NCBI GenBank assembly: GCA_963770835.1
Contig: CAVYRH010000002.1
Coordinates: forward strand, 96,001-160,000
DNA length: 64,000 bases
DNA from: an uncultured Pseudomonadota bacterium
Lineage (GTDB): Bacteria > Oederibacteriota > Muellerivitia > Muellerivitales > Muellerivitaceae
Direction: 5' to 3'
Of the stretch, positions 1 through 64,000 are shown piece after piece (within the stretch, counting starts at the first letter, position 1; each line of letters opens with the position of its first letter). The notes beneath the pieces are model-generated. The model was not told the origin of the DNA. It saw nothing but the letters and a program-made list of their open reading frames with translations, and searched no databases. Both the position numbers and the translations under genes were made by a program.

Positions 1-1296
1 CAAGAGTAGGAAGGCCAAACCAATCCTTTTTCCGTCTTTTAGCTTTTCCAAAACCACCTGCAATCCGGAGACCACCAAGATCAAGGCTGGAAGAAAAGCC
101 ATCAGGACGCGAAAACTGTCATAACCGCGGGCCAGTGCAGCCGGCAAGAAAGCCAACCCCAGGGACAGGAAAGTCCATCGCACGAAGGGACGGCTCTGAA
201 ACCGGCACAACTCCAAAGCACCGGTTAAAAGCAAAGCTCCCAATACCGGGTTCAGCAGCCCACCCCAAACCGGTCCATAAAGGCGCCTCCAGTTAAAACC
301 CCACAAAAGAGCTTGAACATGGGAGAAAAAGTCTTTGCACACCTGCCCCGGGTCCATGCCCGGATGAAAAACCCAAAGGACGTTTATGTACCGGCCATTT
401 TTTTGAAATACGGATTCCACAAGGAAAGGCATTACCGTGACCAGGAAAGACGTGAGGAACCTCCAAAGCGAACCCTCCCCCCGCAGCCCTTTCCAATGGC
501 GGTAAAGGAAAACCGAAAATACCGAGAGAGCGACCACGGGCCAGGCAATGGCGACGTAAAACCCAAGACCTGTCACAACCCCACAGGCCCAAGCCCATCG
601 TTGGCGACCCTTCACCTGGTCCGCCCTTAAATAGGCGGCCAAAAAGGCAAAACCCAAGACTTCAGTCAAAAGCATGGCGGAAGTGGGCTGACAGATCCTT
701 CCGGCGTAAAGGGGCCAAAAGCTGAAACCCAGGAGCATCATTCCCAAAAACGCGAAGGACTTCGGGAAGTAATTCCTAAACCCTGGAAGCGCGGCCCAAA
801 CGGCCGATGCCGAAAGAAGGGCGGGAAAAAGCCAAAGGGTTTGTAACGAGGGGGTAAAGGCCTTGAAGAAAAGGGCAAACCCCCAATTAAAGGCGGGTGG
901 GTGTTGTCCTAGGGCGAAGAAAAACTTCCAATCCCAGTGTTTCAGGAGTTCCAGGGAATAATAAGAAAAATAACCTTCATCGGTGAAAGGCCATTGGGAG
1001 AGGCTGGTCAGGTGGAAAAATCGCGGAGCCATAGACAGAAACGCGACCAAGGCCAAAACCCAAGAAGGCAAGGTGGGAAAAAGCTCTTTCTCGTAGGGCG
1101 CCTTATCCTGGAATTCCGCCGGTTTCGCGGCGAAAAAGAAGACCAAACCCGGCAAGGCTAAGCCCGCAAAGGCAATCCACAATTTCACAGTCAGCGGCAG
1201 AAAAAAATAGGACAACAGGGTGTTGGCAAGGAAGCTGATGGCAAAAAAAAGAACCGGGTTGTAGCGGATTCCGCTATTTCCTTGAATCTGGCTCAT
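1..1296 (-). CDS. GT-C fold / glycosyltransferase family 39-like integral membrane protein, 3' end off the window; apparent frameshift near 1050-1080
   Basis: Not in the ORF track; translated by hand from the ATG at 1296 (MSQIQGNSGIRYNPVLFFAISFLANTLL...). After a frameshift it reads RFFHLTSLSQWPFTDEGYFSYY, a DE-containing first loop typical of PMT/ArnT-like enzymes, followed by hydrophobic segments. Confidence 0.55.
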   Translation of the reverse strand, partial: MSQIQGNSGIRYNPVLFFAISFLANTLLSYFFLPLTVKLWIAFAGLALPGLVFFFAAKPAEFQDKAPYEKELFPTLPSWVLALVAFLSMAPRFFHLTSLSQWPFTDEGYFSYYSLELLKHWDWKFFFALGQHPPAFNWGFALFFKAFTPSLQTLWLFPALLSASAVWAALPGFRNYFPKSFAFLGMMLLGFSFWPLYAGRICQPTSAMLLTEVLGFAFLAAYLRADQVKGRQRWAWACGVVTGLGFYVAIAWPVVALSVFSVFLYRHWKGLRGEGSLWRFLTSFLVTVMPFLVESVFQKNGRYINVLWVFHPGMDPGQVCKDFFSHVQALLWGFNWRRLYGPVWGGLLNPVLGALLLTGALELCRFQSRPFVRWTFLSLGLAFLPAALARGYDSFRVLMAFLPALILVVSGLQVVLEKLKDGKRIGLAFLLL

Positions 1297-1307
1297 ACCC
1301 CGTTTGA

Positions 1308-3534
1308 TCAAGGGGCCTCGAACCAAACCGTGGCCAGGGGCGGCAGGGAAATCACTACTGAATAGGGCTGACCGTGACAGGGGATGGGTTCGGCGTGGAC
1401 TCCGCCGTTGTTGCCGAAGTTGGAGCCGCCGTAGAGGTGGGAATCGGTGTTCAGGAGTTCGCGGTAAAAACCCGGCTTGGGCACGCCCACCCGGTAACCG
1501 TTACGGATAACCGGTGAGAAATTGCCCGTCACCAGGATTTGCTTCCCCGTGGAAGGCGACTTCCTCAGGAAAGCCACCGCGTTGTCGTCCGCGTTGCTGG
1601 AGTCTACCCATTGGAAGCCTGCGGGGTCGACATCCGCCTCATGCAAGGCGGGGTGGCTCTTATAGAGCCGGTTCAAGTCCGAGACCAGGTTCTGCATGCG
1701 CCAATGGTCGGCCCATTGGGTCAAGTGCCAGTCCAGGCTTTGCTCGTGGTTCCATTCGTAAAACTGCGCGAATTCGCAGCCCATGAAGAGGAGTTTCTTC
1801 CCGGGATGGGCCCACATATAGCCGTAAAGGGACCGCAGGTTTGCGAACTTTTGCCACCGTTCCCCGGGCATCTTGTCGATCATGGAGCACTTGCCGTGCA
1901 CCACCTCGTCGTGGGAAATGGGGAGGATGAAATTCTCGCTCCAGGCGTAGAGGAAGCCGAAGGTCAGGTTGTTGTGGTCGTACCGGCGGTAAACGGGGTC
2001 GCGGCTGAAGTAAAAGAGCGTGTCGTGCATCCAGCCCATGTTCCACTTGAAACCGAAACCCAGGCCTCCCGTGTAGGTGGGACGGCTTACGCCCGGCCAA
2101 GCCGTGGATTCTTCCGCCGACCATGAGAACCCCCGGGAACTGGGCGTAGACCAGCTCATTGAGTTTTTTTAAAAAGCTGATGGCTTCCAGGTTCTCGTTG
2201 CCGCCGAACTGGTTGGGAATCCATTCCCCCTCCTTGCGACTGTAATCCAGGTAAAGCATGGAGGCCACCGCGTCCAGCCGCAGGCCGTCCACATGGTATT
2301 CCGAAAGCCAGAACAAGGCGTTGGAAAGGAGAAAATTCCTCACCTCATTCCGGCCGAAATTAAAAACGTAGGTTCCCCAATCGGGGTGCTCCCCCTGGCG
2401 GGGATCGAGGTGTTCATAAAGGGCCGTTCCGTCAAAGCGTCCGAGGGCGAATTCATCCTTGGGAAAATGGGCTGGGACCCAGTCCAGAATCACCCCGATG
2501 CCTTTCTGGTGCAGGTAATCCACCAGGTATTTAAAATCATCCGGCGGCCCAAAGCGTGCGGTCGGCGCGAAGTAGGATGAAACCTGGTACCCCCAGGACC
2601 CGCCGAAGGGGTGCTCCATGACGGGCATGAATTCCACGTGGGTAAACCCTAACTCCTGGACGTAGTCGGCCAATTGAACCGCCATTTCCTTGTAGGTCAG
2701 AGGCCGGTTGTCTTCCTCCGGTACCTTGCGCCAGGACTCCAAGTGGACCTCATAGATGGAAAGGGGTTTGCGCAGGGAGTCCCCTTTCTCCCGGTTGCGC
2801 ATCCATTCCTGGTCCTTAAACTCATAGTGGGTGCGGTGGGCGACGGAAGCGGTCAGGGGCGGTTTTTCGGTGGCGAAGGCGTAGGGGTCGGCTTTTAAAA
2901 GCCTCCGGCCGTCGTGAGTGCGGATTTCGAATTTGTAATTCATCCCCTCGCTGATCTCGGGGATGAAGATTTCCCAGATGCCGGAGGCACCCATGCGGCG
3001 CATGGTATGAAGGCGGCCATCCCAGCCGTTGAAATCGCCGACGACACTGACGCCCTTGGCGCCCGGCGCCCAAACGGCGAAAGAAAGGCCTTCGACCCCC
3101 TGGTGTTGCAGGAAATGGGCCCCCATCTTTTCATGGAGCTTTTGATGGTTCCCTTCCCCCAGGAGATAAAGGTCCATTTCCCCCAAGGTCGGCCAAAAGG
3201 CGTAGGGATCCCAATAAGTGAAGACTTTTGGCCCCGGGTATTCCACCTTCACGCGGTAAGGGCCGATTTCCTTTTTGCCATCCAAAAAACCCTCGAAAAG
3301 GCCCGCGGGAGAACAGAGGGAAAGGAGAATTTCCTTGCCCTTACCCTCCAGGAAAATAGAAACCGAAAGGGCGTCCGGGCGAAACACCCGCACGCACACG
3401 CCCGTCTTTTGGGGGTGGATTCCTAAAACCGAATGGGGATCCCCATGGCTTAAGGAAATAAAGCTTTCAAGTTCTTGATTCGACAGGGTGGCTTTGGCGT
3501 GGGGCTGCTTTTTCTTCGTCGTTGGCATGGACAC
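1308..3534 (-). CDS. glgB: 1,4-alpha-glucan branching enzyme (one frameshift at ~2118)
   Basis: ORFs 1660..3534 and 1308..2159 join (VLMV|AEEST). Motifs: [58 protein letters not shown]. Confidence 0.95.
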
Positions 3535-3579
3535 GTCCTCGGAACCGTTTTGGGCTATTGACCTTCACGACGCGGCGTT

Positions 3580-6045
3580 TTATGCGACTTCGATGTCATC
3601 CGTATGCAGCGATTTCTTAAGCTTGTCGTTCTCATCGAGCAGAGTGTCCGTTTTGAGGTCCAGCAGTTCGGACAATTCCACCAGTTTGTCGAATTGTAGG
3701 GATTTTTCCGCGGCCTCGAAAACCGCCTCCTGGGCCAGGTAAAGGTTGTATTCCAGCCCCAGTTTCTTGGTCAACTGTACCACAGCGATGGCCGCCCGGA
3801 CGTTTTCCTCGGTGGGTTTCGCCACGGCTATTTCCACGATTTCCGTGATCAGGTTCCGGAAAGTGTGTTCGGCCACGAACCGGTCGATGCGGTACCCATG
3901 GCGGGTCACCTCGTCGGCGAGGGAAATGAGGTTTCGGTAGGCATCCGGATCCTTGAACCACTCCCTCCGTTGGATTTCCTCCTCAAAAAGCTTGCCGAAG
4001 GTGAATTCCGCCGCGGCCCGGATCTCCCGGGGCAGCTCAAACCCCACGGACTGCAGCATTTCCAGGTTGCGTCGGTTGTCCTCGTAAAGGCGGACATATT
4101 GTTCCGAGAAACGTTCCACCAGGCTTCCGAACACTTCCTTGAAGATCTTCTGGCGGCTCTCCGGCAGCAGCTGTTCCACGCCGAATTCCTCGGGCCCGAA
4201 CTCCTCCTGCATGAGCCTGAGGAGCTTGGGCAGGGAAACCAGGTAAAACTGGTCCCAGAGGTGCCGGGAGGACTTGTCGAAATTTTCCTTGCGCAGGAAG
4301 GGGCGGACGGCGCCGTAAAAGTCAATGCCGCCCAGGTGAAGCCCCGCGAAGGCGTAGCGGAAGTGCTGCCGCGTCATGGCTTCCTGGAGCGAAACATGCC
4401 CGGTCATCAAGGTAAAGCGGCCGTGCTCCTCCTTGCGGTTATCCAGCATCTCAAAAAGATATCCCCCCGCCTCCCCGCTTTCGGCCACGTGGTTGACGAG
4501 GGAGGAAATGGCCAAGTGGGCCACCACCCCTTGGGGCGTGACGCGGGTGGGCTCGGCGAAGCGGCGGTACACGTCGGCGCCGGTGCCGAACTCGGGGACA
4601 TTGCTCTTGGCCTCGGCCAGGATGTCGAGGAAGGCTGTTTCGGGGGACTCGAACCCCAGGGTTTCCATCAGGTCGAAAATGCGGGCGGCGTATTTCATGA
4701 CCTGCACGGTCTCAATGCCGGAGATCTCGGTAAAGAACCAGCCGCAGCTGGTGTACATGAGCATGGCGTTTCGTTGGATTTCCAAGTGGGTGAGGGCCTT
4801 TACTTGCTCCAGTTCGGACAATTCCCTTCCCGCATGTTTTTCAAGGAATTCCTTGCGGGAAGCCTGGGGATCCAACACCAGCTGGATGTAAGCGTTGCGG
4901 GCCGCCCAGGGGTCGTTGAAAAGCTTGCCCCTTTCTTGGTCGAAATACCCGTGCACCCGGTCCCGGAGGAAATCAAAGGCCTTGCGCAGGGGCCCCCGCC
5001 AGGCCTGGTTCCATCCTTCCCGGCCGCCGGTTTGGCAGCCGCAATCCCGGTACCAGCGCCCGACGCCGTGGGCGCAGCTCCAGGAAGTCCCATTGCCGTC
5101 CGGTCCCTTTTTGATCTCGGCTTCCCAGGTGGGAGGGTGTTTTTCCAGGTAAGCGCCGTAGTTGGTGACCCAATAGTCGCCCTGTGTCGCTTCCACCTTG
5201 AGCGCGTAGGCCAGGCTGCGGTCGCCGAACTTCGTGTGGTGGCCGTAGGACTCGCCGTCGGTGGCGGTCTGCACGATGCGGCCTTCTCCCCGGCCCACCC
5301 GGCCGATGCGGTCGATGAAAGCCTGGCTGGAAATGAGGGACCCCTCGAAGGCGACCCCGCGCGCGATGCCCATGTCGTAGAAAAAGATATCGATGAACCG
5401 CTTGGAGCCGTCCCGGTGGAAATAGCGGTAAGGCATGGCCGGGTCGATCCTTCCGTTCGAGACGTCGGTCCAGTCGCCATCGCCCAAGGGGCGGACGCGC
5501 TCAGCCTGTTCGGGAGACAGGATGACGTATTTGAGGTTATGGTCGATCAGGACCGAAAGGGTGGCGTCGTTGCAGGCGGTTTCCGGCAGCCAGAGGGACT
5601 CGGGCTCCCGGTTGAACCGGTGCTTGAAGTCCTCGATGCCCCACTTCACCTGGGTGATGCGGTCCGCTTCGTTGCAAAGGGGCAGGATGGTGTGGTTATA
5701 ACCCTGGGCGATGGCGTTGCCGTGGCCGCCATTCTTCTTGGCGCTCTTTTTGTCCGCCTCCAGGATTTTCTCATAGGTCCCGATGTGGTATTTCTCCATC
5801 CAGGAAAGGAGCGTGGGGCCGAAATTGAAGCTGATGGACTCGTAATTGTTGATGATTCCCTCGATCCGGCCGCTCTTCAGGTCGAATACCCGGGCGAATG
5901 CGTTGGGGCGGTAACACTCGTAATAAACGCGGTCGTTCCAATTGGGGAAAGGCTGGGCGCTGGGCTGGTCGTCAATGACACCCGTCCAGGGGTTTTCCCG
6001 GGGAGGCTGGTAGAAATGGCCGTGGATGACGAGTGCGGTTGGCAT
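3580..6045 (-). CDS. GH57-family glycoside hydrolase with DUF3536 domain
   Basis: IHGHFYQPPRENPW, SFNFGPTLLSW, YNHTILPL, WLPETA, ATDGESYGHH, WSCAHGVGRW and MYTSCGWFF motifs; adjacent to glgB. Confidence 0.88.
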   Translation of the reverse strand: MPTALVIHGHFYQPPRENPWTGVIDDQPSAQPFPNWNDRVYYECYRPNAFARVFDLKSGRIEGIINNYESISFNFGPTLLSWMEKYHIGTYEKILEADKKSAKKNGGHGNAIAQGYNHTILPLCNEADRITQVKWGIEDFKHRFNREPESLWLPETACNDATLSVLIDHNLKYVILSPEQAERVRPLGDGDWTDVSNGRIDPAMPYRYFHRDGSKRFIDIFFYDMGIARGVAFEGSLISSQAFIDRIGRVGRGEGRIVQTATDGESYGHHTKFGDRSLAYALKVEATQGDYWVTNYGAYLEKHPPTWEAEIKKGPDGNGTSWSCAHGVGRWYRDCGCQTGGREGWNQAWRGPLRKAFDFLRDRVHGYFDQERGKLFNDPWAARNAYIQLVLDPQASRKEFLEKHAGRELSELEQVKALTHLEIQRNAMLMYTSCGWFFTEISGIETVQVMKYAARIFDLMETLGFESPETAFLDILAEAKSNVPEFGTGADVYRRFAEPTRVTPQGVVAHLAISSLVNHVAESGEAGGYLFEMLDNRKEEHGRFTLMTGHVSLQEAMTRQHFRYAFAGLHLGGIDFYGAVRPFLRKENFDKSSRHLWDQFYLVSLPKLLRLMQEEFGPEEFGVEQLLPESRQKIFKEVFGSLVERFSEQYVRLYEDNRRNLEMLQSVGFELPREIRAAAEFTFGKLFEEEIQRREWFKDPDAYRNLISLADEVTRHGYRIDRFVAEHTFRNLITEIVEIAVAKPTEENVRAAIAVVQLTKKLGLEYNLYLAQEAVFEAAEKSLQFDKLVELSELLDLKTDTLLDENDKLKKSLHTDDIEVA

Positions 6046-6124
6046 CAGTTCCTCATTGGGACGGCCTAGGAGAGACCGCCGAATCAGCTTCTGATTTTAA
6101 TGGCAAAAAGCCCGATTGGGTGAA

Positions 6125-7630
6125 CTATCCATTAGGGACAAACCACAGGCGTCCCAATTCCCGTATCTTGACATGGTAATTATTTTGAATTTCCTCTACC
6201 ACCGGCTTGGGAAGCAGGTACTGCTCCGGCCTGTCGTACAATTCGATCGTGGAGAATTTTTTTGACCGAATGTCACCGATAAGGGGCTCTTCGCTCCAAA
6301 TTCCCCTTTTCACCATGGCCGTGTATTCGGCGGGTTGGATCCAGATTTTCTTTCCGGCCATCACCGGCAGGTCCAAATCCAGGGCCAAGTGGTTTTCCCC
6401 GGTTTCATAAATCTTAGAGGCGGCTAATTTCGCATCCCTCTCTTCGGCAGGGGGTGTGGTGGGCCATTTACCGGCGGGCAAAAAAACGTAGAGGGCCACA
6501 CCCAAAAGCACCCTGCCCCAGACCGCGGTTTTTCCACCGGGGCTCCAACGGAAGATCCCATTCCAGGGAGAAACCCAAGCCTCCCCGATAAAAAAAATCC
6601 CATAAAGAAGGAATTCCAGCCAGTAGTTTTCGGCGCCCAAAACCCGCCCCAAGGATAAAAGGCTTAGGCCGGAAAAAACAATTTGGATCTTGGGGAGCAA
6701 GGGGACGCGCTTGACCGCCCAAAGAAGCAGGACAGCGGCGGAAAGGGCCCCCCCTTCCCTCCAAAAAACCCGTGAAATCAAATACCAAAAAGCCCTCATG
6801 TCGAATCCCGTGTTCGCCCAAGCCACGGTATGTTCGTAAAACAATCCCTTCGTTTGAACCTGTTCGATCGCGAAAACAACCGTCAAAGGCGCCAGGAAAA
6901 AAAGGGCGTAATCCCCCAGCCGGGCCCATTGCCGCCGGGCCACGCAATAGAGGCCGTAAACCACCGCCAGGGCCAGGGTGCTTTGCTTGATGAGGACCGC
7001 AGCCGCGTTGAATAAACCCGCGGCGGCGATCCCCATCCTTCCCTTGGCGGGTTTAAGGGAATCCCCGTAAAGCAACAGAAAAGCGGCGAAGTGGAAGAAA
7101 AGCGCCAAGGCATCGCATCGCACCATGGTCCCCCATTCGGCCCAGGTCGGAAAAATCCAAAGCAGAAGGGCCGAAAAAACGGCCCACACCCATCCCCATC
7201 GCCGGAACCCCCAGGCCCCCAAAAGGATCCCGCATCCCAAATAGCCCGCGAAAGCCAGGAACCTGCCGGGTTGCCACACCAAGCCGGTAGCCTTGAGAAG
7301 CCCAGCCTCCAGCCAAGAAAAAAGGGGCGGATAAACCGAATAAAGGTAGGGACCGCCCTTGGCGCTGTCAGGATAAAGGTTCTCTCCTCGCAAAAGGATT
7401 AGGCCCTTTTCCACGTTGATCGCTTCCCCTTGTTCCACTTGCAGGGGATAGGTAAGCCGGTGGTAAAGGGCGGGAAGTCCGAGGAGGAAGGTCGCGGCAA
7501 CGAAAACGGCAGGAAGAAAAAGGATCATTCGGTAGAAGTAATCATTGGCCGGAAAAGAGGGGTTGCTTACCTGTTGGGAGAAGGCTCGTCCCTTGGCTGC
7601 CATCTTCTCCACCCTTTGATTATTCAACAA
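6125..7630 (-). CDS. Multi-pass membrane protein, probable GT-C-type glycosyltransferase (true start may be ~7603 or later)
   Basis: About 10 hydrophobic segments; YPPLF, RCDALA and KQ motifs resemble GT39/GT87-like proteins. Confidence 0.55.
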
Positions 7631-8918
7631 TCATCCCTGCGCCCACGGTGTTGTTGGTAAGCTCGTCGATGAGGATGAAGCTGCCGGTCGCCCAGTTGCG
7701 GTCATAGGGGTCGAAGCAGATGGGTTTGAGCGTCTGGACGTTCACACGGGCGATGTCGTTGAGGTTCAACTGTTCGGCCAAATTTTTGTCGAGGGTCTTC
7801 ATGTCCCTTACCCAAAGGATATTGTCCACCAGGGCCTTGGTCTCGCCGGTGGCCAGCTTCAAAAGATACTTTTTCTTCAACGTCAGGGGTTCCTTGACCA
7901 TCCAGCACAGGTGAGCCTGGAATTGCCGCTCGCATTGGGGTTCGTTGCCGGGATAGGCCAGCATATCGCCGCGGGAAATGTCGATCTCGTCGTTTAAGCG
8001 CAAGGTCACGCTCATGGGGGGATAGGCTTCTTCCAACTCCCCGTCGAAGGTGTCGATGGAGCGGATGGTGGAGGTGGCCCCGGAAGGCAGCGCCACGACC
8101 TTTTGTCCTTTTCGGGCGATACCGGAGGCGACTTTCCCGGCGAACCCCCGGTAATCCAGGTTTGGCCGCAGGACGATCTGGACCGGAAAACGGAAATCGT
8201 CCAGATTCCGGTCCTTGGAAATCTCGATGGTCTCCAAATGGTCCAATAGGGCCTTCCCCTTGTACCAGGGCATGGCGGGGCTTTTCACGGTGACGTTGTC
8301 GCCCTTCAAGGCGGAAATGGGGATGAATTCCAGGTTCTTCAGCGAGGGCGGCGCGGGATTTTCCTCCACCAGGCGCTGGAAGAAGGCCTCATAGTCGGCC
8401 TTGATCTTCTCGAAAACCTCTTCCTTGAAGTCCACCAGGTCCATCTTGTTGATGGCCACGACGATATGTGGGATGCCCAGGAGCTTGGCGATATAGCCGT
8501 GCCGCTTGGACTGGATCATGACCCCGTTGCGGGCGTCGATGAGGATGATGGCCAGATCCGCCGTGGAGGCGCCGGTGACCATGTTGCGGGTGTATTGCTC
8601 GTGTCCCGGAGTGTCGGCGATGATGAACTTCCGTTTAGAAGTGGCGAAATAGCGGTAGGCTACGTCGATGGTAATTCCCTGTTCCCGCTCCGCCGCCAAC
8701 CCGTCGGTAATCAGGGCAAAATCGATGTCCTCCCCACCCTTTTTCCGGGTGGTCTTGCGGATGGCATCCAATTGGTCCTCAAAGACTCCCTTGGAATCGA
8801 AAAGAAGCCTGCCGATGAGGGTGGATTTGCCGTCGTCCACAGACCCGGCCGTCGAGAACCGCAGCATGTCCATCTTTTCGTAGTTTAATAGCGTCTTTGC
8901 GTTTAGCGTCATGTGCAA
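7620..8918 (-). CDS. cysN: Sulfate adenylyltransferase subunit 1 (no fused APS kinase domain)
   Basis: [47 protein letters not shown] and NKMD; the protein ends at TVGAGMI. Confidence 0.96.
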
Positions 8919-8955
8919 TATTTCTCCGCCAAGAAAATAAAACTAGCCGGCCCTC

Positions 8956-9047
8956 GAATTTTGAATGTTGAATTCTCAATTATGAATTTTTTGAAATTTT
9001 CTTCCGGCCCACCGGAAGAAAATATCCATAATTTAAGATTCAAAATC
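8956..9047. repeat. AT-rich heptad (TGAATT-like) repeat forming a long imperfect hairpin between cysD and cysN
   Basis: gaattttgaatgttgaattctcaattatgaat ... atccataatttaagattcaaaatc, with an inner stem attttcttccgg/ccggaagaaaat. Confidence 0.7.
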
Positions 9048-9051
9048 GCCC

Positions 9052-9975
9052 TTAGAAGTAGCCTTCCTTCTTCTTCTGTTCCATCGAGCTGTCCGAACCG
9101 TGGTCGATGATACGATTTTCCCGTTCGCTCTTGCGGGTGCCGATCAAGTCCTCGATGATGCCCCTCAAGTCATGGACTTCGGGCTCGGACTGGACGGCGC
9201 CCGTGCAGGACATGCAGCCCAAAGAGCGAAACCGCACCCGCATGTCCTTGACCTCGTCCCCTGGCAGGATCGGGATATGGGAAACCCAGGGGATGAGCAA
9301 CTCCTTGCGCTTGATGATCTTGCGGGTGTGGGTGAAATAAATGGGGACAACGGGTATTTTTTCCATCTCGATATAGAGCCAGATATCCAGCTCGGTCCAA
9401 TTGGAAAGGGGGAAAACCCGGATGGACTCCCCTTCGTTGACCTTGGAGTTGTAAAGGTCCCACAATTCGGGCCGCTGGTTCTTGGGGTCCCACTGGCCAA
9501 AGGAATCCCGGAAGGAATAAACCCTCTCCTTGGCCCTGGACTTTTCCTCTTCCCGCCGCGCCCCGCCGAAAGCCGCGTCGAATCCGTGTTTGGTCAGGGC
9601 ATCCAAGAGTCCCTGGGTTTTCAGCAGGCCGCAGCATTTCTGGACCCCGTACTTAAAGGGGCTGGAACCGCCCGCAATGGCTTCCTCGTTACGTTCCACC
9701 AGAAGCTTGGCGCCGATTTCCTGGATAAACTTGTCCCGGAACTCGTACATCTCGGGGAATTTGTAGCCGGTATCCACATGCAGGAGGGGAAAGGGGATCT
9801 TGCCGGGGTGGAAGGCCTTTTGGGCCAGGCGCACCATGACGCTGGAATCCTTGCCCACCGAATAAAGCATGACCGGGTTTTTAAACTCGGCCGCCACTTC
9901 CCGGATAATAAAGATGCTTTCCGCTTCCAGTTGTTTTAGGTGGGAGAGGGTTTTAGCGTCGGTTGAGGTCGGCAT
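9052..9975 (-). CDS. cysD: Sulfate adenylyltransferase subunit 2
   Basis: [47 protein letters not shown] and RFRSLGC. Confidence 0.97.
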
Positions 9976-10102
9976 TTTTCTCTCTTCTTACAGGTTCCAG
10001 GCCATTATTCGGACTTTGCGCTGCCAAAATCCAGGGCAAGGCCAAAAGCCCAACAAAAATACACTTTTCCGGGTTTTTACTCAATCCAAAAGCCTAGGAG
10101 CC

Positions 10103-11151
10103 TTAGAGGGGAAATACATGGAAGGCGGTAATGGCGGCATAAACCTCCTGGCCTTCCTTGAAACCGCTGGCCAGGGCCACGCCCTTGGGAACCTGCGCCG
10201 AAATATTCTTGTCTTCCCCGATATCGAGTTTGTATTCGATCACCGTGCCCTTGAACCGGGTTTTGGCGATCTTGGCCCTTACCTGCAGGGTCTCGAACTG
10301 GGCGGTCATGTAAACGTCGTTGGGCCGGAAATAAATGCGGATCTTTTGCTTCACCGGCAGGCTGGGGTTCACCGGAAAGCCGGAAAGGCCCCCATACGCG
10401 CCAGCCCCTTTTCGGCGACTTCCGTGTCGATGAAGTTGGTTTCCCCCACGAATTGGGCGATGAAATGGGTCGCCGGCTTGTCGAAAATCTCGATGGGAGA
10501 GTCCCGTCCTGCTCGATCTCCCCCTGGTTCATGATGAGGATGCGGCTGGCCACTTCCATGGCCTCCTGCTGGTCGTGGGTGACGAAAAGGGTGGTCACGT
10601 TGGTTTCCTCGTGGAGCCTCAGTATCCATTCCCGCAATTCCTCCCGCACCTTGGCGTCCAGGGCCCCGAAAGGCTCGTCCAAAAGCAGCACCTCGGGCCG
10701 GGGGGCCAGGGCCCTGGCCACGGCCACCCTTTGGCGTTGCCCGCCGGAAAGCTGGGAGGGATAGCGTTTCTCGTAACCGTTCAGCTGGATCAGGTTCAAA
10801 AGCTCATAAACCCTGGCCCTGAATTTCCTTTTCGGCTTGTTTGCGCACCCTTAGGCCGAAGGCGATGTTCTCGAAAACGTTCATGTGCTTGAAAAGGGCG
10901 TAATGCTGGAAAACAAACCCGACATTGCGCTCCTTGGCCGAGGCATAGGTGGCTTCCCGGCCGGTCAAATGGATTTCCCCCGCGTCGGGGATCTCCAGCC
11001 CCGCGATCATGCGCAGCAGGGTGCTCTTGCCCTGATCCCGAAGGGCCCAGGAGCGCCGTCAGGGAGCCCGTTTCCAGCTTCGGCGCTCACCTTATGGACG
11101 GCCTTGAAGCCGTTGAAGATCTTAGTGAGATCCGCGGACTTCAATACTCAT
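10103..11151 (-). CDS. cysA: Sulfate ABC transporter ATP-binding subunit (several frameshifts)
   Basis: ATG at 11151 (MSIEVR). Fragments carry [47 protein letters not shown] and a TOBE-like C-terminus (10103..10372). Confidence 0.9.
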
Positions 11152-11164
11152 GTCGGGCTCACTT

Positions 11165-12063
11165 TCAAGGTGCGTCGGCAACATCCGGCTTTCCCTTTCG
11201 TATTCGGGCGCTCACCATGCTCTTGGCGATCAGGGTTAAAACGGCCAGGAAGGTCAAAAGGGACGCCACGGCAAAAGCCGCCGTGAAATTGTAATCGTTA
11301 TAAAGGATTTCCACGTGCAGGGGCAGGGTGTTGGTCAGGCCCCGGATATGCCCCGAAACCACGGACACCGCCCCGAATTCCCCCATGGCCCGGGCGTTGC
11401 AAAGAATGATGCCATAAAGAAGGCCCCACTGGATATTCGGCAGGGTCACTCTCCAGAAAATCTGCGTGGCCGTTGGCGCCCAACACCATGGCCGCTTCTT
11501 CCTCTTCCGAGCCCTGTTCCTGCATGAGGGGGATCAGTTCCCGGGAAACGAAGGGAAAGGTCACGAAGATCGTGGCCAGGACGATGCCCGGGCACGGCGA
11601 AAATGATTTGGATGTTGTGGTCCTTCAGCCAATGCCCCATCAGCCCCTGCAGCCCGAACAAAAGAACGTAAATCAACCCCGAAACCACGGGCGAAACCGT
11701 AAAAGGAAGGTCGATCAGGGTGATCAGGAGGTTCTTGCCCGGGAAATTGGAATTTGGTGATGGCCCAGGCCGAGGCCAAGCCGAAGACGGAATTGAAAAA
11801 AATCGAAAAGAAAGCCGTGATCAGGGTCAACTTGATGGCGGACAAGTGCGTCGGGTTCCCGGATGGCGTCGAAGTAATAGGCAGATCCCCTTATCCAGGG
11901 CGGAAGTGAAAACCTGGGCCAAGGGTACTAATAGGAACAGGGCGATAAAAAGCAGGGCCACGGAGGTCAAGGTCCACCGGACCCAACGAGGCTCGGTAAG
12001 GGCCCGGGCTGGGTCCGATAATCGGTCGCCTTTTAAGCTGAGGATGAGTGTTTCTTTCGTCAC
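11165..12063 (-). CDS. cysW: Sulfate ABC transporter permease CysW (several frameshifts)
   Basis: Fragments 11827..12063, 11561..11845, 11446..11688, 11298..11564 and 11165..11449: [44 protein letters not shown]. Confidence 0.9.
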
Positions 12064-12087
12064 GTCTCCGCCTTTTCTATTACTTAC

Positions 12088-12176
12088 CTGCGAACTGCCG
12101 ACTGGTTTTTTTCCTCGTGTCTTTCGCTTTTTCTGTTCCTTGCCTGCGAACTGCCAACCGTCGACTGCCGACTGGT
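12088..12176. repeat. Heptad (CTGCNNA-like) intergenic repeat between cysT and cysW
   Basis: ctgcgaactgccgactgg ... ctgcgaactgccaaccgtcgactgccgactgg. Confidence 0.55.
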
Positions 12177-12177
12177 T

Positions 12178-13009
12178 CTAATGAATCCGGTGCAGGCCGG
12201 TGCGCGACTGCAGCCAGTTGATGGTCAATAAAAGCGTAAAGGAAATCACCAGCATCACCACCCCGATGGAGGTGGCTCCCGCGTAATCGTATTGTTCCAG
12301 TTTGGTGATGATCAAAAGGGGCGTGATTTCGGTCTTCATGGGCATGTTGCCGGCGATGAACACCACCGAGCCGTATTCCCCCACCGCCCGGGCAAAGGCC
12401 AGGGAAAAACCCGTGATCCAGGCCGGCACCAAGGTGGGCAGGACCACCCGCGTGACGGTGTACCAGCGGTTCGCCCCCAGGCTGACCGCCGCTTTTTCCA
12501 TTTCGGGGTCCAGGGACTCCAATACGGGCTGAAGGGTCCGCACGACGAAGGGCAATCCGATGAAGGTCAGGGCCACCACCACGCCCAGGGGCGTATAGGC
12601 CACTTTGATTCCCAGGGGCTCCAAGCGGCTCCCGATCCAACCGTTCGGCGCGTAAATCGCCGTCAAGGTAATACCCGCCACCGCCGTTGGCAGGGCAAAG
12701 GGCAGGTCTACCATGGCATCGATTAGTTTTTTGCCCGGAAACTCGTAACGCACCAACACCCAAGCCACGATTACCCCAAAGATGGAATTGATGACCGCGC
12801 CGATGAAGGAAGCTCCGAAGGTCAGCTTATAGGAGGCCATGACGCGGGGGCCGGTTACTTCCGAGAGGAATTGGGCCCAGGTCAGGGTGGTGGACTTTAG
12901 AGATGAGGGCGGCCAGGGGGATGAGGACGATCAGGCTCAAATAAGTCAGGGTAAATCCCATGGTCAGGCCGAAACCCGGCAACACACCGACGGATTTCAT
13001 TTTTTTCAT
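12178..13009 (-). CDS. cysT: Sulfate ABC transporter permease CysT (frameshift at ~12850-12900)
   Basis: VLPGFGLTMGFTLTYLSLIVLIPL, then VDLPFALPTAVAGI, GLPFVVRTLQPVL and FARAVGEYGSVVFIAGN. Confidence 0.93.
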
Positions 13010-13278
13010 TTCCCGCTTCTTTCCCAGCCCCTCAATAATTCACGAATGGCCTGGATGGCCTCGGATGCGTCCTCGCCCTCGGCCGAAAACTCCAGTACCG
13101 TACCATAAATGGCGCCGATGGTTAAGAGTTCCAAAAGGCTCTTGGCATTTACTGCCCTCAACCCGTTGGAAACACGAATGTTGCTTTTAAAACGGCAGGC
13201 CGTTTTGGCTAATTGGGCTCCCGCTCTCAAGTGCATCCCCAAGCGGTGAAGAATCGGAATTTTTTCAATGACACTCAT
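13006..13278 (-). CDS. HPr-family phosphocarrier protein
   Basis: 90 aa from the ATG at 13278. GMHLR is the His15-equivalent motif, VNAKSLLELL the Ser46-equivalent, plus AEGEDA. The stop overlaps the cysT start (ATGA). Confidence 0.85.
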   Translation of the reverse strand: MSVIEKIPILHRLGMHLRAGAQLAKTACRFKSNIRVSNGLRAVNAKSLLELLTIGAIYGTVLEFSAEGEDASEAIQAIRELLRGWERSGK

Positions 13279-13402
13279 ATGATTCCCTCGAACCTTTAAA
13301 AAAGGTTCACTATGGGTTAGGTGGATTTCCATGGATTCCTCGAACATCGGATCGTTTGAGGGGCCGGCTAAATCGACGCCCCTTCATTTCTCCGGTTTCA
13401 TT

Positions 13403-14426
13403 TCATCCCCGTCTGATAAATCTGGTCGAAAACCCCCCCATCGCCGAAATAAGTTGGTTGGGCTTTTTTCCAGCCGCCGAACAGCTTGTCGACGGTGAAT
13501 AAGTTTGATCTTCGGGAACTGCTTGGCGTATTTGGCCGCCACCTTCTTGTCCCGGGGCCGGTAGTAATTGCGCGCGGCGACTTCCTGGCCCTTCCTTCGT
13601 GTACAGGTAATTCAAGTAGGCCTTGGCCAATTCGGTGGTCCCGTGCTTCTCGGTGTTTTTGTCCACCCAGGCCACCGTAGGCTCGGCCAGGATGCTGACC
13701 GAAGGATTCACAATCTCGAACTGGCCCTTGCCGAGTTCATTCACGGCCAAGTAGGCCTCATTTTCCCAGGCGATCAAGACGTCGCCGATTCCCCGCTCCA
13801 CGAAGGTGGTAGTGGAACCCCGCGCGCCCGAATCCAGGACCGCCACGTTCTGGTAAAGCTTGGTCACGAATTCCCGGGCTTTGTCCTCAGTCCCGTACTT
13901 CTTCAAGGCATAACCCCAGGCCGCCAGGAAATTCCAGCGGGCCCCGCCGGAGGTCTTGGGGTTGGGCGTGATGACCGAAACGTCCGGCCTCACCAGGTCG
14001 TCCCAATCCTTGATGTCCTTCGGGTTCCCCGTCCTCACCAAAAGCACGATGGTGGAGGTATAGGGCGCGCTGTTGTCGGGCAGGCGGGTCTGCCAGTCCT
14101 CCGGCAGCAGCTGGGCCTTGGTGGCGATGGCGTCGATATCCCCCGCATATGCCCAAGGTGGCCACATCGGCCTCCAGCCCGTCGATGATGGCGCGGGCCT
14201 GCTTGCCCGAGCCCCCGTTGGAGACGTTCACGGTCAAATCCTGGCCCGTTTCTTTCTTCCAGTACTCGGCGAAGACCTTGTCATAGTCCTCGTAAAGCTC
14301 CCGGGTCGGGTCATAGGACACGTTCAGGATCTGGGCCGGCCCCGCCGGGGCGCCCTGGGCGTGAACCCAAGGAGCCGGCTGCGAGGTTGATCAGAAATAA
14401 CGCAGTAAAAAATTTCTTTTCTTCAT
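13403..14426 (-). CDS. sbp: Sulfate ABC transporter substrate-binding protein (frameshifts)
   Basis: ATG at 14426 with an [65 protein letters not shown]. Confidence 0.93.
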
Positions 14427-14439
14427 GATATCTCCTTGG

Positions 14440-15936
14440 TTAAAAGTTGGCCTGGGCCCGGACCGTGAAGACATCCTCCGGCAAAAGGCTGGCCAGCGCT
14501 TCGGCCACACCGGAGTACCTGGGCCCCCTCCACGAAATCCGTCTCTTCCCAGTCGAAGACCAGTTTGAAATGGGGGTTGAAAATCCAGTTCAGGCCCGCC
14601 CCGAAAGCCGTGGCTTGCTGGGCCGAATTGGTGGCCGCTAAGTTGGATGCCGCCGTCGCGCTGAAGGCGTTCGGGTCGATGCGTCAGTTGGTGCACGCGC
14701 ACCGCCACTTCCAAGGCGCCCCAATGGCCCTTGCGCAGGTCCAAATCCTTATCCGCGATGGCACCCTGGTAAGGAAGCCTTTCCGCCGATGACCCAGGAA
14801 GCCCGCCAACTGCCAGGCCTGGTTGGCCACATTGACGGCGTTCGCCTTGCTGGTGCCCACGTCCTGGGTCGACTGCACGTATTCCCCCAATAGCCCGAAG
14901 GGGCCGTTGGAGTAGTAGAGCCTGCGGGGAGCAATGGTAGAAATCGCCCTGGGGCGAAACGCCCGTGCGGTAGGCAAAGAACTGTTGCTGCCCCAGGGAA
15001 GTGACGAAGTAATTGGGAAAGGCGTTGGTGTTCCAGTTCACATTCCAGGACCAGTCTCCCCGAAATTCCGAACCCGAGGTCTTGCAGGAAGGAATCCTCT
15101 CCCTTGAAGAGGGTCAGGAAAAGCCTGCCCGAGAGTTCCTTGCCGTTGGTCAGGCTCTGGTCGTCCGCGTTATTGGGCGTGTAGTTGTCGGGCGTCCCGG
15201 CGGTGAGGGCCACTGCGTAATTGACGCCGTTCCAGGGGCTGCCCGTGGCCTCGGCGCCCAGGTCCCGGTTGGGGACCAGGTCCGTCGGCAGGGCCCTTTC
15301 CACGAAAAGGTTATCCGTGTCGTTTTGCAGCCTTTCCAGGCCGATCGGCACCTTGAATTTTCCCGCTTGGAATTGCAGGGCAGGGTCCGCCTTGATGAAG
15401 GCATAGGCGTCCTGGATGGCGTAGCCGGTGGACCCCAATTCGGCCTGGTAGCGGAACCCCACCAAGTGGTCGAAAATGGCGATCAGGTCCAGCCTCGTTT
15501 TGCGGTTCAGGAAGGTGCTGGTGGACTTACTGGTCGTGGCCCCGGCCGCGCCCTCCTCGGGTTCGTCGGTGCTTCCGATCGGCACATAGTCGAAATAGGA
15601 CGTACTGGGCTGGAAATAGCTCCGGTAATCCTCCTGGACATTGCCCCCGATCTTGAAAATCACGTCCCCGGACGGGTCCGAAAGGTCCAGGTAGTTATGC
15701 TCGGTGGTAAGCACCACCTCGCTTTTTTCCAGCTGGTTCAGGCGGTTGTTAAGCCCCTCCACGCCTGCGAAAGGCGTCAACGCCGGCGTGGGCTGCGCCT
15801 CGTCCCCCCCTGAGGGCGTCCCAGCCGCCGCAGTGGTTTTACCGCCCGTGGAATCCTGCGCCCAAGACCTTGCCGAACTAAGAATCCCAACCAAAACCAA
15901 GACAGCTAAAGCAAATACCGACTTTCGACTTTTCAT
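14440..15936 (-). CDS. OprO/OprP-family anion-selective porin (frameshifts in the C-terminal third)
   Basis: Signal peptide; DAY...GKFKVPIGLERLQ, FVERALPTDLVPNRDLG; C-terminal fragments include GPFGLLGEY, AWQ and GALEVAVR; lies directly upstream of sbp. Confidence 0.8.
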
Positions 15937-16001
15937 GACAAACCCCTTTTATTTTATTTACCCTTTTTGTATCGCGGAGGGTTTCCGCTCGGGGTCTTCG
16001 G

Positions 16002-16036
16002 AATAATCCGACCCCGCTTCTTCAGCGGGCCGGGAT
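16002..16036 (-). terminator. Expression-platform hairpin of riboswitch copy 3 (weak U tract)
   Basis: Minus-strand AUCCCGGCCCGCU-GAAGA-AGCGGGGUCGGAU followed by UAUU. Confidence 0.5.
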
Positions 16037-16053
16037 ATAAGATATCTCGAAGA

Positions 16054-16122
16054 CCGCTTTAGCGCCCTGTTTGGTTTCTTTCGAAACACCGGTCGGGGCA
16101 AGTTGGCAATTAAATCCCACCG
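16054..16122 (-). ncRNA. SAM-II/SAM-V-fold riboswitch-like aptamer, copy 3 (upstream of the porin)
   Basis: CGGUGGGAUUUAAUUGCCAACUUGCCCCGACCG-[GUUUCGAAAGAAAC hairpin]-CAAACAGGGCGCUAAAGCGG. P1, UUU, UUGC and GCUAAA occur in the order of the SAM-II core. Confidence 0.75.
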
Positions 16123-16170
16123 TAAAACTTTTAAACTCCGAACTTCTTACACCTCCCAAAATAATCTTGA

Positions 16171-16264
16171 ACCACCAAGGTCACCAAGAAAAGCAAAAAT
16201 TGAATATCGGATCTTCAGCATATAAGAATCTTTGCCTTTAGTCTTTCTTGGTGACCTTGGTGGT
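16171..16264. repeat. REP-like element with perfect 21-bp inverted arms
   Basis: accaccaaggtcaccaagaaa (16171-16191) / tttcttggtgaccttggtggt (16244-16264); related to 42176..42266. Confidence 0.8.
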
Positions 16265-16287
16265 GAAAAAAGTTTAGCTTTTGCCTT

Positions 16288-16956
16288 TTAATTCGAATGC
16301 ACCGTTTCCTTCGCCTGGCCCTTGTTCGGCTGGGGCGTCAAGCGCAGGTAAGGCCTCACCGCCTTGTAACCCTTCGGGAAACGTTCCTTCAGTTCCTTCT
16401 CGTCCTTCAAGGCCGGGACGATGACCACGTCATCCCCGTCCTTCCAATTCACCGGGGTAGCGACCTTGTAATTGTCCGTCAATTGCAAGGAATCGATGAC
16501 TCGCAGGATTTCGTTGAAATTGCGGCCCGTGCTGGCCGGGTAGGTGATGGTGGCGCGGACTTTCTTATCGCCATCGATGATGAAGACCGACCGGACGGTG
16601 GCGTTGGCCAGAGAGTTGGGATGGATCAGGTCGTACAGCAGCGAAACTTCGTGGTCGTGGTCCGCCAAAATCGGAAAATTCACATGGGTTTTCTGGGTCT
16701 CGTTGATGTCCGGAATCCAGCCCTTGTGGTTTTCCACCGTATCGACCGAAAGGGCGATCACCTTCACGCCCCTCTTCTCGAATTCGGGCTTCAACCGGGC
16801 CGTTTCACCCAATTCAGTGGTGCAAACGGGCGTGAAATCCGCGGGATGGGAAAACAAAACCACCCAGGACTTACCTGCCCATTCGTAAAAACGGATCTTC
16901 CCTTCGCTGGACTCCTGCGTGAAATCCGGCGCTACGTCTCCTAGTCTTAAAGCCAT
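16288..16956 (-). CDS. 1-Cys peroxiredoxin (Prx6 / LsfA-like)
   Basis: FSHPADFTPVCTTELG, YPASTGRNFNEILRVIDSLQLT and ATPVNW; one Cys only. Confidence 0.93.
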   Translation of the reverse strand: MALRLGDVAPDFTQESSEGKIRFYEWAGKSWVVLFSHPADFTPVCTTELGETARLKPEFEKRGVKVIALSVDTVENHKGWIPDINETQKTHVNFPILADHDHEVSLLYDLIHPNSLANATVRSVFIIDGDKKVRATITYPASTGRNFNEILRVIDSLQLTDNYKVATPVNWKDGDDVVIVPALKDEKELKERFPKGYKAVRPYLRLTPQPNKGQAKETVHSN

Positions 16957-17039
16957 GACATGCCTCCTGTTTTAAATGTTCACCTTTTTTGGTTTCCCAA
17001 AAACCTTGCGGTGAAATTGTTTGTATGCGGCCGGGATAC

Positions 17040-17077
17040 AAAAAAACCCGAGACCGCTTTGGTGGCGGCTCGGGTTT
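17040..17077 (-). terminator. Intrinsic terminator of riboswitch copy 2
   Basis: AAACCCGAGCCGCC-ACCAAA-GCGGUCUCGGGUUUUUUU. Confidence 0.8.
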
Positions 17078-17099
17078 CCGAATTTCTGGAAAGCAGGCG

Positions 17100-17233
17100 C
17101 CGCTTTAGCTCCCTGTTCATTAATTTCCTAAGAATCTCCCAGGAAACCAACCCGGCCGGGGCAAGTTGACGAAAACCCTTGTTTTTCAGCGGTTTCCGGG
17201 GTCCCTCTCGGAACCCGCATTAAAGCCTCGCCG
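17100..17233 (-). ncRNA. SAM-II/SAM-V-fold riboswitch-like aptamer, copy 2, with long insertions
   Basis: CGGCGAGGCUUUAA-[two inserted hairpins]-CAACUUGCCCCGGCCG-[long hairpin]-GAACAGGGAGCUAAAGCGG. Confidence 0.7.
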
Positions 17234-17262
17234 TACATCCAATGAGAAAACACCCGTAAAAC

Positions 17263-17297
17263 AAAAAACCCGGGCCGCTTTTAGGCGGTCCGGGTTT
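17263..17297 (-). terminator. Intrinsic terminator of riboswitch copy 1
   Basis: AAACCCGGACCGCC-UAAAA-GCGGCCCGGGUUUUUU. Confidence 0.8.
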
Positions 17298-17320
17298 AGG
17301 AGGTGTCTCTTAAACTTTAA

Positions 17321-17389
17321 CCGCTTTAGCTCGCTGTTCGACCCCTTTCAGGAATCACGCCGGAGCAAGTTGGAACTTAAAGCCCGCGT
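17321..17389 (-). ncRNA. SAM-II/SAM-V-fold riboswitch-like aptamer, copy 1
   Basis: ACGCGGGCUUUAAGUUCCAACUUGCUCCGGCGU-[GAUUCCUGAAAGGGGUC hairpin]-GAACAGCGAGCUAAAGCGG. Confidence 0.72.
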
Positions 17390-17400
17390 TCAATGTTGGA

Positions 17401-17429
17401 ACTGTACCGAACTGCCTTTTCAATGTCAA
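17401..17429 (-). promoter_or_regulatory. sigma70-type promoter for the riboswitch/sulfate operon leader
   Basis: TTGACA (17429-17424), 17-bp spacer, TACAGT (17406-17401). The predicted start site is a few nt before aptamer 1. Confidence 0.7.
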
Positions 17430-17437
17430 TAGAACTT

Positions 17438-18274
17438 TTAAATTTTTTTATTCTCCTTTCCGCCCTTCTTTTTACACGAAAAAATGATCCAAAAGGCCCA
17501 GGCCCAACAAAGCAGGACCCGGAAAAGTTCTACGCGGTTGCCGTGGGCGGCGACGGTCCCCACCAGGTTGACGCTGAAATGCAGGAGGATGGCCGAAAGG
17601 ATGCTGCGGTTCGTCATGTCGTAGATCCAGGTGATCACCACGGATAATGGAATGATGGCCCCAAAGAAAAGGAAGAACCCGGCGGTGCCGAAGCCCAGGG
17701 TGGACTGATAGGCCCCTTTGAGGAAAAACAACGGGAGATGCCAGAGCCCCCATAAAAGCCCCAGGATCAAGCTGGCCTTCAGTGAACCGTGCCGGGCCCG
17801 CAGGCGGTCCAAGGCGTAGCCCCGCCAACCCAGTTCCTCGGGAACGGGCCCGAACAAAAACATGAAGATGAGAAATAGGAGGGTCCCCAAAACTACGGAG
17901 AAGTGTTGGGTGAAAAAGTTGAGGGTCGTCAAATCCAGCTTTATGCCACCGCCCCTCAGGGTCTTATCCATCCAGCCCGCCGGCAATGTCAGTAGCGGAA
18001 CCGTCAGGAGGGACAAAAACCAACCCCGGAAACCCAAGCGCTTCCAATCCACGACCCGGAGCCAGTAATCCCGCCGGACTTTATCCCCGCCCTCCCGATA
18101 GGTGAAATAGACGCCGAAAACCATGGGGCCGACCCCGCCCAGGGCAAAACCCAATTGGGTGATCAGGTGGGTGGCATCCGGCGCCCAGAGGGCGGTGGGA
18201 ATCCAGAAAGCCCAGCTCCAGGTGAATGTGAGGGCGAAGAAAAGCCAGGGGGATGTTGAACTCGATTTTTTCAT
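17438..18274 (-). CDS. CPBP (CAAX/Abi) family intramembrane metalloprotease
   Basis: EELGWRGYAL, WGLWHLP and AILLHFSVN; likely start MKKSS at 18274. Confidence 0.9.
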   Translation of the reverse strand: MKKSSSTSPWLFFALTFTWSWAFWIPTALWAPDATHLITQLGFALGGVGPMVFGVYFTYREGGDKVRRDYWLRVVDWKRLGFRGWFLSLLTVPLLTLPAGWMDKTLRGGGIKLDLTTLNFFTQHFSVVLGTLLFLIFMFLFGPVPEELGWRGYALDRLRARHGSLKASLILGLLWGLWHLPLFFLKGAYQSTLGFGTAGFFLFFGAIIPLSVVITWIYDMTNRSILSAILLHFSVNLVGTVAAHGNRVELFRVLLCWAWAFWIIFSCKKKGGKENKKI

Positions 18275-18412
18275 AGGTGTCTCATGGATCGTCCTATAGT
18301 TTATGGGAACCCCCTCCAGAATGGCCAACCGGGTTTTGTTGCAAAACGGTTTCAAGGCCTTTAACCTGCCGGGTGGGCTTTTAGCTCACGTTTTAATTTT
18401 CCCGGAAAAGAA

Positions 18413-19036
18413 ATGATAAAAAAACATTTTCTTTTAAAAACCTTCGTCTTTTGGTTTTGCCTTACCACGGCACAAGCCGCCCAAGTCGGTGAACCCGCCC
18501 CGGCCTTCACGGGCAAGGACACCCACGGAAAAACCCATCAGCTTTCCGGTTACCAGGGCAAGTTCGTGGTATTGGAATGGCACAACCACGACTGCCCTTT
18601 CACGATGAGCCAGTACAAAGGCAAGATGCAAAAACTCCAGCAGGAATGGACGGGCCGGGGCGTTATATGGTTAAGGGTGATTTCCTCAGCGCCCGGTAAG
18701 GAAGGTTACGTAACGGCCAAAAGGGCCAACCTGGACGCGGTCCGGAACGGTACCGCCGCCACCGCCACCCTCTTAGACCCAGAGGGTGTTATCGGGCACG
18801 CCTATGGAGCCAAGACCACACCCCATATGTTCATCATCGACCCCAAGGGAACCCTGATTTATGACGGCGCGGCGGACAACGCGCCTTTGGAGGATGGAAT
18901 GTCGGAACACACGGGGGATGGAAAGCCTTATGTGAATTATGTGGATCAGGCGCTTCAGGATGCCACCTCGGGGCGGGATGTTTTAATCAAAACAACGGTC
19001 CCTTACGGCTGCGGCGTCAAATACAAGAATCCCTAA
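18413..19036 (+). CDS. Exported redoxin (AhpC/TSA / thioredoxin-like)
   Basis: Signal peptide (AQA-A), VGEPAPAF, EWHNHDCPF, YGAKTTPHMFIID, PYGCGVKY. Confidence 0.85.
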   Translation: MIKKHFLLKTFVFWFCLTTAQAAQVGEPAPAFTGKDTHGKTHQLSGYQGKFVVLEWHNHDCPFTMSQYKGKMQKLQQEWTGRGVIWLRVISSAPGKEGYVTAKRANLDAVRNGTAATATLLDPEGVIGHAYGAKTTPHMFIIDPKGTLIYDGAADNAPLEDGMSEHTGDGKPYVNYVDQALQDATSGRDVLIKTTVPYGCGVKYKNP

Positions 19037-19054
19037 AGGGTTGGGCCTACAGGG

Positions 19055-19375
19055 CTACTTTTTATATTTCTTCAACAGTTCCTTGGCTGGAATCGCCTTG
19101 TTTTGACGTGTGGTGCGCTCGGCGATCGCCTCGATCTCCTTGGCTTCTTCAGGCGTCGGCTTGATGAAAGTCAGCTCCGCATGGTCGGCCACGGCGCGAT
19201 AGACGATGTCGGCGATCTTCTTGGCCAGGGGATGGTGGCCGAATTCCTCACTCAAAGCCTGGGCCACGGCATGGTCGATGAACTGGTTGATGCTTTTGTA
19301 ATGCAACTTGTTCTTCACCAGGCTTTCCAGCTTATGTTTCCCCATTCTCGGCCGGTAACTGATGACGCCTTCCAT
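19055..19375 (-). CDS. Putative antitoxin / small DNA-binding protein
   Basis: N-terminal beta-alpha-alpha-like pattern (VISYRP...KLESLVK...SINQFIDHAVAQAL). The C-terminus TPEEAKEIEAI...AIPAKELLKKY resembles antitoxin tails. Lies downstream of a RelE-like ORF. Confidence 0.5.
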   Translation of the reverse strand: MEGVISYRPRMGKHKLESLVKNKLHYKSINQFIDHAVAQALSEEFGHHPLAKKIADIVYRAVADHAELTFIKPTPEEAKEIEAIAERTTRQNKAIPAKELLKKYKK

Positions 19376-19436
19376 AAGAACCCCCGGGCCCCTGCTGGCG
19401 GGCACGGTTTAATTGTATGCCCGATGTATGCTTTTT

Positions 19437-19739
19437 TCAAGGAGGATGGGGGGCGGGGCTCTTGGGTCGAAAACGGGTGATCAGGACCCTCTCGACGGCC
19501 TGGCTTTTACCGTAATAGATCCTGCCTTGGATATCAAAGGGGATATGGTGGTCGGACTTGAAGACGTCCCCGCCCAGGCGGCGGTGGATATCCAGCCAGT
19601 CCTCGGGTGGAAAATGGACCAGGTCCTCCAGGTACCGGCGGGCCCAATCCCGCAAAATGGGCCTGGCCTGTTGTTGGAGATCCTTAAACTCCTTTTCCGC
19701 TTCGGGGCTGAACAGGATTTCCACTTCGGCGCGCTTCAT
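19437..19739 (-). CDS. Divergent RelE/ParE-like protein
   Basis: 100 aa; the N-terminus EILFSPEAEKEFKDL and the later RIYY..VLITRF segment follow the RelE pattern. Confidence 0.5.
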   Translation of the reverse strand: MKRAEVEILFSPEAEKEFKDLQQQARPILRDWARRYLEDLVHFPPEDWLDIHRRLGGDVFKSDHHIPFDIQGRIYYGKSQAVERVLITRFRPKSPAPHPP

Positions 19740-19902
19740 AGGCGTCCCCTTCTCCCGGCCGGAAGAACCTTTTCAGGGGCTTGAGGAGGCCAGGAGAAAA
19801 GTATACGCTTGTATTCTTTTTATTTTCAAGTGGATTTCGAATCCAAGATAAACTTTTTTGGGAAAAAACAGGACGGAAACCTTGCGGTTTTTAGGCGGAA
19901 AA

Positions 19903-20604
19903 TTATTTGGTTCTGCAGGCTGTTTCGGCCATTTCTTCTTCGGCCATCTTCTTTCCGCAAGCCTCACAGGCGGGGTTGCGCTGGGGGACGATGGACCTTG
20001 CTTCCCTCTTCTGGATATCCACTTTCCAAAGCCGGAAAGGACCCCGGCCTTCGGCCAGCCGCAGGGCCTCATGGGCCTGGAGATAGCCGATGGCTTGCGA
20101 GAAGGAACCCAGGACCCCCGCTTCCTGGCAGGTGGGCATGGCAAAAGGCGGCGGTATTTGGGGGATAAGGCACCGCAGGCAGGCGGTTTTCCCCGGCAGC
20201 ACGGGCAATACTTGCCCCTCGAACTTGACCACCCCCGCGTGAACGTAAGGTTTCCCCAACTTGACGCACCAGTCGTTCAGGAAGAATTTTTTTTCGAGAC
20301 GGTCAAGGCCGTCAATCACAAGGTCATATTGGGAAAGGATTTTTTCCGCGTTGGAGGCGCCAAGCGCTTCCGGAATGAGGTTGGTGGCGGTCCGGGGATG
20401 GTGCTTTTTCAGGAAATCCGCGGCGGCCTCGGCCTTAGGCCTACCCAGGTCGCTTTCGGAGTAAAGGATCTGCCGGTGCAAGTTGGACAACTCGACTTTA
20501 TCGGGGTCCATGAGGCCGAGGGTTTCCACACCCGCTTCGGCCAGGACTAAAGAAGCGGGGCATCCCAAACCGCCCACCCCCACGATCAATATCTTTTTTT
20601 TCAT
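19903..20604 (-). CDS. ThiF/MoeB-family adenylyltransferase lacking the N-terminal RYSRQ segment
   Basis: GVGGLG, DPDKVELSNLHRQILY, DLVIDGLD, CLRC, PTCQEAGVLG and PACEAC; starts directly at the first beta strand. Confidence 0.9.
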   Translation of the reverse strand: MKKKILIVGVGGLGCPASLVLAEAGVETLGLMDPDKVELSNLHRQILYSESDLGRPKAEAAADFLKKHHPRTATNLIPEALGASNAEKILSQYDLVIDGLDRLEKKFFLNDWCVKLGKPYVHAGVVKFEGQVLPVLPGKTACLRCLIPQIPPPFAMPTCQEAGVLGSFSQAIGYLQAHEALRLAEGRGPFRLWKVDIQKREARSIVPQRNPACEACGKKMAEEEMAETACRTK

Positions 20605-20611
20605 AAATTCC

Positions 20612-20800
20612 TCACAGCAATCCGATGACCATCATCACGGCTCCACTAGCCATCAGGGAAAAAGAAACAACCAAGAGTATCAAGTAAGGTAACGGCGTGC
20701 CCTTATCGTTCTGGGCCTTATACAGGCCAAAAAGCTGGGAGAATTGGTAGATTAAAAAACCCAAAATAACCAGGCAAAGTCCCGCTAAAAAGTTAGCCAT
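20612..20800 (-). CDS. Small two-helix membrane protein
   Basis: 62 aa with two hydrophobic segments; 7 bp upstream of the MoeB-like gene. Confidence 0.6.
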   Translation of the reverse strand: MANFLAGLCLVILGFLIYQFSQLFGLYKAQNDKGTPLPYLILLVVSFSLMASGAVMMVIGLL

Positions 20801-20838
20801 TTAATATTTCCATACCTGTTTTTCCTTGGCTTTCCCCT

Positions 20839-22257
20839 TCAAGGGTCCGCCGTCTTTACGAGAACAAGCTTGTTGAGCGCCCTGCCATCCTTGGTATACA
20901 GGACCGTATATTGGCCTGTCGGCATTTCCCGCCCCGAATCATCCTTTCCATCCCACTCGACCCAATCATCCGGCTGGGCCACAACATGCTTTTCGAACAG
21001 ATTCCTCAAATGACTACCGGAAGCATCCACCACTTCCAGGCGGTAAACCCCGGGCCCATCCGCGAAGCTAATGTAAATATTAGCAGGCTGATTTTCGAAA
21101 ACAATGGTCTGGGCTTGGTTGGCGACGGGGGCGGGGGTCACCCCGGAGGTTGGAGTCGGCGTTGATGCCTTGGCCGCCACCGGCGGGGCCGCTTTCTCAA
21201 CCAGCTCCGCCCGGCTTGAAACCCCGAATTTAGGAATGGGAGTGGGCGTAGGTTTCTTGAATTTTCTCCGTATTTGGAAAGTCCTGGCCGGTACAGGAGA
21301 AATCGTAGGGGTCGGCGAAGGCCGAACTACCCCGATTGGAACAGAAGTAAAGGTGGGACTAGCTGTTGGTGGAAGAACTGGAGTCCAGGCGGGAGCGGGA
21401 CTTGGGATGGTAGTAGCGGTCGGCGTAAGGATCGGCTTCCAAGTATAAACCGGCTTTGGGATGGGCGTATCAATCGGAAAAGAAGTAAAAGTCGGCGTAG
21501 TCAAAACGGGTTGAGTTTTGGGAGTGGGTTTAGGCAACATCGCCCGAACTTCGGCCCTCGGTTTCTCTTGAGCCCAATTCTTTTCAGGCGCACAAAGCGG
21601 GTTGGGCCCGATGTTCAGGTAAAATTTCTGGCGGTAAAGGTGACGTTCACCCGGGTATTCGGCTTTTGGCGTCATGCCCGAAGCCGATAGAAATTGGATT
21701 TCCTGCCGGTTTTCCGGATCTGTAAGAAGCGCCACACCCGGAACCGTTGTGCCGATGGCATAAGGCGGGGGCCAATTCACGTCGTTAAAAGACATTCGAT
21801 GCCAATCTTCAGGTTCCCCCATCTCCCGGCCCGGAAGGTAATAGGACTTATGGTCCGTCCTATCGTTGCTGGATAAAGTTCGCTCCGTACCGTCCGAAAA
21901 ACGCAGTTTAAGAACATAGGCGATGCCGATTTGCCCCCTCAACGGGGGTTGGCTGTTGAAGGCATTGGCGTTTTCGATCGCCAAGATATTTTCATTTTGA
22001 AAATAGCAAAGATGTTTCGGGAGGCATTGGATGGTCTGGAACCCTTTAGATTCGGGTGTCGATGGCTGGCTTTCCCTTATCGGAATTCCATTGAGCCAAA
22101 TATCAGCCCAACCATCGACTGAAATGTAAAAGGTAGCCGACTTCAAATAAGGGGGGGCAACTTGGGCAATAGCCGCCGGGGAAAATCCCAGACCAACCGG
22201 TAGAAGAGTGAACAAAAAGGCTCTTTTCCTGAAAAAGCTCCAGTTGGGCGGGGTCAT
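20839..22257 (-). CDS. Secreted protein with Pro/Thr-rich linker and C-terminal FlgD-like Ig domain
   Basis: Signal peptide, beta-rich N-domain, TPT/PTP repeats and a C-terminal WDGKDDSGREMPTGQY motif. Confidence 0.75.
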   Translation of the reverse strand: MTPPNWSFFRKRAFLFTLLPVGLGFSPAAIAQVAPPYLKSATFYISVDGWADIWLNGIPIRESQPSTPESKGFQTIQCLPKHLCYFQNENILAIENANAFNSQPPLRGQIGIAYVLKLRFSDGTERTLSSNDRTDHKSYYLPGREMGEPEDWHRMSFNDVNWPPPYAIGTTVPGVALLTDPENRQEIQFLSASGMTPKAEYPGERHLYRQKFYLNIGPNPLCAPEKNWAQEKPRAEVRAMLPKPTPKTQPVLTTPTFTSFPIDTPIPKPVYTWKPILTPTATTIPSPAPAWTPVLPPTASPTFTSVPIGVVRPSPTPTISPVPARTFQIRRKFKKPTPTPIPKFGVSSRAELVEKAAPPVAAKASTPTPTSGVTPAPVANQAQTIVFENQPANIYISFADGPGVYRLEVVDASGSHLRNLFEKHVVAQPDDWVEWDGKDDSGREMPTGQYTVLYTKDGRALNKLVLVKTADP

Positions 22258-22328
22258 GCCCTTATATATAACCCATTTTCCCCCGCTGTGGATGCTCCCG
22301 GTTTTTTAAGCGCGGGACGTTTCCGGTA

Positions 22329-23279
22329 TCAAGACCCCTGCAAGCGGCGCTGTTGGACGAAAAACGTCACCTCGGCCCCGAACAAGAGGATGGTCCAGGA
22401 AAGGTAGAACCAGACGAGGATCACGGGAATCATCCATAAAGCCCCGTAAACATGGCTTCGCTCAAAGACTTTCAACGCGTACAAATTCATCCCCCACCGG
22501 GCCGTTTGCAGCAGTACGGTCGCCACCAACCCGGTTAAGGCCGCCGCCCGGGGGTCCACCCGGGCGTTGGGTATCCAGACATAGATCCAAAAACAAGCGG
22601 CCCACAAAACCACAAAAGGAAGGGCGGTGGCGAAAAGCCAATGGTGGAAGGATGGGTGAAAAAGGTTCAAGCTTCCCGCCCAGCCTTTCACGGTTAGGAG
22701 CAATATCCCCAACAAGGGCAGGCCAATGAAAAAGGTCGCGTGCCGTACCATTTGGGCCATAATCCGGCGGGGTTTTTCCACCCCCCAAAGGTAATTGAAA
22801 GAATGCTCCACATCCCGCAGCAAAAGAAAAACAATCAAAAGAAAACCCAAAAAACCCACGAGGCCCACCTTCTGGGAAAAAAACGCGAACTTTCTCATGG
22901 AGATGCGGATTTGCTGTTTGCCCACTTGGTTCAACTGTTGGAGGTTTTGCGGTTCGGAAGGATCCAGTAACGAATTGTTGGATTGGGTCTGGACGGGATA
23001 AATAGCGTCGACGATCTGGTCGAGAAGCTGTTCCCTTTTTTGGGCGAAGGCGTCATTGGAGAGAACCGCCATGATGATGGCCAAAGCCGGCACCAGGGCC
23101 AGGATGGTTTTGAAGGCAAGGGAGCTGGCATAAAGGCGCTTGTGGCCCCGGCTGGGTTGGTTTCCATTGTTCAATACTTTGCCGCTGGCCCAAACGATGG
23201 CTTTCAGGTCCTCCCAAATCGCGATCGGACGTGGAGGCTGTTTTTGAAGCCGGTGATGACCGTGAAAATAATTGGCCAA
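22329..23279 (-). CDS. YihY/BrkB family membrane protein
   Basis: ASSLAFKTILALVP, VEHSFNYLW and YGAL...LVWFYLSWTILLFGAE. Confidence 0.88.
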   Translation of the reverse strand: MANYFHGHHRLQKQPPRPIAIWEDLKAIVWASGKVLNNGNQPSRGHKRLYASSLAFKTILALVPALAIIMAVLSNDAFAQKREQLLDQIVDAIYPVQTQSNNSLLDPSEPQNLQQLNQVGKQQIRISMRKFAFFSQKVGLVGFLGFLLIVFLLLRDVEHSFNYLWGVEKPRRIMAQMVRHATFFIGLPLLGILLLTVKGWAGSLNLFHPSFHHWLFATALPFVVLWAACFWIYVWIPNARVDPRAAALTGLVATVLLQTARWGMNLYALKVFERSHVYGALWMIPVILVWFYLSWTILLFGAEVTFFVQQRRLQGS

Positions 23280-23374
23280 GGATTTCCTTCACGAAAGGTA
23301 GAATGGCTCCATTGTAAGCGAAACCGGCTATGGGAATGTCCTGATTTACCCATCCCTGTGGTAAGGATTAAATT

Positions 23375-23986
23375 TTGGTAAACAAGAAAATACTGCCCTT
23401 AAAATATCAAACCCCGGCTGAATGGGGCGGGCAGGTTCTTCGGCAGCCCCTGGCCCTCCTTTCGGACCAGGCCTATTTGGAAAAGAAAGCCGCCAATAAC
23501 GCCCTGGAATTCCTGAACCTTTGGCCCGGCGCCAAGGCCCCTGCCCATTGGCTTTCTTCCGTGGCCGCCATCGCAAGCGATGAAACCGCCCACCTGAAAA
23601 TGGTTTTACGGCTTTTGGAAAAGAAGGGGGGCGCGCTTGAGGGGTCGCACAAAAACCCTTACGCGGTGGATTTGCACCGGTTGGTCCGGCGCGGCAAGGG
23701 AAAGCAGGATCTGGCGGACCGGCTTCTCATTTCCGCCCTCATTGAGGCACGGTCCTGCGAAAGATTTGAGAGATTGGTGGAAGCCTGCGGCGACGCCGAA
23801 CTATCGAAATTTTACGCGGGTTTGATCGAGTCCGAGAACGGTCATTACCGGCTTTTCGTGGAATTGGCCAAAAAGGTCCTGCCCCCGCGCGAAGCCGAAA
23901 CCCGGTGGGTCCAGTTGGTGGGACAAGAAGCCGAAATTATCCAGGCTCAGCCGCCCGGCCCAAGAATCCACAGTGGGATGGCCTAG
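23375..23986 (+). CDS. miaE: tRNA-(ms2io6A) hydroxylase, ferritin-like
   Basis: EKKAA, DETAH, DRLLISALIEARSCERF, SENGH and RIHS. Confidence 0.85.
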   Translation: MVNKKILPLKYQTPAEWGGQVLRQPLALLSDQAYLEKKAANNALEFLNLWPGAKAPAHWLSSVAAIASDETAHLKMVLRLLEKKGGALEGSHKNPYAVDLHRLVRRGKGKQDLADRLLISALIEARSCERFERLVEACGDAELSKFYAGLIESENGHYRLFVELAKKVLPPREAETRWVQLVGQEAEIIQAQPPGPRIHSGMA

Positions 23987-24010
23987 TTCCAGGGCTTTTT
24001 CCCAGAAGAC

Positions 24011-24652
24011 TTACTTCGACGCCTCTTCCAGGGCTTTGACAAAGGTTTCAACGCTTTGGGCCCCTGAAACCGCGAACTTATGGTTAAAGACGAAAAAAGG
24101 CACGCCGTTGACCCCCAAGTCATAGGCCTTTTCTTCCGCTTCGCGGACCTCTTCCTCGCCTTCACGTCCGGCTAGGAGTTTTTCCACCTTTGTCTTGTCC
24201 AATCCGGCCGCACCCGCCAATTCCGTTAAGGCCTTTTTATCCCCGAGGTCCTTTCCCTCGGTGAAATAGGCCTTAAAAAAGACGTTTTGGGCCTCATTTC
24301 CCTTTCCTTCTTTCTCGGCCAGCCATAGCACCCGATGCGCGTTAAAGGTATTGGGCGTCCTTTCAATGGAGTCGAACTGGTAATCAATTCCCACTTCCTT
24401 TCCAAGGGCCGTCAGCCGGGCGTGAGCCTCGTCCAGCACATGCGTTCCCCCGAATTTAGCCGCCAGGTGGGCTTTGTGATCCAGGCCTCCCTCGGGGGTG
24501 GCCGGATTCAACTCGTAAGGCAAAAACCGCACTTGGGCCTGTGCGCTTTTACCCCCAACCTCCAAGGCCGCCTCCAAGCGTTTTTTCCCCAGGTAACACC
24601 AAGGGCAAATAACGTCGGAATAAATTTCGATTTTAAGAGGCTCCATCTTCAC
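24011..24652 (-). CDS. DsbA/FrnE family oxidoreductase
   Basis: SDVICPWCYLG, NTFNAHR, GVPFF and SGAQ. Confidence 0.92.
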   Translation of the reverse strand: MKMEPLKIEIYSDVICPWCYLGKKRLEAALEVGGKSAQAQVRFLPYELNPATPEGGLDHKAHLAAKFGGTHVLDEAHARLTALGKEVGIDYQFDSIERTPNTFNAHRVLWLAEKEGKGNEAQNVFFKAYFTEGKDLGDKKALTELAGAAGLDKTKVEKLLAGREGEEEVREAEEKAYDLGVNGVPFFVFNHKFAVSGAQSVETFVKALEEASK

Positions 24653-24849
24653 TCCTTGATATCCAGTTTTTTAAAATAAGCATTTGATAGCCGCATGACA
24701 AGTTAAACACATCAAAATCAATCCCCCCAACTCAAAAACACGGACTTTTAATTGGCAACCGATTCACCATTTTAAATTTTTAAACTTCTGGTCGAACCAA
24801 GTTGGTTTAATTCACGGGGGCAAGACAGGCGGGGTAAAGATTTCTTCGC

Positions 24850-25410
24850 AAAAACTACGAGTAGTGAGTGGTAAAAATTCTAAATTAACCCTAAGTTAAA
24901 TTTATGAACAGCCACGCGATCATAAAGCAATTCGGGTCGAATGTCCGAAAACTAAGGTTGAAAAGGCGCTGGACCCAGGAACATCTGGCCCAACACGCGG
25001 GGTTGACCCCCAACTACATCGGTTTTGTCGAAAGAGGGGAAAGGAACATCACCCTCAAAAACGCCGTCAAAATCGCAAGGGGCCTCAACTACCCGGTCCA
25101 CAAGTTATTCGACGGAATTTTACAGTCGATAAAGTAGCGCTTTGACGGTTCTCCCGCCCCGGTGCCCGGATGGATCATTTTTTCATCCCCTTGTAAACAA
25201 CCCTTTCAACGGGCCAGTTTTTTTCCCGAAGGCATCGCCGGAATGCCTGGGCCGAATCCTCCGCTTTGACTTCATAAATTTCTTCCATCCCCATGAGTTG
25301 GAAAATAAATATCTGTGGGTCTTCTGGCACTTTTCCTCCCAGGATTTTTCACAAGGGGGGTTAATGTGCATGAACCGGAACTCATTGACCACTCACTACT
25401 CGTAGTTTTT
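24850..25410. repeat. Perfect 23-bp inverted repeats flanking the XRE gene
   Basis: aaaaactacgagtagtgagtggt (24850-24872) is the exact reverse complement of accactcactactcgtagttttt (25388-25410); it contains the palindrome ACTAC-GA-GTAGT. Confidence 0.9.
24904..25137 (+). CDS. XRE-family HTH regulator (controller/C-protein-like)
   Basis: FGSNVRKLR...TQEHLA...YIGFVERGERNITL. Confidence 0.88.
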   Translation: MNSHAIIKQFGSNVRKLRLKRRWTQEHLAQHAGLTPNYIGFVERGERNITLKNAVKIARGLNYPVHKLFDGILQSIK

Positions 25411-25493
25411 AACGGGTAATACCGAATAATGCCGACGGGGAAACAGGAATGAATCCGAGTTATTTTTAGGTCTTCAACCATTATGATGGCGCC

Positions 25494-25898
25494 ATGAAGG
25501 TGATAAAACTCCAGACTGACCGGCGGGAACAAATCCTGGACATCACAGGGCCTATCCAGGATTTCGTTGATAAAAACGGCTCTTCATCAGGCTTATTGGC
25601 GGTTTTTTGCCCCCACACCACCGCGGCCGTCTCCATCAATGAAAACGCCGATCCGGACGTGAAAAGGGATATTCTTTACCATCTCAAGAAAACCATTCCC
25701 CAATCCCCGGATTTCAAGCATTTTGAGGACAATGCGGACGCCCACATCAAATCAGTATTAACGGGCTTTTCGTTGGTTTTAATCGTGGAAAAAGGACGAA
25801 TCCAGCTGGGCCGTTGGCAGGGAATCTATTTTTGCGAGTTCGACGGGCCTAAAGAGCGGGAAATATGGCTTAAATGGATTCCGGATACGGGCGCTTAA
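25494..25898 (+). CDS. YjbQ/UPF0047 family protein
   Basis: HTTAAVSINENADPDV, NADAHIKS and LGRWQGIYFCEFDGP. Confidence 0.92.
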   Translation: MKVIKLQTDRREQILDITGPIQDFVDKNGSSSGLLAVFCPHTTAAVSINENADPDVKRDILYHLKKTIPQSPDFKHFEDNADAHIKSVLTGFSLVLIVEKGRIQLGRWQGIYFCEFDGPKEREIWLKWIPDTGA

Positions 25899-25913
25899 AA
25901 AACTGAAATCTCC

Positions 25914-26873
25914 TTAGACGGCATCCGAATGCCCGTCCCGCTCGAATTCCTCTTCCAGGCTGAAATATCTCTCACCCATGTCACAGCAAATGGTGGCCAC
26001 GCGGGCGTCGGGGCCCAACTTCTTGGCGATTTTAACGGCGGCCGCCACATTGGCCCCGGAAGAAATTCCCAAAAGCAGCCCTTCTTCGCGAGCCAAGCGC
26101 TTGGTCATGCGGTAGGCTTCCTGATCCTCAACGGTGATGATTTCATCCACAACCGACCGGTTGAAGACCGACGGCACGAAGCCGGCGCCGATTCCCTGGA
26201 TCCGGTGGGTTCCGGCTTTTCCGCCCGAAATCACCGCCGAGGCCGCCGGTTCCACGCCCACGATTTTGATTTTGGGGTTTTTCGCCTTGAAGTATTCCCC
26301 CACTCCCGTGATGGTCCCACCCGTCCCGATACCCGCCACGAAAGCATCCAGCCTCCCCTGGGTATCCTTGTCAATCTCGGGCGCCGTCGTCTTTTTATGG
26401 GCTTCCGGATTGGCCCGGTTGGCGAATTGCTCCGGCATGAAATACTCCGGGTGTTGTTCCTTGATTTCCTTGGCCTTGCGGACAGCTTCAGTCATTAACC
26501 CTTTCGCCGAGGTTAAAACCAATTCCGCCCCATAAGCCTTTAATAGCACCCGCCGTTCCTGGCTCATATCCTCCGGCATGACCAGGATGAGCTTATAGCC
26601 CCTCTGGGCACAGACCAGGGCAAGGCCGATGCCCGTATTGCCGCTGGTGGGTTCCACCAGGGTGCCACCGGGTTTTAAGATTCCCCGCTGTTCCGCGCCC
26701 TCGATCATGGCCAATGCGATCCGGTCCTTGACGCTGCCACCCGGATTGTAAAACTCCAGTTTGCAAAGGATCTGGGCCCCACCCTTTTCCGGGATGCGCT
26801 GGAGCCTCAAAAGGGGCGTCTGACCGATGAGGTGCGTGATATTGGTGGCCAAGGGGTAACGGTTATAAGTCAT
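25914..26873 (-). CDS. cysK: Cysteine synthase A
   Basis: IGQTPL, KLEFYNPGGSVKDRIA, EPTSGNTGIGL, GTGGT, HRIQGIGAG, GISSGAN and ERYFS; likely start MTYN at 26873. Confidence 0.93.
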   Translation of the reverse strand: MTYNRYPLATNITHLIGQTPLLRLQRIPEKGGAQILCKLEFYNPGGSVKDRIALAMIEGAEQRGILKPGGTLVEPTSGNTGIGLALVCAQRGYKLILVMPEDMSQERRVLLKAYGAELVLTSAKGLMTEAVRKAKEIKEQHPEYFMPEQFANRANPEAHKKTTAPEIDKDTQGRLDAFVAGIGTGGTITGVGEYFKAKNPKIKIVGVEPAASAVISGGKAGTHRIQGIGAGFVPSVFNRSVVDEIITVEDQEAYRMTKRLAREEGLLLGISSGANVAAAVKIAKKLGPDARVATICCDMGERYFSLEEEFERDGHSDAV

Positions 26874-27564
26874 GGGGTGACGGGAGCCCTTCTTCCAACA
26901 AGCGGGCCGGGCATTTATAAGTCGGCTGGACTTCATGGTGGAATGAACCTCCCATTTCCAGGGAAGTTATCCATACCTTCCCTTCGAGGGGTGAATTCCC
27001 GTTCAAAATCCACTGGAGCGCCTCGGAAGCGGCCATCGCCCCGATCATGCGTTGGAGGGAGGCCGTTCCCTTCGTGAAAGCTTTGGGGTTCATGACTTCA
27101 AAACATTCCAAACAGGGGCACTGCCCCCCTTCGATGGCGAACCGTCAGAAGGGCGAATCCGCTGCCCGCGGGCCAAGCAAATAAAGCGGGCCGGGCGTGG
27201 TGCCGGAGCCAACGGCTGAGACGCCGCCGGATTTCCTTGTTATCGTTTAAAACCAGAACGGCCGAAGTCTCGGGCAACTGTTCAAAATCCTCAGGCAAAA
27301 CGTCCACTTGAAGGCCGGGAAATTGGGAAGTCAGGGAAAAGGAATCGAAGTGCCCCAAGGGGATAACGAAAATCTTGGAAAGGCCGACCGAGGCCAGGGC
27401 AACGGCGGCGGATTGGAGGGCAACTCCCTCTCCCACCAATAAGGCCGAGGCTTTCGACCATTTCTTTTGGCCTTCCGGACCAACGGAAGGGAGGATGGCC
27501 TGGCGTGAAAAGCGTTCATCGGATAACGGCCCCGGGCTTGCGGGGGGCGCGCGGAGGATGGCAT
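26863..27564 (-). CDS. Degenerate ThiF/MoeB-like protein (frameshifts near 27545 and in the G run at ~27125)
   Basis: Reconstructed: ERFSRQAILPSVGPEGQKKW..ALLVGEGVAL...QCPCLECF...IGAMAASEALQWIL...PTYKCP. It keeps RxSRQ/G.EGQ and one CxxC but lacks GxGxxG, SNLxRQ and the catalytic-loop Cys. Confidence 0.7.
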
Positions 27565-27569
27565 GGAGG

Positions 27570-27814
27570 TTACTCGACGATGTCTTTGACGATCGGATTA
27601 ACATCGATGCCCTGTTTGGAAAGATTTCCAGGGCTTTCCTGATTTCTTTTTCCTCGCCCACGATTTCCATTTGGACATACCCGAAGCCCTTGGTGATGGA
27701 AGCCCGGCGGATATTAACGGTCATATCATGTTTTTTGATCATGCTGGACAGGACCGGTTCGGTGACGAGTTCGGTGGGATAATCCAATTCGACGAGTTTT
27801 TTAATAGCGGTCAC
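27570..27814 (-). CDS. Stand-alone NIL-domain protein (one indel at ~27625)
   Basis: LDYPTELVTEPVL...VNIRRASI...GYVQMEIVGEE. The corrected end KQGIDVNPIVKDIVE* stops at 27570. Confidence 0.8.
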
Positions 27815-27850
27815 GAAATAGCTCCTTGTGGGACGTTCAAAAGGGCGGAT

Positions 27851-28134
27851 TTAAATTTGAATTCCGCCCGCGATGGCCGGCACGATGGAAACCTGGTCCC
27901 CGCCTTGACCGCGGTGGCTTCTCCTTGCAGGAAACGGATGTCTTCTTCGTTCAGATAGATATTCACGAACCGGCGGATTTTGCCGTTTTCATCGCAAAGC
28001 CGATCTTTCAGACCATTGTAATTTTTGCCCAGGTCGTTGATGAGATCGGACATGGTAGTGCCTTCGGCGTTCACTTCCGCTTGGTTGTTGGTGAGGTTTC
28101 GTAACGGGGTCGGGATGAGCACTTTCACTGCCAT
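27851..28134 (-). CDS. MoaD/ThiS/CysO-type ubiquitin-like sulfur carrier (one indel in the G run at ~27900)
   Basis: VLIPTPLR...RRFVNIYLNEEDIRFL. The corrected C-terminus is GDQVSIVPAIAGG-IQI*; GGAGG RBS. Confidence 0.88.
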
Positions 28135-28296
28135 GAAAATTCCTCCTGAAACGTAGGTTGAGGCTGAATTATGACCGAAGAAGCCCCTCTGTTTCCAGGG
28201 GAAAAGCGAAGGCCCGCCTAAGCGGCTGGGGTTGATTCTATGGCTTTCCCATCGGCAAAACCGTTGGAGACAAAATAGGCCGACTCATTTCTTGTT

Positions 28297-30345
28297 TCAT
28301 TTCAACAAGGGGAATTCCGTCACCCTTAAGCGCGTGGAACCATAAGGCACGAGGAGCAAAGATTCCATTGGTTCGGCGCTTTCAACGGGGCTCTGGGGTG
28401 GTGGTTCCGCAGCGCCCTGCGTAAAAGCCCAATCGTTCAAACGCTTGCCGTTAACAGTCAGCTTGAGGGGGGCACCCTCCAAGGTGAAGGGGTCTCCCTT
28501 TAAACCTATGTTTTGAAGCGTCAATGACTTTTCAGGGTCTCCTGGATTAAGCACCAAAGCATAGTTCCAGGGCGTTTGTGGAATGACAAAGTAGTCGTAT
28601 TTGGGTTCCCCCTTCGGCTGATAGGGGAATGGCTGGGCGGGTTTCCACGTTTCTTGAAGTCCCAGGCTGTAAACCAAGGGGCCCCTTTCCACGCTGACCG
28701 AATCGCGAAAACCCCTTCGGACCTTAAACGACATGGGCAGTTGAAGTTGAAGGGTGTCCCCTTCTTTCCATTGGCGAACAATTTTTTGAAAGGTTCCGGA
28801 AGCCATCCTTTGTTTTGTTCCATCCGGCAAGGTGAGGGTCGCTTGATCGCACCATTGCGGCACCCGCAAATAAAGAGGGAACTCAATGGGTTTGAGAGTT
28901 GATACTTTAAAAGTCAACTCCTCGCTGAACGGATAATCAGTTGTTAATTCGACCCTTACGGGTTGACCCGAGACCTCGGCTTCAACCACCGAAGGGGCAT
29001 AAATCACGGCAGCCAAGCCTCCGTCCGGGGTCGTCATCCATAAATGGGAGGTGAATTTGGGCCAGCCTTGGTGAAAATTGGCAGTGCAACAACCGTATTG
29101 GGGTTCCAGGCCAAACAGATTAGCCGTTCCACGGTTGGTGGTATAAACAGGCCGCGGAACGTAAACACAGGCCACCTGATTGGCCTGTTCATCATACTGG
29201 TGCTGCCAATAATTCGCCGTGCAGGCGGCTGGCAAGGCATTGAAGGCTATTTTTTCAAGGCGGTCCGCGTCCTCCACGTTCCCCAAAACGGACAAATCCG
29301 TTTCGAGTGAAAACATCGTTTCAACGATGGCGCAAAGTTCGGTCCCCTGGGAAGGGCTTTTTCCAGCCAGGCATTCATCCGCGCTGAAAAGGCCGTTGGC
29401 TTCGCCATGATAACGGTACAGTTCCTCGAGGGCCTCGGAAGAGAGCTTTTTATATTTTTCCTCGCCGGTCAGGCGGAAAAGGAGCGCCGGAACCTTCAAA
29501 CCCATGGCGTTGTTCACCCCGTGTCCCGGCCAATTCCAACCCGGGGACTTTTCCTTAATGGGCAAATTGGAAAAATGTTTTGGCCAGTTATAACCCTGGT
29601 TCGCCGCCTTGACGGCCAATTCTAGGAGCCAGGGTTCCCGGGTACGGTCATAGAGCCAGAAAACGCTTACAAGCAGGTCGCCCCAGCGGAAATAATTCCA
29701 GTCGAAAAGCGGCCTTTGGCTCAATTGGTTGTTGAGGCTCCAAAGGTCTTTTTCCATGGCCGAGATGACTCGTGGATCCCCTGTGGCCTCTTCATATTGG
29801 GCCAGAACTTTCAGGATGATGAACTGCGGCCAGGGATCCCGGGTCGCAGGTGGCTCGGCATTGGGAGGGGCGCCACTGGGGGGAGGGCTTTGCTCCGGGC
29901 CAAGCCAGCCATCCGGTAACTGATGCCCCAGGATATAGTCCATCCACCGCCTGGACTTTTGTTGAAGTTTTTGATCGTCGGTGAGATAAGCCAGTGGCAC
30001 GAAACCATCCAGCCAATAGGGGGCCCGCTCCCAGCCTTCCGCCTTTCCTCCAATCCATCCACTGTTTTTGACATCCGGCCAAAACTCATCCAAATGCCCG
30101 GAAAGACCACCCGCCTGGAGCTGAAGCTGTTCTAAGAGCCACCCTTTGGGCTTCACGTGCCCCAAAGGCAATGGTTGGAAGGCCGTCGGCTCTAAACCCA
30201 TCGGCCGGTTTTCTTTTCTCTCTTGTTGGCCCCGGAGGTAAATAGCCCAGGTAAACCCCATCAAAACCACGACTATCAGGGCGATCAAAGATTTTGTTGG
30301 AAAATTTTTCTTGGATCTTGGTGGTTCCAGGCTTGTTTCCGTCAT
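28297..30345 (-). CDS. GH127-like (beta-L-arabinofuranosidase family) glycoside hydrolase, membrane-anchored
   Basis: VKPKGWL, WERAPYWLDG, HGVN, GTELCAIVE, LEKIAFNALP, YGCCTANFHQGWPK, TDYPF and RGPLVY. Confidence 0.85.
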   Translation of the reverse strand: MTETSLEPPRSKKNFPTKSLIALIVVVLMGFTWAIYLRGQQERKENRPMGLEPTAFQPLPLGHVKPKGWLLEQLQLQAGGLSGHLDEFWPDVKNSGWIGGKAEGWERAPYWLDGFVPLAYLTDDQKLQQKSRRWMDYILGHQLPDGWLGPEQSPPPSGAPPNAEPPATRDPWPQFIILKVLAQYEEATGDPRVISAMEKDLWSLNNQLSQRPLFDWNYFRWGDLLVSVFWLYDRTREPWLLELAVKAANQGYNWPKHFSNLPIKEKSPGWNWPGHGVNNAMGLKVPALLFRLTGEEKYKKLSSEALEELYRYHGEANGLFSADECLAGKSPSQGTELCAIVETMFSLETDLSVLGNVEDADRLEKIAFNALPAACTANYWQHQYDEQANQVACVYVPRPVYTTNRGTANLFGLEPQYGCCTANFHQGWPKFTSHLWMTTPDGGLAAVIYAPSVVEAEVSGQPVRVELTTDYPFSEELTFKVSTLKPIEFPLYLRVPQWCDQATLTLPDGTKQRMASGTFQKIVRQWKEGDTLQLQLPMSFKVRRGFRDSVSVERGPLVYSLGLQETWKPAQPFPYQPKGEPKYDYFVIPQTPWNYALVLNPGDPEKSLTLQNIGLKGDPFTLEGAPLKLTVNGKRLNDWAFTQGAAEPPPQSPVESAEPMESLLLVPYGSTRLRVTEFPLLK

Positions 30346-30687
30346 GATTGACTATTCTATTCGAAAGAACGAAAAAACTTGACGGAACTCTTGCGCGAAA
30401 GATTGAAAGAAGATGTTCATTAAACTTCACCGATGAAGAATGAAAGGAGTTTGGTAAACGATTCTTTCTCAATTAAATATCCGGCCGGTAACAATTCCAA
30501 TGAACTTTCTTTTAAATTAAGCGATAAAGAGATATGGTTGTTAGTCGGATTTTTTTATTTCAACCGATCACTATGAATGTTCTTGAACGAGCTCAATGCT
30601 GAAAAAATTTGCCTAACCGCCTTTTGTTTAACTACTAATCCTTCCTTGGTTTTTTCAATTCAAAAGTAACCCTATAAGAGAGTCTCC

Positions 30688-31029
30688 ATGCCGTCCTATA
30701 TTCAACACTCGAACTCAGACCACCAATTCCTAAAAAAAGTCGGCCGGAAGATCAATGAGGTCCGGTTGCAAATGGGTTACACCCAATCCCAGTTGGCCGA
30801 ACAGGCTGGAGTCTCCATCCAAATGGTCCAATACTGGGAGTCGGGGCGAAACATCACTTTGAGGACCCTTTATAACCTCGCTTATCAGCTCGGATGCCCC
30901 GTCCGCAGTTTCTTCAAAGAACCCCGGAATATGACTGCTCAACGGGGAAGGCCCCGGACTACCGGTGGAAAAACAAAAAAGCCCAAATCCCGCGAGGAAA
31001 ACAAGCCACGCCGAATTCCGCAGTCTTAA
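30688..31029 (+). CDS. XRE-family HTH regulator with basic C-terminal tail (RGRPR)
   Basis: VGRKINEVR...TQSQLAE...VQYWESGRNITL. Confidence 0.85.
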   Translation: MPSYIQHSNSDHQFLKKVGRKINEVRLQMGYTQSQLAEQAGVSIQMVQYWESGRNITLRTLYNLAYQLGCPVRSFFKEPRNMTAQRGRPRTTGGKTKKPKSREENKPRRIPQS

Positions 31030-31100
31030 ATCACAAATAAGCTGTCCGTAATCAAAAAATCCTTATGAGTCAGCCATCCATCGTTTCCCGGTCTTTGGTT

Positions 31101-31547
31101 TTAAGGTTTGGAAGGGGTATGGGAGGGGCGAAGCTTGTACCCCCAGGTTCGGTAGGCCATCCACCCCAGGTTCACCAACGAAAGAAGGATGGCGATAACC
31201 GGCATTAGGCCCGTTGCGGGACCTTTGGAAGCCCAAGGACTGTCACTCCTGATTTTAGAAATGAACTTGCGCAAATCGGGATTGTCCGGATGAAGCTTGA
31301 GACTTTGTTCCATCGCCAACACCGCTTCGGTGCGGTTGGAATTTTGGTAATAGGCCTCTCCAAGGAATTGGTAGGCCTGCCAATAATCGGGGCGTTCATC
31401 CACCGCCGCCTTGAAATATTGGACGGCCTTCTCATAATCCCGACCCTTGAACAAATCCATCCCTGCGTTGTAATAGTCTTCCGGCGCAATGGCCCAAACC
31501 CAGACCGGAGCCAAAACGACGAGGGCGCTTAATATTATTTTTTTCAT
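31101..31547 (-). CDS. TPR protein with signal peptide and C-terminal membrane anchor
   Basis: Two TPR-like repeats (YNAGMDLF...AVQYFKAAV..PDY, AYQFLGEAYY...SLKLHPDN). Confidence 0.8.
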   Translation of the reverse strand: MKKIILSALVVLAPVWVWAIAPEDYYNAGMDLFKGRDYEKAVQYFKAAVDERPDYWQAYQFLGEAYYQNSNRTEAVLAMEQSLKLHPDNPDLRKFISKIRSDSPWASKGPATGLMPVIAILLSLVNLGWMAYRTWGYKLRPSHTPSKP

Positions 31548-31551
31548 TCGG

Positions 31552-32783
31552 TTATGCGGGAATCATCTGGGTAGCTTCAAAAGCCGCCAAATTAGGCTGG
31601 ATCACTTTGACTTCCCGCAGGTGACCGGTCACCGCTTCCTGGGTTTTGAGGCCCGTTCCCGTGATATAGGCCACTGTCACGGCATCAGGGTCAAGTGCCC
31701 CCGATTCAGCCAGTTTCTTCAGGCAGCCGATAGTGACGCCCCCGGCCGTTTCGGCGAAGATACCCTCCGTGCGGGCCAAAAGCTTGATACCTTCGACGAT
31801 TTCATCATCCGTCACCATTTCGGCCCCGCCATTGGAATCGGCGATGGTCCTCAAGGCATAAAAACCGTCGGCGGGATTACCGATGGCCAGGGACTTGGCG
31901 ATAGTATTGGGTTTCACGGGCCGGAAGGTATCGGTCTTGGCCTTATAAGCGGTCGTCACAGGGGAACAACCAGCGGCCTGGGCGCCGAATACCCTCATAG
32001 GTTTCTTCTCGATCAGTCCGACCTTGACGAATTCCTGGGTTCCCTTCCAAATCTTGGTCAAAAGCGACCCGGAGGCCACCGGTACCACCACCTGGTCCGG
32101 CGCTTTCCAACCCAATTGTTCGGCCACCTCAAAGGCCAGGGTCTTGGAACCTTCGGCGTAATAAGGCCGCATGTTGATGTTCACGAAAGCCCATTTGTAT
32201 TTTCCGGCGATCTCGCTGCAAAGCCGGTTCACATCGTCGTAATTGCCGTTCACCCCGATCAGGTTGGGGTCATAGATGAGCGAAGCCGGTCACCTTGCTG
32301 GGTTCCAGGTTGGAGGGGATGAAAACAAAGCGTTTCATGCCGCCCCTGGCGCCATAGGCCGAAACGGCGTTGGCCAGATTGCCCGTCGAGGCGCAGGCCA
32401 GGGTGTCAAAACCCAGTTCCAGGGCCCGGGTGGAGGCCACCGCCACCACCCGATCCTTGAAGGAATGGGTGGGGTTGGCGCAGTCATTTTTGATGTAGAG
32501 GTTGGAAAGCCCCAGCTCTTCGCCCAAGCCGTTCGGCCCGGATGAGGGGGGTATAGCCTTCCTCCAGGGTGTTGTACGTGTCCCCTTCCACCGGCAGGAA
32601 CTCGCGGTAACGCCAAATGTTCAGGGGCCGGGAGGCGATCTTCTCCCGGGAAATGTCCTTCTTGATCTTGTCGTAATCGTAGGCCGCTTCCAGGGGCCCA
32701 AAGCAAAACTCGCAGACGTATTTGGCGGCTTTTTCGTATTCCTGGCCGCATTCACGGCATTTCAAGGCTTTCACATAACTCAT
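31552..32783 (-). CDS. Threonine-synthase paralog with N-terminal Zn ribbon (two frameshifts), under a SAM-I riboswitch
   Basis: Fragments: CREC..CEFCFGPL, NPTHSFKDR, ASTGNLANA, NYDDVNRLC, NMRPYYAEGSKT, SLAIGNPADG, ETAGGV, TGTGLKT. Confidence 0.88.
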
Positions 32784-32816
32784 CTTTCTCTCCTGGCCGC
32801 TCCCGAATGAGCCCTC

Positions 32817-32853
32817 AAAACAAAAAGGCCTCCATCTCGAGATGGAAGCCTTT
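32817..32853 (-). terminator. Intrinsic terminator of the SAM-I expression platform
   Basis: AAAGGCUUCCAUCUCGAGAUGGAGGCCUUUUUGUUUUG. Confidence 0.8.
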
Positions 32854-32871
32854 GGTCATTGGGTTTTCCAT

Positions 32872-32987
32872 CTCTCATCTCACCCCGGTTTTAAAGACCG
32901 AAGCAGGAATTGGCACCTAACAGTTCCTGATGGAACCTGGTTGCCGTGGCATCGCAGGGCCTGTCCCTCCGCCACTCTGGATAAGAG
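32872..32987 (-). ncRNA. SAM-I (S-box) riboswitch
   Basis: CUCUUAUCCAGAG-UGGCGGAGGGACAGGCCCUGCGAUGCCA-CGGCAACC...GGUGCCAAUUCCUGC...GAUGAGAG, the canonical S-box. Confidence 0.95.
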
Positions 32988-33042
32988 CGTTAAATTGTTC
33001 TTTGATAGTTACCGGGTGCCGCCACCCGGTGTCAAGGCCGCT

Positions 33043-33523
33043 TTAGTCTGCGGCCACCTCGATCTTGAGGATCTGGTACTGTAAAAGCCCCGCGGGGATT
33101 TGGATGTCGACTTTGTCTCCGATCTTTTTACCCATCATTCCGCGGGCAATGGGCGTGCGCAAGAGAAATCTTGTTCTGGGCGAAATCCGCTTCCTCCTCC
33201 CCCACAATCCGGTAGATCTCCTCCTGTTTGGTCTTAAGGTCCTTCACCGTCACCACACAGCCGATGGAAACATGCTCGCCGGTGATGTTCTCGTCCTCCA
33301 GAATGCGGACGCGGGCCAGTTTGTCCTCCAACTCGCGGATGCGGGCTTCCAAAAGTCCCTGTTCCTGCTTGGCGGCGTCATATTCGGCGTTTTCCTTCAA
33401 GTCGCCATGGGCCCGCGCCTCCTCAAGGGCCTTGGCCACTTGGGGCCGCCGGACCGTTTTAAGTTTATTCAGCTCCTCCTGAAGTTTGTCCCGGGTGGCC
33501 CGGGAGACGAGAAAGTCCGACAT
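33043..33523 (-). CDS. greA: Transcription elongation factor GreA (frameshift near 33150)
   Basis: EARAHGDLKENAEYDAAK and YRIVGEEEAD; the corrected end KIEVAAD* stops at 33043. Confidence 0.92.
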
Positions 33524-33549
33524 TTTATTCTCCTGATACTATTAGAATG

Positions 33550-34016
33550 TTACTTCCCGCTTTTCTGGCACTTTTGGCACAAGCCCATAAAGCTGCATCC
33601 GGTGGGAAGTGATCTTAAAACCATGCTTGCGACTGACTTGCTCCTGTAGTTCCTCGATTTGGGGGTTCAGAAACTCGATGTAAGCTCCCGCAGTTGGTGC
33701 AAATCATGTGGTCATGGTGCTGGCGGTTGAATTCCGGTTCGTATTTGATCCGCCCGTCCCCGAAATCCAGTTCGCGCGCCAAACCGCATTGGGTCAGATG
33801 TTTCAAGGTGCGGTAAACGGTGGCGAACCCCACATGGGACTGCTTTTCCCGGGCCCTTTGGAACAGCTCCTCCGCCGAAATATGGCCCCGGTGGTCCAGA
33901 AAAGCTTCTAAAATCAACTCGCGCTGGGCCGTCAGCTTGAGGTCTCTTTCCTTTAAGTACTGGCTGAATACCTCGTATTCCCTTGTCCGGCTTTTGTCTT
34001 TGACCACGCTTTTCAT
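33550..34016 (-). CDS. fur: Fur-family metalloregulator (two frameshifts)
   Basis: LTAQRELIL, HISAEEL, ATVYRTL and HHDHMICTNCG; corrected tail YIEF...LYGLCQKC. Confidence 0.88.
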
Positions 34017-34019
34017 AAA

Positions 34020-34510
34020 AAGGCATCTCCGCAATAGGCCATGTCCGGCGAAGGGCTGAGTAGATTTTAGAGGATTTTTTAGTTAACATGACCGGCATCA
34101 AAACATTGGAACGGACCACGTGTTGGAAAGCCCCCGCGATATTATCCGTCACATCGCTTAGGGTTTGCAGGTAATCTTCCTCCACTTCCCGGCTGTCCAC
34201 CAAGAAAGAGGTTTTCAAAAGACCGAAATTGGCCCTTGATCACCTTGGAGACGCGGAGCATCTCGTTCCGGAAATAATCCGGATGGTCCTTCCGGACCCT
34301 TTTCACCGTGCGCGGCTTGGTATACTTCTTTTGGCTGACGGCAATCGAGGCGATCATTTGGGCCAAGTGATTTTCCAACATGGCCCGCTCCACATGCTGG
34401 CCATGTACCAGACGTTCAATGACCACTTCCAGATAGGAAACGTGGGAAAAAAGCTCCCGGTAAAGCTCAAGGAAACCCTCCCGCACATCGGAGTCCTGTG
34501 ATGGACCCAT
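34020..34510 (-). CDS. Hypothetical helical protein (frameshift at ~34203; 3' end uncertain)
   Basis: ORF 34142..34576 (start MGPSQ at 34510) appears to continue in the frame of 33712..34218 (FLVDSREVEEDYLQTLSD...). Confidence 0.45.
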
Positions 34511-34594
34511 GGCATCCCCCGAACGGCTTGTTTTCGAAATTATACCCCTTTTCGCACCCCAAAAAAAGCGCTGCAAAGGATACGCGGCTCAATG

Positions 34595-35113
34595 TTATTC
34601 CGCCAAAAGTTTTTCAATGGCGTCGGCAAAATCCTCTTCCGGATGAACGCCGACAAAGGACAAGGCGATTCTTCCCGATTTGTCGATGAAGAATGTGGTC
34701 GGGATCGGATTAATGCCATAGGACTTCAACGTATTCATGTTGGCAAGCCCGACCGGATACGGAATGTTGAAATCGGAGATGAATTTATTGAAATAGTCTT
34801 TCGATTGGCCATCCTTGGCCTCCACCGAAAGTCCCCAAAGTTCCAAACCCCTGGGGTGATAAGTAGCGTACATCTTCACAAGGATCGGAATCTCCATGCG
34901 GCAAGGACCGCACCAAGTGGCCCAGAAATCCACCACCAGCACCTTCCCTTTCACTTGCGACAAACTTAGTTTGTTGGAAATATTTAAATAATCGGCTTCC
35001 ACTTCAGTGGCTGGCGGCCGCTTGTCGACCGGAATAAGGTCAACGTTGTTTCCTTTCCCACACCCGGCGAGACACAGCATCAAAAGCGTGATAGGAATTA
35101 CTTTTGGATTCAT
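34595..35113 (-). CDS. TlpA/ResA-family thiol-disulfide reductase lipoprotein
   Basis: Lipobox LAGC, VDFWATWCGPCRMEIP and IPTTFFID. Confidence 0.9.
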   Translation of the reverse strand: MNPKVIPITLLMLCLAGCGKGNNVDLIPVDKRPPATEVEADYLNISNKLSLSQVKGKVLVVDFWATWCGPCRMEIPILVKMYATYHPRGLELWGLSVEAKDGQSKDYFNKFISDFNIPYPVGLANMNTLKSYGINPIPTTFFIDKSGRIALSFVGVHPEEDFADAIEKLLAE

Positions 35114-35184
35114 CTTAAATTTCCCGGAGAAATGCTTTGTAGGAGTTCTTCGTGCAAAAGATATGATTTGATTCCGACTATTTC

Positions 35185-35931
35185 TTAAAAGAATCCCATG
35201 TACTGGACGCGAACAATCCTGGAGAACAAATCGCCCCGGTTGATATCCCGGAAGTCGACCCCCACCCGCAAGGGGTTATCCACGTTGAACATCACATTGG
35301 CGTTAAATTGCCAGTAACTGCTTAAAAGCTTATCCATCTCGAGGTTGAACATCAAGGGTTGGGCGACGGCGAAGGAGGTACCGAAGAAAGCCCCCAAATC
35401 CTCATTGGAATCGAAATTGTCGAATGTCACCGCGTTGACACCCGCATGGACCTGTAAATAACCTGCTTCCTTAAACTCATGGCTTACGACTGAATAAAAC
35501 CCTTTTTGGGTTCCGGGGAAAAATCTTCCATCAACCTGGGTTCCATAACCCCGGTTGTCCCAACCGACCGCCACCGCCACCGGCGCCACCTTCTCGTCCA
35601 AAACCTTAAATTTGAGGCCAATCCCCGGTGTTTGGATTTGAATGGTTCCCTGGCCCACGACATTAGTGGCGTTGGCAGAGAAGCCGAACATGAAAAAATC
35701 CTTGAAACCGACGTTTCCCCGGACAAATAAGCCGCCATTTTCATACATCCTCGTGACGAGGTCATAACCGCCGTGCATGAGGATATAAGCGGTCGGGGCT
35801 TCCACCATTTCATAGTTGGTCGGGGAAGAGGCTATCTCGTCTTTGGCCCAAACCAAAGGGACTGGAAGCAGGAGAAGAAAGATAACGGAGAATCGAAAAT
35901 GTTTAACGGAAGGCCTCCAAATTTTCATCAT
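35185..35931 (-). CDS. Putative outer-membrane beta-barrel (YjbH-like)
   Basis: Signal peptide, PTAYIL motif, amphipathic beta strands and terminal Phe. Confidence 0.6.
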   Translation of the reverse strand: MMKIWRPSVKHFRFSVIFLLLLPVPLVWAKDEIASSPTNYEMVEAPTAYILMHGGYDLVTRMYENGGLFVRGNVGFKDFFMFGFSANATNVVGQGTIQIQTPGIGLKFKVLDEKVAPVAVAVGWDNRGYGTQVDGRFFPGTQKGFYSVVSHEFKEAGYLQVHAGVNAVTFDNFDSNEDLGAFFGTSFAVAQPLMFNLEMDKLLSSYWQFNANVMFNVDNPLRVGVDFRDINRGDLFSRIVRVQYMGFF

Positions 35932-35990
35932 TTTAGGATGAAAGCACCAATGTCAACCAAGCCCGATGCGAGCCACGAACGGCAAACCGA

Positions 35991-36818
35991 TTAATATTTT
36001 TCGATGAATATCTTCTCAACCTTTGCGATATGGCGGCCCAGGAAACGTTGGGCCTGTTCCTTGAACTTCCGCGAAAGGTCGCTGACGTAATATTGGCTCG
36101 CCCCCCTTCCGTTCATGGGAACGCCATGGGTTTCAAGGTTACGGTGAAGGCTCCGGGCCGTTTCCTCGGCCGAATCCACGATCTTGACTCTTTTCCCTGT
36201 CACTTTGGCGAGTACGCTCTTCAAGAGAGGGTAATGGGTGCAGCCCAGGAGCAAAGTATCGATTCCCGCTTTCAGCAGCGGCCTCAAGTATTCCCGGGCC
36301 ACTGCCTCGGTCAGCGGGCCCGGAGAGCTTCCCTTCTTCGACCAATGGAACGAAAAGAGGGCAGGCCTTCGTGAAGACCTTGAAATGGGAATTCAATTCA
36401 TGGATAGCTTCCGGATAGGCTCCAGAATAAATGGTTCCTTCCGTGCCGATGACCCCAATTTGTCCATTACGCGTGACGTTCACGGCCGCATAAGCGCCCG
36501 GCTCGATGACCCCCAGAATAGGAATGTCGAATTCCTTCCGGAGGTCTTTCAAAGCCCAGGCCGAGGAGGTATTGCAGGCCACCACGACCGCCTTGACCTT
36601 TTCCCGTTTCAGGAGGAACCGGACGATCTGCGGGCGTAATGGAGGATGGTTTCCGGGCTCTTGGTTCCATAGGGAATCCGGGCCGTATCCCCGAAGTAAA
36701 CGAGTTTTTCGTTCGGAAGTTCCTTTTGGATGGCCTTGACGACGGTCAAACCGCCCAATCCGGAATCAAAGATGCCGATGGGCCCAATGTTCGCCTTGGA
36801 AATGGAACGACGCTTCAA
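35991..36818 (-). CDS. murI: Glutamate racemase (frameshifts)
   Basis: [37 protein letters not shown] and LGCTHYP. Confidence 0.93.
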
Positions 36819-38416
36819 TGGCTCGCTCTTTTGGAGGCTTTCTTTGTGCCGCTGTCCTTCAGGAGCTTGTAATCAATTGAATCCACCAATGCGTCCCACG
36901 AGGCTTCGATGATGTTTTCCGACACTCCCACCGTTCCCCAGCTATCCTTCTTGTCGCGGCTTTCGATTAAAACGCGCACCTTGGCGGCCGTGCCTTCCTT
37001 GGCGTCCAGCACACGCACCTTGAAATCGGTCAGGTGGACTTCGCTCAAGGAGGGATAAAACTTGGTCAGGGCTTTGCGCAGGGCCTGGTCCAGGGCGTTG
37101 ACGGGGCCGTCCCCTTCCCCCACGGTGTTTTCCAGAACCCCGTTCACCTTGACCTTGATAGTGGCTTCGGAAACCAGTTTGCCGTCACCACGGTTTTCCA
37201 CGATCACGCGGAAGCTGATGAGGTCGAAAAAATTGCGGTGCTTGCCCAGGGCCTTCTTCAGCAGGATTTCAAAGGAAGCCTCCGCCCCTTCGAATTGGTA
37301 GCCTTCGCTTTCCATTTTTTTGACTTGTTCGATGATTGCCTTGGCTTCGGGAGTGTCCTTGCCCAGCTTGATTCGCCGCTCACCCGCTTGATGCAAAACG
37401 GCTGACACGCCCGCCTGGTCGGACAAGACCAGCTTGCGCTGGTTGCCCACCTGGTCCGGTTCCACGTGCTCATAGGCCTTGCGTGGACTTTTGCATGGCG
37501 GAGATATGCATCCCGCCCTTATGGGTAAAGGCATTCTTGCCGACATAGGGCGCGTTGGCCCGGGGAGGCAGGTTGAGGATTTCATCCACCCGATGGGAGA
37601 CTTCCGTGAGTTTTTCAAGCTTTACGGGCCGCAGGAAGGAATAACCCGTTTTCAGGGCAAGGTTGGCGATCAGGGAAGTGAGATTGGTGTTCCCTACCCG
37701 TTCGCCATAGCCATTCATGCAGCCTTGCACCTGGGTGGCACCCGCCTGCGAGGGCGGCCAAGGTGTTGGCCACCGCCAGGTCGCCGTCATTGTGGCAATG
37801 GATGCCGATGGCCGCTTCGGGAAACCGTTGGCCCACCCGGGTGACCACCGCCTCGATATCATCAGGCATGGAACCCCCGTTGGTGTCGCAAAGCACCAGG
37901 CAATCTGCCCCGCCTTCCAGGGCCGCTTCCAGACACTTCAGGGAAAATTCGGGATTGTTATTGTAACCGTCGAAAAAATGCTCGGCGTCGAAGAACACCT
38001 CCTCGGTCTTCGACTTGAGGAATTTGAGCGAGTCATAAGATGATCTCGAGGTTTTGCTCAAGGGTGATTCCCAAGGCCTTGGTAACATGGAAATCCCATG
38101 TTTTACCCACGACCGTGATGGTGGAAACCCCGGAGCGGACGAGGTTCACGAGGTTGGTATCCTCATGGGCTTTATGCCGGGCGCGCCGGGTCATGCCGAA
38201 TGCGGACAAGCGGGCCTTGAGCTTGAGCTTCTTCACCCTTTGGAAGAAAACGGTGTCTTTGGGGTTGGCGCCGGGCCAGCCACCCTCCAGGTAATGAAGG
38301 CCCAGGTCATCCAGGGCTTGGGCGAGCGCAAGCTTATCCTCGACCGATAGGTTGATTCCTTGGGTCTGGGGACCTTCTCTCAATAAGGCGTCATAAAGAA
38401 CGATCTTTTTATCCAC
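36815..38416 (-). CDS. cimA: Citramalate synthase (frameshifts)
   Basis: [64 protein letters not shown] and [15 protein letters not shown]. Confidence 0.92.
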
Positions 38417-39647
38417 GGACTCCCGCTACTTTCTTGCCCAAATTGAATTTCTTATGGATGGCCGCCACCGCCTTGGCCACATCTTTCTCGTCGATCACGA
38501 CCGAAATCTTGATCTCCGAAGTGGAGATCATCTCGATGTTCACTCCCTCTTCCGCCAGGGCTTTGAACATATTGGCCGCGACCCCCGAATGGGAACGCAT
38601 CCCCACCCCGACCACCGAAACTTTGGCGATATCCTCGTCCGACAGGATGCCCGCTGGCTTGAGCGTTTTGGAAGCGTCCCCGACCACTTTCATGGCCTTC
38701 TTGAGCTCGGATTGTATCCACGGTGAAGGAAACGTCCGAATGGCCCTTTTCCCCGATGTTCTGGATGATCATATCCACGTTGACCCCGGCCTTGCCCAGT
38801 TTCGAGAAGAGAATGGAGGCGATACCGGGCCGGTCTGGGACCCCCCGCACCGTGATCTTGGCCTCGTTTTTGTTGTAGGTCACCCCGCTGATGACCACCT
38901 TTTCCATGGCTTTGGTTTCCTGCATGACGATCGTCCCTTCTTTTTCGTTGAATGTCGGCCTCACATGGATCTTGATGCCGAAGTTTTTCGCGAACTCCAC
39001 CGAACGGGCGTTCAACACCTGGGCGCCCGCGCTGGCCATTTCCAGCATTTCATCATAACTGATGAAGCGAAAGCTTCCGGGCGTCCTTTACCAATGCCCG
39101 GATTGGCCGTGAAAACACCGTCCACATCCTTGTAAAACTCGCAAACGTCGGCCTTCAAGGCCGCCGCGATGGCCACGGCCGTCAGGTCGCTTCCCCCGCG
39201 CCCAAGGGTCGTGATTTCGTGTTCCTTGTTCTCGCCCTGGAACCCCGCCACGATCACCACCTTGCCTAGGTTCAAGGCGGACCGGATCTTCGAATCCCCC
39301 ACCTTGACGATCCGGGCCTTGGTATGGACGTCGTCGGTCACAATCCCCACCTGGGGGCCGGTAAAGGAAATGGCGTCGCAGCCCAGGCTCTTGAGGGCGA
39401 TGGAAAGGAGCGCGATGGATTGCTGTTCGCCGGTGGCCAGGAGAACATCCATTTCCCGCTCATCGGGCGTGTCGGTGATTTGGTGGGCCTTGGCGATGAG
39501 TTCGTCCGTGGTATCCCCCGGCGCCGAAACGACGACCACCACTTCGTTTTTCTCGCGGCGGGTCTTGGCGATGCGCCCCGCCACTTCCAGCATTTTGGCG
39601 GCGTCCGCCACCGATGACCCACCGAATTTTTGGACGATCAAAGCCAC
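38409..39647 (-). CDS. lysC: Aspartate kinase (frameshifts)
   Basis: [37 protein letters not shown] and ACT domains with ISTSEIKIS. Confidence 0.94.
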
Positions 39648-39701
39648 AGTAACCTCTATTTTACCGCCAAGACACATGCCTGCCCTTGGCGGTAATGGTC
39701 T

Positions 39702-40763
39702 TTAAAGTTTTAGGACCTTCAGGATTTCATTCATTTCGGGCTTAATCACGATCGGCTTGTGGCTCAAGGAAACCGCCCGGTCGGGGTCCTTCAACCCGTG
39801 GCCGGTCAAGGTGCAGACGATGCGCCTTTTGCCCTCGGTGAAGTAGTTCTGCTTGTTCTTTTTAATAACCCCCGCCAAAGACGCCGCCGAGGCCGGTTCG
39901 CAAAAGATGCCCTCCATCGCGGCCATCATCTGATAGGCCTCCAGGATTTCGTCGTCCGTCACCGCCTCGATCAAGCCGCCGGACTCGTCCCGCGCAGCCT
40001 CCGCGTTTTTCCAGGAAAAAGGGTTGCCGATCTTGATAGCCGTGGCAATGGTATGGGGATCCTCAATGATCCGGCCCTCCACGATAGGGGCCGAACCCGC
40101 GGCCTGGAACCCGCACATGCGGGGCAGTTTCTGGAACTTTCCCTTTTGGTGGTATTCCTTATAGCCCTTCCAATAGGCCGTGATATTGCCGGCGTTGCCC
40201 ACGGGAATGGCGTGGTACTCGGGAGCGTTCCCAATCGTATCCACGATCTCGAAAGCCGCGGTTTTTTGACCCTCGATACGATAAGGATTGTTGGAGTTCA
40301 CCATGGTCACCGGCTGCGTGTCCGCCAGTTCCCTTGTTAGTTTCAGGGCCTTGTCGAAACTCCCCTCAATGGCAATCACCTTGGCACCATAAATCAGGGA
40401 TTGGGCCATCTTGCCCAGGGCGATGGACCCGTGCGGCAGGAAAACAGCGCAGGAAACGCCGGCATGGGCCGCGTAAGCCGCCGCGGCCGCCGAGGTGTTG
40501 CCGGTGGAGGCGCAAACCACGACTTTGGCCCCATCCTCCACGGCCTTGGACATGGCCATGGTCATTCCCCGGTCCTTGAAGGAACCCGTCGGGTTCAACC
40601 CTTCGAACTTCAGGTGGATGTCCAAACCATTGCCGAGCTTCTTGGAGAGGTTTTTGGCGTGGATCAGCGGTGTATCGCCCTCTTTAAGGGTAATAACGGG
40701 GGTCTTTTCCGTGACCGGCAAATAAGCCCGGTACTCCTCGATGACGCCTTTCCAATAAGCCAT
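39702..40763 (-). CDS. thrC: Threonine synthase
   Basis: EGLNPTGSFKDRGM, CASTGNTS, PVGNAGNI, EPASAA and LTGHGLKDP; located in the hom-thrC-lysC operon. Confidence 0.95.
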   Translation of the reverse strand: MAYWKGVIEEYRAYLPVTEKTPVITLKEGDTPLIHAKNLSKKLGNGLDIHLKFEGLNPTGSFKDRGMTMAMSKAVEDGAKVVVCASTGNTSAAAAAYAAHAGVSCAVFLPHGSIALGKMAQSLIYGAKVIAIEGSFDKALKLTRELADTQPVTMVNSNNPYRIEGQKTAAFEIVDTIGNAPEYHAIPVGNAGNITAYWKGYKEYHQKGKFQKLPRMCGFQAAGSAPIVEGRIIEDPHTIATAIKIGNPFSWKNAEAARDESGGLIEAVTDDEILEAYQMMAAMEGIFCEPASAASLAGVIKKNKQNYFTEGKRRIVCTLTGHGLKDPDRAVSLSHKPIVIKPEMNEILKVLKL

Positions 40764-40822
40764 GGTTTTTCGCTTTCGTTGTTTATTCTGTCAACTGCCG
40801 AGTGAGGACTGATTGCCTGTTT

Positions 40823-42145
40823 TTATTCCCCACGGTCCATACGAATCAGGAGTGTTTCTTCCTGGATGAAGGGCAAGCCGTTGATCTTCTTGAGCGCATC
40901 CTGCACGTTCTTTTCAACCGCCTCATAAGTCACAATGACCACCGGAACCTTATCGCCCTTCTTTTGCTCCTTCTGGATGACCGAAGCGATGGAAATCTGG
41001 TGCTCGCCCAGGATACGGGAAATGGCCGAAAGCACGCCCACCTGGTCCAGCACCGAGAACTTCAGGTAATAACGAGATTTGATGTCGCCCATTTTTTTGA
41101 TGCGTTTGATTTGGGGGTTGTCCGACAGGAACCAGCAGTTGGAAATCTCGCCCGCCACGTTGTCGTGCACGCTCCGGCAGACGTAAATGAGGTCGCTCAT
41201 GACTGCCGAGGCTGTGGGTTTGTTGCCTGCCCCTAGCCCGTAGTACATGGTGGTTCCCACGAAATCGCCCGTTACGAGCACACCATTGTACTCGCCGTCA
41301 ACCTTAGCCAAAAGATGCTCCTGCGGGATGAGCGTGGGATTAACCCTAACCTCCAACTCGTCCCCTTCCACTTCGGCGATGGCGAAAAGCTTCACTACCC
41401 GGCCGAATTCCTCCCGGGCGAATTCGATATCCTGCAGGGAGATACGCTCGATGCCTTCCACGTAAATGTCCTCCACCTTGACCCGCTTGGAAAAGGCCAG
41501 GGAGGCCAGGATGGCCAGTTTGTGGGCCGAATCCATGCCGTTGATGTCCAGGGTCGGATCGGCCTCGGCCAAGCCCTTTTTCTGGGCCATTTGGAGGGCT
41601 TCCTTAAAACTCTTCTTTTCCTCGGTCATCTTTTGCAGGATAAAGTTGGTGGTGCCGTTGACGATTCCATAAATGGACGTGATGTTGTTGGGAGCAAGGC
41701 CGTCGTTGATAGCCTGGATAACCGGGATGCCGCCGCAAACCGCCGCCTCGAAATAAATGTCCACCTTGTGTTGGCGGGCCGTCTGGATGATTTCGTCCCA
41801 ATGAACCGAAAGGACCGCCTTGTTGGCCGTCACGATGTGCTTACCCCGGCGCATGGCGTCCAAAAGATAGGTGCGGGCGGGTTCCAGGCCTCCCATCAGT
41901 TCCAGGACGACATCGATATCCGGGTCCGTCACCAAGTCGTCGTAATTGGTAGTCAACATTCCCTCAGGCACGGTCACGTCGCGCGGTTTGGCCAAGTCCC
42001 TGACGACGATCTTCTTAAGGCGCAATTGCGCCCCGACTTTGGCTTCGATGAGGGCGCGGTTTTTCTCCAGCAGGCGGTAAACCCCCTGCCCCACGTTGCC
42101 GAAACCGATCATTCCGATCTGGATTACCGACTTGCCTTCATCCAT
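40823..42145 (-). CDS. hom: Homoserine dehydrogenase with ACT domain
   Basis: GFGNVG, VTANKA, FEAAVCGGIP, GIVNGTTNFIL, AEADP and PTASAV. Confidence 0.96.
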   Translation of the reverse strand: MDEGKSVIQIGMIGFGNVGQGVYRLLEKNRALIEAKVGAQLRLKKIVVRDLAKPRDVTVPEGMLTTNYDDLVTDPDIDVVLELMGGLEPARTYLLDAMRRGKHIVTANKAVLSVHWDEIIQTARQHKVDIYFEAAVCGGIPVIQAINDGLAPNNITSIYGIVNGTTNFILQKMTEEKKSFKEALQMAQKKGLAEADPTLDINGMDSAHKLAILASLAFSKRVKVEDIYVEGIERISLQDIEFAREEFGRVVKLFAIAEVEGDELEVRVNPTLIPQEHLLAKVDGEYNGVLVTGDFVGTTMYYGLGAGNKPTASAVMSDLIYVCRSVHDNVAGEISNCWFLSDNPQIKRIKKMGDIKSRYYLKFSVLDQVGVLSAISRILGEHQISIASVIQKEQKKGDKVPVVIVTYEAVEKNVQDALKKINGLPFIQEETLLIRMDRGE

Positions 42146-42175
42146 GACTTTCTCCGTTTTATTAAAACCTATTCA

Positions 42176-42266
42176 ACCGCCAAGACGCCAAGAAAGGCAA
42201 AAATAGAGGGCCAAGCCAAAACATTTAAATGCTTGTGTCTTTCGCTTTTCTTGGCGTCTTGGCGGT
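42176..42266. repeat. REP-like element with perfect 20-bp inverted arms
   Basis: accgccaagacgccaagaaa / tttcttggcgtcttggcggt; same family as 16171..16264. Confidence 0.8.
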
Positions 42267-42296
42267 AAAAATCGCCTTTGTTTTGGGTTCTAAATA

Positions 42297-42337
42297 GCAA
42301 AACGCCCCGCGCTTGCCTAAAAGCCGGGGCGTTTGCT
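42297..42337 (-). terminator. Terminator-like hairpin downstream of the aminotransferase
   Basis: GCAAACGCCCCG...CGGGGCGTTTTGC. Confidence 0.55.
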
Positions 42338-42353
42338 TGAAAAGTGGCTATAG

Positions 42354-42380
42354 ATTATAGGAAAGGGGGGGTGCTTTCAA
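42354..42380 (-). promoter_or_regulatory. Possible sigma70 promoter upstream of hom
   Basis: TTGAAA-15 bp-TATAAT; the spacer contains a C run that may be under-called. Confidence 0.45.
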
Positions 42381-42400
42381 GGAAAAGGCGGGTAAAAACC

Positions 42401-43579
42401 CTATTGGACCGCCGCCTTGATGCGGCTTAATCCCTCAAGAATGACCTTCTCACCGGTGGCGTAGGACATCCGCATGAAGCCTTCCGCGCCGAAGGCGATG
42501 CCGGATGTCAGGGCGACCTTGGCCTTGTCCAGCAGGAAGTCGGAAAGCTCCATAGAGTTGGAACGACCCGGCTTGAAGATCCCCTTGACGTTGGGAAACA
42601 CATAAAAGGCCCCCGCCGGCTTCAGGCATTTGACGCCGGGGATGGCGTTCAAGCCGTCTACGATCATATCCCGCCGTTTTTGGAATACCGAAACTATCTT
42701 CTGGATTTCCGAATCAGGCAGGGCCAAAGCGGCGACCCCGGCTTTCTGGGAAATGGAAGAAGCATGGGAAGTCGTGCTGCTTTGGAAATCGGTGATGACT
42801 TTCATAATGTTCGAGGGTCCAGCCGCATACCCCAGCCGCCAACCCGTCATGGCATAGGTCTTGGACATGCCGTTGACGAGGACAGTCTGGGCCGCCACTT
42901 CCTTGGAGAGAGCCGGGAAGCAAACGTGTTCTTCCCCATAAATCAGTTTGCTGTAAATTTCGTCCGAAACCACCCAAAGCTTGTGTTTTAAGACCAGCTC
43001 GGCGATACCTTCCATGGCCTTTCGTCCCACTACCGCGCCGGTGGGATTGCTGGGGGAATTCAGGATTAGCCCCTTTGTCTTGGATGTGATCTTGGCCTTC
43101 AAGGCTGAGGGCGTCAGCTTGAACTCATCGGCTTCGGAGCATTCCACTGCGACCGGAATCCCTCCCGCGAACTTCACTTGTTCCGGATAACTGACCCAAT
43201 AGGGGGCCGGGACCAAAACCTCGTCTCCTGGGTTGATCAAGGCCAAAAAAGCGTTATAAAGGGAATGCTTGGCCCCGCTGGAAACCACGATGTCGGTCGG
43301 TTGATACTGGACCTTGTATTGCTTTTCAAGGTACTGACTAATGGCCTTGCGCAATTCGAGGGTCCCGGCTACAGCTGTGTATTTATGATGGCCTTCGTCA
43401 ATGGCCTTCTTGGCTGCCTCGCAGATGGGCGCGGGTGTGTTAAAATCGGGCTCCCCAGCACCGAAGTTGAGGACGTCCACTCCCTCGGTTTGAAGCTTCT
43501 TGGCCTTCGCATCGATAGCCAGTGTCATCGACGGGGCGATTTGTTTCATGCGTTCAGAGATGTCCATTTTCCACTCCAA
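42401..43579 (-). CDS. Class I PLP aminotransferase (aspartate aminotransferase-like)
   Basis: GAGEPDFNTP, GAKHSL, PYWVSY, NSPSNPTG, SDEIY and SKTYAMTGWRLG. Confidence 0.92.
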   Translation of the reverse strand: MEWKMDISERMKQIAPSMTLAIDAKAKKLQTEGVDVLNFGAGEPDFNTPAPICEAAKKAIDEGHHKYTAVAGTLELRKAISQYLEKQYKVQYQPTDIVVSSGAKHSLYNAFLALINPGDEVLVPAPYWVSYPEQVKFAGGIPVAVECSEADEFKLTPSALKAKITSKTKGLILNSPSNPTGAVVGRKAMEGIAELVLKHKLWVVSDEIYSKLIYGEEHVCFPALSKEVAAQTVLVNGMSKTYAMTGWRLGYAAGPSNIMKVITDFQSSTTSHASSISQKAGVAALALPDSEIQKIVSVFQKRRDMIVDGLNAIPGVKCLKPAGAFYVFPNVKGIFKPGRSNSMELSDFLLDKAKVALTSGIAFGAEGFMRMSYATGEKVILEGLSRIKAAVQ

Positions 43580-43622
43580 TTTTCAGCTTTTGGCCTTCAG
43601 TCAAGATTCCGGCAACCCCAAT

Positions 43623-43814
43623 CTAATCAATTGCCCGAAAAACGGATGATTTCAACAGAACAATAATAGCCGGTTTCCCATTAGGCGCAACGAACTCAAC
43701 CTCGTATCCAGCGCTTTTCGTATGAACCGTCACAATCGTACCAACAGCACCACGATTCAAATGATGCTGGGGTAATGCTTTTTTTAAGATAACCATATCC
43801 AATTCCCTAAACAT
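43623..43814 (-). CDS. DUF4926 domain protein
   Basis: ELDMVIL..ALP...L.RGAVGTIV.V...YEVEFV. Confidence 0.8.
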   Translation of the reverse strand: MFRELDMVILKKALPQHHLNRGAVGTIVTVHTKSAGYEVEFVAPNGKPAIIVLLKSSVFRAID

Positions 43815-43843
43815 TCAACCTCCCAAATTTAAGAATCACTGTC

Positions 43844-45034
43844 TTAGGAAAACAACTTCTTTATATTCCTCAAGGCCTGGCGGATACGATCCTTGTTCTC
43901 GACAAGGGCTATGCGCACATAACCCTCGCCCATGCTTCCGAAGCCGGAACCGGGCGAAATCGACACCGCCGCTTCCTTCAACAACATCATCGAAAAATCC
44001 AGCGAGTTCATCTTGGCGTAGCGCTGGGGTGTCTTCGCCCAAAGGTACATGGCGGCCTTGGGTTTATCGACGGGCCAGCCCATCTTGTTCATTCCATCCG
44101 CCATGATGTCCCGGCGTTCCTGGTAAACCGCCGCCAGCTTCCGCAAATTTTCCTCGGGACTGTCCAGGGCGGTGATGGCCGCCACCTGGATGGGTGTGAA
44201 AATTCCATAATCCATATAGCTTTTGATCTTCGCCAAGGAGGCGATGACTTTCGGGTTCCCCGCGAGGAATCCTACCCTCCATCCCGCCATGTTATAAGAT
44301 TTGGAAAGGGTGAAGGATTCCACGCCAATGTCTTTGGCGCCGGGAGTCGCCAAAAAACTCGGGGATTTATAGCCGTCGAAAACGATGTCGGCATAGGCCA
44401 GGTCGTGCACCACCAACACGTTGTTTTTCTTGGCCCACTTGACGATTTCCTTGAAAAACTCCGCTTCGACGCAAACCGTCGTGGGGTTGTGAGGGAAATT
44501 GATGATCAGTATTTTGGGTTTGGGACGGGCTTTCGAATAGGCCTTGCCCAGGTTTCTCAGGAAAGCCTCGGGCCCATCCAGGATGGAAATGGGAACCAGG
44601 GTTCCACCGGCGATGATGACGCTGTAATGATGGATGGGATAGGTGGGCGTGGGGGTGAGAACCTTGTCTCCCCGGTTGATGACCGCCAGCCCCAAATGGG
44701 CCAAGCCCTCTTTGGAGCCGATGGCCGATACGGCCTCGGTGTAGGGGTTGATCGAGACGCCGTACTTGCGGTCGTACCAGCGCGAAACAGCCTTCAGGAA
44801 GGCCGGGATTCCCTTGGAGGTGGAATAGCGGTGGGATTTCTTGTCCCTTACCACTTCGATCAGCTTATCCACGATAGGCTGCGGCGTGGGGTTGTCGGGG
44901 TTACCCATGCTGAAGTCGATGACGTCTTCCCCTTTATGGCGCGCGGCCAGTTTTTCCGCGTTCAGGCGCGCGAATAGATAGGGTGGGAATTTTTTAATAA
45001 GATTCGCTTCTGTTTGTAACGGCACTTTGAACAC
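43844..45034 (-). CDS. Class I/II aminotransferase, AlaC/LL-DAP-AT-like
   Basis: PPYLFA, MGNPD, HRYSTSKG, GSKEGL, NFPHNPT, SKSYNMAGWRVG and KSYMDYG. Confidence 0.9.
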   Translation of the reverse strand: MFKVPLQTEANLIKKFPPYLFARLNAEKLAARHKGEDVIDFSMGNPDNPTPQPIVDKLIEVVRDKKSHRYSTSKGIPAFLKAVSRWYDRKYGVSINPYTEAVSAIGSKEGLAHLGLAVINRGDKVLTPTPTYPIHHYSVIIAGGTLVPISILDGPEAFLRNLGKAYSKARPKPKILIINFPHNPTTVCVEAEFFKEIVKWAKKNNVLVVHDLAYADIVFDGYKSPSFLATPGAKDIGVESFTLSKSYNMAGWRVGFLAGNPKVIASLAKIKSYMDYGIFTPIQVAAITALDSPEENLRKLAAVYQERRDIMADGMNKMGWPVDKPKAAMYLWAKTPQRYAKMNSLDFSMMLLKEAAVSISPGSGFGSMGEGYVRIALVENKDRIRQALRNIKKLFS

Positions 45035-45036
45035 CT

Positions 45037-45108
45037 TAATTTTAAATTTTTAATTTTGAATTCTAAATTAAAAATCTCAACAATTTAAAATTCAAAATTC
45101 ATAACTAA
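45037..45108. repeat. AT-rich heptad inverted repeat
   Basis: aattttaaatttttaattttgaattctaaatt ... aatttaaaattcaaaattcataact. Confidence 0.65.
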
Positions 45109-45111
45109 GAA

Positions 45112-46029
45112 TTAGATCCTCACCTTCGGGATGCTCGCGAAACGGTGGTATTCGGCCGCCCGTTTTTTGAGTTTAGCTTTGTTCAGGGCCGCGATGGTCT
45201 TGGTACCGAACCCCTGGACCGTAAAAGAAGCCACCAGGTTACCCGCAATGACAGCCTGTTTCAGTATCTCCGGCGTCAGCTTGCCGTATCTAGCCACGTA
45301 GCCGATAAAGGCCCCCGCGAAAGTATCCCCTGCTCCTGTGGGGTCCACCACGTAATCCAGCGGCACCGCGGGCGAAAGGAAGGTCCAACCCTGGCCAAAG
45401 AGCATGGCACCATGCTCCCCCTTCTTTACAATAACGGTTTTGGGCCCCATTTTCTGCAGGGCGCGGGCGCCCTTCATCAAGTGCATTTCACCCGTCAAAA
45501 GGCGAATTTCCTGGTCGTTCACCACCACCAAATCGGTCTTTTTCAATACCTTTAAAAGGGCCGGCTTGGTGATGTTGATCCAAAGGTCCCGGGTATCCAA
45601 AACCACGAATTTGGGTTTCACCATCTGATTCAAGACGTTCATCTGCAAATCGGGGTGGATGGCCGCCAAAAAAACGAAGGGAATATTGCGGGAACGGCCC
45701 GTTATGCGGGGGTCAAACCGCTCAAAAACGCCAAGGTCGATCTTGACCGTATGGGCCACCGCCATATCGTTTTCGTAATAGCCCTTCCAATAGAAGGTTT
45801 TTCCCTTTTCCTGGGTGACCAGGTCCGTATTGATGCAATGGCGTTTGATCATCGCCATGTCCACATCCTTGAAGTCGTTCCCCACCACGCCCACCATTTT
45901 GACGGACGCGAAAAGCGAGGCGGCCAGGCTGGAATAAGTGGCGGCGCCCCCCAAAATCCGTTCAACGGAACCATAGGGAGTTTTCAGGCCGTCATAGGCC
46001 ACGGAACCAACGATTAAAACTTCGGACAT
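45112..46029 (-). CDS. PfkB-family sugar/nucleoside kinase
   Basis: VGSVAYD, LGGAATY, KKGEHG and DPTGAGDTFAG. Confidence 0.92.
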   Translation of the reverse strand: MSEVLIVGSVAYDGLKTPYGSVERILGGAATYSSLAASLFASVKMVGVVGNDFKDVDMAMIKRHCINTDLVTQEKGKTFYWKGYYENDMAVAHTVKIDLGVFERFDPRITGRSRNIPFVFLAAIHPDLQMNVLNQMVKPKFVVLDTRDLWINITKPALLKVLKKTDLVVVNDQEIRLLTGEMHLMKGARALQKMGPKTVIVKKGEHGAMLFGQGWTFLSPAVPLDYVVDPTGAGDTFAGAFIGYVARYGKLTPEILKQAVIAGNLVASFTVQGFGTKTIAALNKAKLKKRAAEYHRFASIPKVRI

Positions 46030-46114
46030 TTTTTACCTCTTGAAATTTAATTGCGGCCATTGCGAGGAATGCTCCCTGAATAGGGGCGATTATGACGAAA
46101 CAGCCTAAATCTAA

Positions 46115-46552
46115 TTAAGAATTTCCATCAAACAAAACGTACTTCCGGTTCGCGCAAAAGACGATAAACACCAAAACCGCCAGGAGAGTGTCCCCTGTGA
46201 GCCTCAGGATCAAGGGATTGTCCTCGTGCTTGTTGCACTTCACCCTCAATCCATGGGCCGTTTCGCCCACGAAGTAATAGTGTTTTTCCGGGTCGTAGGA
46301 AAGAGGCTTTAAAAAGCCAGCTTGAACCAACGCATTCTCGTCGATATCTTCCGTAACGGGCTTGGAAGGGTTGGCCGCATCCCATTCGTCCACGGCCTTC
46401 TGGAGGGTGATCACGCGGGCATAGCAATCCAACTCATCACGGGGGATCAAAACCTGGCGCAAGATGTAGACCGCCGCGAAGGTGGCCACCCAGCAAACCG
46501 CGTAAATCGGCAAGGCGCTTTTCCAGGTCAGTTTTTTGGGTTTGGAATCCAT
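46115..46552 (-). CDS. Hypothetical two-TM protein with pilin-like periplasmic domain
   Basis: Two hydrophobic ends; C..R...LQKAV..W...LV..GFL...KC..H pattern. Confidence 0.6.
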   Translation of the reverse strand: MDSKPKKLTWKSALPIYAVCWVATFAAVYILRQVLIPRDELDCYARVITLQKAVDEWDAANPSKPVTEDIDENALVQAGFLKPLSYDPEKHYYFVGETAHGLRVKCNKHEDNPLILRLTGDTLLAVLVFIVFCANRKYVLFDGNS

Positions 46553-46611
46553 TTTTTCCTCGAAAATTTGAAAAAGTATAGCAAGGAAAATGTGGTTTAG
46601 CTGAAAAACCT

Positions 46612-47739
46612 TTACCCCCTTCCCGTCACCAAGACCGGCCGGCGGTTGGCGTAGGAAATGTTCAACAGGATGCCCACAGCCGCGTAGCTAAAGACGAGGG
46701 AGGAACCGCCGTAGCTGATGAAAGGAAGGGTGAGGCCGGTGACGGGCAGGAGACCCACCGTCATGCCGACGTTGATGATGATCTGCACCGCGAACATGGA
46801 GGCAATCCCCAAGGCCAACAACGATCCCTCCCTGTCCCTCGCCTTCCGGGAAATTTCAAAGGACCTTTGGATCATAAAGTAATAAAGCACCAGGATGATG
46901 ACGCAACCCACGAAACCCCATTCCTCTCCCACAACCGAGAAAATAAAATCCGTATGGTGTTCCGGGATGAAAGAGAGCTGGGTCTGGGTTCCCTGCATGT
47001 AACCCTTGCCCGAAATGCCGCCCGACCCGATGGCAATCACGGACTGAATGATGTTGTACCCCGCGCCTAAAGGGTCGTCCTGGGGATTCACGAAAACTTC
47101 CAGTCTTTCCCGTTGGTAATCCTTCAGAAAATGCCAAACCAAAGGGCAGGAAGCCAGCCCTATGACCAACAGCCAGGTCAGCCATTTGAAAGGGATTCCA
47201 CCCACGTACATGAGGATGATGGAAACCGGCACCAAAAGAAGCGCCGAACCCAAGTCGGGTTGTTTCAGGATCAGGATCAAGGGAATTCCCAACAAGGCCA
47301 TCAGTTGCAAAAACCTTCCCAGGAAAAAGAGCTCAATAGTTTTACTTCCGATGTAACGGGCAAGGATCAAAAGAACCGACAATTTTGCCAATTCGGATGG
47401 TTGATAGGAAAGAATCCCCAGTTTGATCCATCGCCTGGCGCCGTTGGTTTCGTCCCCGATCACTAAAACCGCCAGGAGGGAAAGAATGGAAACCCAATAA
47501 AAAATATAGGAAGCCTCGATCCAAAACCGGTAATCAATCTTGGAAAAGAGCCACATTCCGAAGAGGGAGATAAAAAACCAGAACAACTGTTTCTTCCAAA
47601 GCTGGGAAATATCGGCGTTATGCGAAGTGGCGGAAAAAACCACGAAAATGCCGATGGCTGACAGGGCCAGGACCTCTGTCACCAGGGCCCAGTCCATGCC
47701 TTTCAAGTAGGTTTTAATTGCTCCGGGCATAGCAGACAC
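46612..47739 (-). CDS. rodA: Rod shape-determining protein RodA
   Basis: GARRWI, QPSELAK, QPDLGS, GAGYNIIQS, PEHHTDFIF and LPFISYGGSS. Confidence 0.96.
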   Translation of the reverse strand: MSAMPGAIKTYLKGMDWALVTEVLALSAIGIFVVFSATSHNADISQLWKKQLFWFFISLFGMWLFSKIDYRFWIEASYIFYWVSILSLLAVLVIGDETNGARRWIKLGILSYQPSELAKLSVLLILARYIGSKTIELFFLGRFLQLMALLGIPLILILKQPDLGSALLLVPVSIILMYVGGIPFKWLTWLLVIGLASCPLVWHFLKDYQRERLEVFVNPQDDPLGAGYNIIQSVIAIGSGGISGKGYMQGTQTQLSFIPEHHTDFIFSVVGEEWGFVGCVIILVLYYFMIQRSFEISRKARDREGSLLALGIASMFAVQIIINVGMTVGLLPVTGLTLPFISYGGSSLVFSYAAVGILLNISYANRRPVLVTGRG

Positions 47740-47794
47740 CTCTCAAGACTTTCAAAAATTCGCCTTTACAATAATAGCGCAAACAAGTTTTTCA

Positions 47795-49660
47795 TTAGGG
47801 AGCGACCCCCGTAACAACCGTGGGTGCGGGAACCGGAGTTCCGGAAAACGTTCCAGGCGTGGGGGTTTCCCAGGGTGTGACTTCCTGGCCCAATTCCAGC
47901 TCCATCAGCCTCTTGGCGATGGGCGCCGCCACGATACCGCCTTCCCCGCCGTTTTCCACCATCACCAAGGCCGCCACCTTGGGTTCTTCTGCGGGGGCAT
48001 AACACATGAACCACCCGTGATCGTCTCCAAAGGGATTCTCGGCGCTCCCGGTCTTACCGGCAACCCGGACCCCCGGTATCCGGGCCTTTTTTCCCGTTCC
48101 GTGGGGTGAACTGACCACCTTTTCCAGGGTGGACTTGAGAAAAGCCAGGTCCTTGGGGACAAATTCCGCCTCCCGCAGTACCTCGGGCGGGTTCTCGTAA
48201 ACGGTCCTCTCCGTGTTTCGGTCCACGACCCGGTACATGAGATGGGGTCGGAAAATCTTTCCGTCCATAGCGATACAACTGATGACATCCAGCATCTGGA
48301 TGGGGGTCGTCAAAAGATAGCCCTGCCCAAAGCTCATCTGCATTGTATTGCCGGGGAACCAAGGCATATGTTGGGTGCTCTCCTTCCAACGGGGATTAGG
48401 GACAAGTCCCGATAATTCCGAATCCAAATCAATTTGCGTGCGACTCCCCAGGCCGAACCGCCGGGCCACACGGTATATCTTATCCACCTTGACCAGAAGC
48501 CCGACCTGGCAGAAAAAGATGTCGCAGGATTCAATGATAGCCCTCTCGAGGTTGACCCAGCCGTGTCCCGCGTGGTTGTGGCAGCGGTAGGGTGTGGTCT
48601 TGTACCAGAAAATCCCGGTGCAAAGGAAAACCTTGCTCAAGTCGATCACGTTGTCCTCCAGGGCCGCCAGGGCCGTAATCGGCTTGAAGATGGAACCCGG
48701 CGGATACTGGCCCTGGATGGCCCGGTCCTGCAGCGGATGGAGCTTATCCTTCATTAAGGCGTTCCAGTCCTTGTAGGAAATGCCGCTCACGAAGTCGTTG
48801 GGGTCGAAGTTGGGGCGGCTGACCAGGGCCAGGATTTCCCCATTTTGGGGGTTGGTGACGATAATGGACCCGACTTGGTCTCCCATGAGGTCCTCCGCCA
48901 GTTTTTGGAGCTTCCAGTCGATGGAAAGTTTGACGGTCTGGCCCTGGAGAGGTTTCCGGTAGGCCAAAGTTCGGCGCTGGACGCCCGATGCGTCCACCTC
49001 CACTTCCACTCCCCCGTTTTCCCCCCGGAGAATTTGGTCATAAGTCTTCTCCACGCCCATTTTCCCAATTAAGTCGCCCTCCGAATAACCATTGTCCTTA
49101 AGTCGGGTGAGTTCGTCCTCGTTGATTTCTCCGATATAACCGAGAACATGGGAAGCCAAATCACCCTTGGGGTAATACCGTTCAGGCTCCATTTGAATAT
49201 AGACCCCGGGCAGGTGGACACGGTTTTCCTCGATCTGGGCGACCAGATCCGGGTCCAAGTGGGATTGAAGGCGAATGGGTTCAAACTTCCGGCGCTGGCG
49301 CCGACTTTCAACAAGGCTCTCCAACGACGATAAAGGCTCCCCCAGGATTTGGCTTAACCGCACCAGGGAAGAGCCATAGGCCTTCATATCTGCCGGGACT
49401 AGAAATAATGAATAAGTGGGCACATTCGTTGCCAAAACTTCGTTGTTGCGGTCAGTGATAATGCCACGGGGAGCCCTTTGAGGGATCAAGCGGAGACTGT
49501 TGGTGTCCGAAAGGCTTCGATAAAAAGGGTAATTCAGGATTTGAAGGTAAAAAAGTTTCAAGAAAATACCGGCAAAGGCGAGCGTCACCAGGCCTAAGAG
49601 AAATCCCATCTTTTTTTCGGGGGAACCGCCGAACCTGCCCCGTGGAAACTTTAAAGCCAC
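47795..49660 (-). CDS. mrdA: Penicillin-binding protein 2
   Basis: APRGIITDRN, YPPGSIFK (SxxK), SCD (variant SxN) and KTG. Confidence 0.95.
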   Translation of the reverse strand: MALKFPRGRFGGSPEKKMGFLLGLVTLAFAGIFLKLFYLQILNYPFYRSLSDTNSLRLIPQRAPRGIITDRNNEVLATNVPTYSLFLVPADMKAYGSSLVRLSQILGEPLSSLESLVESRRQRRKFEPIRLQSHLDPDLVAQIEENRVHLPGVYIQMEPERYYPKGDLASHVLGYIGEINEDELTRLKDNGYSEGDLIGKMGVEKTYDQILRGENGGVEVEVDASGVQRRTLAYRKPLQGQTVKLSIDWKLQKLAEDLMGDQVGSIIVTNPQNGEILALVSRPNFDPNDFVSGISYKDWNALMKDKLHPLQDRAIQGQYPPGSIFKPITALAALEDNVIDLSKVFLCTGIFWYKTTPYRCHNHAGHGWVNLERAIIESCDIFFCQVGLLVKVDKIYRVARRFGLGSRTQIDLDSELSGLVPNPRWKESTQHMPWFPGNTMQMSFGQGYLLTTPIQMLDVISCIAMDGKIFRPHLMYRVVDRNTERTVYENPPEVLREAEFVPKDLAFLKSTLEKVVSSPHGTGKKARIPGVRVAGKTGSAENPFGDDHGWFMCYAPAEEPKVAALVMVENGGEGGIVAAPIAKRLMELELGQEVTPWETPTPGTFSGTPVPAPTVVTGVAP

Positions 49661-49684
49661 TGACCACTCCTAAAAAACAGTCGT

Positions 49685-49759
49685 GAATTTTCAATTATGA
49701 ATGTTGAATTATAAATGTCGAAATTTTCACTTCGTGAAAATAACCTGAATTCAAAATTG
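49685..49759. repeat. AT-rich heptad inverted repeat
   Basis: gaattttcaattatgaatgttgaattataaatgtcgaa ... gaattcaaaatt, with an inner stem attttcac/gtgaaaat. Confidence 0.65.
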
Positions 49760-49763
49760 CCTT

Positions 49764-50246
49764 TCAAGCCGTTGCCGGGTCAAACCGCCGTTTCCGGAAT
49801 CGCACCACGAAGAAACAAACGACAGACCCCATGACGGTTGTCGTCAAAAGGGTTTTTAAGACAATCCCAAAAGCATCCACGAAAGACGGGGAGGTTCCAT
49901 CCCATTTCAGCAAAATCCAGATAAAAACTTGATGAAACATCGTGGCGAAAAAAATCAGGAACGTTTGCGTTAGAACCCTCTCACGGTAAATATGTTTCTT
50001 TAATAATGAGGCCAGAATTCCCGTAAGGGTTTTGGCGATAGTGTTGGGGCCAATCCAACTAGACGACAAAAGGTCCTGAAGAAGGCCCAATATAAACCCC
50101 CATCCGGCGGCTTTCGGAGTGTCGGTTCTCAAACCCACGAGGACGACAAAAAGGAGGGGCAAATCAATTCCCCAGGAGGCTACGCCCGGAAGCTGCTGGA
50201 TAAAAAAAAGGGCTAAAATCCAAATAATTTCTCTCGGAATTCTCAT
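49764..50246 (-). CDS. mreD: Rod shape-determining protein MreD
   Basis: Hydrophobic, GFILGLLQD; lies between mreC and mrdA. Confidence 0.88.
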   Translation of the reverse strand: MRIPREIIWILALFFIQQLPGVASWGIDLPLLFVVLVGLRTDTPKAAGWGFILGLLQDLLSSSWIGPNTIAKTLTGILASLLKKHIYRERVLTQTFLIFFATMFHQVFIWILLKWDGTSPSFVDAFGIVLKTLLTTTVMGSVVCFFVVRFRKRRFDPATA

Positions 50247-50352
50247 TGCTTTGGGTTCTCTGCTTCTTTAAAACCGCGGGGGACCATGGGAAAAAGGTCG
50301 CGCTTCACCGGATCAAGGCTGCTCGCGGGACCAATGGCTTCTCCCGATGTCC

Positions 50353-51183
50353 TCATTGGTAAATATCCACAGGCGGAAGAATGAAAACATAGTCCAATGC
50401 TGCGAAGTCCACGACCGGAGCCACCTCAATTTCAATGGTCAGCCCGTTTTCCGACTCTGTTTTCTTGACTACCGTTCCAAGGGGATACCCCTTTGGAAAT
50501 ATTCCCCCGAGACCCGAGGAAACCAAGACGTCGTTCTTTTGCACGTCCTCGCTCGAGTTGACATAGGCATATCTAAGCTGGTTACGACCCGTTCCCTGGA
50601 CGATGCCAGTCACTTGGGATCTCTCGTCAATGCCCGCCACGCTGGATCCGCTGTCCGTCGCCAAGAGCACCTTTGAATTTTTGGGGGTAACCTCCAAAAC
50701 ACGGCCCACCAAACCTTGCTCAGAGATAACCGGTGAATCCTCCTGGATGCCATCGTTCGACCCCAAATCCACGACGAAGCTGCTGTTCCAAGTGCTGGGA
50801 TCGTGCGCGACGATACGGGCGATCTTGGCGGTGTGGGGCAACCGGGCCTTCAATTGTAAAACCTCCTGCAGATGGGACAACTCGGACTCGACCGATTTAT
50901 GGTTGGCCAGCTCCAGGCGCAAAGATTGGTTTTCCAACTGGAGCCGTTCCACCTCCTGCCGCAAGGTTCTTAATTCGCGGATAGCATTCAGGGTATTCTC
51001 CGGGAATGTGATAAGCCAAGTAACGGATTTTTGGAACGGAAGCCAAACAGAAAGAGACATATCTTTTAATACGGTACCCGACTCGCTGCGGTGACCGTTC
51101 CTCTGTACCAGAAGCCATACGCAAAGCAAGAGGACGAAAGCGAGGAAAAATTTGGAGAGATTTTTGAGGAAAAATTTCAGCAT
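50353..51183 (-). CDS. mreC: Rod shape-determining protein MreC
   Basis: TM segment plus coiled coil, GLVGRV and SGLGGIFPKG. Confidence 0.93.
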   Translation of the reverse strand: MLKFFLKNLSKFFLAFVLLLCVWLLVQRNGHRSESGTVLKDMSLSVWLPFQKSVTWLITFPENTLNAIRELRTLRQEVERLQLENQSLRLELANHKSVESELSHLQEVLQLKARLPHTAKIARIVAHDPSTWNSSFVVDLGSNDGIQEDSPVISEQGLVGRVLEVTPKNSKVLLATDSGSSVAGIDERSQVTGIVQGTGRNQLRYAYVNSSEDVQKNDVLVSSGLGGIFPKGYPLGTVVKKTESENGLTIEIEVAPVVDFAALDYVFILPPVDIYQ

Positions 51184-51199
51184 GAAACCCCAAGACCAT

Positions 51200-51258
51200 C
51201 TGTCAGCTTTCAGTCCTCAGTCGTTAGCTGAGACCTGACAACCGAGGACTGACGACAG
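51200..51258. repeat. Heptad (CAG/CTG) imperfect hairpin between mreB and mreC
   Basis: ctgtcagctttcagtcctcagtcgttag ... ctgacaaccgaggactgacgacag. Confidence 0.6.
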
Positions 51259-51261
51259 TAT

Positions 51262-52302
51262 TTAAATGTATTCTTTCTCGAGGACGGAAATGCGTTTGAG
51301 AAAATCCATGGAACGGTCCAATAAATGCCCCGCGCCCATGGCGACCGCCGTGGTGGGATCGTCCGCCAAGTTCACCGGCACGCCTGTTTCATCCCTCAGG
51401 CGTTCATCTAAATTCTTCAAAAGGGAGGAACCGCCGGCGAGAATAATGCCCCGGTCCACGATATCCGCCGCCAGCTCGGGAGGCGTGCGCTCCAGTGTCA
51501 TCTTGATGCACTCGATGATGGGAATCAAAGGTTCTTCCAGGGCGCCGCGCACTTCCTCGCTTGTCAACTCAATGGTCTTCGGCAGTCCGGTCACCAGGTC
51601 GCGACCCTTGATTTGCATGCGCAATTCCTGCTCCAGGGGGAAAGCCGATCCAATCTGAATTTTGATGTCCTCGGCGGTTCTTTCCCCAACCAGGATGTTA
51701 TAGGTACGTTTGATGTAGTTGATAATGGCCTCGTCCAGTTCATCCCCGGCCACGCGAATGGACTTCCCGTAAACGATATCGCCTAAGGAAATGACCGCCA
51801 CCTCGGTTGTTCCCCCGCCGATATCCACGATCATATTGCCCTGGGGTTCGGCGATGGGCATACCCGCCCCAATGGCCGCCGCCATGGGCTCCTCCACAAG
51901 GTAGACTTCCCGGGCGCCCGCTTGTTCCGCTGAATCGCGCACGGCGCGTTTTTCAACCTCGGTGCAACCGGACGGTATGGCCACGACGATGCGGGGGCGG
52001 ATCAAGGACCGGCGGTTGTGCACCTTGGAAATGAAGTACCGAAGCATTCGCTCCGTCACCTCGAAGTCGGCAATGACGCCGTCCTTCATTGGTCGGATGG
52101 AGACAATGGAGCCGGGGGTTCTGCCCAGCATCAACTTGGCGTCATTTCCAACCGCCAAGATTTGGTTGGTGCTCTTATGCACGACGACAAGGGACGGTTC
52201 TTGAAGGACAATACCGCGTCCCTTGACATAAACCAGCGTGGTGGCTGTCCCCAAGTCAATGGCCACGTCACTGGAGAATAATCCTAAAAGAAAGTTTAAC
52301 AA
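51262..52302 (-). CDS. mreB: Rod shape-determining protein MreB
   Basis: [41 protein letters not shown] and TPPELAADI. Confidence 0.97.
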
Positions 52303-52601
52303 TCTCAGCTCCTTGGTGTCCCTACACTCAACTCAATCCAGGTTCGAAATAAAATTAAAAGACACACAACATACGTTGTTGCGTCCCCGTTTTCCTAATG
52401 TTTGCAGGGCAAAAAAGAACCCCAGTTGAAAAACCGGGGAATTTTGAAAAAAAAAGGAAAGCCTTGAAATCAGAGGTTGTAATATAACATAGTGGCTAAG
52501 GTAGTCCAATCCTTTTCACCAATCCCCTTCTTGCCACCGTTGAAAAGACAGTGGAATTGGAAATTAAAGTGTTGAGGGTCCTCAGGCTCGCGTTTAAACC
52601 A

Positions 52602-53075
52602 CTACTTCTTTTCAATATTGGTAGGCAGGGGAGCGGAATCGGCCTTCTTGGATTTTTCCTTTAAGATACGCTCAAACAACTTGAGGTATTCTTTTTTGAG
52701 GTCGGCAGTGCTGAAGTTCCGGTATTGTCCTTCATTGTATTTCTCCCCCAAATATTCCTTGCTCTGGCGGATAAAAGTAAGGACCGCACCGATATTTTCA
52801 TCCATCTCGCCAGTACCAGCCGAGGGAGTCTCAATGACAACCCGTTGAAGAATGCCTTCGCGATATCGGCCGATCTGGTCTTCGGTGGGATTGACGATAC
52901 CGGTAACCTTGCCCGAGAAGTTCTCGATGAAGAAAAGTACTTCCACTTCCTTTCCATATAACTCGGAAATAGCCAATACAGAAGGAGACTTGGGCTTAGC
53001 TTGTAAGTCAGCCCCGCATTGACTGCAAAACTTGCTTTGGGGGTCGTTTTTAGTACCGCACTGGCTGCATTTCAT
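52602..53075 (-). CDS. Zinc-ribbon domain protein
   Basis: N-terminal CSQCG...KFCSQCG. Confidence 0.75.
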   Translation of the reverse strand: MKCSQCGTKNDPQSKFCSQCGADLQAKPKSPSVLAISELYGKEVEVLFFIENFSGKVTGIVNPTEDQIGRYREGILQRVVIETPSAGTGEMDENIGAVLTFIRQSKEYLGEKYNEGQYRNFSTADLKKEYLKLFERILKEKSKKADSAPLPTNIEKK

Positions 53076-53434
53076 GAAAGGTGCTCTCCATTTAATAAAC
53101 GGGGCTAACTATACCACGACCTTTTCCCGTTGCAAGGCCTTTTACCCTGGTTTTCACGTTTTTCTTTCCTAGCCCTAACGGTTTTTTGCGTCGTTACTTG
53201 AACTTTTTCATGCAACTTTAAATTTTCACGATTCCTCCCCGTTGTTAAGGTTCCGTAAAAACCAAGAAGGTGCTTTTGGGAGTCTTCGTTAAAAATCGTT
53301 TGCAGAAATTAAGTTTCTCTAAAGCGAGAGATAGAACTTCAAAATATTTTTTGTTCATTTTCAAGCTCAACCTAAACTGACAAAAATTCAAATTTGTTAT
53401 TGAACCCCTTTACAATCCGATATAGCTTTAAACC

Positions 53435-53608
53435 ATGTTCTTTTATCAACGCCGAAGCAAAATAGATGCTTCGGGACAAGCGGCAGTGGAATATCTTCTG
53501 ACATTAACGGTGGTTTTCATCGCTTTCGCCGGAGTGTCGGTTTTATTTTCGAACCAGGTGAACCATTATCTTTCCCTGCTGTTCGACATGATTGTTCTGC
53601 CGTTTTAA
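53435..53608 (+). CDS. Flp-like / class III signal-peptide pilin (57 aa, absent from the ORF track)
   Basis: MFFYQRRSKIDASG|QAAVEYLLTLTVVFIAFAGVSVLF...: G|xxxxEY cleavage motif followed by a hydrophobic helix. Confidence 0.75.
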   Translation: MFFYQRRSKIDASGQAAVEYLLTLTVVFIAFAGVSVLFSNQVNHYLSLLFDMIVLPF

Positions 53609-53626
53609 TTTGAAAGGAGAAGTCAG

Positions 53627-53794
53627 ATGAAGAAGCTAAATCAAAAAGGCCAAGGCATGACTGAGTATATTTTGATTGTTGCCCTGATTGCAGTGGCAGT
53701 AATAGGCGCTGTTAAAATCTTTGGCGGAAAAGTACATGAAGGTTTTGACAATGCTACCACCCAGGTGGGAAAAGCCATTCCAACCCCGAATTAA
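53627..53794 (+). CDS. flp: Flp family type IVb major pilin (55 aa, absent from the ORF track)
   Basis: AAGGAG RBS; MKKLNQKG|QGMTEYILIVALIAVAVIGAVKIFGGKV... Confidence 0.9.
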   Translation: MKKLNQKGQGMTEYILIVALIAVAVIGAVKIFGGKVHEGFDNATTQVGKAIPTPN

Positions 53795-53798
53795 TCGA

Positions 53799-54338
53799 GT
53801 GATTTCTTTCCGGAAGAAGGTACCAAAGGGACAATCAGCCGTTGAATTCGTCTTGATTGCCCCTTTGCTTTTTCTTATCTTTTTTGGCATTATTCAACTC
53901 TCTTATATGGCCTATGTGTCTTTAGCCGTGCAACGCGCTGCTTTAGCCGTGGCTCGCAATGCATCCCTATCTGGCCGAGATAATTCCTTAGCCTTCAAAA
54001 CCCAATTGGTTATTTCTCTTTTTCCGATTACCAATTTGAGCTCCAAAACACTTTCGACTATTCTAGCCAGTGATTACAAAATCACCTTTTCTTCTGATTA
54101 CCAAGAAATTACCGCACAAGTCCGTTATCCCATGCCCATTTGGGTACCCCTCGTCCAAAACTTTTTGGGGGAGGACTTGGCATCTCCCGGTGACACCGAC
54201 CAAACGTCGGAGGGCGAGGCGATTATTGCCGTTTATCGATTTTTAGGCAAAACCCCGCCTGATTTGTCATTTCAAGGACTTCACCAGCCCGTCGTCTGGC
54301 TCAACTACCAAGTAACAACCTTCAACGAGGGTTACTAG
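53799..54338 (+). CDS. TadE-like minor pilin
   Basis: KG|QSAVEFVLIAPLLF...FGIIQ...AALAVAR; the likely start is GTG at 53799. Confidence 0.85.
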   Translation: MISFRKKVPKGQSAVEFVLIAPLLFLIFFGIIQLSYMAYVSLAVQRAALAVARNASLSGRDNSLAFKTQLVISLFPITNLSSKTLSTILASDYKITFSSDYQEITAQVRYPMPIWVPLVQNFLGEDLASPGDTDQTSEGEAIIAVYRFLGKTPPDLSFQGLHQPVVWLNYQVTTFNEGY

Positions 54339-54343
54339 TTCAA

Positions 54344-55435
54344 ATGAAAGAATTGCGCACCCTCAGCCAAAAGCCCCTCGGTCAAGTCCTGCTTGCAACC
54401 CTTCTTTTTTGTTTCATATTTTTGGCCCTTTTCGTTGGGCTTTACAAAAGCGGGATCGCCTATATCGGCAAGGAGCGCGCCAGGCGATCCACCAATCTTA
54501 CTGCGTTAACTGCGGGAGCGGTTTATGCCAACGGCCTTCAGATGGTCCGCGAAAGCAACTTTCTCCTAATGTTTTTAGTGAGCGCTGATCTTTATAAGGA
54601 CGGACTAGCAGCGGCCGCAGCAGCGGAAGGTGGCCCCCCCGCCATGGTTGCGGCGGCTTTAGCGGCTGATAAAGTCAACTCCCGGACCCCTTTCCAAAAA
54701 TTTCAGAGTATTTTTTTCGGTATTGACACTCCTCCGGGCGCATATCCCTTGCTTATTGAAGGCCAAGCATTAGCCACCGCCAACGAAAACCAACTTTCTT
54801 TCCTCCCAGCCTATGCTTACAACTACGAAACCGCGACCGCAGAGAACGTGTTAATTCCCAATATGGCCCTTCGATTTAGAACCGCTGCGGAACTTCTTCC
54901 GGAACCTCAAAAGGGGACATATTCCTTGCTTCACAATGGAGAAAGGCAGTATTTTTCATCGGAGGAGGTCGAATCGGCCCACAATCCAAGGCATCCGAAC
55001 CAAATGCGGGTCAAGAAAAACTCTAATTCGGACTTTGCGGGTTGGTGGGTTCGAAAGGAAAAAAACGGATCTGATACGGGAAAAGAATCCGGTTCTTTAT
55101 CAGGTTCAGCGGATTTTCTCAACAGCCTGAAAGATTTCTTTAAACAATTCAAGCTGGACGTGACGGATAGGGATGACCCACCCTGCCACACCTTCTCGCT
55201 ATTTAGCTCAATGAAATCAAAATTGGGGGATGAAGAAAAGAATTTTTACCAAGCCGGCGAAATTCGCGTGGATACCTACGGCCTAGCGGCTTGGGACACC
55301 CTTCCCTTGCAGGTTTATATGGAGAAGGTGGACATAAGTAGCTTGCCTGTCATTCGAGACACCCTTGAAAAGTTCAACGGTTTTCCCTTAACAGACCAAA
55401 TATTAAAAAAGTCGGATATATTAAACGGCCTATGA
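54344..55435 (+). CDS. TadG-like minor pilin
   Basis: G|QVLL followed by a hydrophobic helix and the ..TALTAG pattern; within the Tad locus. Confidence 0.65.
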   Translation: MKELRTLSQKPLGQVLLATLLFCFIFLALFVGLYKSGIAYIGKERARRSTNLTALTAGAVYANGLQMVRESNFLLMFLVSADLYKDGLAAAAAAEGGPPAMVAAALAADKVNSRTPFQKFQSIFFGIDTPPGAYPLLIEGQALATANENQLSFLPAYAYNYETATAENVLIPNMALRFRTAAELLPEPQKGTYSLLHNGERQYFSSEEVESAHNPRHPNQMRVKKNSNSDFAGWWVRKEKNGSDTGKESGSLSGSADFLNSLKDFFKQFKLDVTDRDDPPCHTFSLFSSMKSKLGDEEKNFYQAGEIRVDTYGLAAWDTLPLQVYMEKVDISSLPVIRDTLEKFNGFPLTDQILKKSDILNGL

Positions 55436-55899
55436 AAAACCAGCCAAAAACCAAGGGGCAATGCGGCCAAGCAATGGTTGAAATGCTGATTTGCATTCCC
55501 ATCCTATTTTTGTTCCTGGCCTGGATCGTTCAATTTTTCATTCTTTTCGAATCTCGTGTTCAATTCGAACATTCCTGCGGTGAAGCTGCCAGGCAATACT
55601 GTCGGGGCCTCATTGACAAAGACTCCCTCGGGCCCAAGATTTACGAAAACTTGGGTTCTGTTCAAAAATATTTCGACCCCCAAACCATAACCGTCACCAT
55701 TCAACAACCCAGCTCCACGGCGGATTCGGCGATTGATAAGGTAAGAAACGCCGTTCGTTTTATTCCCTTTACATTAAATTACGATGGTTACGAGTGGGCT
55801 GTGGACGCCAATTGCGCTCCACCTTTTTTTCTAAAGATCATCTTCCCATCCGGAATCACTTTTCATTCCATCATGCAGGTTTACAGGTATCCGGGGTGA
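55432..55899 (+). CDS. TadE-like minor pilin
   Basis: G|QAMVEMLICIPILF...EAAR. Confidence 0.82.
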   Translation: MKNQPKTKGQCGQAMVEMLICIPILFLFLAWIVQFFILFESRVQFEHSCGEAARQYCRGLIDKDSLGPKIYENLGSVQKYFDPQTITVTIQQPSSTADSAIDKVRNAVRFIPFTLNYDGYEWAVDANCAPPFFLKIIFPSGITFHSIMQVYRYPG

Positions 55900-55902
55900 G
55901 AC

Positions 55903-56625
55903 ATGGTTAAATTCAAATGGTTTTGGATTACATTTATTGTCTGGTGTCTCCTTGGCGGTGTAGGGGCTTGGGCATTGATTTTTTCCCCTTTTTCCTTCAC
56001 GTCAACAAAAGTCACAGAATTCAAAGCGGAAATCAACGGCGGTACTGCCGAAAGTCAAATCCTGGTCAGTTCCGCATCGCTAGGTTCATCCCTTGATTCC
56101 TTAACCAAGGAATGGCAAGCCGAAGGGTGGAATCGCGTTTCCGGAAACTTAAACTTGGCCTCTATCCTTCTCGATATGCCCAAGGGATATGCAAGGGTTT
56201 TGGATTCCATTGTTCAAGTACAAATGTTCCAAAGCAAAGACTCTTTCCGTCTCTTAGGCCTCTGGAGCGATTTTAATGATCACCAAACTTATGAATGGGT
56301 TACCGATGTGCCTCAAAAAATCATGAAATCTCAGAAACCCGCTGACGTGGATTTTCCATTAAAACCGCCTGCGAAGGCCGCTAACGTCTTAACTATCAAA
56401 TCAGGGAAAATAGAGGTTTGTTCTTGGTCTCTTGCTTCCCAAACAGAATCCCCCGCCCAATTCACGAGCATCTTCGCTTTGGAGGGTTTTAATAGCTACC
56501 TTTGGTCAAAACAGCCTGGGGAATGGTTTTACATCCTTAATCGAGGTTCCATTAAATTGTTGGCTGTGGTACAGACGAAAGGCGAAGAAAATTTAATATC
56601 TTTGGTGAAACTCGACAAAAATTAG
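55903..56625 (+). CDS. Hypothetical membrane-anchored protein in the Tad locus
   Basis: N-terminal TM segment; tightly co-oriented with its neighbours. Confidence 0.65.
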   Translation: MVKFKWFWITFIVWCLLGGVGAWALIFSPFSFTSTKVTEFKAEINGGTAESQILVSSASLGSSLDSLTKEWQAEGWNRVSGNLNLASILLDMPKGYARVLDSIVQVQMFQSKDSFRLLGLWSDFNDHQTYEWVTDVPQKIMKSQKPADVDFPLKPPAKAANVLTIKSGKIEVCSWSLASQTESPAQFTSIFALEGFNSYLWSKQPGEWFYILNRGSIKLLAVVQTKGEENLISLVKLDKN

Positions 56626-56714
56626 TTTAATATTTCGTACATTTCTTGCTGGGGATGCTTTTAGTTATTTGCCTTTCAAACGTCACTATTTATTGCTGAT
56701 ACGGAAAATAATTC

Positions 56715-57497
56715 ATGAACAATCGAAACTCAATAATCGCATTGGTTATCGGGGTCTTGTTCGGGAGCTTAGCTTTCTTCTTGTTATACCAGCAGGCCTC
56801 GGAAGTTGAGAAAAAAACTACGCCCGTGCAAATCCTAGTCGCCACGCAGTACATTCCGGCTGGTGTTTTTTTGAAGCCCGACATAGTCGAAAGAAAGGCC
56901 ATTCCCGATTCCTATGTCAGCCCCAGCGCCATCCGGGACTTGAAGGAAGTGGATGGCTTGATGACTTTGGTTCCTGTCTCAGCCGGCGAGCAGATACTTT
57001 CTAACAAATTCGGCGAAGGGGAGGCCACACTTGCCTTGGCCCTCAACCCTGGTTATCGCGCATACACCCTTGCTATTGACGAAACCACGGGAGTTGGTAA
57101 CCTTCTAAAGCCCGGCAATCATGTGGACATTCTCACGAAGCTTGAGTCTGAAAAACGAATCGTAACCTCCTTTGTTTTTCAAAACATCCAAATCTTAGCT
57201 GTAGGCCAAAAGCTTAATTGGCGTCATATTTCTCAAAAGTCATCGGATTCAAAACAGAGTGATGGCGACTCTGGTTATGGAACAGTCACTCTAGCTGTAA
57301 CACCGGAGCAAGCGGAAACCTTGATGTACCTTGAAGGCCGCCCTTTACGTTTGATCCTGAGAGGGCCCAACGACGAAGAAATCGTTTCCATCCCTTCCCA
57401 AAGCGAATCGGAAGTGCTGTCCAAACTGGGGCACTTCACCCCTTCGGCCAAGCGCGGAATACAAATCATTCACGGAGCTTCAAAAACAGGAGAATAA
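56715..57497 (+). CDS. cpaB: Flp pilus assembly protein CpaB/RcpC
   Basis: SAF domain, GYRAYTL, LKPGNHVDIL, QNIQILAVG and VTLAVTPEQAE. Confidence 0.92.
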   Translation: MNNRNSIIALVIGVLFGSLAFFLLYQQASEVEKKTTPVQILVATQYIPAGVFLKPDIVERKAIPDSYVSPSAIRDLKEVDGLMTLVPVSAGEQILSNKFGEGEATLALALNPGYRAYTLAIDETTGVGNLLKPGNHVDILTKLESEKRIVTSFVFQNIQILAVGQKLNWRHISQKSSDSKQSDGDSGYGTVTLAVTPEQAETLMYLEGRPLRLILRGPNDEEIVSIPSQSESEVLSKLGHFTPSAKRGIQIIHGASKTGE

Positions 57498-57500
57498 AAC

Positions 57501-58511
57501 TTGAAAAAATTTCTAGTCGGATTTTTGATCCTAGGCTTTATGGGCCCCCTTCAAGCTTTTGCCGACTCAGGTCCTATTTATTTGACGATCGGCGAATCCA
57601 AACTCATTCACGTGGAATCCGCCAAGAAAGTCGCAATTGGCAACCCGGAAATCGCTGACGTTACCGGGGTTAGCGACCAGGAAATTCTCCTATCCGCCAA
57701 ATCTGCGGGGAATACCAATTTGATTTTCATTTCCCCGGACGGTGAAAAGGAAACACGCATGGTCACCGTATCCGCACACAATTTGAAGAAATCAATGGTC
57801 GAAGTGGATGTGGAAGTCATGGAGATAGATTCTCAAAGTGCGCTTAAAGCGGGATTAAGTTGGGGCTCGGTAACCTCTTCTAATTCGGGATCTTCGAGCG
57901 GGACGGTAACCCCGAACAACCTTACGATCGGGGAAAATAGTCCCCCGCCCCTCGTGGCATTTGGTTCGTTTTCTCGTCAGAGTTTGACGGCTAGCATCCA
58001 GCTTTTAATCGACCGCGGCAAAGCTAAAATCCTTTCCAAACCAAAGCTGTTGGCGGTTAGTGGATCAGAGGCCAGCTTTCTTTCGGGTGGCGAGATTCCC
58101 TATGTTTCCGAAAGCAATCTGGGCTCCACCAACGTCCAATGGAAGCCCTATGGCGTTAAATTGAAGATCAAGCCGAGCATTGATGGGGAGGACAATATTT
58201 CCGCCGACCTGCGCGTGGAGGTAAGCGGCATCGACAATGCCAATGGAGTTTCTACCGGCAACGGCATCATCATTCCCGCATTGAGCACCCGGTGGGCCGA
58301 AACCTCGGTCTATATGAAAAGCGGAAGCACGCTCGTCATTGCCGGACTCATCAATGAGAACGACCAAAAACTAACGTCCGGCGTACCCCTTTTGAGCGAC
58401 ATCCCGATCCTCGGGGAACTTTTCCGATTCACGAATGATTCAAAAACTCAAACCGAATTGGTTATTTTCGTAACACCTTCGTTGGTGGGTCAGTCAGAAA
58501 ATGAAAGCTAA
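57501..58511 (+). CDS. cpaC: Tad secretin CpaC/RcpA (compact)
   Basis: VAIGNPEIADV, ASFLSGGEIP, YGVKL, LVIAGL, PLLSDIPILGELF and ELVIFVTP. Confidence 0.9.
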   Translation: MKKFLVGFLILGFMGPLQAFADSGPIYLTIGESKLIHVESAKKVAIGNPEIADVTGVSDQEILLSAKSAGNTNLIFISPDGEKETRMVTVSAHNLKKSMVEVDVEVMEIDSQSALKAGLSWGSVTSSNSGSSSGTVTPNNLTIGENSPPPLVAFGSFSRQSLTASIQLLIDRGKAKILSKPKLLAVSGSEASFLSGGEIPYVSESNLGSTNVQWKPYGVKLKIKPSIDGEDNISADLRVEVSGIDNANGVSTGNGIIIPALSTRWAETSVYMKSGSTLVIAGLINENDQKLTSGVPLLSDIPILGELFRFTNDSKTQTELVIFVTPSLVGQSENES

Positions 58512-58549
58512 AAACTAAGCGGCTTTATAAAAGCCGATACTCCTTCTCC

Positions 58550-59020
58550 TTATTCGGCTGGGGGGGCGTTTAAAGCGCCTTCTACCGTATCCCCTGGTTT
58601 TAACCCCTCTTTTGTGAACCAACCCGCGTTCATTTCCAAGGCATATTTAGCCGGGCCCTTGGACCAAATACTTTCCTCGTTTTGGGGTTGCATTTCGGCT
58701 ATGTTTTCAATAATCCCCTTTTCGTCCATGAAAGCGATACTCAGTGGGATCACTGTGTTTTTCATCCAAAAAGCTCGTGTCGCCGAATCAGGAAAAACAA
58801 ATAACATTCCGCTGTTCCAATCCATGGCCTGCCGAAACATCAACCCCAAATCTCGAGTAGCTTCCTTATTGGCCACCTCCACCCAAATTTCTTGTCCGCC
58901 CAATTTCAAAGAAACGATCGGGAGGTCGCTCTTGGGTTTGGGGTGGCGGGATGAGCAGCCCAAAAGGAGTGCTATGCCCAAGAGAAGAAATATAAATAAA
59001 GAACGGTGTAGTTTTATCAT
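58550..59020 (-). CDS. DUF192 family lipoprotein
   Basis: EVA...RDLGLMFR, GMLFVF, FWMKNTVIPLSIAF and ALEMNAG. Confidence 0.92.
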   Translation of the reverse strand: MIKLHRSLFIFLLLGIALLLGCSSRHPKPKSDLPIVSLKLGGQEIWVEVANKEATRDLGLMFRQAMDWNSGMLFVFPDSATRAFWMKNTVIPLSIAFMDEKGIIENIAEMQPQNEESIWSKGPAKYALEMNAGWFTKEGLKPGDTVEGALNAPPAE

Positions 59021-59118
59021 GAGGTTCGAACCTTTACCCCTAAAATTGATCCGCTACTTCTAGTCCTAAAAGTGAAATAAATTGACGCTTTTCGAGGGGT
59101 TGTCTTAATATATCTTAT

Positions 59119-60255
59119 ATGAAAAGGCTTTGCTTAACTTTTGCTTTTCTTTTCCTCCTTGCGCCATTTTTATCTTCAGCCGCTTATTCCGCCACATCGA
59201 AGAAAAAGAAGTCTTCCAAGAAAAAAACACATTCTCATTCTGTAGTAGCCAAGAAGAAAACCACTTCCGAAGCCCAAACCACTGAAGTCGCCCCAACAGT
59301 TGAGCGAAACCACGGAATACCCCGCACCAAATTGACAGATGCTTATAATTACGCCAAAGGCCTATATGAGGCCCAGCAGTTCGATAAGGCGAAAGAAATC
59401 TTTAAAAAGCTGGTGTTGGCCGCCACTGATTCCGATCTCAACGCCAATTCCCTTTACCTTTATTCCCAGTGCTCTTTTCATACCGAGGATTTCTTAGGAT
59501 GCGTAAAAGCCTTGAACATCCTGGTCAAGCGGTGGCCTGATTGCCCCATCGTCAAAACGGGCTATGTGGCCCGCTTTTGTTCCCACCTAATTAACGATGA
59601 AGCCAATCTTCAAACAAGCTGGGACTACATGCGCTTTGAATCACGGTTCGATGATAAAGGCAATCCAGTTTGGAAGGAAAGCATCCCCCCCGGATTCAAA
59701 CTGAAGCGAATCAATTTCAAATTGGCTTTTGGACTTTACGGGGTTTTGAAAACGCTCCAACCCGACTCAACCCAATCCACAACCGCCAAGCAAGAATTGG
59801 AAACCATGCTCAATGCGCCTATTACTATGGTCTGGGTGGATGAAAAGGCACCTCCAACTCGTTTTGGCCATCCCGCTGATTTCTTTTCAATCTTCTCGAT
59901 AAATGAAAAAAAGGATTTTTCCAAGCTTATTTGCCAGAGAATGTTCTTTGATTGGCAAAGCGAAAAGCTTTACCAGTTTTTGGACATGTACGACGACGTG
60001 CGCAATTTAAAACCCCGCTTCGTTGCGCGAAGCAAACCCCCTGAAGAAGCGGTAACCCAATCGGGCCCCATCACCACATCTGGGAATCAAGTTTTAGTCC
60101 CCATTGCAGCTGGACCTTCCGCCTCGACGCCCATCCAGCAAGATCCATTGGCCGTTTTGACCCTGTCCAAGCTTTTTCAATTATCCGGCTATAATCCTTA
60201 CACCGACAGCTTCACCAACGTGATTGAAACTTCACCCACCGAATTGAACCTTTGA
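59119..60255 (+). CDS. Secreted TPR-like (BamD/YfiO-like repeats) protein
   Basis: Signal peptide, Lys-rich linker and YNYAKGLY...AKEIF...RWP helical repeats. Confidence 0.65.
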   Translation: MKRLCLTFAFLFLLAPFLSSAAYSATSKKKKSSKKKTHSHSVVAKKKTTSEAQTTEVAPTVERNHGIPRTKLTDAYNYAKGLYEAQQFDKAKEIFKKLVLAATDSDLNANSLYLYSQCSFHTEDFLGCVKALNILVKRWPDCPIVKTGYVARFCSHLINDEANLQTSWDYMRFESRFDDKGNPVWKESIPPGFKLKRINFKLAFGLYGVLKTLQPDSTQSTTAKQELETMLNAPITMVWVDEKAPPTRFGHPADFFSIFSINEKKDFSKLICQRMFFDWQSEKLYQFLDMYDDVRNLKPRFVARSKPPEEAVTQSGPITTSGNQVLVPIAAGPSASTPIQQDPLAVLTLSKLFQLSGYNPYTDSFTNVIETSPTELNL

Positions 60256-60261
60256 CCGTAA

Positions 60262-60660
60262 ATGAAACTTAACTCTTCATCCTTTCTAGTCTTGCTCCTT
60301 TTCCCTCTTTTCGTGTGTAGCACTGCCCGCGCCGACAGTAATCAACCCGCTTCTGATGATAAAACTGTAACGGCCGCCCCATCTCCCACTGAGGATGCTA
60401 GCTCCGTCCAGGCTAGCAACATCAACCACTCCTCCAGCGCCATCAAAGCTTTGATTGTGCACAAACCCATGCCATCCCCTTCCTGGGGCCGGGTTATCCA
60501 ATACCACCGCCAGGAAAATTTCGTGCTTTCAGATAAAAATCGGGAAACTTTGCACGAGTTCCTTTTTCAGGACGAAGCCGGCATCGTTAGGACCGCCGTG
60601 TTCCACGAAAACGCCTCGGGTGACGGCTATTGGGAGGTGTGGGTGTGGGACCAACCATAG
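60262..60660 (+). CDS. Hypothetical secreted protein
   Basis: Signal peptide (ARA-D); 132 aa. Confidence 0.6.
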   Translation: MKLNSSSFLVLLLFPLFVCSTARADSNQPASDDKTVTAAPSPTEDASSVQASNINHSSSAIKALIVHKPMPSPSWGRVIQYHRQENFVLSDKNRETLHEFLFQDEAGIVRTAVFHENASGDGYWEVWVWDQP

Positions 60661-62705
60661 ACAACGGGGGCCAATTAACTTCCTTTTTGGGGGTCAAGGG
60701 TGGTGTAGGTTGTTCCATCCTTTCCTCACTTCTGGCCCGCGCCTGGGCTAAAAAAAGCCAAAAGAAGATCGCCCTCGTTGATGCTATTCCTTCCGCTTAT
60801 TCCCTGCTTCCCTCTTACTTAAGCATTTCCTCCGTTACCCGCCAGCTAGGGCAGTTGCGGCCTTACCAAGACCGGTTGACGCCGAAGATGGTGGAAACTT
60901 TTTTTTCCTTGTCGCCGGAAGGAGTCGCTTTCGTGCCGGTCAGGGCCAACGATGAAACACCTGCCTCGTTCCCGGAAATCTTTCCCCTGCTCCAAAAATT
61001 GGGGCAATGGTTCGACGATACGTTTATCGACCTTTCGGGTTTTCCCAACAACGATTATTTTTCATTCCTTGAACGAAGTCATCGGGTTTTCTTCATCTCC
61101 TCCACCGATCCAACTTCCCTGGCCGCCCTCAAACAGTGGGAAAAACGACTTTTGCCCTTTCACTTCCAGCTTCAAAATTTTGGGATTATTTTCAATCAGG
61201 AAGATCCATCCCAGTCCCTTCCCAGGGACATTTCCGCTTGGGTGAAACACTTTCAACACACAGGAAACATCCCCTTTTTAGGAGAAAGCCTCTCCATCGA
61301 CCTGTTGGAAAACCGTTCCGTTATGCCCTCACTGGAAAAATTCCTGATACCTGTCTTGGCGAAACTCTCGTCAAGCGATGGGATTCTCCCGTCTAGCAAT
61401 TCTCCAAATTCGCTATCCTCCGTTTCGGAAAATGTCCAAACAGCTCCAATTCCAATCTCCTTAGAGCAGATTCACCAACTTCACCAGAAATTATTGGAAC
61501 AGCTGAGAAAAACCGGGGCTCTCAAGGACCAAAAAAACACCGAGATGCTGCAACGGCAGGCATTGGAACCCAATGCCCGGGAGATATTGGAGCAACTCAT
61601 CCAAGGAATGGAAATTCAAAGCCGGGAAATGCGTCAACAATTGGTGAACGAAACCTTAAATCTTGCTTTCGGCTTGGGCCCCTTGGAGCCCCTTCTGCAA
61701 AACGCGGACATCACCGAAATTATGGTGAACGGCCCCGGCCGGATTTACGTGGAAAAACGGGGGCGATTGGAAAAAACCGACGTCCGGTTCCTCAATGACC
61801 TTCAATTGCGCACCGTCATCGAGAGAATATTGGCGCCCATTGGCCGCCGCATCGATGAAAGCCAGCCATATGTGGATGGGCGGCTCTTGGACGGGTCCCG
61901 CGTAAACGCCGTCATTCCCCCGTTGAGCCTGAATGGACCGATTTTGACAATCCGCAAGTTTTCGAAGCGGAAACTGGGGGTTGACGACCTTGTCCAATTC
62001 GGATCCTTGACTCGGGAGGCGGCCGATTTCTTGGGTGCTTGCGTGCGAGCCAAGAAAAACATTGTTGTTTCAGGGGGCACCGGGTCCGGGAAAACCACCC
62101 TCCTGAATATTCTCTCGAACTTTATTCCATCCCATGAACGAATCGTCACCATTGAGGATTCGGCTGAATTACAGTTGTCCCAAGACCATGTCGTCCGCCT
62201 GGAAAGCCGTCCAGCCAACCTCGAAGGCAAAGGGCAGGTCGCCATCCGCGATTTGGTTATCAACGCCCTTCGGATGCGTCCCGACCGCATCGTGGTGGGA
62301 GAATGCCGTGGAGGAGAAGCGCTCGATATGCTGCAAGCCATGAACACGGGCCATGACGGTTCCCTCACGACCGCCCATGCCAATTCGCCACGAGACGTGC
62401 TTTCCAGGCTGGAAACCATGTGCCTATTCACGGGTTTGGACCTTCCCCTAAAGGCGATTCGGGAACAGATTGCGAGGGCCGTGCACCTGGTCGTCCAGCA
62501 AAGCCGCCTTCCCGACGGGAAGCGGTCCGTGACTCAGGTATCTGAAATCCAGGGTATGGAAGGGGACGTCATCATCACTCAGGATATTTTCACTTATGAG
62601 GAAGGAAAGGGGCTGGGGCGCCGCCCCTTCGCGCCTTCCTTTATTGCGGACTTAAACGCGGTGGGTTATCAGTGGCCGGGATATTCGGAGAAAGTAAAGG
62701 CCTGA
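60630..62705 (+). CDS. cpaF: Fused CpaE/TadZ (MinD-like) and CpaF/TadA pilus ATPase
   Basis: N-terminal GVKGGVGCS deviant Walker A. C-terminal GLGPLEPLL, RRIDESQP, GGTGSGKTT, TIEDSAEL, LRMRPDRIVVGECRG and AMNTGHDG. The likely start is GTG at ~60645. Confidence 0.9.
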   Translation: MGGVGVGPTIDNGGQLTSFLGVKGGVGCSILSSLLARAWAKKSQKKIALVDAIPSAYSLLPSYLSISSVTRQLGQLRPYQDRLTPKMVETFFSLSPEGVAFVPVRANDETPASFPEIFPLLQKLGQWFDDTFIDLSGFPNNDYFSFLERSHRVFFISSTDPTSLAALKQWEKRLLPFHFQLQNFGIIFNQEDPSQSLPRDISAWVKHFQHTGNIPFLGESLSIDLLENRSVMPSLEKFLIPVLAKLSSSDGILPSSNSPNSLSSVSENVQTAPIPISLEQIHQLHQKLLEQLRKTGALKDQKNTEMLQRQALEPNAREILEQLIQGMEIQSREMRQQLVNETLNLAFGLGPLEPLLQNADITEIMVNGPGRIYVEKRGRLEKTDVRFLNDLQLRTVIERILAPIGRRIDESQPYVDGRLLDGSRVNAVIPPLSLNGPILTIRKFSKRKLGVDDLVQFGSLTREAADFLGACVRAKKNIVVSGGTGSGKTTLLNILSNFIPSHERIVTIEDSAELQLSQDHVVRLESRPANLEGKGQVAIRDLVINALRMRPDRIVVGECRGGEALDMLQAMNTGHDGSLTTAHANSPRDVLSRLETMCLFTGLDLPLKAIREQIARAVHLVVQQSRLPDGKRSVTQVSEIQGMEGDVIITQDIFTYEEGKGLGRRPFAPSFIADLNAVGYQWPGYSEKVKA

Positions 62706-62706
62706 C

Positions 62707-63165
62707 TTACTTTTTACTCTTTTTCAACATTCCTTGTTCGGTGGCCGTCAAGGGGGCCGGCTGGTAGGTGGTATCTCCGACCGGGGTGATCTGGGCAACC
62801 TCGGCCTGGTATTTCCCGTATTCCGCCGCGCGGGTCTGTCGCACGTCCGCGTCCAAGGGACCTTCAGGCGGGACCCAATCGCCTAGATAGGCCCGGCAGA
62901 TGAATTCCTTTTCCGCGGCCAAATTCACCCAGTGGGTATGGGGCGGAGTATAAAACTCCTGGACCTCCTGGTAATCCCACATTGCTTCCTTATATTTCTT
63001 ATCCTGGAAATGGGCCTCTCCCCGTTCGTAGGCGTTATAGGCCCTTCGGATGACCTCCAGGTAGGCCATTCCAATAGCGATGGCAAAAGTCGCCACAATG
63101 AGCATGGCGGTTCTGAACCCTTTCTTCTGGAAAAAGGATGGTTGTTCATCGTTGATAACGGCCAC
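62707..63165 (-). CDS. Membrane-anchored protein with one TPR-like repeat
   Basis: TM helix then AYERGEAHF..KKYKEA..DY; directly downstream of pheS. Confidence 0.65.
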   Translation of the reverse strand: MAVINDEQPSFFQKKGFRTAMLIVATFAIAIGMAYLEVIRRAYNAYERGEAHFQDKKYKEAMWDYQEVQEFYTPPHTHWVNLAAEKEFICRAYLGDWVPPEGPLDADVRQTRAAEYGKYQAEVAQITPVGDTTYQPAPLTATEQGMLKKSKK

Positions 63166-63177
63166 GCGGAACCTCCG

Positions 63178-64000
63178 TTAAAATTGCCTTAAAAACCTCA
63201 AATCATTCTGGTAAAACAGGCGAATATCGTCGATATCATACTTGAACATGGCCACCCGTTCCACGCCCATGCCGAAGGCGAACCCGGACCACTTTTCGGG
63301 GTCTACCTTACAGTTCTCCAAAACTGCGGGGTGGATCATCCCACAGCCCATGATTTCCACCCAGCCCGATTGCTTGCAGATCCGGCAGCCCTTACCTTGG
63401 CAAAAGACACAGGAAATATCCACTTCGGCGCTGGGTTCGGTGAAGGGGAAGAAACTGGGCCTAAACCGTGTCTCTACCTTGGAGCCGAAGAACTTCTTGA
63501 CCCAATTGTCCAGGATCCCCTTCAAATGCCCGAAATGGACCCCTTCCGCCACTAAAAAACCGTCGACTTGGTGGAAAATGTGGTGGTGGGTGGCGTCCAC
63601 GGCCTCATTGCGGTAGACCTTTCCGGGCGCCACGATCTTTAAGGGTGGGGGGTGATTCTCCATCACATGAACTTGGAGGGTGGTGGTATGGGTTCTCAAC
63701 AGAAGCTCATCCGACAGGTAAAAAGTGTCATGGGCGTCCCGGGCAGGGTGGTCCAAGGGGAAATTGAGCCCCCGGAAATTGTAATAGTCCGTTTCAACGT
63801 CCGGGCCTTCCACCTGGTCAAACCCGAAACTCTTGAAGATGTCGCAAATTTCATGCTGGACCCGGGTGAGGGGATGCATTTTCCCCATGGGGGTTTGCCG
63901 TCCCGGCAGGGTGGGGTCCCATCCCTGGGGTAGTTCGGACCCGCCCTTACTTTCAAACTCCTCTTTTTTGTTCTCAAGAAGTTCGGCGATGCGGTTTTTA
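63178..64000 (-). CDS. pheS: Phenylalanine--tRNA ligase alpha subunit (5' end off the window)
   Basis: The frame is open to the window edge. DPTLPG, HPARDAHDTFY, LLRTHT, FHQVDG, RFRPSFFPFTEPS and GFAFGMGVER. Confidence 0.97.
   Translation of the reverse strand, partial: KNRIAELLENKKEEFESKGGSELPQGWDPTLPGRQTPMGKMHPLTRVQHEICDIFKSFGFDQVEGPDVETDYYNFRGLNFPLDHPARDAHDTFYLSDELLLRTHTTTLQVHVMENHPPPLKIVAPGKVYRNEAVDATHHHIFHQVDGFLVAEGVHFGHLKGILDNWVKKFFGSKVETRFRPSFFPFTEPSAEVDISCVFCQGKGCRICKQSGWVEIMGCGMIHPAVLENCKVDPEKWSGFAFGMGVERVAMFKYDIDDIRLFYQNDLRFLRQF

Follow-up and report, generated by a model that had tools for sequence, protein, structure and literature searches.

A sulfate-uptake locus with three repeated RNA elements

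The window, a 64,000-nt stretch of DNA from an uncultured Pseudomonadota bacterium, carries on its minus strand a 1-Cys peroxiredoxin gene, an outer-membrane porin gene and a run of sulfate-uptake and activation genes, with two copies of an RNA element before the peroxiredoxin gene and a third before the porin gene. The features are given below in minus-strand order; bit scores refer to the covariance model R1 that is described in the next section.

17401..17429, minus: candidate sigma-70-type promoter, TTGACA-17-TACAGT; a start would fall about 5 nt before copy 1
17321..17389, minus: aptamer copy 1, compact, 69 nt, 75.5 bits, within the R1 training alignment; P1 17389-17386/17360-17357, third-strand UUU 17381-17379, UUGC 17368-17365, then on the 3' side the P3 hairpin, AA 17338-17337 and GCUAAA 17330-17325
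17259..17320, minus: expression platform 1, predicted antiterminator (tail GCGGU with ACCGC) versus intrinsic terminator, U tract from 17268
17100..17233, minus: aptamer copy 2, in which a structured 50-nt insert separates the UUU strand from CAAC and P3 is long; outside the training alignment, with an R1 match over its 3' part (35.5 bits)
17038..17099, minus: expression platform 2, predicted antiterminator (GCGGC with GCCGC) versus intrinsic terminator, U tract from 17046
16288..16956, minus: 1-Cys peroxiredoxin (domains AhpC-TSA and 1-cysPrx_C), the first gene after the two gates
16160..16270, no strand: dispersed inverted repeat (REP/MITE-like) of about 110 nt, outside the switch, with arm matches in the genome
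16150..16157, minus: Shine-Dalgarno (SD)-like sequence that lacks a start codon at the normal distance, about 30 nt 5' of copy 3
16054..16122, minus: aptamer copy 3, compact, 69 nt, 72.4 bits, within the training alignment
15934..16053, minus: expression platform 3, predicted translational switch, with a terminator-like hairpin (16034-16008) without a U tract, an anti-SD GAAGACCCC at 15999-15991 and the porin SD near 15946-15943
14391..15936, minus: Porin_O_P-family outer-membrane porin, frame broken near 14750
7620..14390, minus: sbp, HPr-like gene, cysT, cysW, cysA, cysD and cysN, several frames broken

The three segments lie where the first-pass annotation had placed them, with P1 starting at 17389, 17233 and 16122 and the GCGG tails ending at 17321, 17100 and 16054. 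It had ascribed long insertions to all three; copy 2 does have one (50 nt versus 3 nt), but copies 1 and 3 are compact. An 18-nt tail pattern matched three times in the window (up to 2 mismatches), and none of 100 shuffles gave any match; the signal of a 12-nt core pattern was weaker, with four matches in the window and 2 of 100 shuffles reaching four. Regular-expression and covariance-model searches of the 4.58-Mb genome returned these three copies only. In one metatranscriptome (0.06 of words; contigs), 209 nt of the porin gene were covered and none of the switches.

The TTGACA-17-TACAGT sequence claimed as a promoter is indeed present just before copy 1, at 17429-17401, and is the single match of its pattern; since shuffles average 1.3 matches, its position beside P1 is the one thing that speaks for it. 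The gene order proposed behind copy 3, porin-sbp-cysTWA, needed correction to porin-sbp-HPr-cysT-cysW-cysA-cysD-cysN, in which an HPr-like (PTS) gene at 13006-13347 on the minus strand separates sbp from cysT in the sulfate operon, and in which cysW and cysA were identified through their ORF translations and position rather than by a domain scan. The frame break in the porin gene is probably an assembly indel, and the broken frames from sbp to cysN probably reflect long-read indels. The 22-nt arm of the inverted repeat between the peroxiredoxin gene and copy 3 matches the genome 21 times (up to 3 mismatches), and in several relatives similar repeats occupy the same spacer.

Distribution and fold of the motif family

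In a cmscan of the region SAM_alpha, SAM_V and SAM-II were without a match at E≤10, and 12 chance matches of other families were returned; 16 homologous loci likewise gave no match to these three models at E≤5. When the organism's own genome was searched with RF00521, RF01826 and RF01726 (150 candidates scored each), none fell at the three sites. The sole match of the whole window at Rfam gathering thresholds was a SAM-I riboswitch at 32872-32987 (minus strand, 84.4 bits), the only one in the genome, which sits upstream of a PALP-family, threonine-synthase-like gene.

Exact-pattern scans located 43 genome loci (FCPU426, Elusimicrobiota, Firestonebacteria and further MAGs), 119 metagenome loci and one viral-collection locus, the last on an IMG/VR contig (L044) that may be host sequence. 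After 10 matches that were unparsed at the 5' end and two duplicate parses were removed from 268 regular-expression matches, 256 unique elements remained, found chiefly in FCPU426-type genomes and also in some Elusimicrobiota; in one or two rows the 5' end may be wrongly parsed. The search patterns themselves account for part of the conservation in the 3' blocks, and only elements with TTT or GTT passed the 5' parser. Model R1, trained on 70 of these 256 elements, had matches in 36 of the phylum's 99 scanned genomes, as many as 12 in one genome, and the covariance-model search that had been proposed for related genomes found 28 of the 30 others in the window's family. In the phylum centred on an Elusimicrobiota MAG, 12 of 151 genomes were matched, of which 4 were discarded as false. 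The core is missing from four weak covariance-model matches of that search (L221-L224) and from locus L202, all of which were set aside as false, and L205 lacks the 3' GCUAAA and looks degenerate.

The elements form 170 groups: 96 singles, 61 pairs, 12 triples and one quadruple. Of 25 other peroxiredoxin loci, a motif-selected set whose kin are not independent, 11 have the same layout of two gates, a peroxiredoxin gene and a third gate. Some of these loci have a stop-to-aptamer spacer of less than 30 nt, which leaves no room for a promoter and favours a single transcript. The earlier proposal of three gates on one transcript is plausible.

The alignments support an H-type pseudoknot with the lower P2 extended to 6 bp. 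The pseudoknot of SAM-II/SAM-V type suggested at first is thereby supported, with SAM-V rather than SAM-II as the closest architecture: the 4-bp P1, P3 hairpin and AA follow the layout given for SAM-V in the available part of PMC6061858, where a third strand, a P2 running into the 4-bp P1, a P3 hairpin and an AA docking on P1 are described. Across the 70 sequences 92.1% of cells are paired, compared with 33-55% in slid-register controls, and double-sided changes number 164 versus 54 in shuffled alignments, with none of 500 shuffles as high, although these shuffle controls overstate the signal because kin are not independent. P1, whose 4 bp are continuous with the descending P2 strand, is paired in 99.6% of cells with double-sided changes at three of four pairs, and P3 covaries in the same alignment. 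The AA after P3 is at least 90% conserved, which the search patterns partly fix, and is predicted to dock by A-minor contacts.

The lower-P2 extension joins the four bases 3' of UUGC to the strand 5' of GCUAAA, so that lower P2 has six pairs and two bulges. It is fully Watson-Crick in 250 of 256 elements versus 173 ± 5 with shuffled partners (maximum 191 in 2000 shuffles). Minority left strands are met by compensating right strands in 54 of 58 cases: UCC occurs with GNGA, CUC with GAG, and at the last position C or A is matched by G or U. P2a is a CC/GG helix between the CC of CCAAC and the tail, with 2 bp in 169 of 256 copies, and the two central As of the CAAC block lie opposite mismatches. 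The turn may hold an insert, 36-128 nt long across the motif. In divergent members the pair next to the pocket covaries, being G-C in L218 and L219 and U-A in L199. Poor P2b pairing had been reported for copy 1; we found UUGC/GCUAA to be identical across the three copies and the lower P2 extension of copy 1 to be fully paired, with its bulge shifted.

A SAM-II-like extension of P1 through the YYC strand was also considered. It fits only 33 of 256 elements, and a bulge-aware test favours P2. RNAalifold, which does not allow pseudoknots, picked a partial P1 extension, and fixed-column counts did not separate the two models (92.1% paired for P2, 89.7% for the P1 extension), so the choice of P2 rests on the bulge-aware test. 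We rejected the P1 extension for the bound state; it may form without ligand.

The distinct subclass foreseen by the first-pass annotation is thus supported and is missed by Rfam. From its sequence the motif appears to be a real, undescribed variant of the SAM-II/SAM-V kind of riboswitch, differing from each class in helix length, platform and Rfam score. There is perhaps one chance in four that these are instead ordinary SAM-V or SAM-II members that score below Rfam thresholds and have the same function: their core layout and pocket are those of SAM-V, and divergent homologues that lack P3 or overlap the SD exist. Such membership is hard to reconcile with the empty SAM_alpha, SAM_V and SAM-II searches of the region and the 16 loci, with a 6-bp bulged lower P2 that lies outside both consensuses compared and with terminator platforms unlike those of SAM-V, as far as the available parts of the source papers describe these classes. 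No description of the motif was found in the literature at hand, which included part of PMC8632094; supplements, such as that of PMC9481103, could list such RNAs.

Expression platforms, ligand pocket and target genes

A terminator lies 3' of 231 of 252 scorable copies, and 200 of these 231 terminators have a 5' arm complementary to the aptamer tail. Downstream of copies 1 and 2, G+C-rich hairpins with U tracts (17268 and 17046) fold as terminators whose 5' arms match the tails and are predicted to pair with them, in agreement with the earlier description. Both were absent from the output of a simple terminator scan, probably because their stems carry an internal mismatch. For copy 1 the predicted probability of tail:CCGC pairing is 0.99 before the 3' arm is made, and that of the terminator is 1.00 when the tail is held. 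For copy 2 the isolated tail gives 0.97 for tail:CCGC pairing, and holding the tail lets the terminator form, but the pairing falls to 0.00 and the antiterminator does not form when the whole ligand-free aptamer is folded without pseudoknots. The full terminator is predicted to beat the isolated antiterminator at equilibrium, so control would have to be kinetic. The fifth antiterminator pair, the one variable pair, is Watson-Crick in 83 of 212 copies versus 61 ± 6 in shuffles, a weak covariation, and shows no excess over shuffles once G-U is allowed. Copies 1 and 2 likely gate by stopping transcription, and predicted folding supports the OFF switch through terminator/antiterminator competition that had been proposed for them.

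Copy 3 belongs to a subclass of seven members, all of which fail the terminator test and lack a U tract. All seven keep GAAGACCCC, which is complementary both to the tail and to the porin SD. In folding calculations where a shorter 5' truncation served as a crude stand-in for ligand binding, the SD was unpaired with a probability of 0.01-0.20 when the tail was held versus 0.08-0.89 when it was free, and the free value was higher in seven of seven; with a free tail the opening reached no more than 0.47 for the window's own copy and 0.08 for L039. Because the subclass lacks a U tract and conserves the anti-SD, copy 3 is likely a translational gate by this modelling, and its platform resembles a terminator from which the U tract has been lost and to which an anti-SD relay has been added. 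The first-pass view of copy 3 as a weak terminator is probably wrong; that SAM sensing is right and copy 3 is a third, weak transcription terminator nevertheless keeps some probability, about one in five, given that its hairpin has a 5' arm matching the tail and is followed by AUUAUU and that a true U tract occurs in L024, whose tail is similar. The start-less SD-like site about 30 nt upstream accompanies six of the seven copy-3-class elements versus 9 of 249 others, and the genome encodes RNase J. By analogy with the STAB-SD elements described in the available part of PMC4113751, this site might, speculatively, be a 5' mRNA stabiliser.

The pocket was compared with the SAM-V crystal-structure contacts listed in Table S4 of PMC6061858, a paper available in part. 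The equivalents of U8, U9, U10, U19, U20, G21, C46, U47, A48, A49 and A50 are all present in the three copies. At the A18-equivalent, opposite A50, C stands in place of A; according to the available part of PMC2864571, C or A before UUGC also occurs in many SAM-II long-loop RNAs. The collection patterns did not include the 5' UUU; 247 of 258 parsed elements have it, the U8-equivalent is G in 11 of 258 and the pair next to the pocket is a C·A mismatch in 13 of 258, in tallies that include the two duplicate parses. The U8-equivalent pairs with the adenine-binding uridine, and the elements with G there (L001, L007, L034, L039, L110, L137, L145 and others) form a natural pocket variant.

To describe the targets, first downstream genes were taken from 145 called ORFs with one representative per cluster scanned; 25 of the 170 groups had no called ORF. 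The census comprised porin (38), peroxiredoxin (21), MetY-like (19), RelE-fold orphan (11), ExbB (8), DsrE-type (7), ABC ATPase (5), DUF3034 (4), SsuA-like (4), CysK-like (3), Sbp (3), FAD oxidoreductase (3), BcrAD (3), epimerase (2), sulfite reductase (1) and 13 others. Enrichment before sulfur genes, which the first-pass annotation expected, is strong among homologues. Divergent P3-less members precede metH (3), the SAM hydroxide adenosyltransferase SAM_HAT (1) and cysD (1). At L199:94-345 a SAM-I/IV riboswitch with a terminator is followed in the same leader by an SD-overlapping copy of the motif; the tandem precedes a TPR-containing protein of unknown function, and its relatives L197 and L198 have the second element only, within the stretch fetched. 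One sulfur island (L207, G050:C10:1-20000) has six switch copies with metY-like, cysK-like, SrpI-type encapsulin, DsrE, TonB-ExbBD and sbp genes.

The window itself encodes at 19437-19739 (minus strand) a 100-aa protein that has no Pfam match and a predicted RelE/ParE-like fold (pLDDT 77.5). RelE/ParE/YoeB toxins make up its top 14 VIA matches (best Z 7.4, rmsd 3.6, 78 aligned), and its best Foldseek E is 0.008. No switch stands in front of this gene, and a small ORF after it (19055-19405) looks RHH-like by eye. RelE-fold homologues are the first ORF behind the riboswitch in 11 loci (for example L030:2901-3215, L036:2075-2422 and L120:1574-1924), and no antitoxin-like ORF was seen right after them in these 11 loci.

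SAM is the likely ligand because the SAM-V contact bases are kept, the targets include metY-like, metH, SAM-hydrolase, cysD and uptake genes, and a SAM-I/IV tandem exists; on this comparison the three RNAs probably bind SAM. The altered ligand specificity raised by the first-pass annotation is unsupported, since most of the CAAC and AACAG conservation is explained by structure, that of AACAG by the A-minor AA and P2 pairing. It is improbable that the same fold responds to another sulfur-status ligand, such as APS/PAPS, SAH or cysteine: genes for sulfate/sulfonate uptake and starvation predominate among the targets, metK was not seen among the first downstream genes of the 145 called ORFs, the genome has a separate SAM-I riboswitch and the longer P2 and third strand adjoin the pocket, but the two sulfonium-selecting uridines and the adenine- and aminoacyl-binding bases are unchanged, the C at the A18-equivalent is shared with SAM-II long-loop RNAs, and the metH, metY-like and SAM_HAT targets with the SAM-I/IV tandem point to SAM. 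Equally improbable is the more far-reaching idea of a third structural class of the SAM-II/V fold, its extended triple helix shifted to another sulfur signal (for example APS/PAPS or another adenosyl-sulfur compound), that would make the RNA the master regulator of a whole sulfur-starvation regulon, including a RelE-fold gene next to which no antitoxin was found, in an uncultured phylum. It is most unlikely that the motif lacks a small-molecule ligand and is a protein-binding attenuator or just a repeated terminator cassette: high identity among copies and up to 12 per genome could reflect recent duplication, but P1 and P3 vary with compensation around fixed pocket bases, and copies across phyla have differing platforms and similar gene classes.

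Our main reading, to which we give a probability of about 0.82, is that this Rfam-unrecognised, SAM-V-like pseudoknot binds SAM and turns off the peroxiredoxin and the sulfate-uptake and activation genes when sulfur is sufficient. With SAM bound, the pseudoknot would hold both the third strand and the GCGG tail. The tails of copies 1 and 2, so held, would be unable to form the antiterminator and the intrinsic terminator would form, and two such gates in series would lower leak and steepen the response. In copy 3, holding the tail would leave the anti-SD free to cover the ribosome-binding site of the porin gene, so that the downstream part of the transcript, probably the same one, would be gated at translation.

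Comparison with known SAM riboswitches

The comparisons below draw on the available parts of PMC6061858, PMC2864571, PMC9481103 and PMC12452182. With SAM-V (RF01826; metY/bhmT of 'Ca. Pelagibacter', PDB 6FZ0; PMC6061858) the motif has in common the helix order, the AA before the ascending P2, the 2-bp P2a, the pocket bases and metY-type targets. SAM-V has four contiguous P2 pairs below the ligand where the motif has six with two bulges; the third strand of the motif is longer and G-rich, C replaces A18 and the turn may hold the 36-128-nt insert. The motif scores below the Rfam gathering threshold of SAM-V and is hosted by FCPU426/Elusimicrobiota.

SAM-II (SAM_alpha, RF00521) shares the UUU/UUGC/GCUAAA core and mostly terminator control before sulfur and Met genes. 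It is described without P3 (PMC6061858), which the motif possesses, and its P2a has 5 bp in 60% of cases, compared with 2 bp in 169 of 256 motif copies; the motif also has a shorter P1 and a longer lower P2 and lies below the Rfam gathering threshold of this class. SAM-II long-loop RNAs (RF01726; PMC2864571) tolerate long inserts at the same two places. In the alignment rows compared, UUGC-RA is followed directly by P1 and an A-rich strand precedes GCUAAA, and those rows lack the paired YYC-N/C-A-GRR extension of the motif. Long-loop RNAs are found in Bacteroidetes and marine sequences, and the RF01726 model has no match here.

The tandem arrangement alone is not new, because SAM-II pairs with separate terminators (44 doublets; PMC9481103) and riboswitch triplets of other classes as well as bi-mechanism leaders (PMC9481103, PMC12452182) have been published. 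As in the SAM-II/SAM-V and SAM-I/IV-SAM-II bi-mechanism leaders of PMC9481103, a transcriptional gate would here precede a translational one with the same ligand, a pattern that L199 also shows with SAM-I/IV. In the window, by contrast with those leaders, one aptamer type would serve both platforms, and the translational one lies inside the operon behind a gene.

The motif would extend the SAM-II/SAM-V fold by a third architecture, of which current Rfam annotation misses hundreds of natural copies, and exposes in uncultured bacteria a large, likely RNA-run sulfur-starvation regulon with up to 12 switches per genome. The size of the 69-nt copies suits direct binding assays and crystallography. 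SAM-V is translational, its P2a overlapping the SD, whereas the motif mostly uses intrinsic terminators and shows such overlap only in L197-L199. One aptamer type with terminators, SD-overlapping platforms and an apparent terminator-turned-translational relay offers a natural series for platform evolution, and this series bears on why SAM-II is transcriptional and SAM-V translational.

Follow-up and report, generated by a model that had tools for sequence, protein, structure and literature searches.

The closest described relatives of the two genes considered here are the adenylating enzymes of the E. coli MoeB-MoaD and ThiF-ThiS complexes (PDB 1JW9, 1ZUD, 1ZFN), each of them a homodimer encoded by one gene and having two active sites. 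According to the literature cited here, the gamma-phosphate in ThiF is bound by Arg11 of the partner monomer (PMC12596934), and for both MoeB and ThiF the arginine finger is reported to be non-essential (PMC13139853). In the eukaryotic SUMO and NEDD8 activating enzymes, SAE1-SAE2 (Aos1-Uba2) and NAE1-UBA3, active and inactive adenylation subunits are encoded by separate genes (PMC12355090), and in the SUMO E1 (SAE) the arginine from the inactive side is reported to be needed for adenylation (PMC6681703). Yeast Tcd1-Tcd2 is a heterodimer within the ThiF family in which an inactive paralogue, Tcd1, is joined to an active one; Tcd1 gives a non-essential arginine finger (with R59A the product is reported to be only 26% lower), and both solubility and activity depend on Tcd1 (PMC13139853). 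In bacteria, BilD from the BilABCD system (PDB 8TYZ) is an E1 with one active site, to which the inactive domain contributes Arg9, and a structure paper of 2023 states that all other known bacterial E1-like proteins are homodimers (PMC10557695). Finally, the thiocarboxylate pathway of Streptomyces albulus with MetM, MetO, Mec and MoeZ (Hasebe et al. 2024, known here by description in citing papers) involves a ThrC-like enzyme encoded beside a sulfur carrier, with a SAM riboswitch upstream; the carrier needs Mec, and the activator is a single MoeZ.

The window, i.e. the whole stretch of 64,000 nucleotides that was analysed, contains two ThiF-like genes on the minus strand, here called A and B, which differ from MoeB and ThiF in being two genes with one predicted active site. 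Gene A (positions 19903..20604, minus strand; an ORF of 233 aa with a match to Pfam ThiF) encodes an N-terminally shortened MoeB/ThiF-family adenylyltransferase, predicted to be the active subunit. MoeB/ThiF proteins are its best sequence match (E-value 1.1e-35), and Pfam ThiF scores 218.9 bits, with model positions 21-237 covered. The protein begins with MKKKILIVG and its alignment with Escherichia coli MoeB (1jw9) starts only at residue 32, leaving MoeB residues 1-31 without a counterpart. It has the same catalytic residues as MoeB, with a GxGGxG P-loop, SNLxRQ, two CxxC zinc motifs and the crossover-loop Cys (equivalents of MoeB G41, D62, R73, K86, D130, both CxxC and C187), and among its homologues in the order D33, S40, N41, R44 and K57 are present in 113/113 aligned rows and D101 and the crossover-loop C159 each in 112/113. 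None of the 107 homologues with a matched P-loop has an RYxRQ motif upstream of it. The preliminary description of A as catalytically complete and devoid of the N-terminal RYxRQ segment is thus borne out by the alignment and the residue comparison. A passes the cut-off of none of 20 curated NCBIfam families for MoeB/ThiF/MoeZ (best score 207 bits vs 449).

There is also no space for the missing segment in front of A, because a hydrophobic ORF of 62 aa (20612..20800, minus strand), unrelated to ThiF and with no Pfam match, ends 7 bp before the start of A, with GAGG directly preceding the ATG; in 9 relatives a homologue of this ORF precedes A. When all six frames of the genome were scanned for a loose N-terminal fragment, the motif appeared only in B and in two full-length MoeB copies, so that there is no such fragment. 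One peculiarity of A is an extra arginine, R102, invariant in the order (113/113), where intact copies carry Asn (61/61); it could stand in for the lost arginine in cis. A-type proteins outside the order lack it (Gly in 22, Asn in 6 and Thr in 1 of 29).

Gene B (26870..27564, minus strand, by three-frame translation) encodes a catalytically dead protein of the ThiF fold that retains the RxSRQ arginine and is predicted to be the inactive subunit. It has an RFSRQ segment, GEGVAL at the P-loop site, and no equivalents of the MoeB P-loop, SNLxRQ, D130 (the Mg-aspartate) or C187 (the loop Cys), and SNLxRQ occurs in 0/97 B hits, so that the earlier reading of its residues holds. The B profile places RxSRQ on MoeB R14, and the arginine is present in 92/96 rows, the remaining 4 being gaps. 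B also retains an invariant C, C, H, C set, which probably forms a zinc site. The model of B (pLDDT 90.8) matches ThiF in Foldseek (E-value 8e-13), and the fold of the orthologue from genome G001 is that of an E1 adenylation domain, with MoeB as the best match (Z 23.1, rmsd 2.6, 209 aligned residues); with Z-scores of 19.8 for NAE1, 18.5 for SAE1 and 15.8 for BilD, B is structurally nearer to MoeB than to NAE1 or SAE1. B proteins mostly fall under the family cut-offs and are often labelled hypothetical, which constitutes an annotation gap.

In the window B is split over three frames, with indels at about 27541, 27134 and 26889, and an intact version of 231 aa is found in the protein collection (P0026). 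The preliminary description had taken these breaks for indels to be corrected from reads. When the window is compared with contigs from three public runs, a single base differs at 27134 and at 27541 in 3/3 DNA runs, and at 26889 in one of the two runs that cover this position; the breaks are therefore assembly errors; the single RNA run covers only 160 bases inside cysK. From the translation, the intact P0026 and the contigs, the most likely end of B is 26870, with a stop overlapping the start of cysK, and not 26863 as proposed earlier.

The breaks, together with the fast evolution of B (27-88% identity to the G001 copy), might suggest that B is a decaying duplicate or a frameshift artefact, and the short N-terminus of A a mis-called start. 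This explanation is largely refuted and of practically negligible probability, since the indels are absent from the public contigs, the frames are intact in relatives, and dN/dS of 0.09-0.29 in 7/7 pairs indicates purifying selection; B is thus not the unconserved pseudogene envisaged as a possible outcome. The 8 invariant columns in 96 rows and the well-predicted fold also argue against decay, as does, for A, the ORF that occupies the space upstream of it.

B belongs to an operon-like cluster on the minus strand. Next to it lies the gene for a stand-alone NIL-domain protein (27570..27814; Pfam NIL, 41.5 bits; indel near 27622), which is 81-83 aa long in most relatives and situated between the carrier gene and B. 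The carrier is a MoaD/ThiS-family sulfur carrier of the MetO/CysO type (27851..28134; Pfam ThiS, 42 bits; indel near 27897), whose GG and short tail are read in the adjacent frame; in 25/25 relatives examined the tail after GG comprises 1-7 residues. On the other side, a cysteine synthase (CysK-like; 25914..26873; Pfam PALP, 285 bits) has a start that overlaps the inferred stop of B, and its G001 orthologue passes TIGR01139 cysK (444 bits vs a cut-off of 351). Upstream of the carrier lies a threonine-synthase paralogue, probably a MetM-type homocysteine synthase (31552..32783; PALP pieces in three frames in the window), intact at 409-442 aa in relatives, and preceded by a SAM-I riboswitch (32872..32987, minus strand; Rfam RF00162, 84.4 bits vs a gathering threshold of 44.4). 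A second ThrC-like gene at 39705-40790, between hom and ask, is 36% identical to the G001 orthologue. A itself lies 6 kb from the operon. Other contigs of the genome carry two additional full-length MoeB copies, one of them MoeZ (386 aa), and a single Prok-JAB gene, which neighbours a CysM-like gene. A role in molybdopterin synthesis is unlikely, as MoaE is found in 0/1 genome (96% complete).

The features shared with the MetM/MetO system are thus the ThrC paralogue beside the carrier, the SAM riboswitch, the post-GG tail and a gene for a Mec-type protease. Unlike the S. albulus pathway as described, the locus has the A/B pair, neither member of which contains a rhodanese domain, and additionally a NIL protein and CysK.

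A and B occur together in 28/32 genomes of the order (16/18 of those at least 90% complete), A alone in none of the 32 and B alone in one (63% complete), although these counts come from related genomes and are hence not independent. The two genes are on different contigs in 8 of the 28 genomes; in G009 B adjoins A, and in G025 the genes follow one another as thrC-like, carrier, NIL, B, cysK, A. A few genomes depart from the common pattern. G019 (97% complete) has no A and no carrier, and its B is a remnant without the arginine segment. G024 (93% complete) has lost the carrier and MoeZ and keeps A and B on separate contigs, while its sister G014 has lost A, B and the carrier and keeps MoeZ beside thiS-thiG. 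G002 (98% complete) contains three carriers, with no intact MoeB detected. The earlier proposal that the pair is dedicated to the carrier at 27851..28134 is therefore not upheld, given that G024 keeps the pair without that carrier and G002 has three.

The pair is also present in Myxococcota, Binatia and Magnetococcales, with A and B adjacent in 51/71 Myxococcales genomes, and cultured Myxococcus and Archangium strains possess it. In 80 loci from other phyla, selected with a motif biased towards B-like N-termini, 29/34 B-type genes and 0/46 intact genes have an A-type neighbour (one misclassified intact row was reassigned by hand, and rows L077, L188, L193 and L195-L199 are intact by reading of the sequences). 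The remaining 5 B-type genomes each hold an N-truncated ThiF, in 4 cases elsewhere and in 1 cut at the end of the locus contig. For the A-type rows L010, L082 and L084, the aligned arginine is an artefact that arises because the ORFs were taken to begin too early. Together with the counts in the order, this adjacency answers positively the question of co-occurrence and synteny raised in the preliminary description. In Magnetococcales B is fused to TusA, and one genome of this group encodes another N-truncated ThiF, for which the 10 kb examined contain no B. A metagenome scan with the distant B-like P0099 yielded 2 loci, one an intact MoeB and the other a short match. Nitrospirota possess the operon with two intact copies; as a direct ancestor of the pair it is unsupported, because both copies group among intact proteins and not with A or B (in quick trees, the only kind cited here).

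The same distribution bears on the idea that the partner of A, and likewise that of B, is an intact MoeZ/MoeB from another locus, and that the two do not pair with each other. The genome does encode MoeZ together with another full-length copy, and an intact MoeZ is present in most relatives; we nonetheless regard this arrangement as very improbable, since 5 of the 28 genomes that have both A and B (including G002 and G024) yielded no intact MoeB, G014 retains MoeZ although A and B are lost, and A and B are neighbours in other phyla.

We infer instead that A and B bind each other. The model of the G001 A:B complex scores 0.93 (best of 3 controls 0.00), which could reflect its likeness to the solved MoeB dimer; the mark for this score is reached by 116/157 solved complexes and 2/215 mismatched pairs. 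At least 94% of the contacts are shared between model runs, and the partner pLDDT is at least 85. The interface comprises B 19-24 with A 39-40 and 42-44, placing the RYSRQ segment of B against the SNLHR loop of A; the list of pairs does not contain a contact of the B arginine with ATP. The best-kept residues of B are those of the N-terminal segment and the dimer helix, i.e. the parts that are absent from A or that pack against A. Within the order the dimer helix shows a knob-into-hole asymmetry (Q170 in 112/113 and Y/F174 in 104/113 A rows, facing small B residues), which we rejected as general evidence, as A-type proteins elsewhere keep Gly at 170 (25/29).

Altogether, A and B probably constitute an unequal pair, as in the eukaryotic E1s for SUMO and NEDD8, which have two subunits. 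In our estimate it is about 80% probable that they form a MoeB-type dimer which is asymmetric and has one active site, and that this two-gene E1 adenylates a carrier of the MetO/CysO type for the synthesis of homocysteine or cysteine under SAM-riboswitch control. A would bind ATP, Mg and the Gly-Gly at the C-terminus of the carrier and adenylate it, and B would substitute for the second protomer, giving the central dimer helix and the N-terminal helices including the arginine equivalent to MoeB R14. The main substrate would be the carrier of the operon, trimmed beforehand to Gly-Gly by the JAMM protease. A separate sulfurtransferase, for which TusA is a candidate in other lineages, would convert the adenylate to a thiocarboxylate, and its sulfur may pass to the SAM-controlled MetM-like enzyme (giving homocysteine) or to the CysK-like enzyme (giving cysteine). 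The likeness to SAE and NAE is drawn from the sequence pattern and has limits: A and B are bare single domains of about 230 residues with no cysteine half-domains and no UFD, no E2 was seen among the annotated neighbours of A/B, and it is the context that marks the carrier as one for sulfur. BilD differs in being a single polypeptide with a helical Cys domain and an E2, acting in phage defence, whereas A/B are two genes in sulfur amino acid metabolism; Tcd1-Tcd2, as described, is eukaryotic with a tRNA substrate, and the text cited mentions no loss of the N-terminal segment from Tcd2.

The preliminary description had regarded the heterodimer as obligate because B supplies the arginine. The heterodimeric E1 itself is favoured by the co-occurrence, the adjacency elsewhere, the selection on B and the A:B model; the arginine argument is doubtful, as the finger of MoeB and ThiF is reported as non-essential (PMC13139853). 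For this reason A might work without B, and its dependence on B may be structural rather than due to the arginine. Also weighing against the pair are the two other full-length MoeB copies in the genome, the 6 kb that separate A from the operon, the 8 of 28 genomes with A and B on different contigs, and the Magnetococcales genome with the additional N-truncated ThiF. Taken further, A could suffice by itself as a homodimer, with no need of an arginine in trans, and B could be a co-inherited pseudoenzyme doing another job in the same pathway; it might hold the carrier, dock TusA or NIL, or tune A via an optional heterodimer. Besides the dispensable finger, which is reported to be absent in E. coli TcdA (PMC13139853), such a scheme would accommodate R102, the B-TusA fusion and the C, C, H, C set of B. 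We consider it unlikely, as B conserves best what A lacks or must pack against, A is never alone in the 32 genomes of the order, and the A-types outside the order accompany B despite lacking R102. Rather doubtful in our view, at the other extreme, is an old single-origin family of strictly obligate two-gene E1s across the order, Myxococcota, Binatia and Magnetococcales, in which the B arginine would be essential as in the SUMO E1, B would act as an adaptor for the sulfur donor, and the pair would serve every Gly-Gly carrier in genomes without intact MoeB.

A bacterial two-gene E1 was not found in the literature searched, although such pairs may already be noted elsewhere, for instance in the work of Burroughs et al. 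2009 on the E1-like superfamily. If true, a two-gene E1 with an active and an inactive subunit would supply the missing bacterial architecture and would represent reciprocal loss after duplication, with the unsplit two-copy operon state persisting in Nitrospirota. It makes testable the role of the trans arginine and of the inactive subunit, the arginine being essential in the SUMO E1 and reportedly dispensable in MoeB/ThiF. Should the obligate family prove true, it would provide a free-standing bacterial example of the homodimer-to-heterodimer step of eukaryotic E1s, with genetics possible in cultured myxobacteria.

Protein A, the shortened MoeB/ThiF-family adenylyltransferase predicted to be the active subunit of the pair, is encoded by an unbroken 233-aa ORF (19903-20604, minus strand) and matches the Pfam ThiF family with 218.9 bits, from model position 21 onward. 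Its first aligned residue in E. coli MoeB is 32, and it retains the equivalents of G41, D62, S69/N70, R73, K86, D130 and C187 together with both CxxC motifs, which bears out the preliminary description of a full catalytic set lacking the N-terminal segment. The statement made there that a lost fragment would have no room upstream is likewise confirmed, as the preceding ORF stops 7 bp away. A six-frame scan of the genome found the N-terminal motif only in protein B and in two full-length MoeB copies that the earlier account did not include: a MoeZ of 386 aa whose C-terminus is rhodanese-like, and a protein of 286 aa (locus L002, 1378-2238) that is 72% identical to MoeZ and has no rhodanese domain, loop cysteine or D127 equivalent. 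The rhodanese domain is absent from both A and B. Downstream of A, two small ORFs of 100 and 116 aa (19055-19739, minus strand), also found in the relative G002, gave no match in a Pfam search; we take their layout to be reminiscent of a toxin-antitoxin pair. Sulfate-uptake and cysD/cysN-like genes follow 6-12 kb past A; the region beyond A (7623-16956, minus strand) encodes cysN/cysD-like proteins, ABC transporter parts, a solute-binding protein, an OprO/P porin and a 1-Cys peroxiredoxin, with several of the genes frameshifted.

Protein B, the predicted inactive subunit, carries RFSRQ where MoeB has R14, has GEGVAL in place of the P-loop, and lacks the SNLxRQ region (deleted) and the loop cysteine, exactly as had been described. 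In the window its reading is split over three frames (the intact 231-aa form is sequence P0026); the preliminary description had called for correction of such indels, and the public contigs differ from the window by one base where the frame breaks. The gene placed there at 26863-27564 is real, but it most likely ends at 26870, where it overlaps the start of cysK (25914-26873, minus strand). A NIL-domain gene (27570-27814, minus strand), missing from the earlier account, lies between B and the MoaD/ThiS-family carrier (27851-28134, minus strand). Between the carrier and the ThrC paralogue (31552-32783, minus strand), a GH127 glycosidase and a TPR protein are inserted (28297-31547); many relatives have no such insert, one ORF of which is presumably HTH-like.

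Within the order Muellerivitales, A-type genes (called at E <= 3.8e-100, the next-best match being 6.3e-72) were found in 28 of 32 genomes; a search of 67 further genomes from the rest of the phylum gave none. B is present in 29 of the 32. As for the co-occurrence that the heterodimer proposal implied, both occur together in 28 genomes and A alone in none, counts in which kin are not independent and assemblies are incomplete; B without A occurs only in G016 (63% complete). Both are missing from G014 (96% complete), G020 (80%) and G019 (97%), the last of which keeps, next to greA, a remnant of B that lacks the arginine segment (L039, 291-893) and has neither A nor carrier. Of the 18 genomes with a completeness of 90% or more, both genes are present in 16 and absent from the other two. 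The carrier is found in 27 genomes, being missing from the three without A and B and from G024 and G009, which keep both. G024 retains A, B and thiS-thiG and has lost the carrier and MoeZ, while its sister G014 has lost A, B and the carrier and retains MoeZ near thiS-thiG. This pattern of co-occurrence and joint loss indicates that the pair is retained or lost as a unit. Intact MoeB was not found in 5 of the 28 genomes with A and B. The two genes lie on one contig, at most 22 kb apart, in 20 of the 28 genomes and on separate contigs in 8; in G009 they adjoin, and in G025, from the other family, a single run comprises thrC-like, carrier, NIL, B, cysK and A, then cysD/cysN-like genes.

A profile search against 1.84 billion representatives led us to examine 162 further rows beyond the family (P0099-P0260), of which 74 have the N-terminal motif and no matched SNLxRQ, some of these being intact variants. 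A motif scan of species genomes returned at least 120 loci, 80 of them with flanks; among these 80, with L077 moved to the intact class by hand, 34 carry a B-type and 46 an intact gene, and an N-truncated catalytic copy adjoins 29 of the 34 B-type genes versus none of the 46 intact ones. The other five B-type genomes each encode an N-truncated ThiF (four elsewhere, one cut by the end of the locus contig). By record titles, B-type loci among the matches listed come from at least Candidatus Binatia, Magnetococcales and Myxococcota, the last including Myxococcus eversor (gene order A, tusA, carrier, B, JAB, APS kinase), Archangium gephyra and Citreicoccus inhibens. Neighbouring A and B occur in 51 of 71 Myxococcales genomes (46 from sequence, 5 from coordinates and scores); in two others a single partner lies at the end of a contig, and in 18 neither was found at the thresholds used. 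Magnetococcales B-type proteins (L082, L084, L092, L126) have a fused C-terminal TusA domain, Pfam-confirmed for L084. In the Magnetococcales genome G101, a second N-truncated ThiF (L209, 4964-5761) has no B within the 10 kb fetched; it could use the B of the same genome in trans, or be a counter-example. The myxobacterium G136 (L200) has a second A/B-like pair, whose A copy lacks an intact P-loop, SNLxRQ and loop cysteine.

Ten of the 80 flanked loci (among at least 120), all from Nitrospirota or Nitrospinota (L060, L061, L074, L075, L088, L089, L093, L103, L119, L125), contain an operon with two intact copies (cysK, moeB, thrC-like, carrier, NIL, moeB), which fall into separate tree groups. 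These Nitrospirota copies are unsupported as ancestors of A and B; both group with intact proteins and therefore represent a parallel unsplit state. The corresponding operon in Elusimicrobiota includes a gene for a protein of 357-360 aa (L058, 5701-6780; L108, 4603-5673), which in L058 reads as an in-frame fusion of a carrier with an intact MoeB. In quick trees, which are unrooted and in which long branches meet, one branch separates all 45 A-type from 61 intact rows (SH-aLRT 98), and another all 30 B-type from 47 intact rows (SH-aLRT 99), the latter tree leaving out three long intact rows, short B rows and near-duplicates. Since each type lies on one side of a branch, the trees are compatible with a single origin, and A-type and B-type genes may each have arisen once.

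The catalytic residues of A are invariant or almost so in 113 homologues, and of the 107 whose P-loop was matched, none has RYxRQ upstream of it. The arginine of B is present in 92 of 96 homologues, the other four having gaps, and C153, C156, H212 and C220 are invariant in all 96. The dN/dS of B is 0.09-0.29 in seven of seven pairs, with synonymous sites close to saturation in most; that of A is 0.09-0.17 in three of four pairs, the fourth being saturated.

Models of the G001 orthologues reached a pLDDT of 90.8 each. The best matches of B were ThiF (Foldseek E 8e-13) and MoeB (Z 23.1, rmsd 2.6, 209 aligned), followed by MccB, Uba4, UBA3, NAE1 (Z 19.8), SAE1 (18.5) and BilD (15.8). The predicted complex of A, B and ATP scored 0.93 (best control: 0.00), above a mark that 116 of 157 solved complexes and 2 of 215 mismatched pairs attain, figures that apply to this case only approximately; this pass may be due to likeness, because the MoeB dimer has already been solved. 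The runs agreed in at least 94% of contacts (B pLDDT at least 85), and the predicted interface involves residues 19-24 of B (RYSRQ segment), 39-40 and 42-44 of A (SNLHR loop) and two central helices. We estimate a probability of roughly four in five that A and B form a functional heterodimer. The premise of an arginine supplied in trans agrees with passages of the cited papers stating that Arg11 from the partner monomer binds the gamma-phosphate in ThiF (PMC12596934), that Arg9 of BilD comes from the inactive domain (PMC10557695) and that SAE R21A makes adenylate formation impossible (PMC6681703), but not with a passage that calls the arginine finger non-essential in both MoeB and ThiF (PMC13139853). 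According to the same passage, R59A in the inactive subunit of yeast Tcd1-Tcd2 costs 26%, and the subunit itself is required for solubility and activity (PMC13139853). Whether B is needed for its arginine or as a dimer scaffold is about evenly balanced; the order-specific R102 of A could substitute in cis for the lost arginine.

Upstream of the ThrC paralogue lies a SAM-I riboswitch (32872-32987, minus strand, 84.4 bits), and the genes at 39015-42172 (minus strand), namely hom, ask (for an amino-acid kinase) and another ThrC-like one, probably make up the true threonine pathway. This layout agrees with the MetM/MetO/Mec/MoeZ route, by which O-phosphohomoserine is turned into homocysteine, as far as it is described in passages of citing papers (10.1101/2024.10.14.618325, PMC12172450). 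All 25 carriers examined have residues beyond Gly-Gly. The single JAB gene of the genome adjoins a CysM-like gene on another contig (L169, 555-1887), with no ThiS-family gene beside them at that locus. G002 (98% complete) has three ThiS-family carriers, one by thiG and one by moeA and moaE.

By its sequence pattern, the pair would share with canonical E1s the arrangement of an inactive and an active subunit; unlike them, it has neither cysteine half-domains nor a UFD, and no E2 was seen among the annotated neighbour genes, for which reasons we do not regard it as a canonical E1. Among the literature search results listed, none described a two-gene E1 from bacteria. We conclude that the feature is genuine and conserved, and that it belongs to the MoeB/ThiF kind rather than to the canonical E1s.
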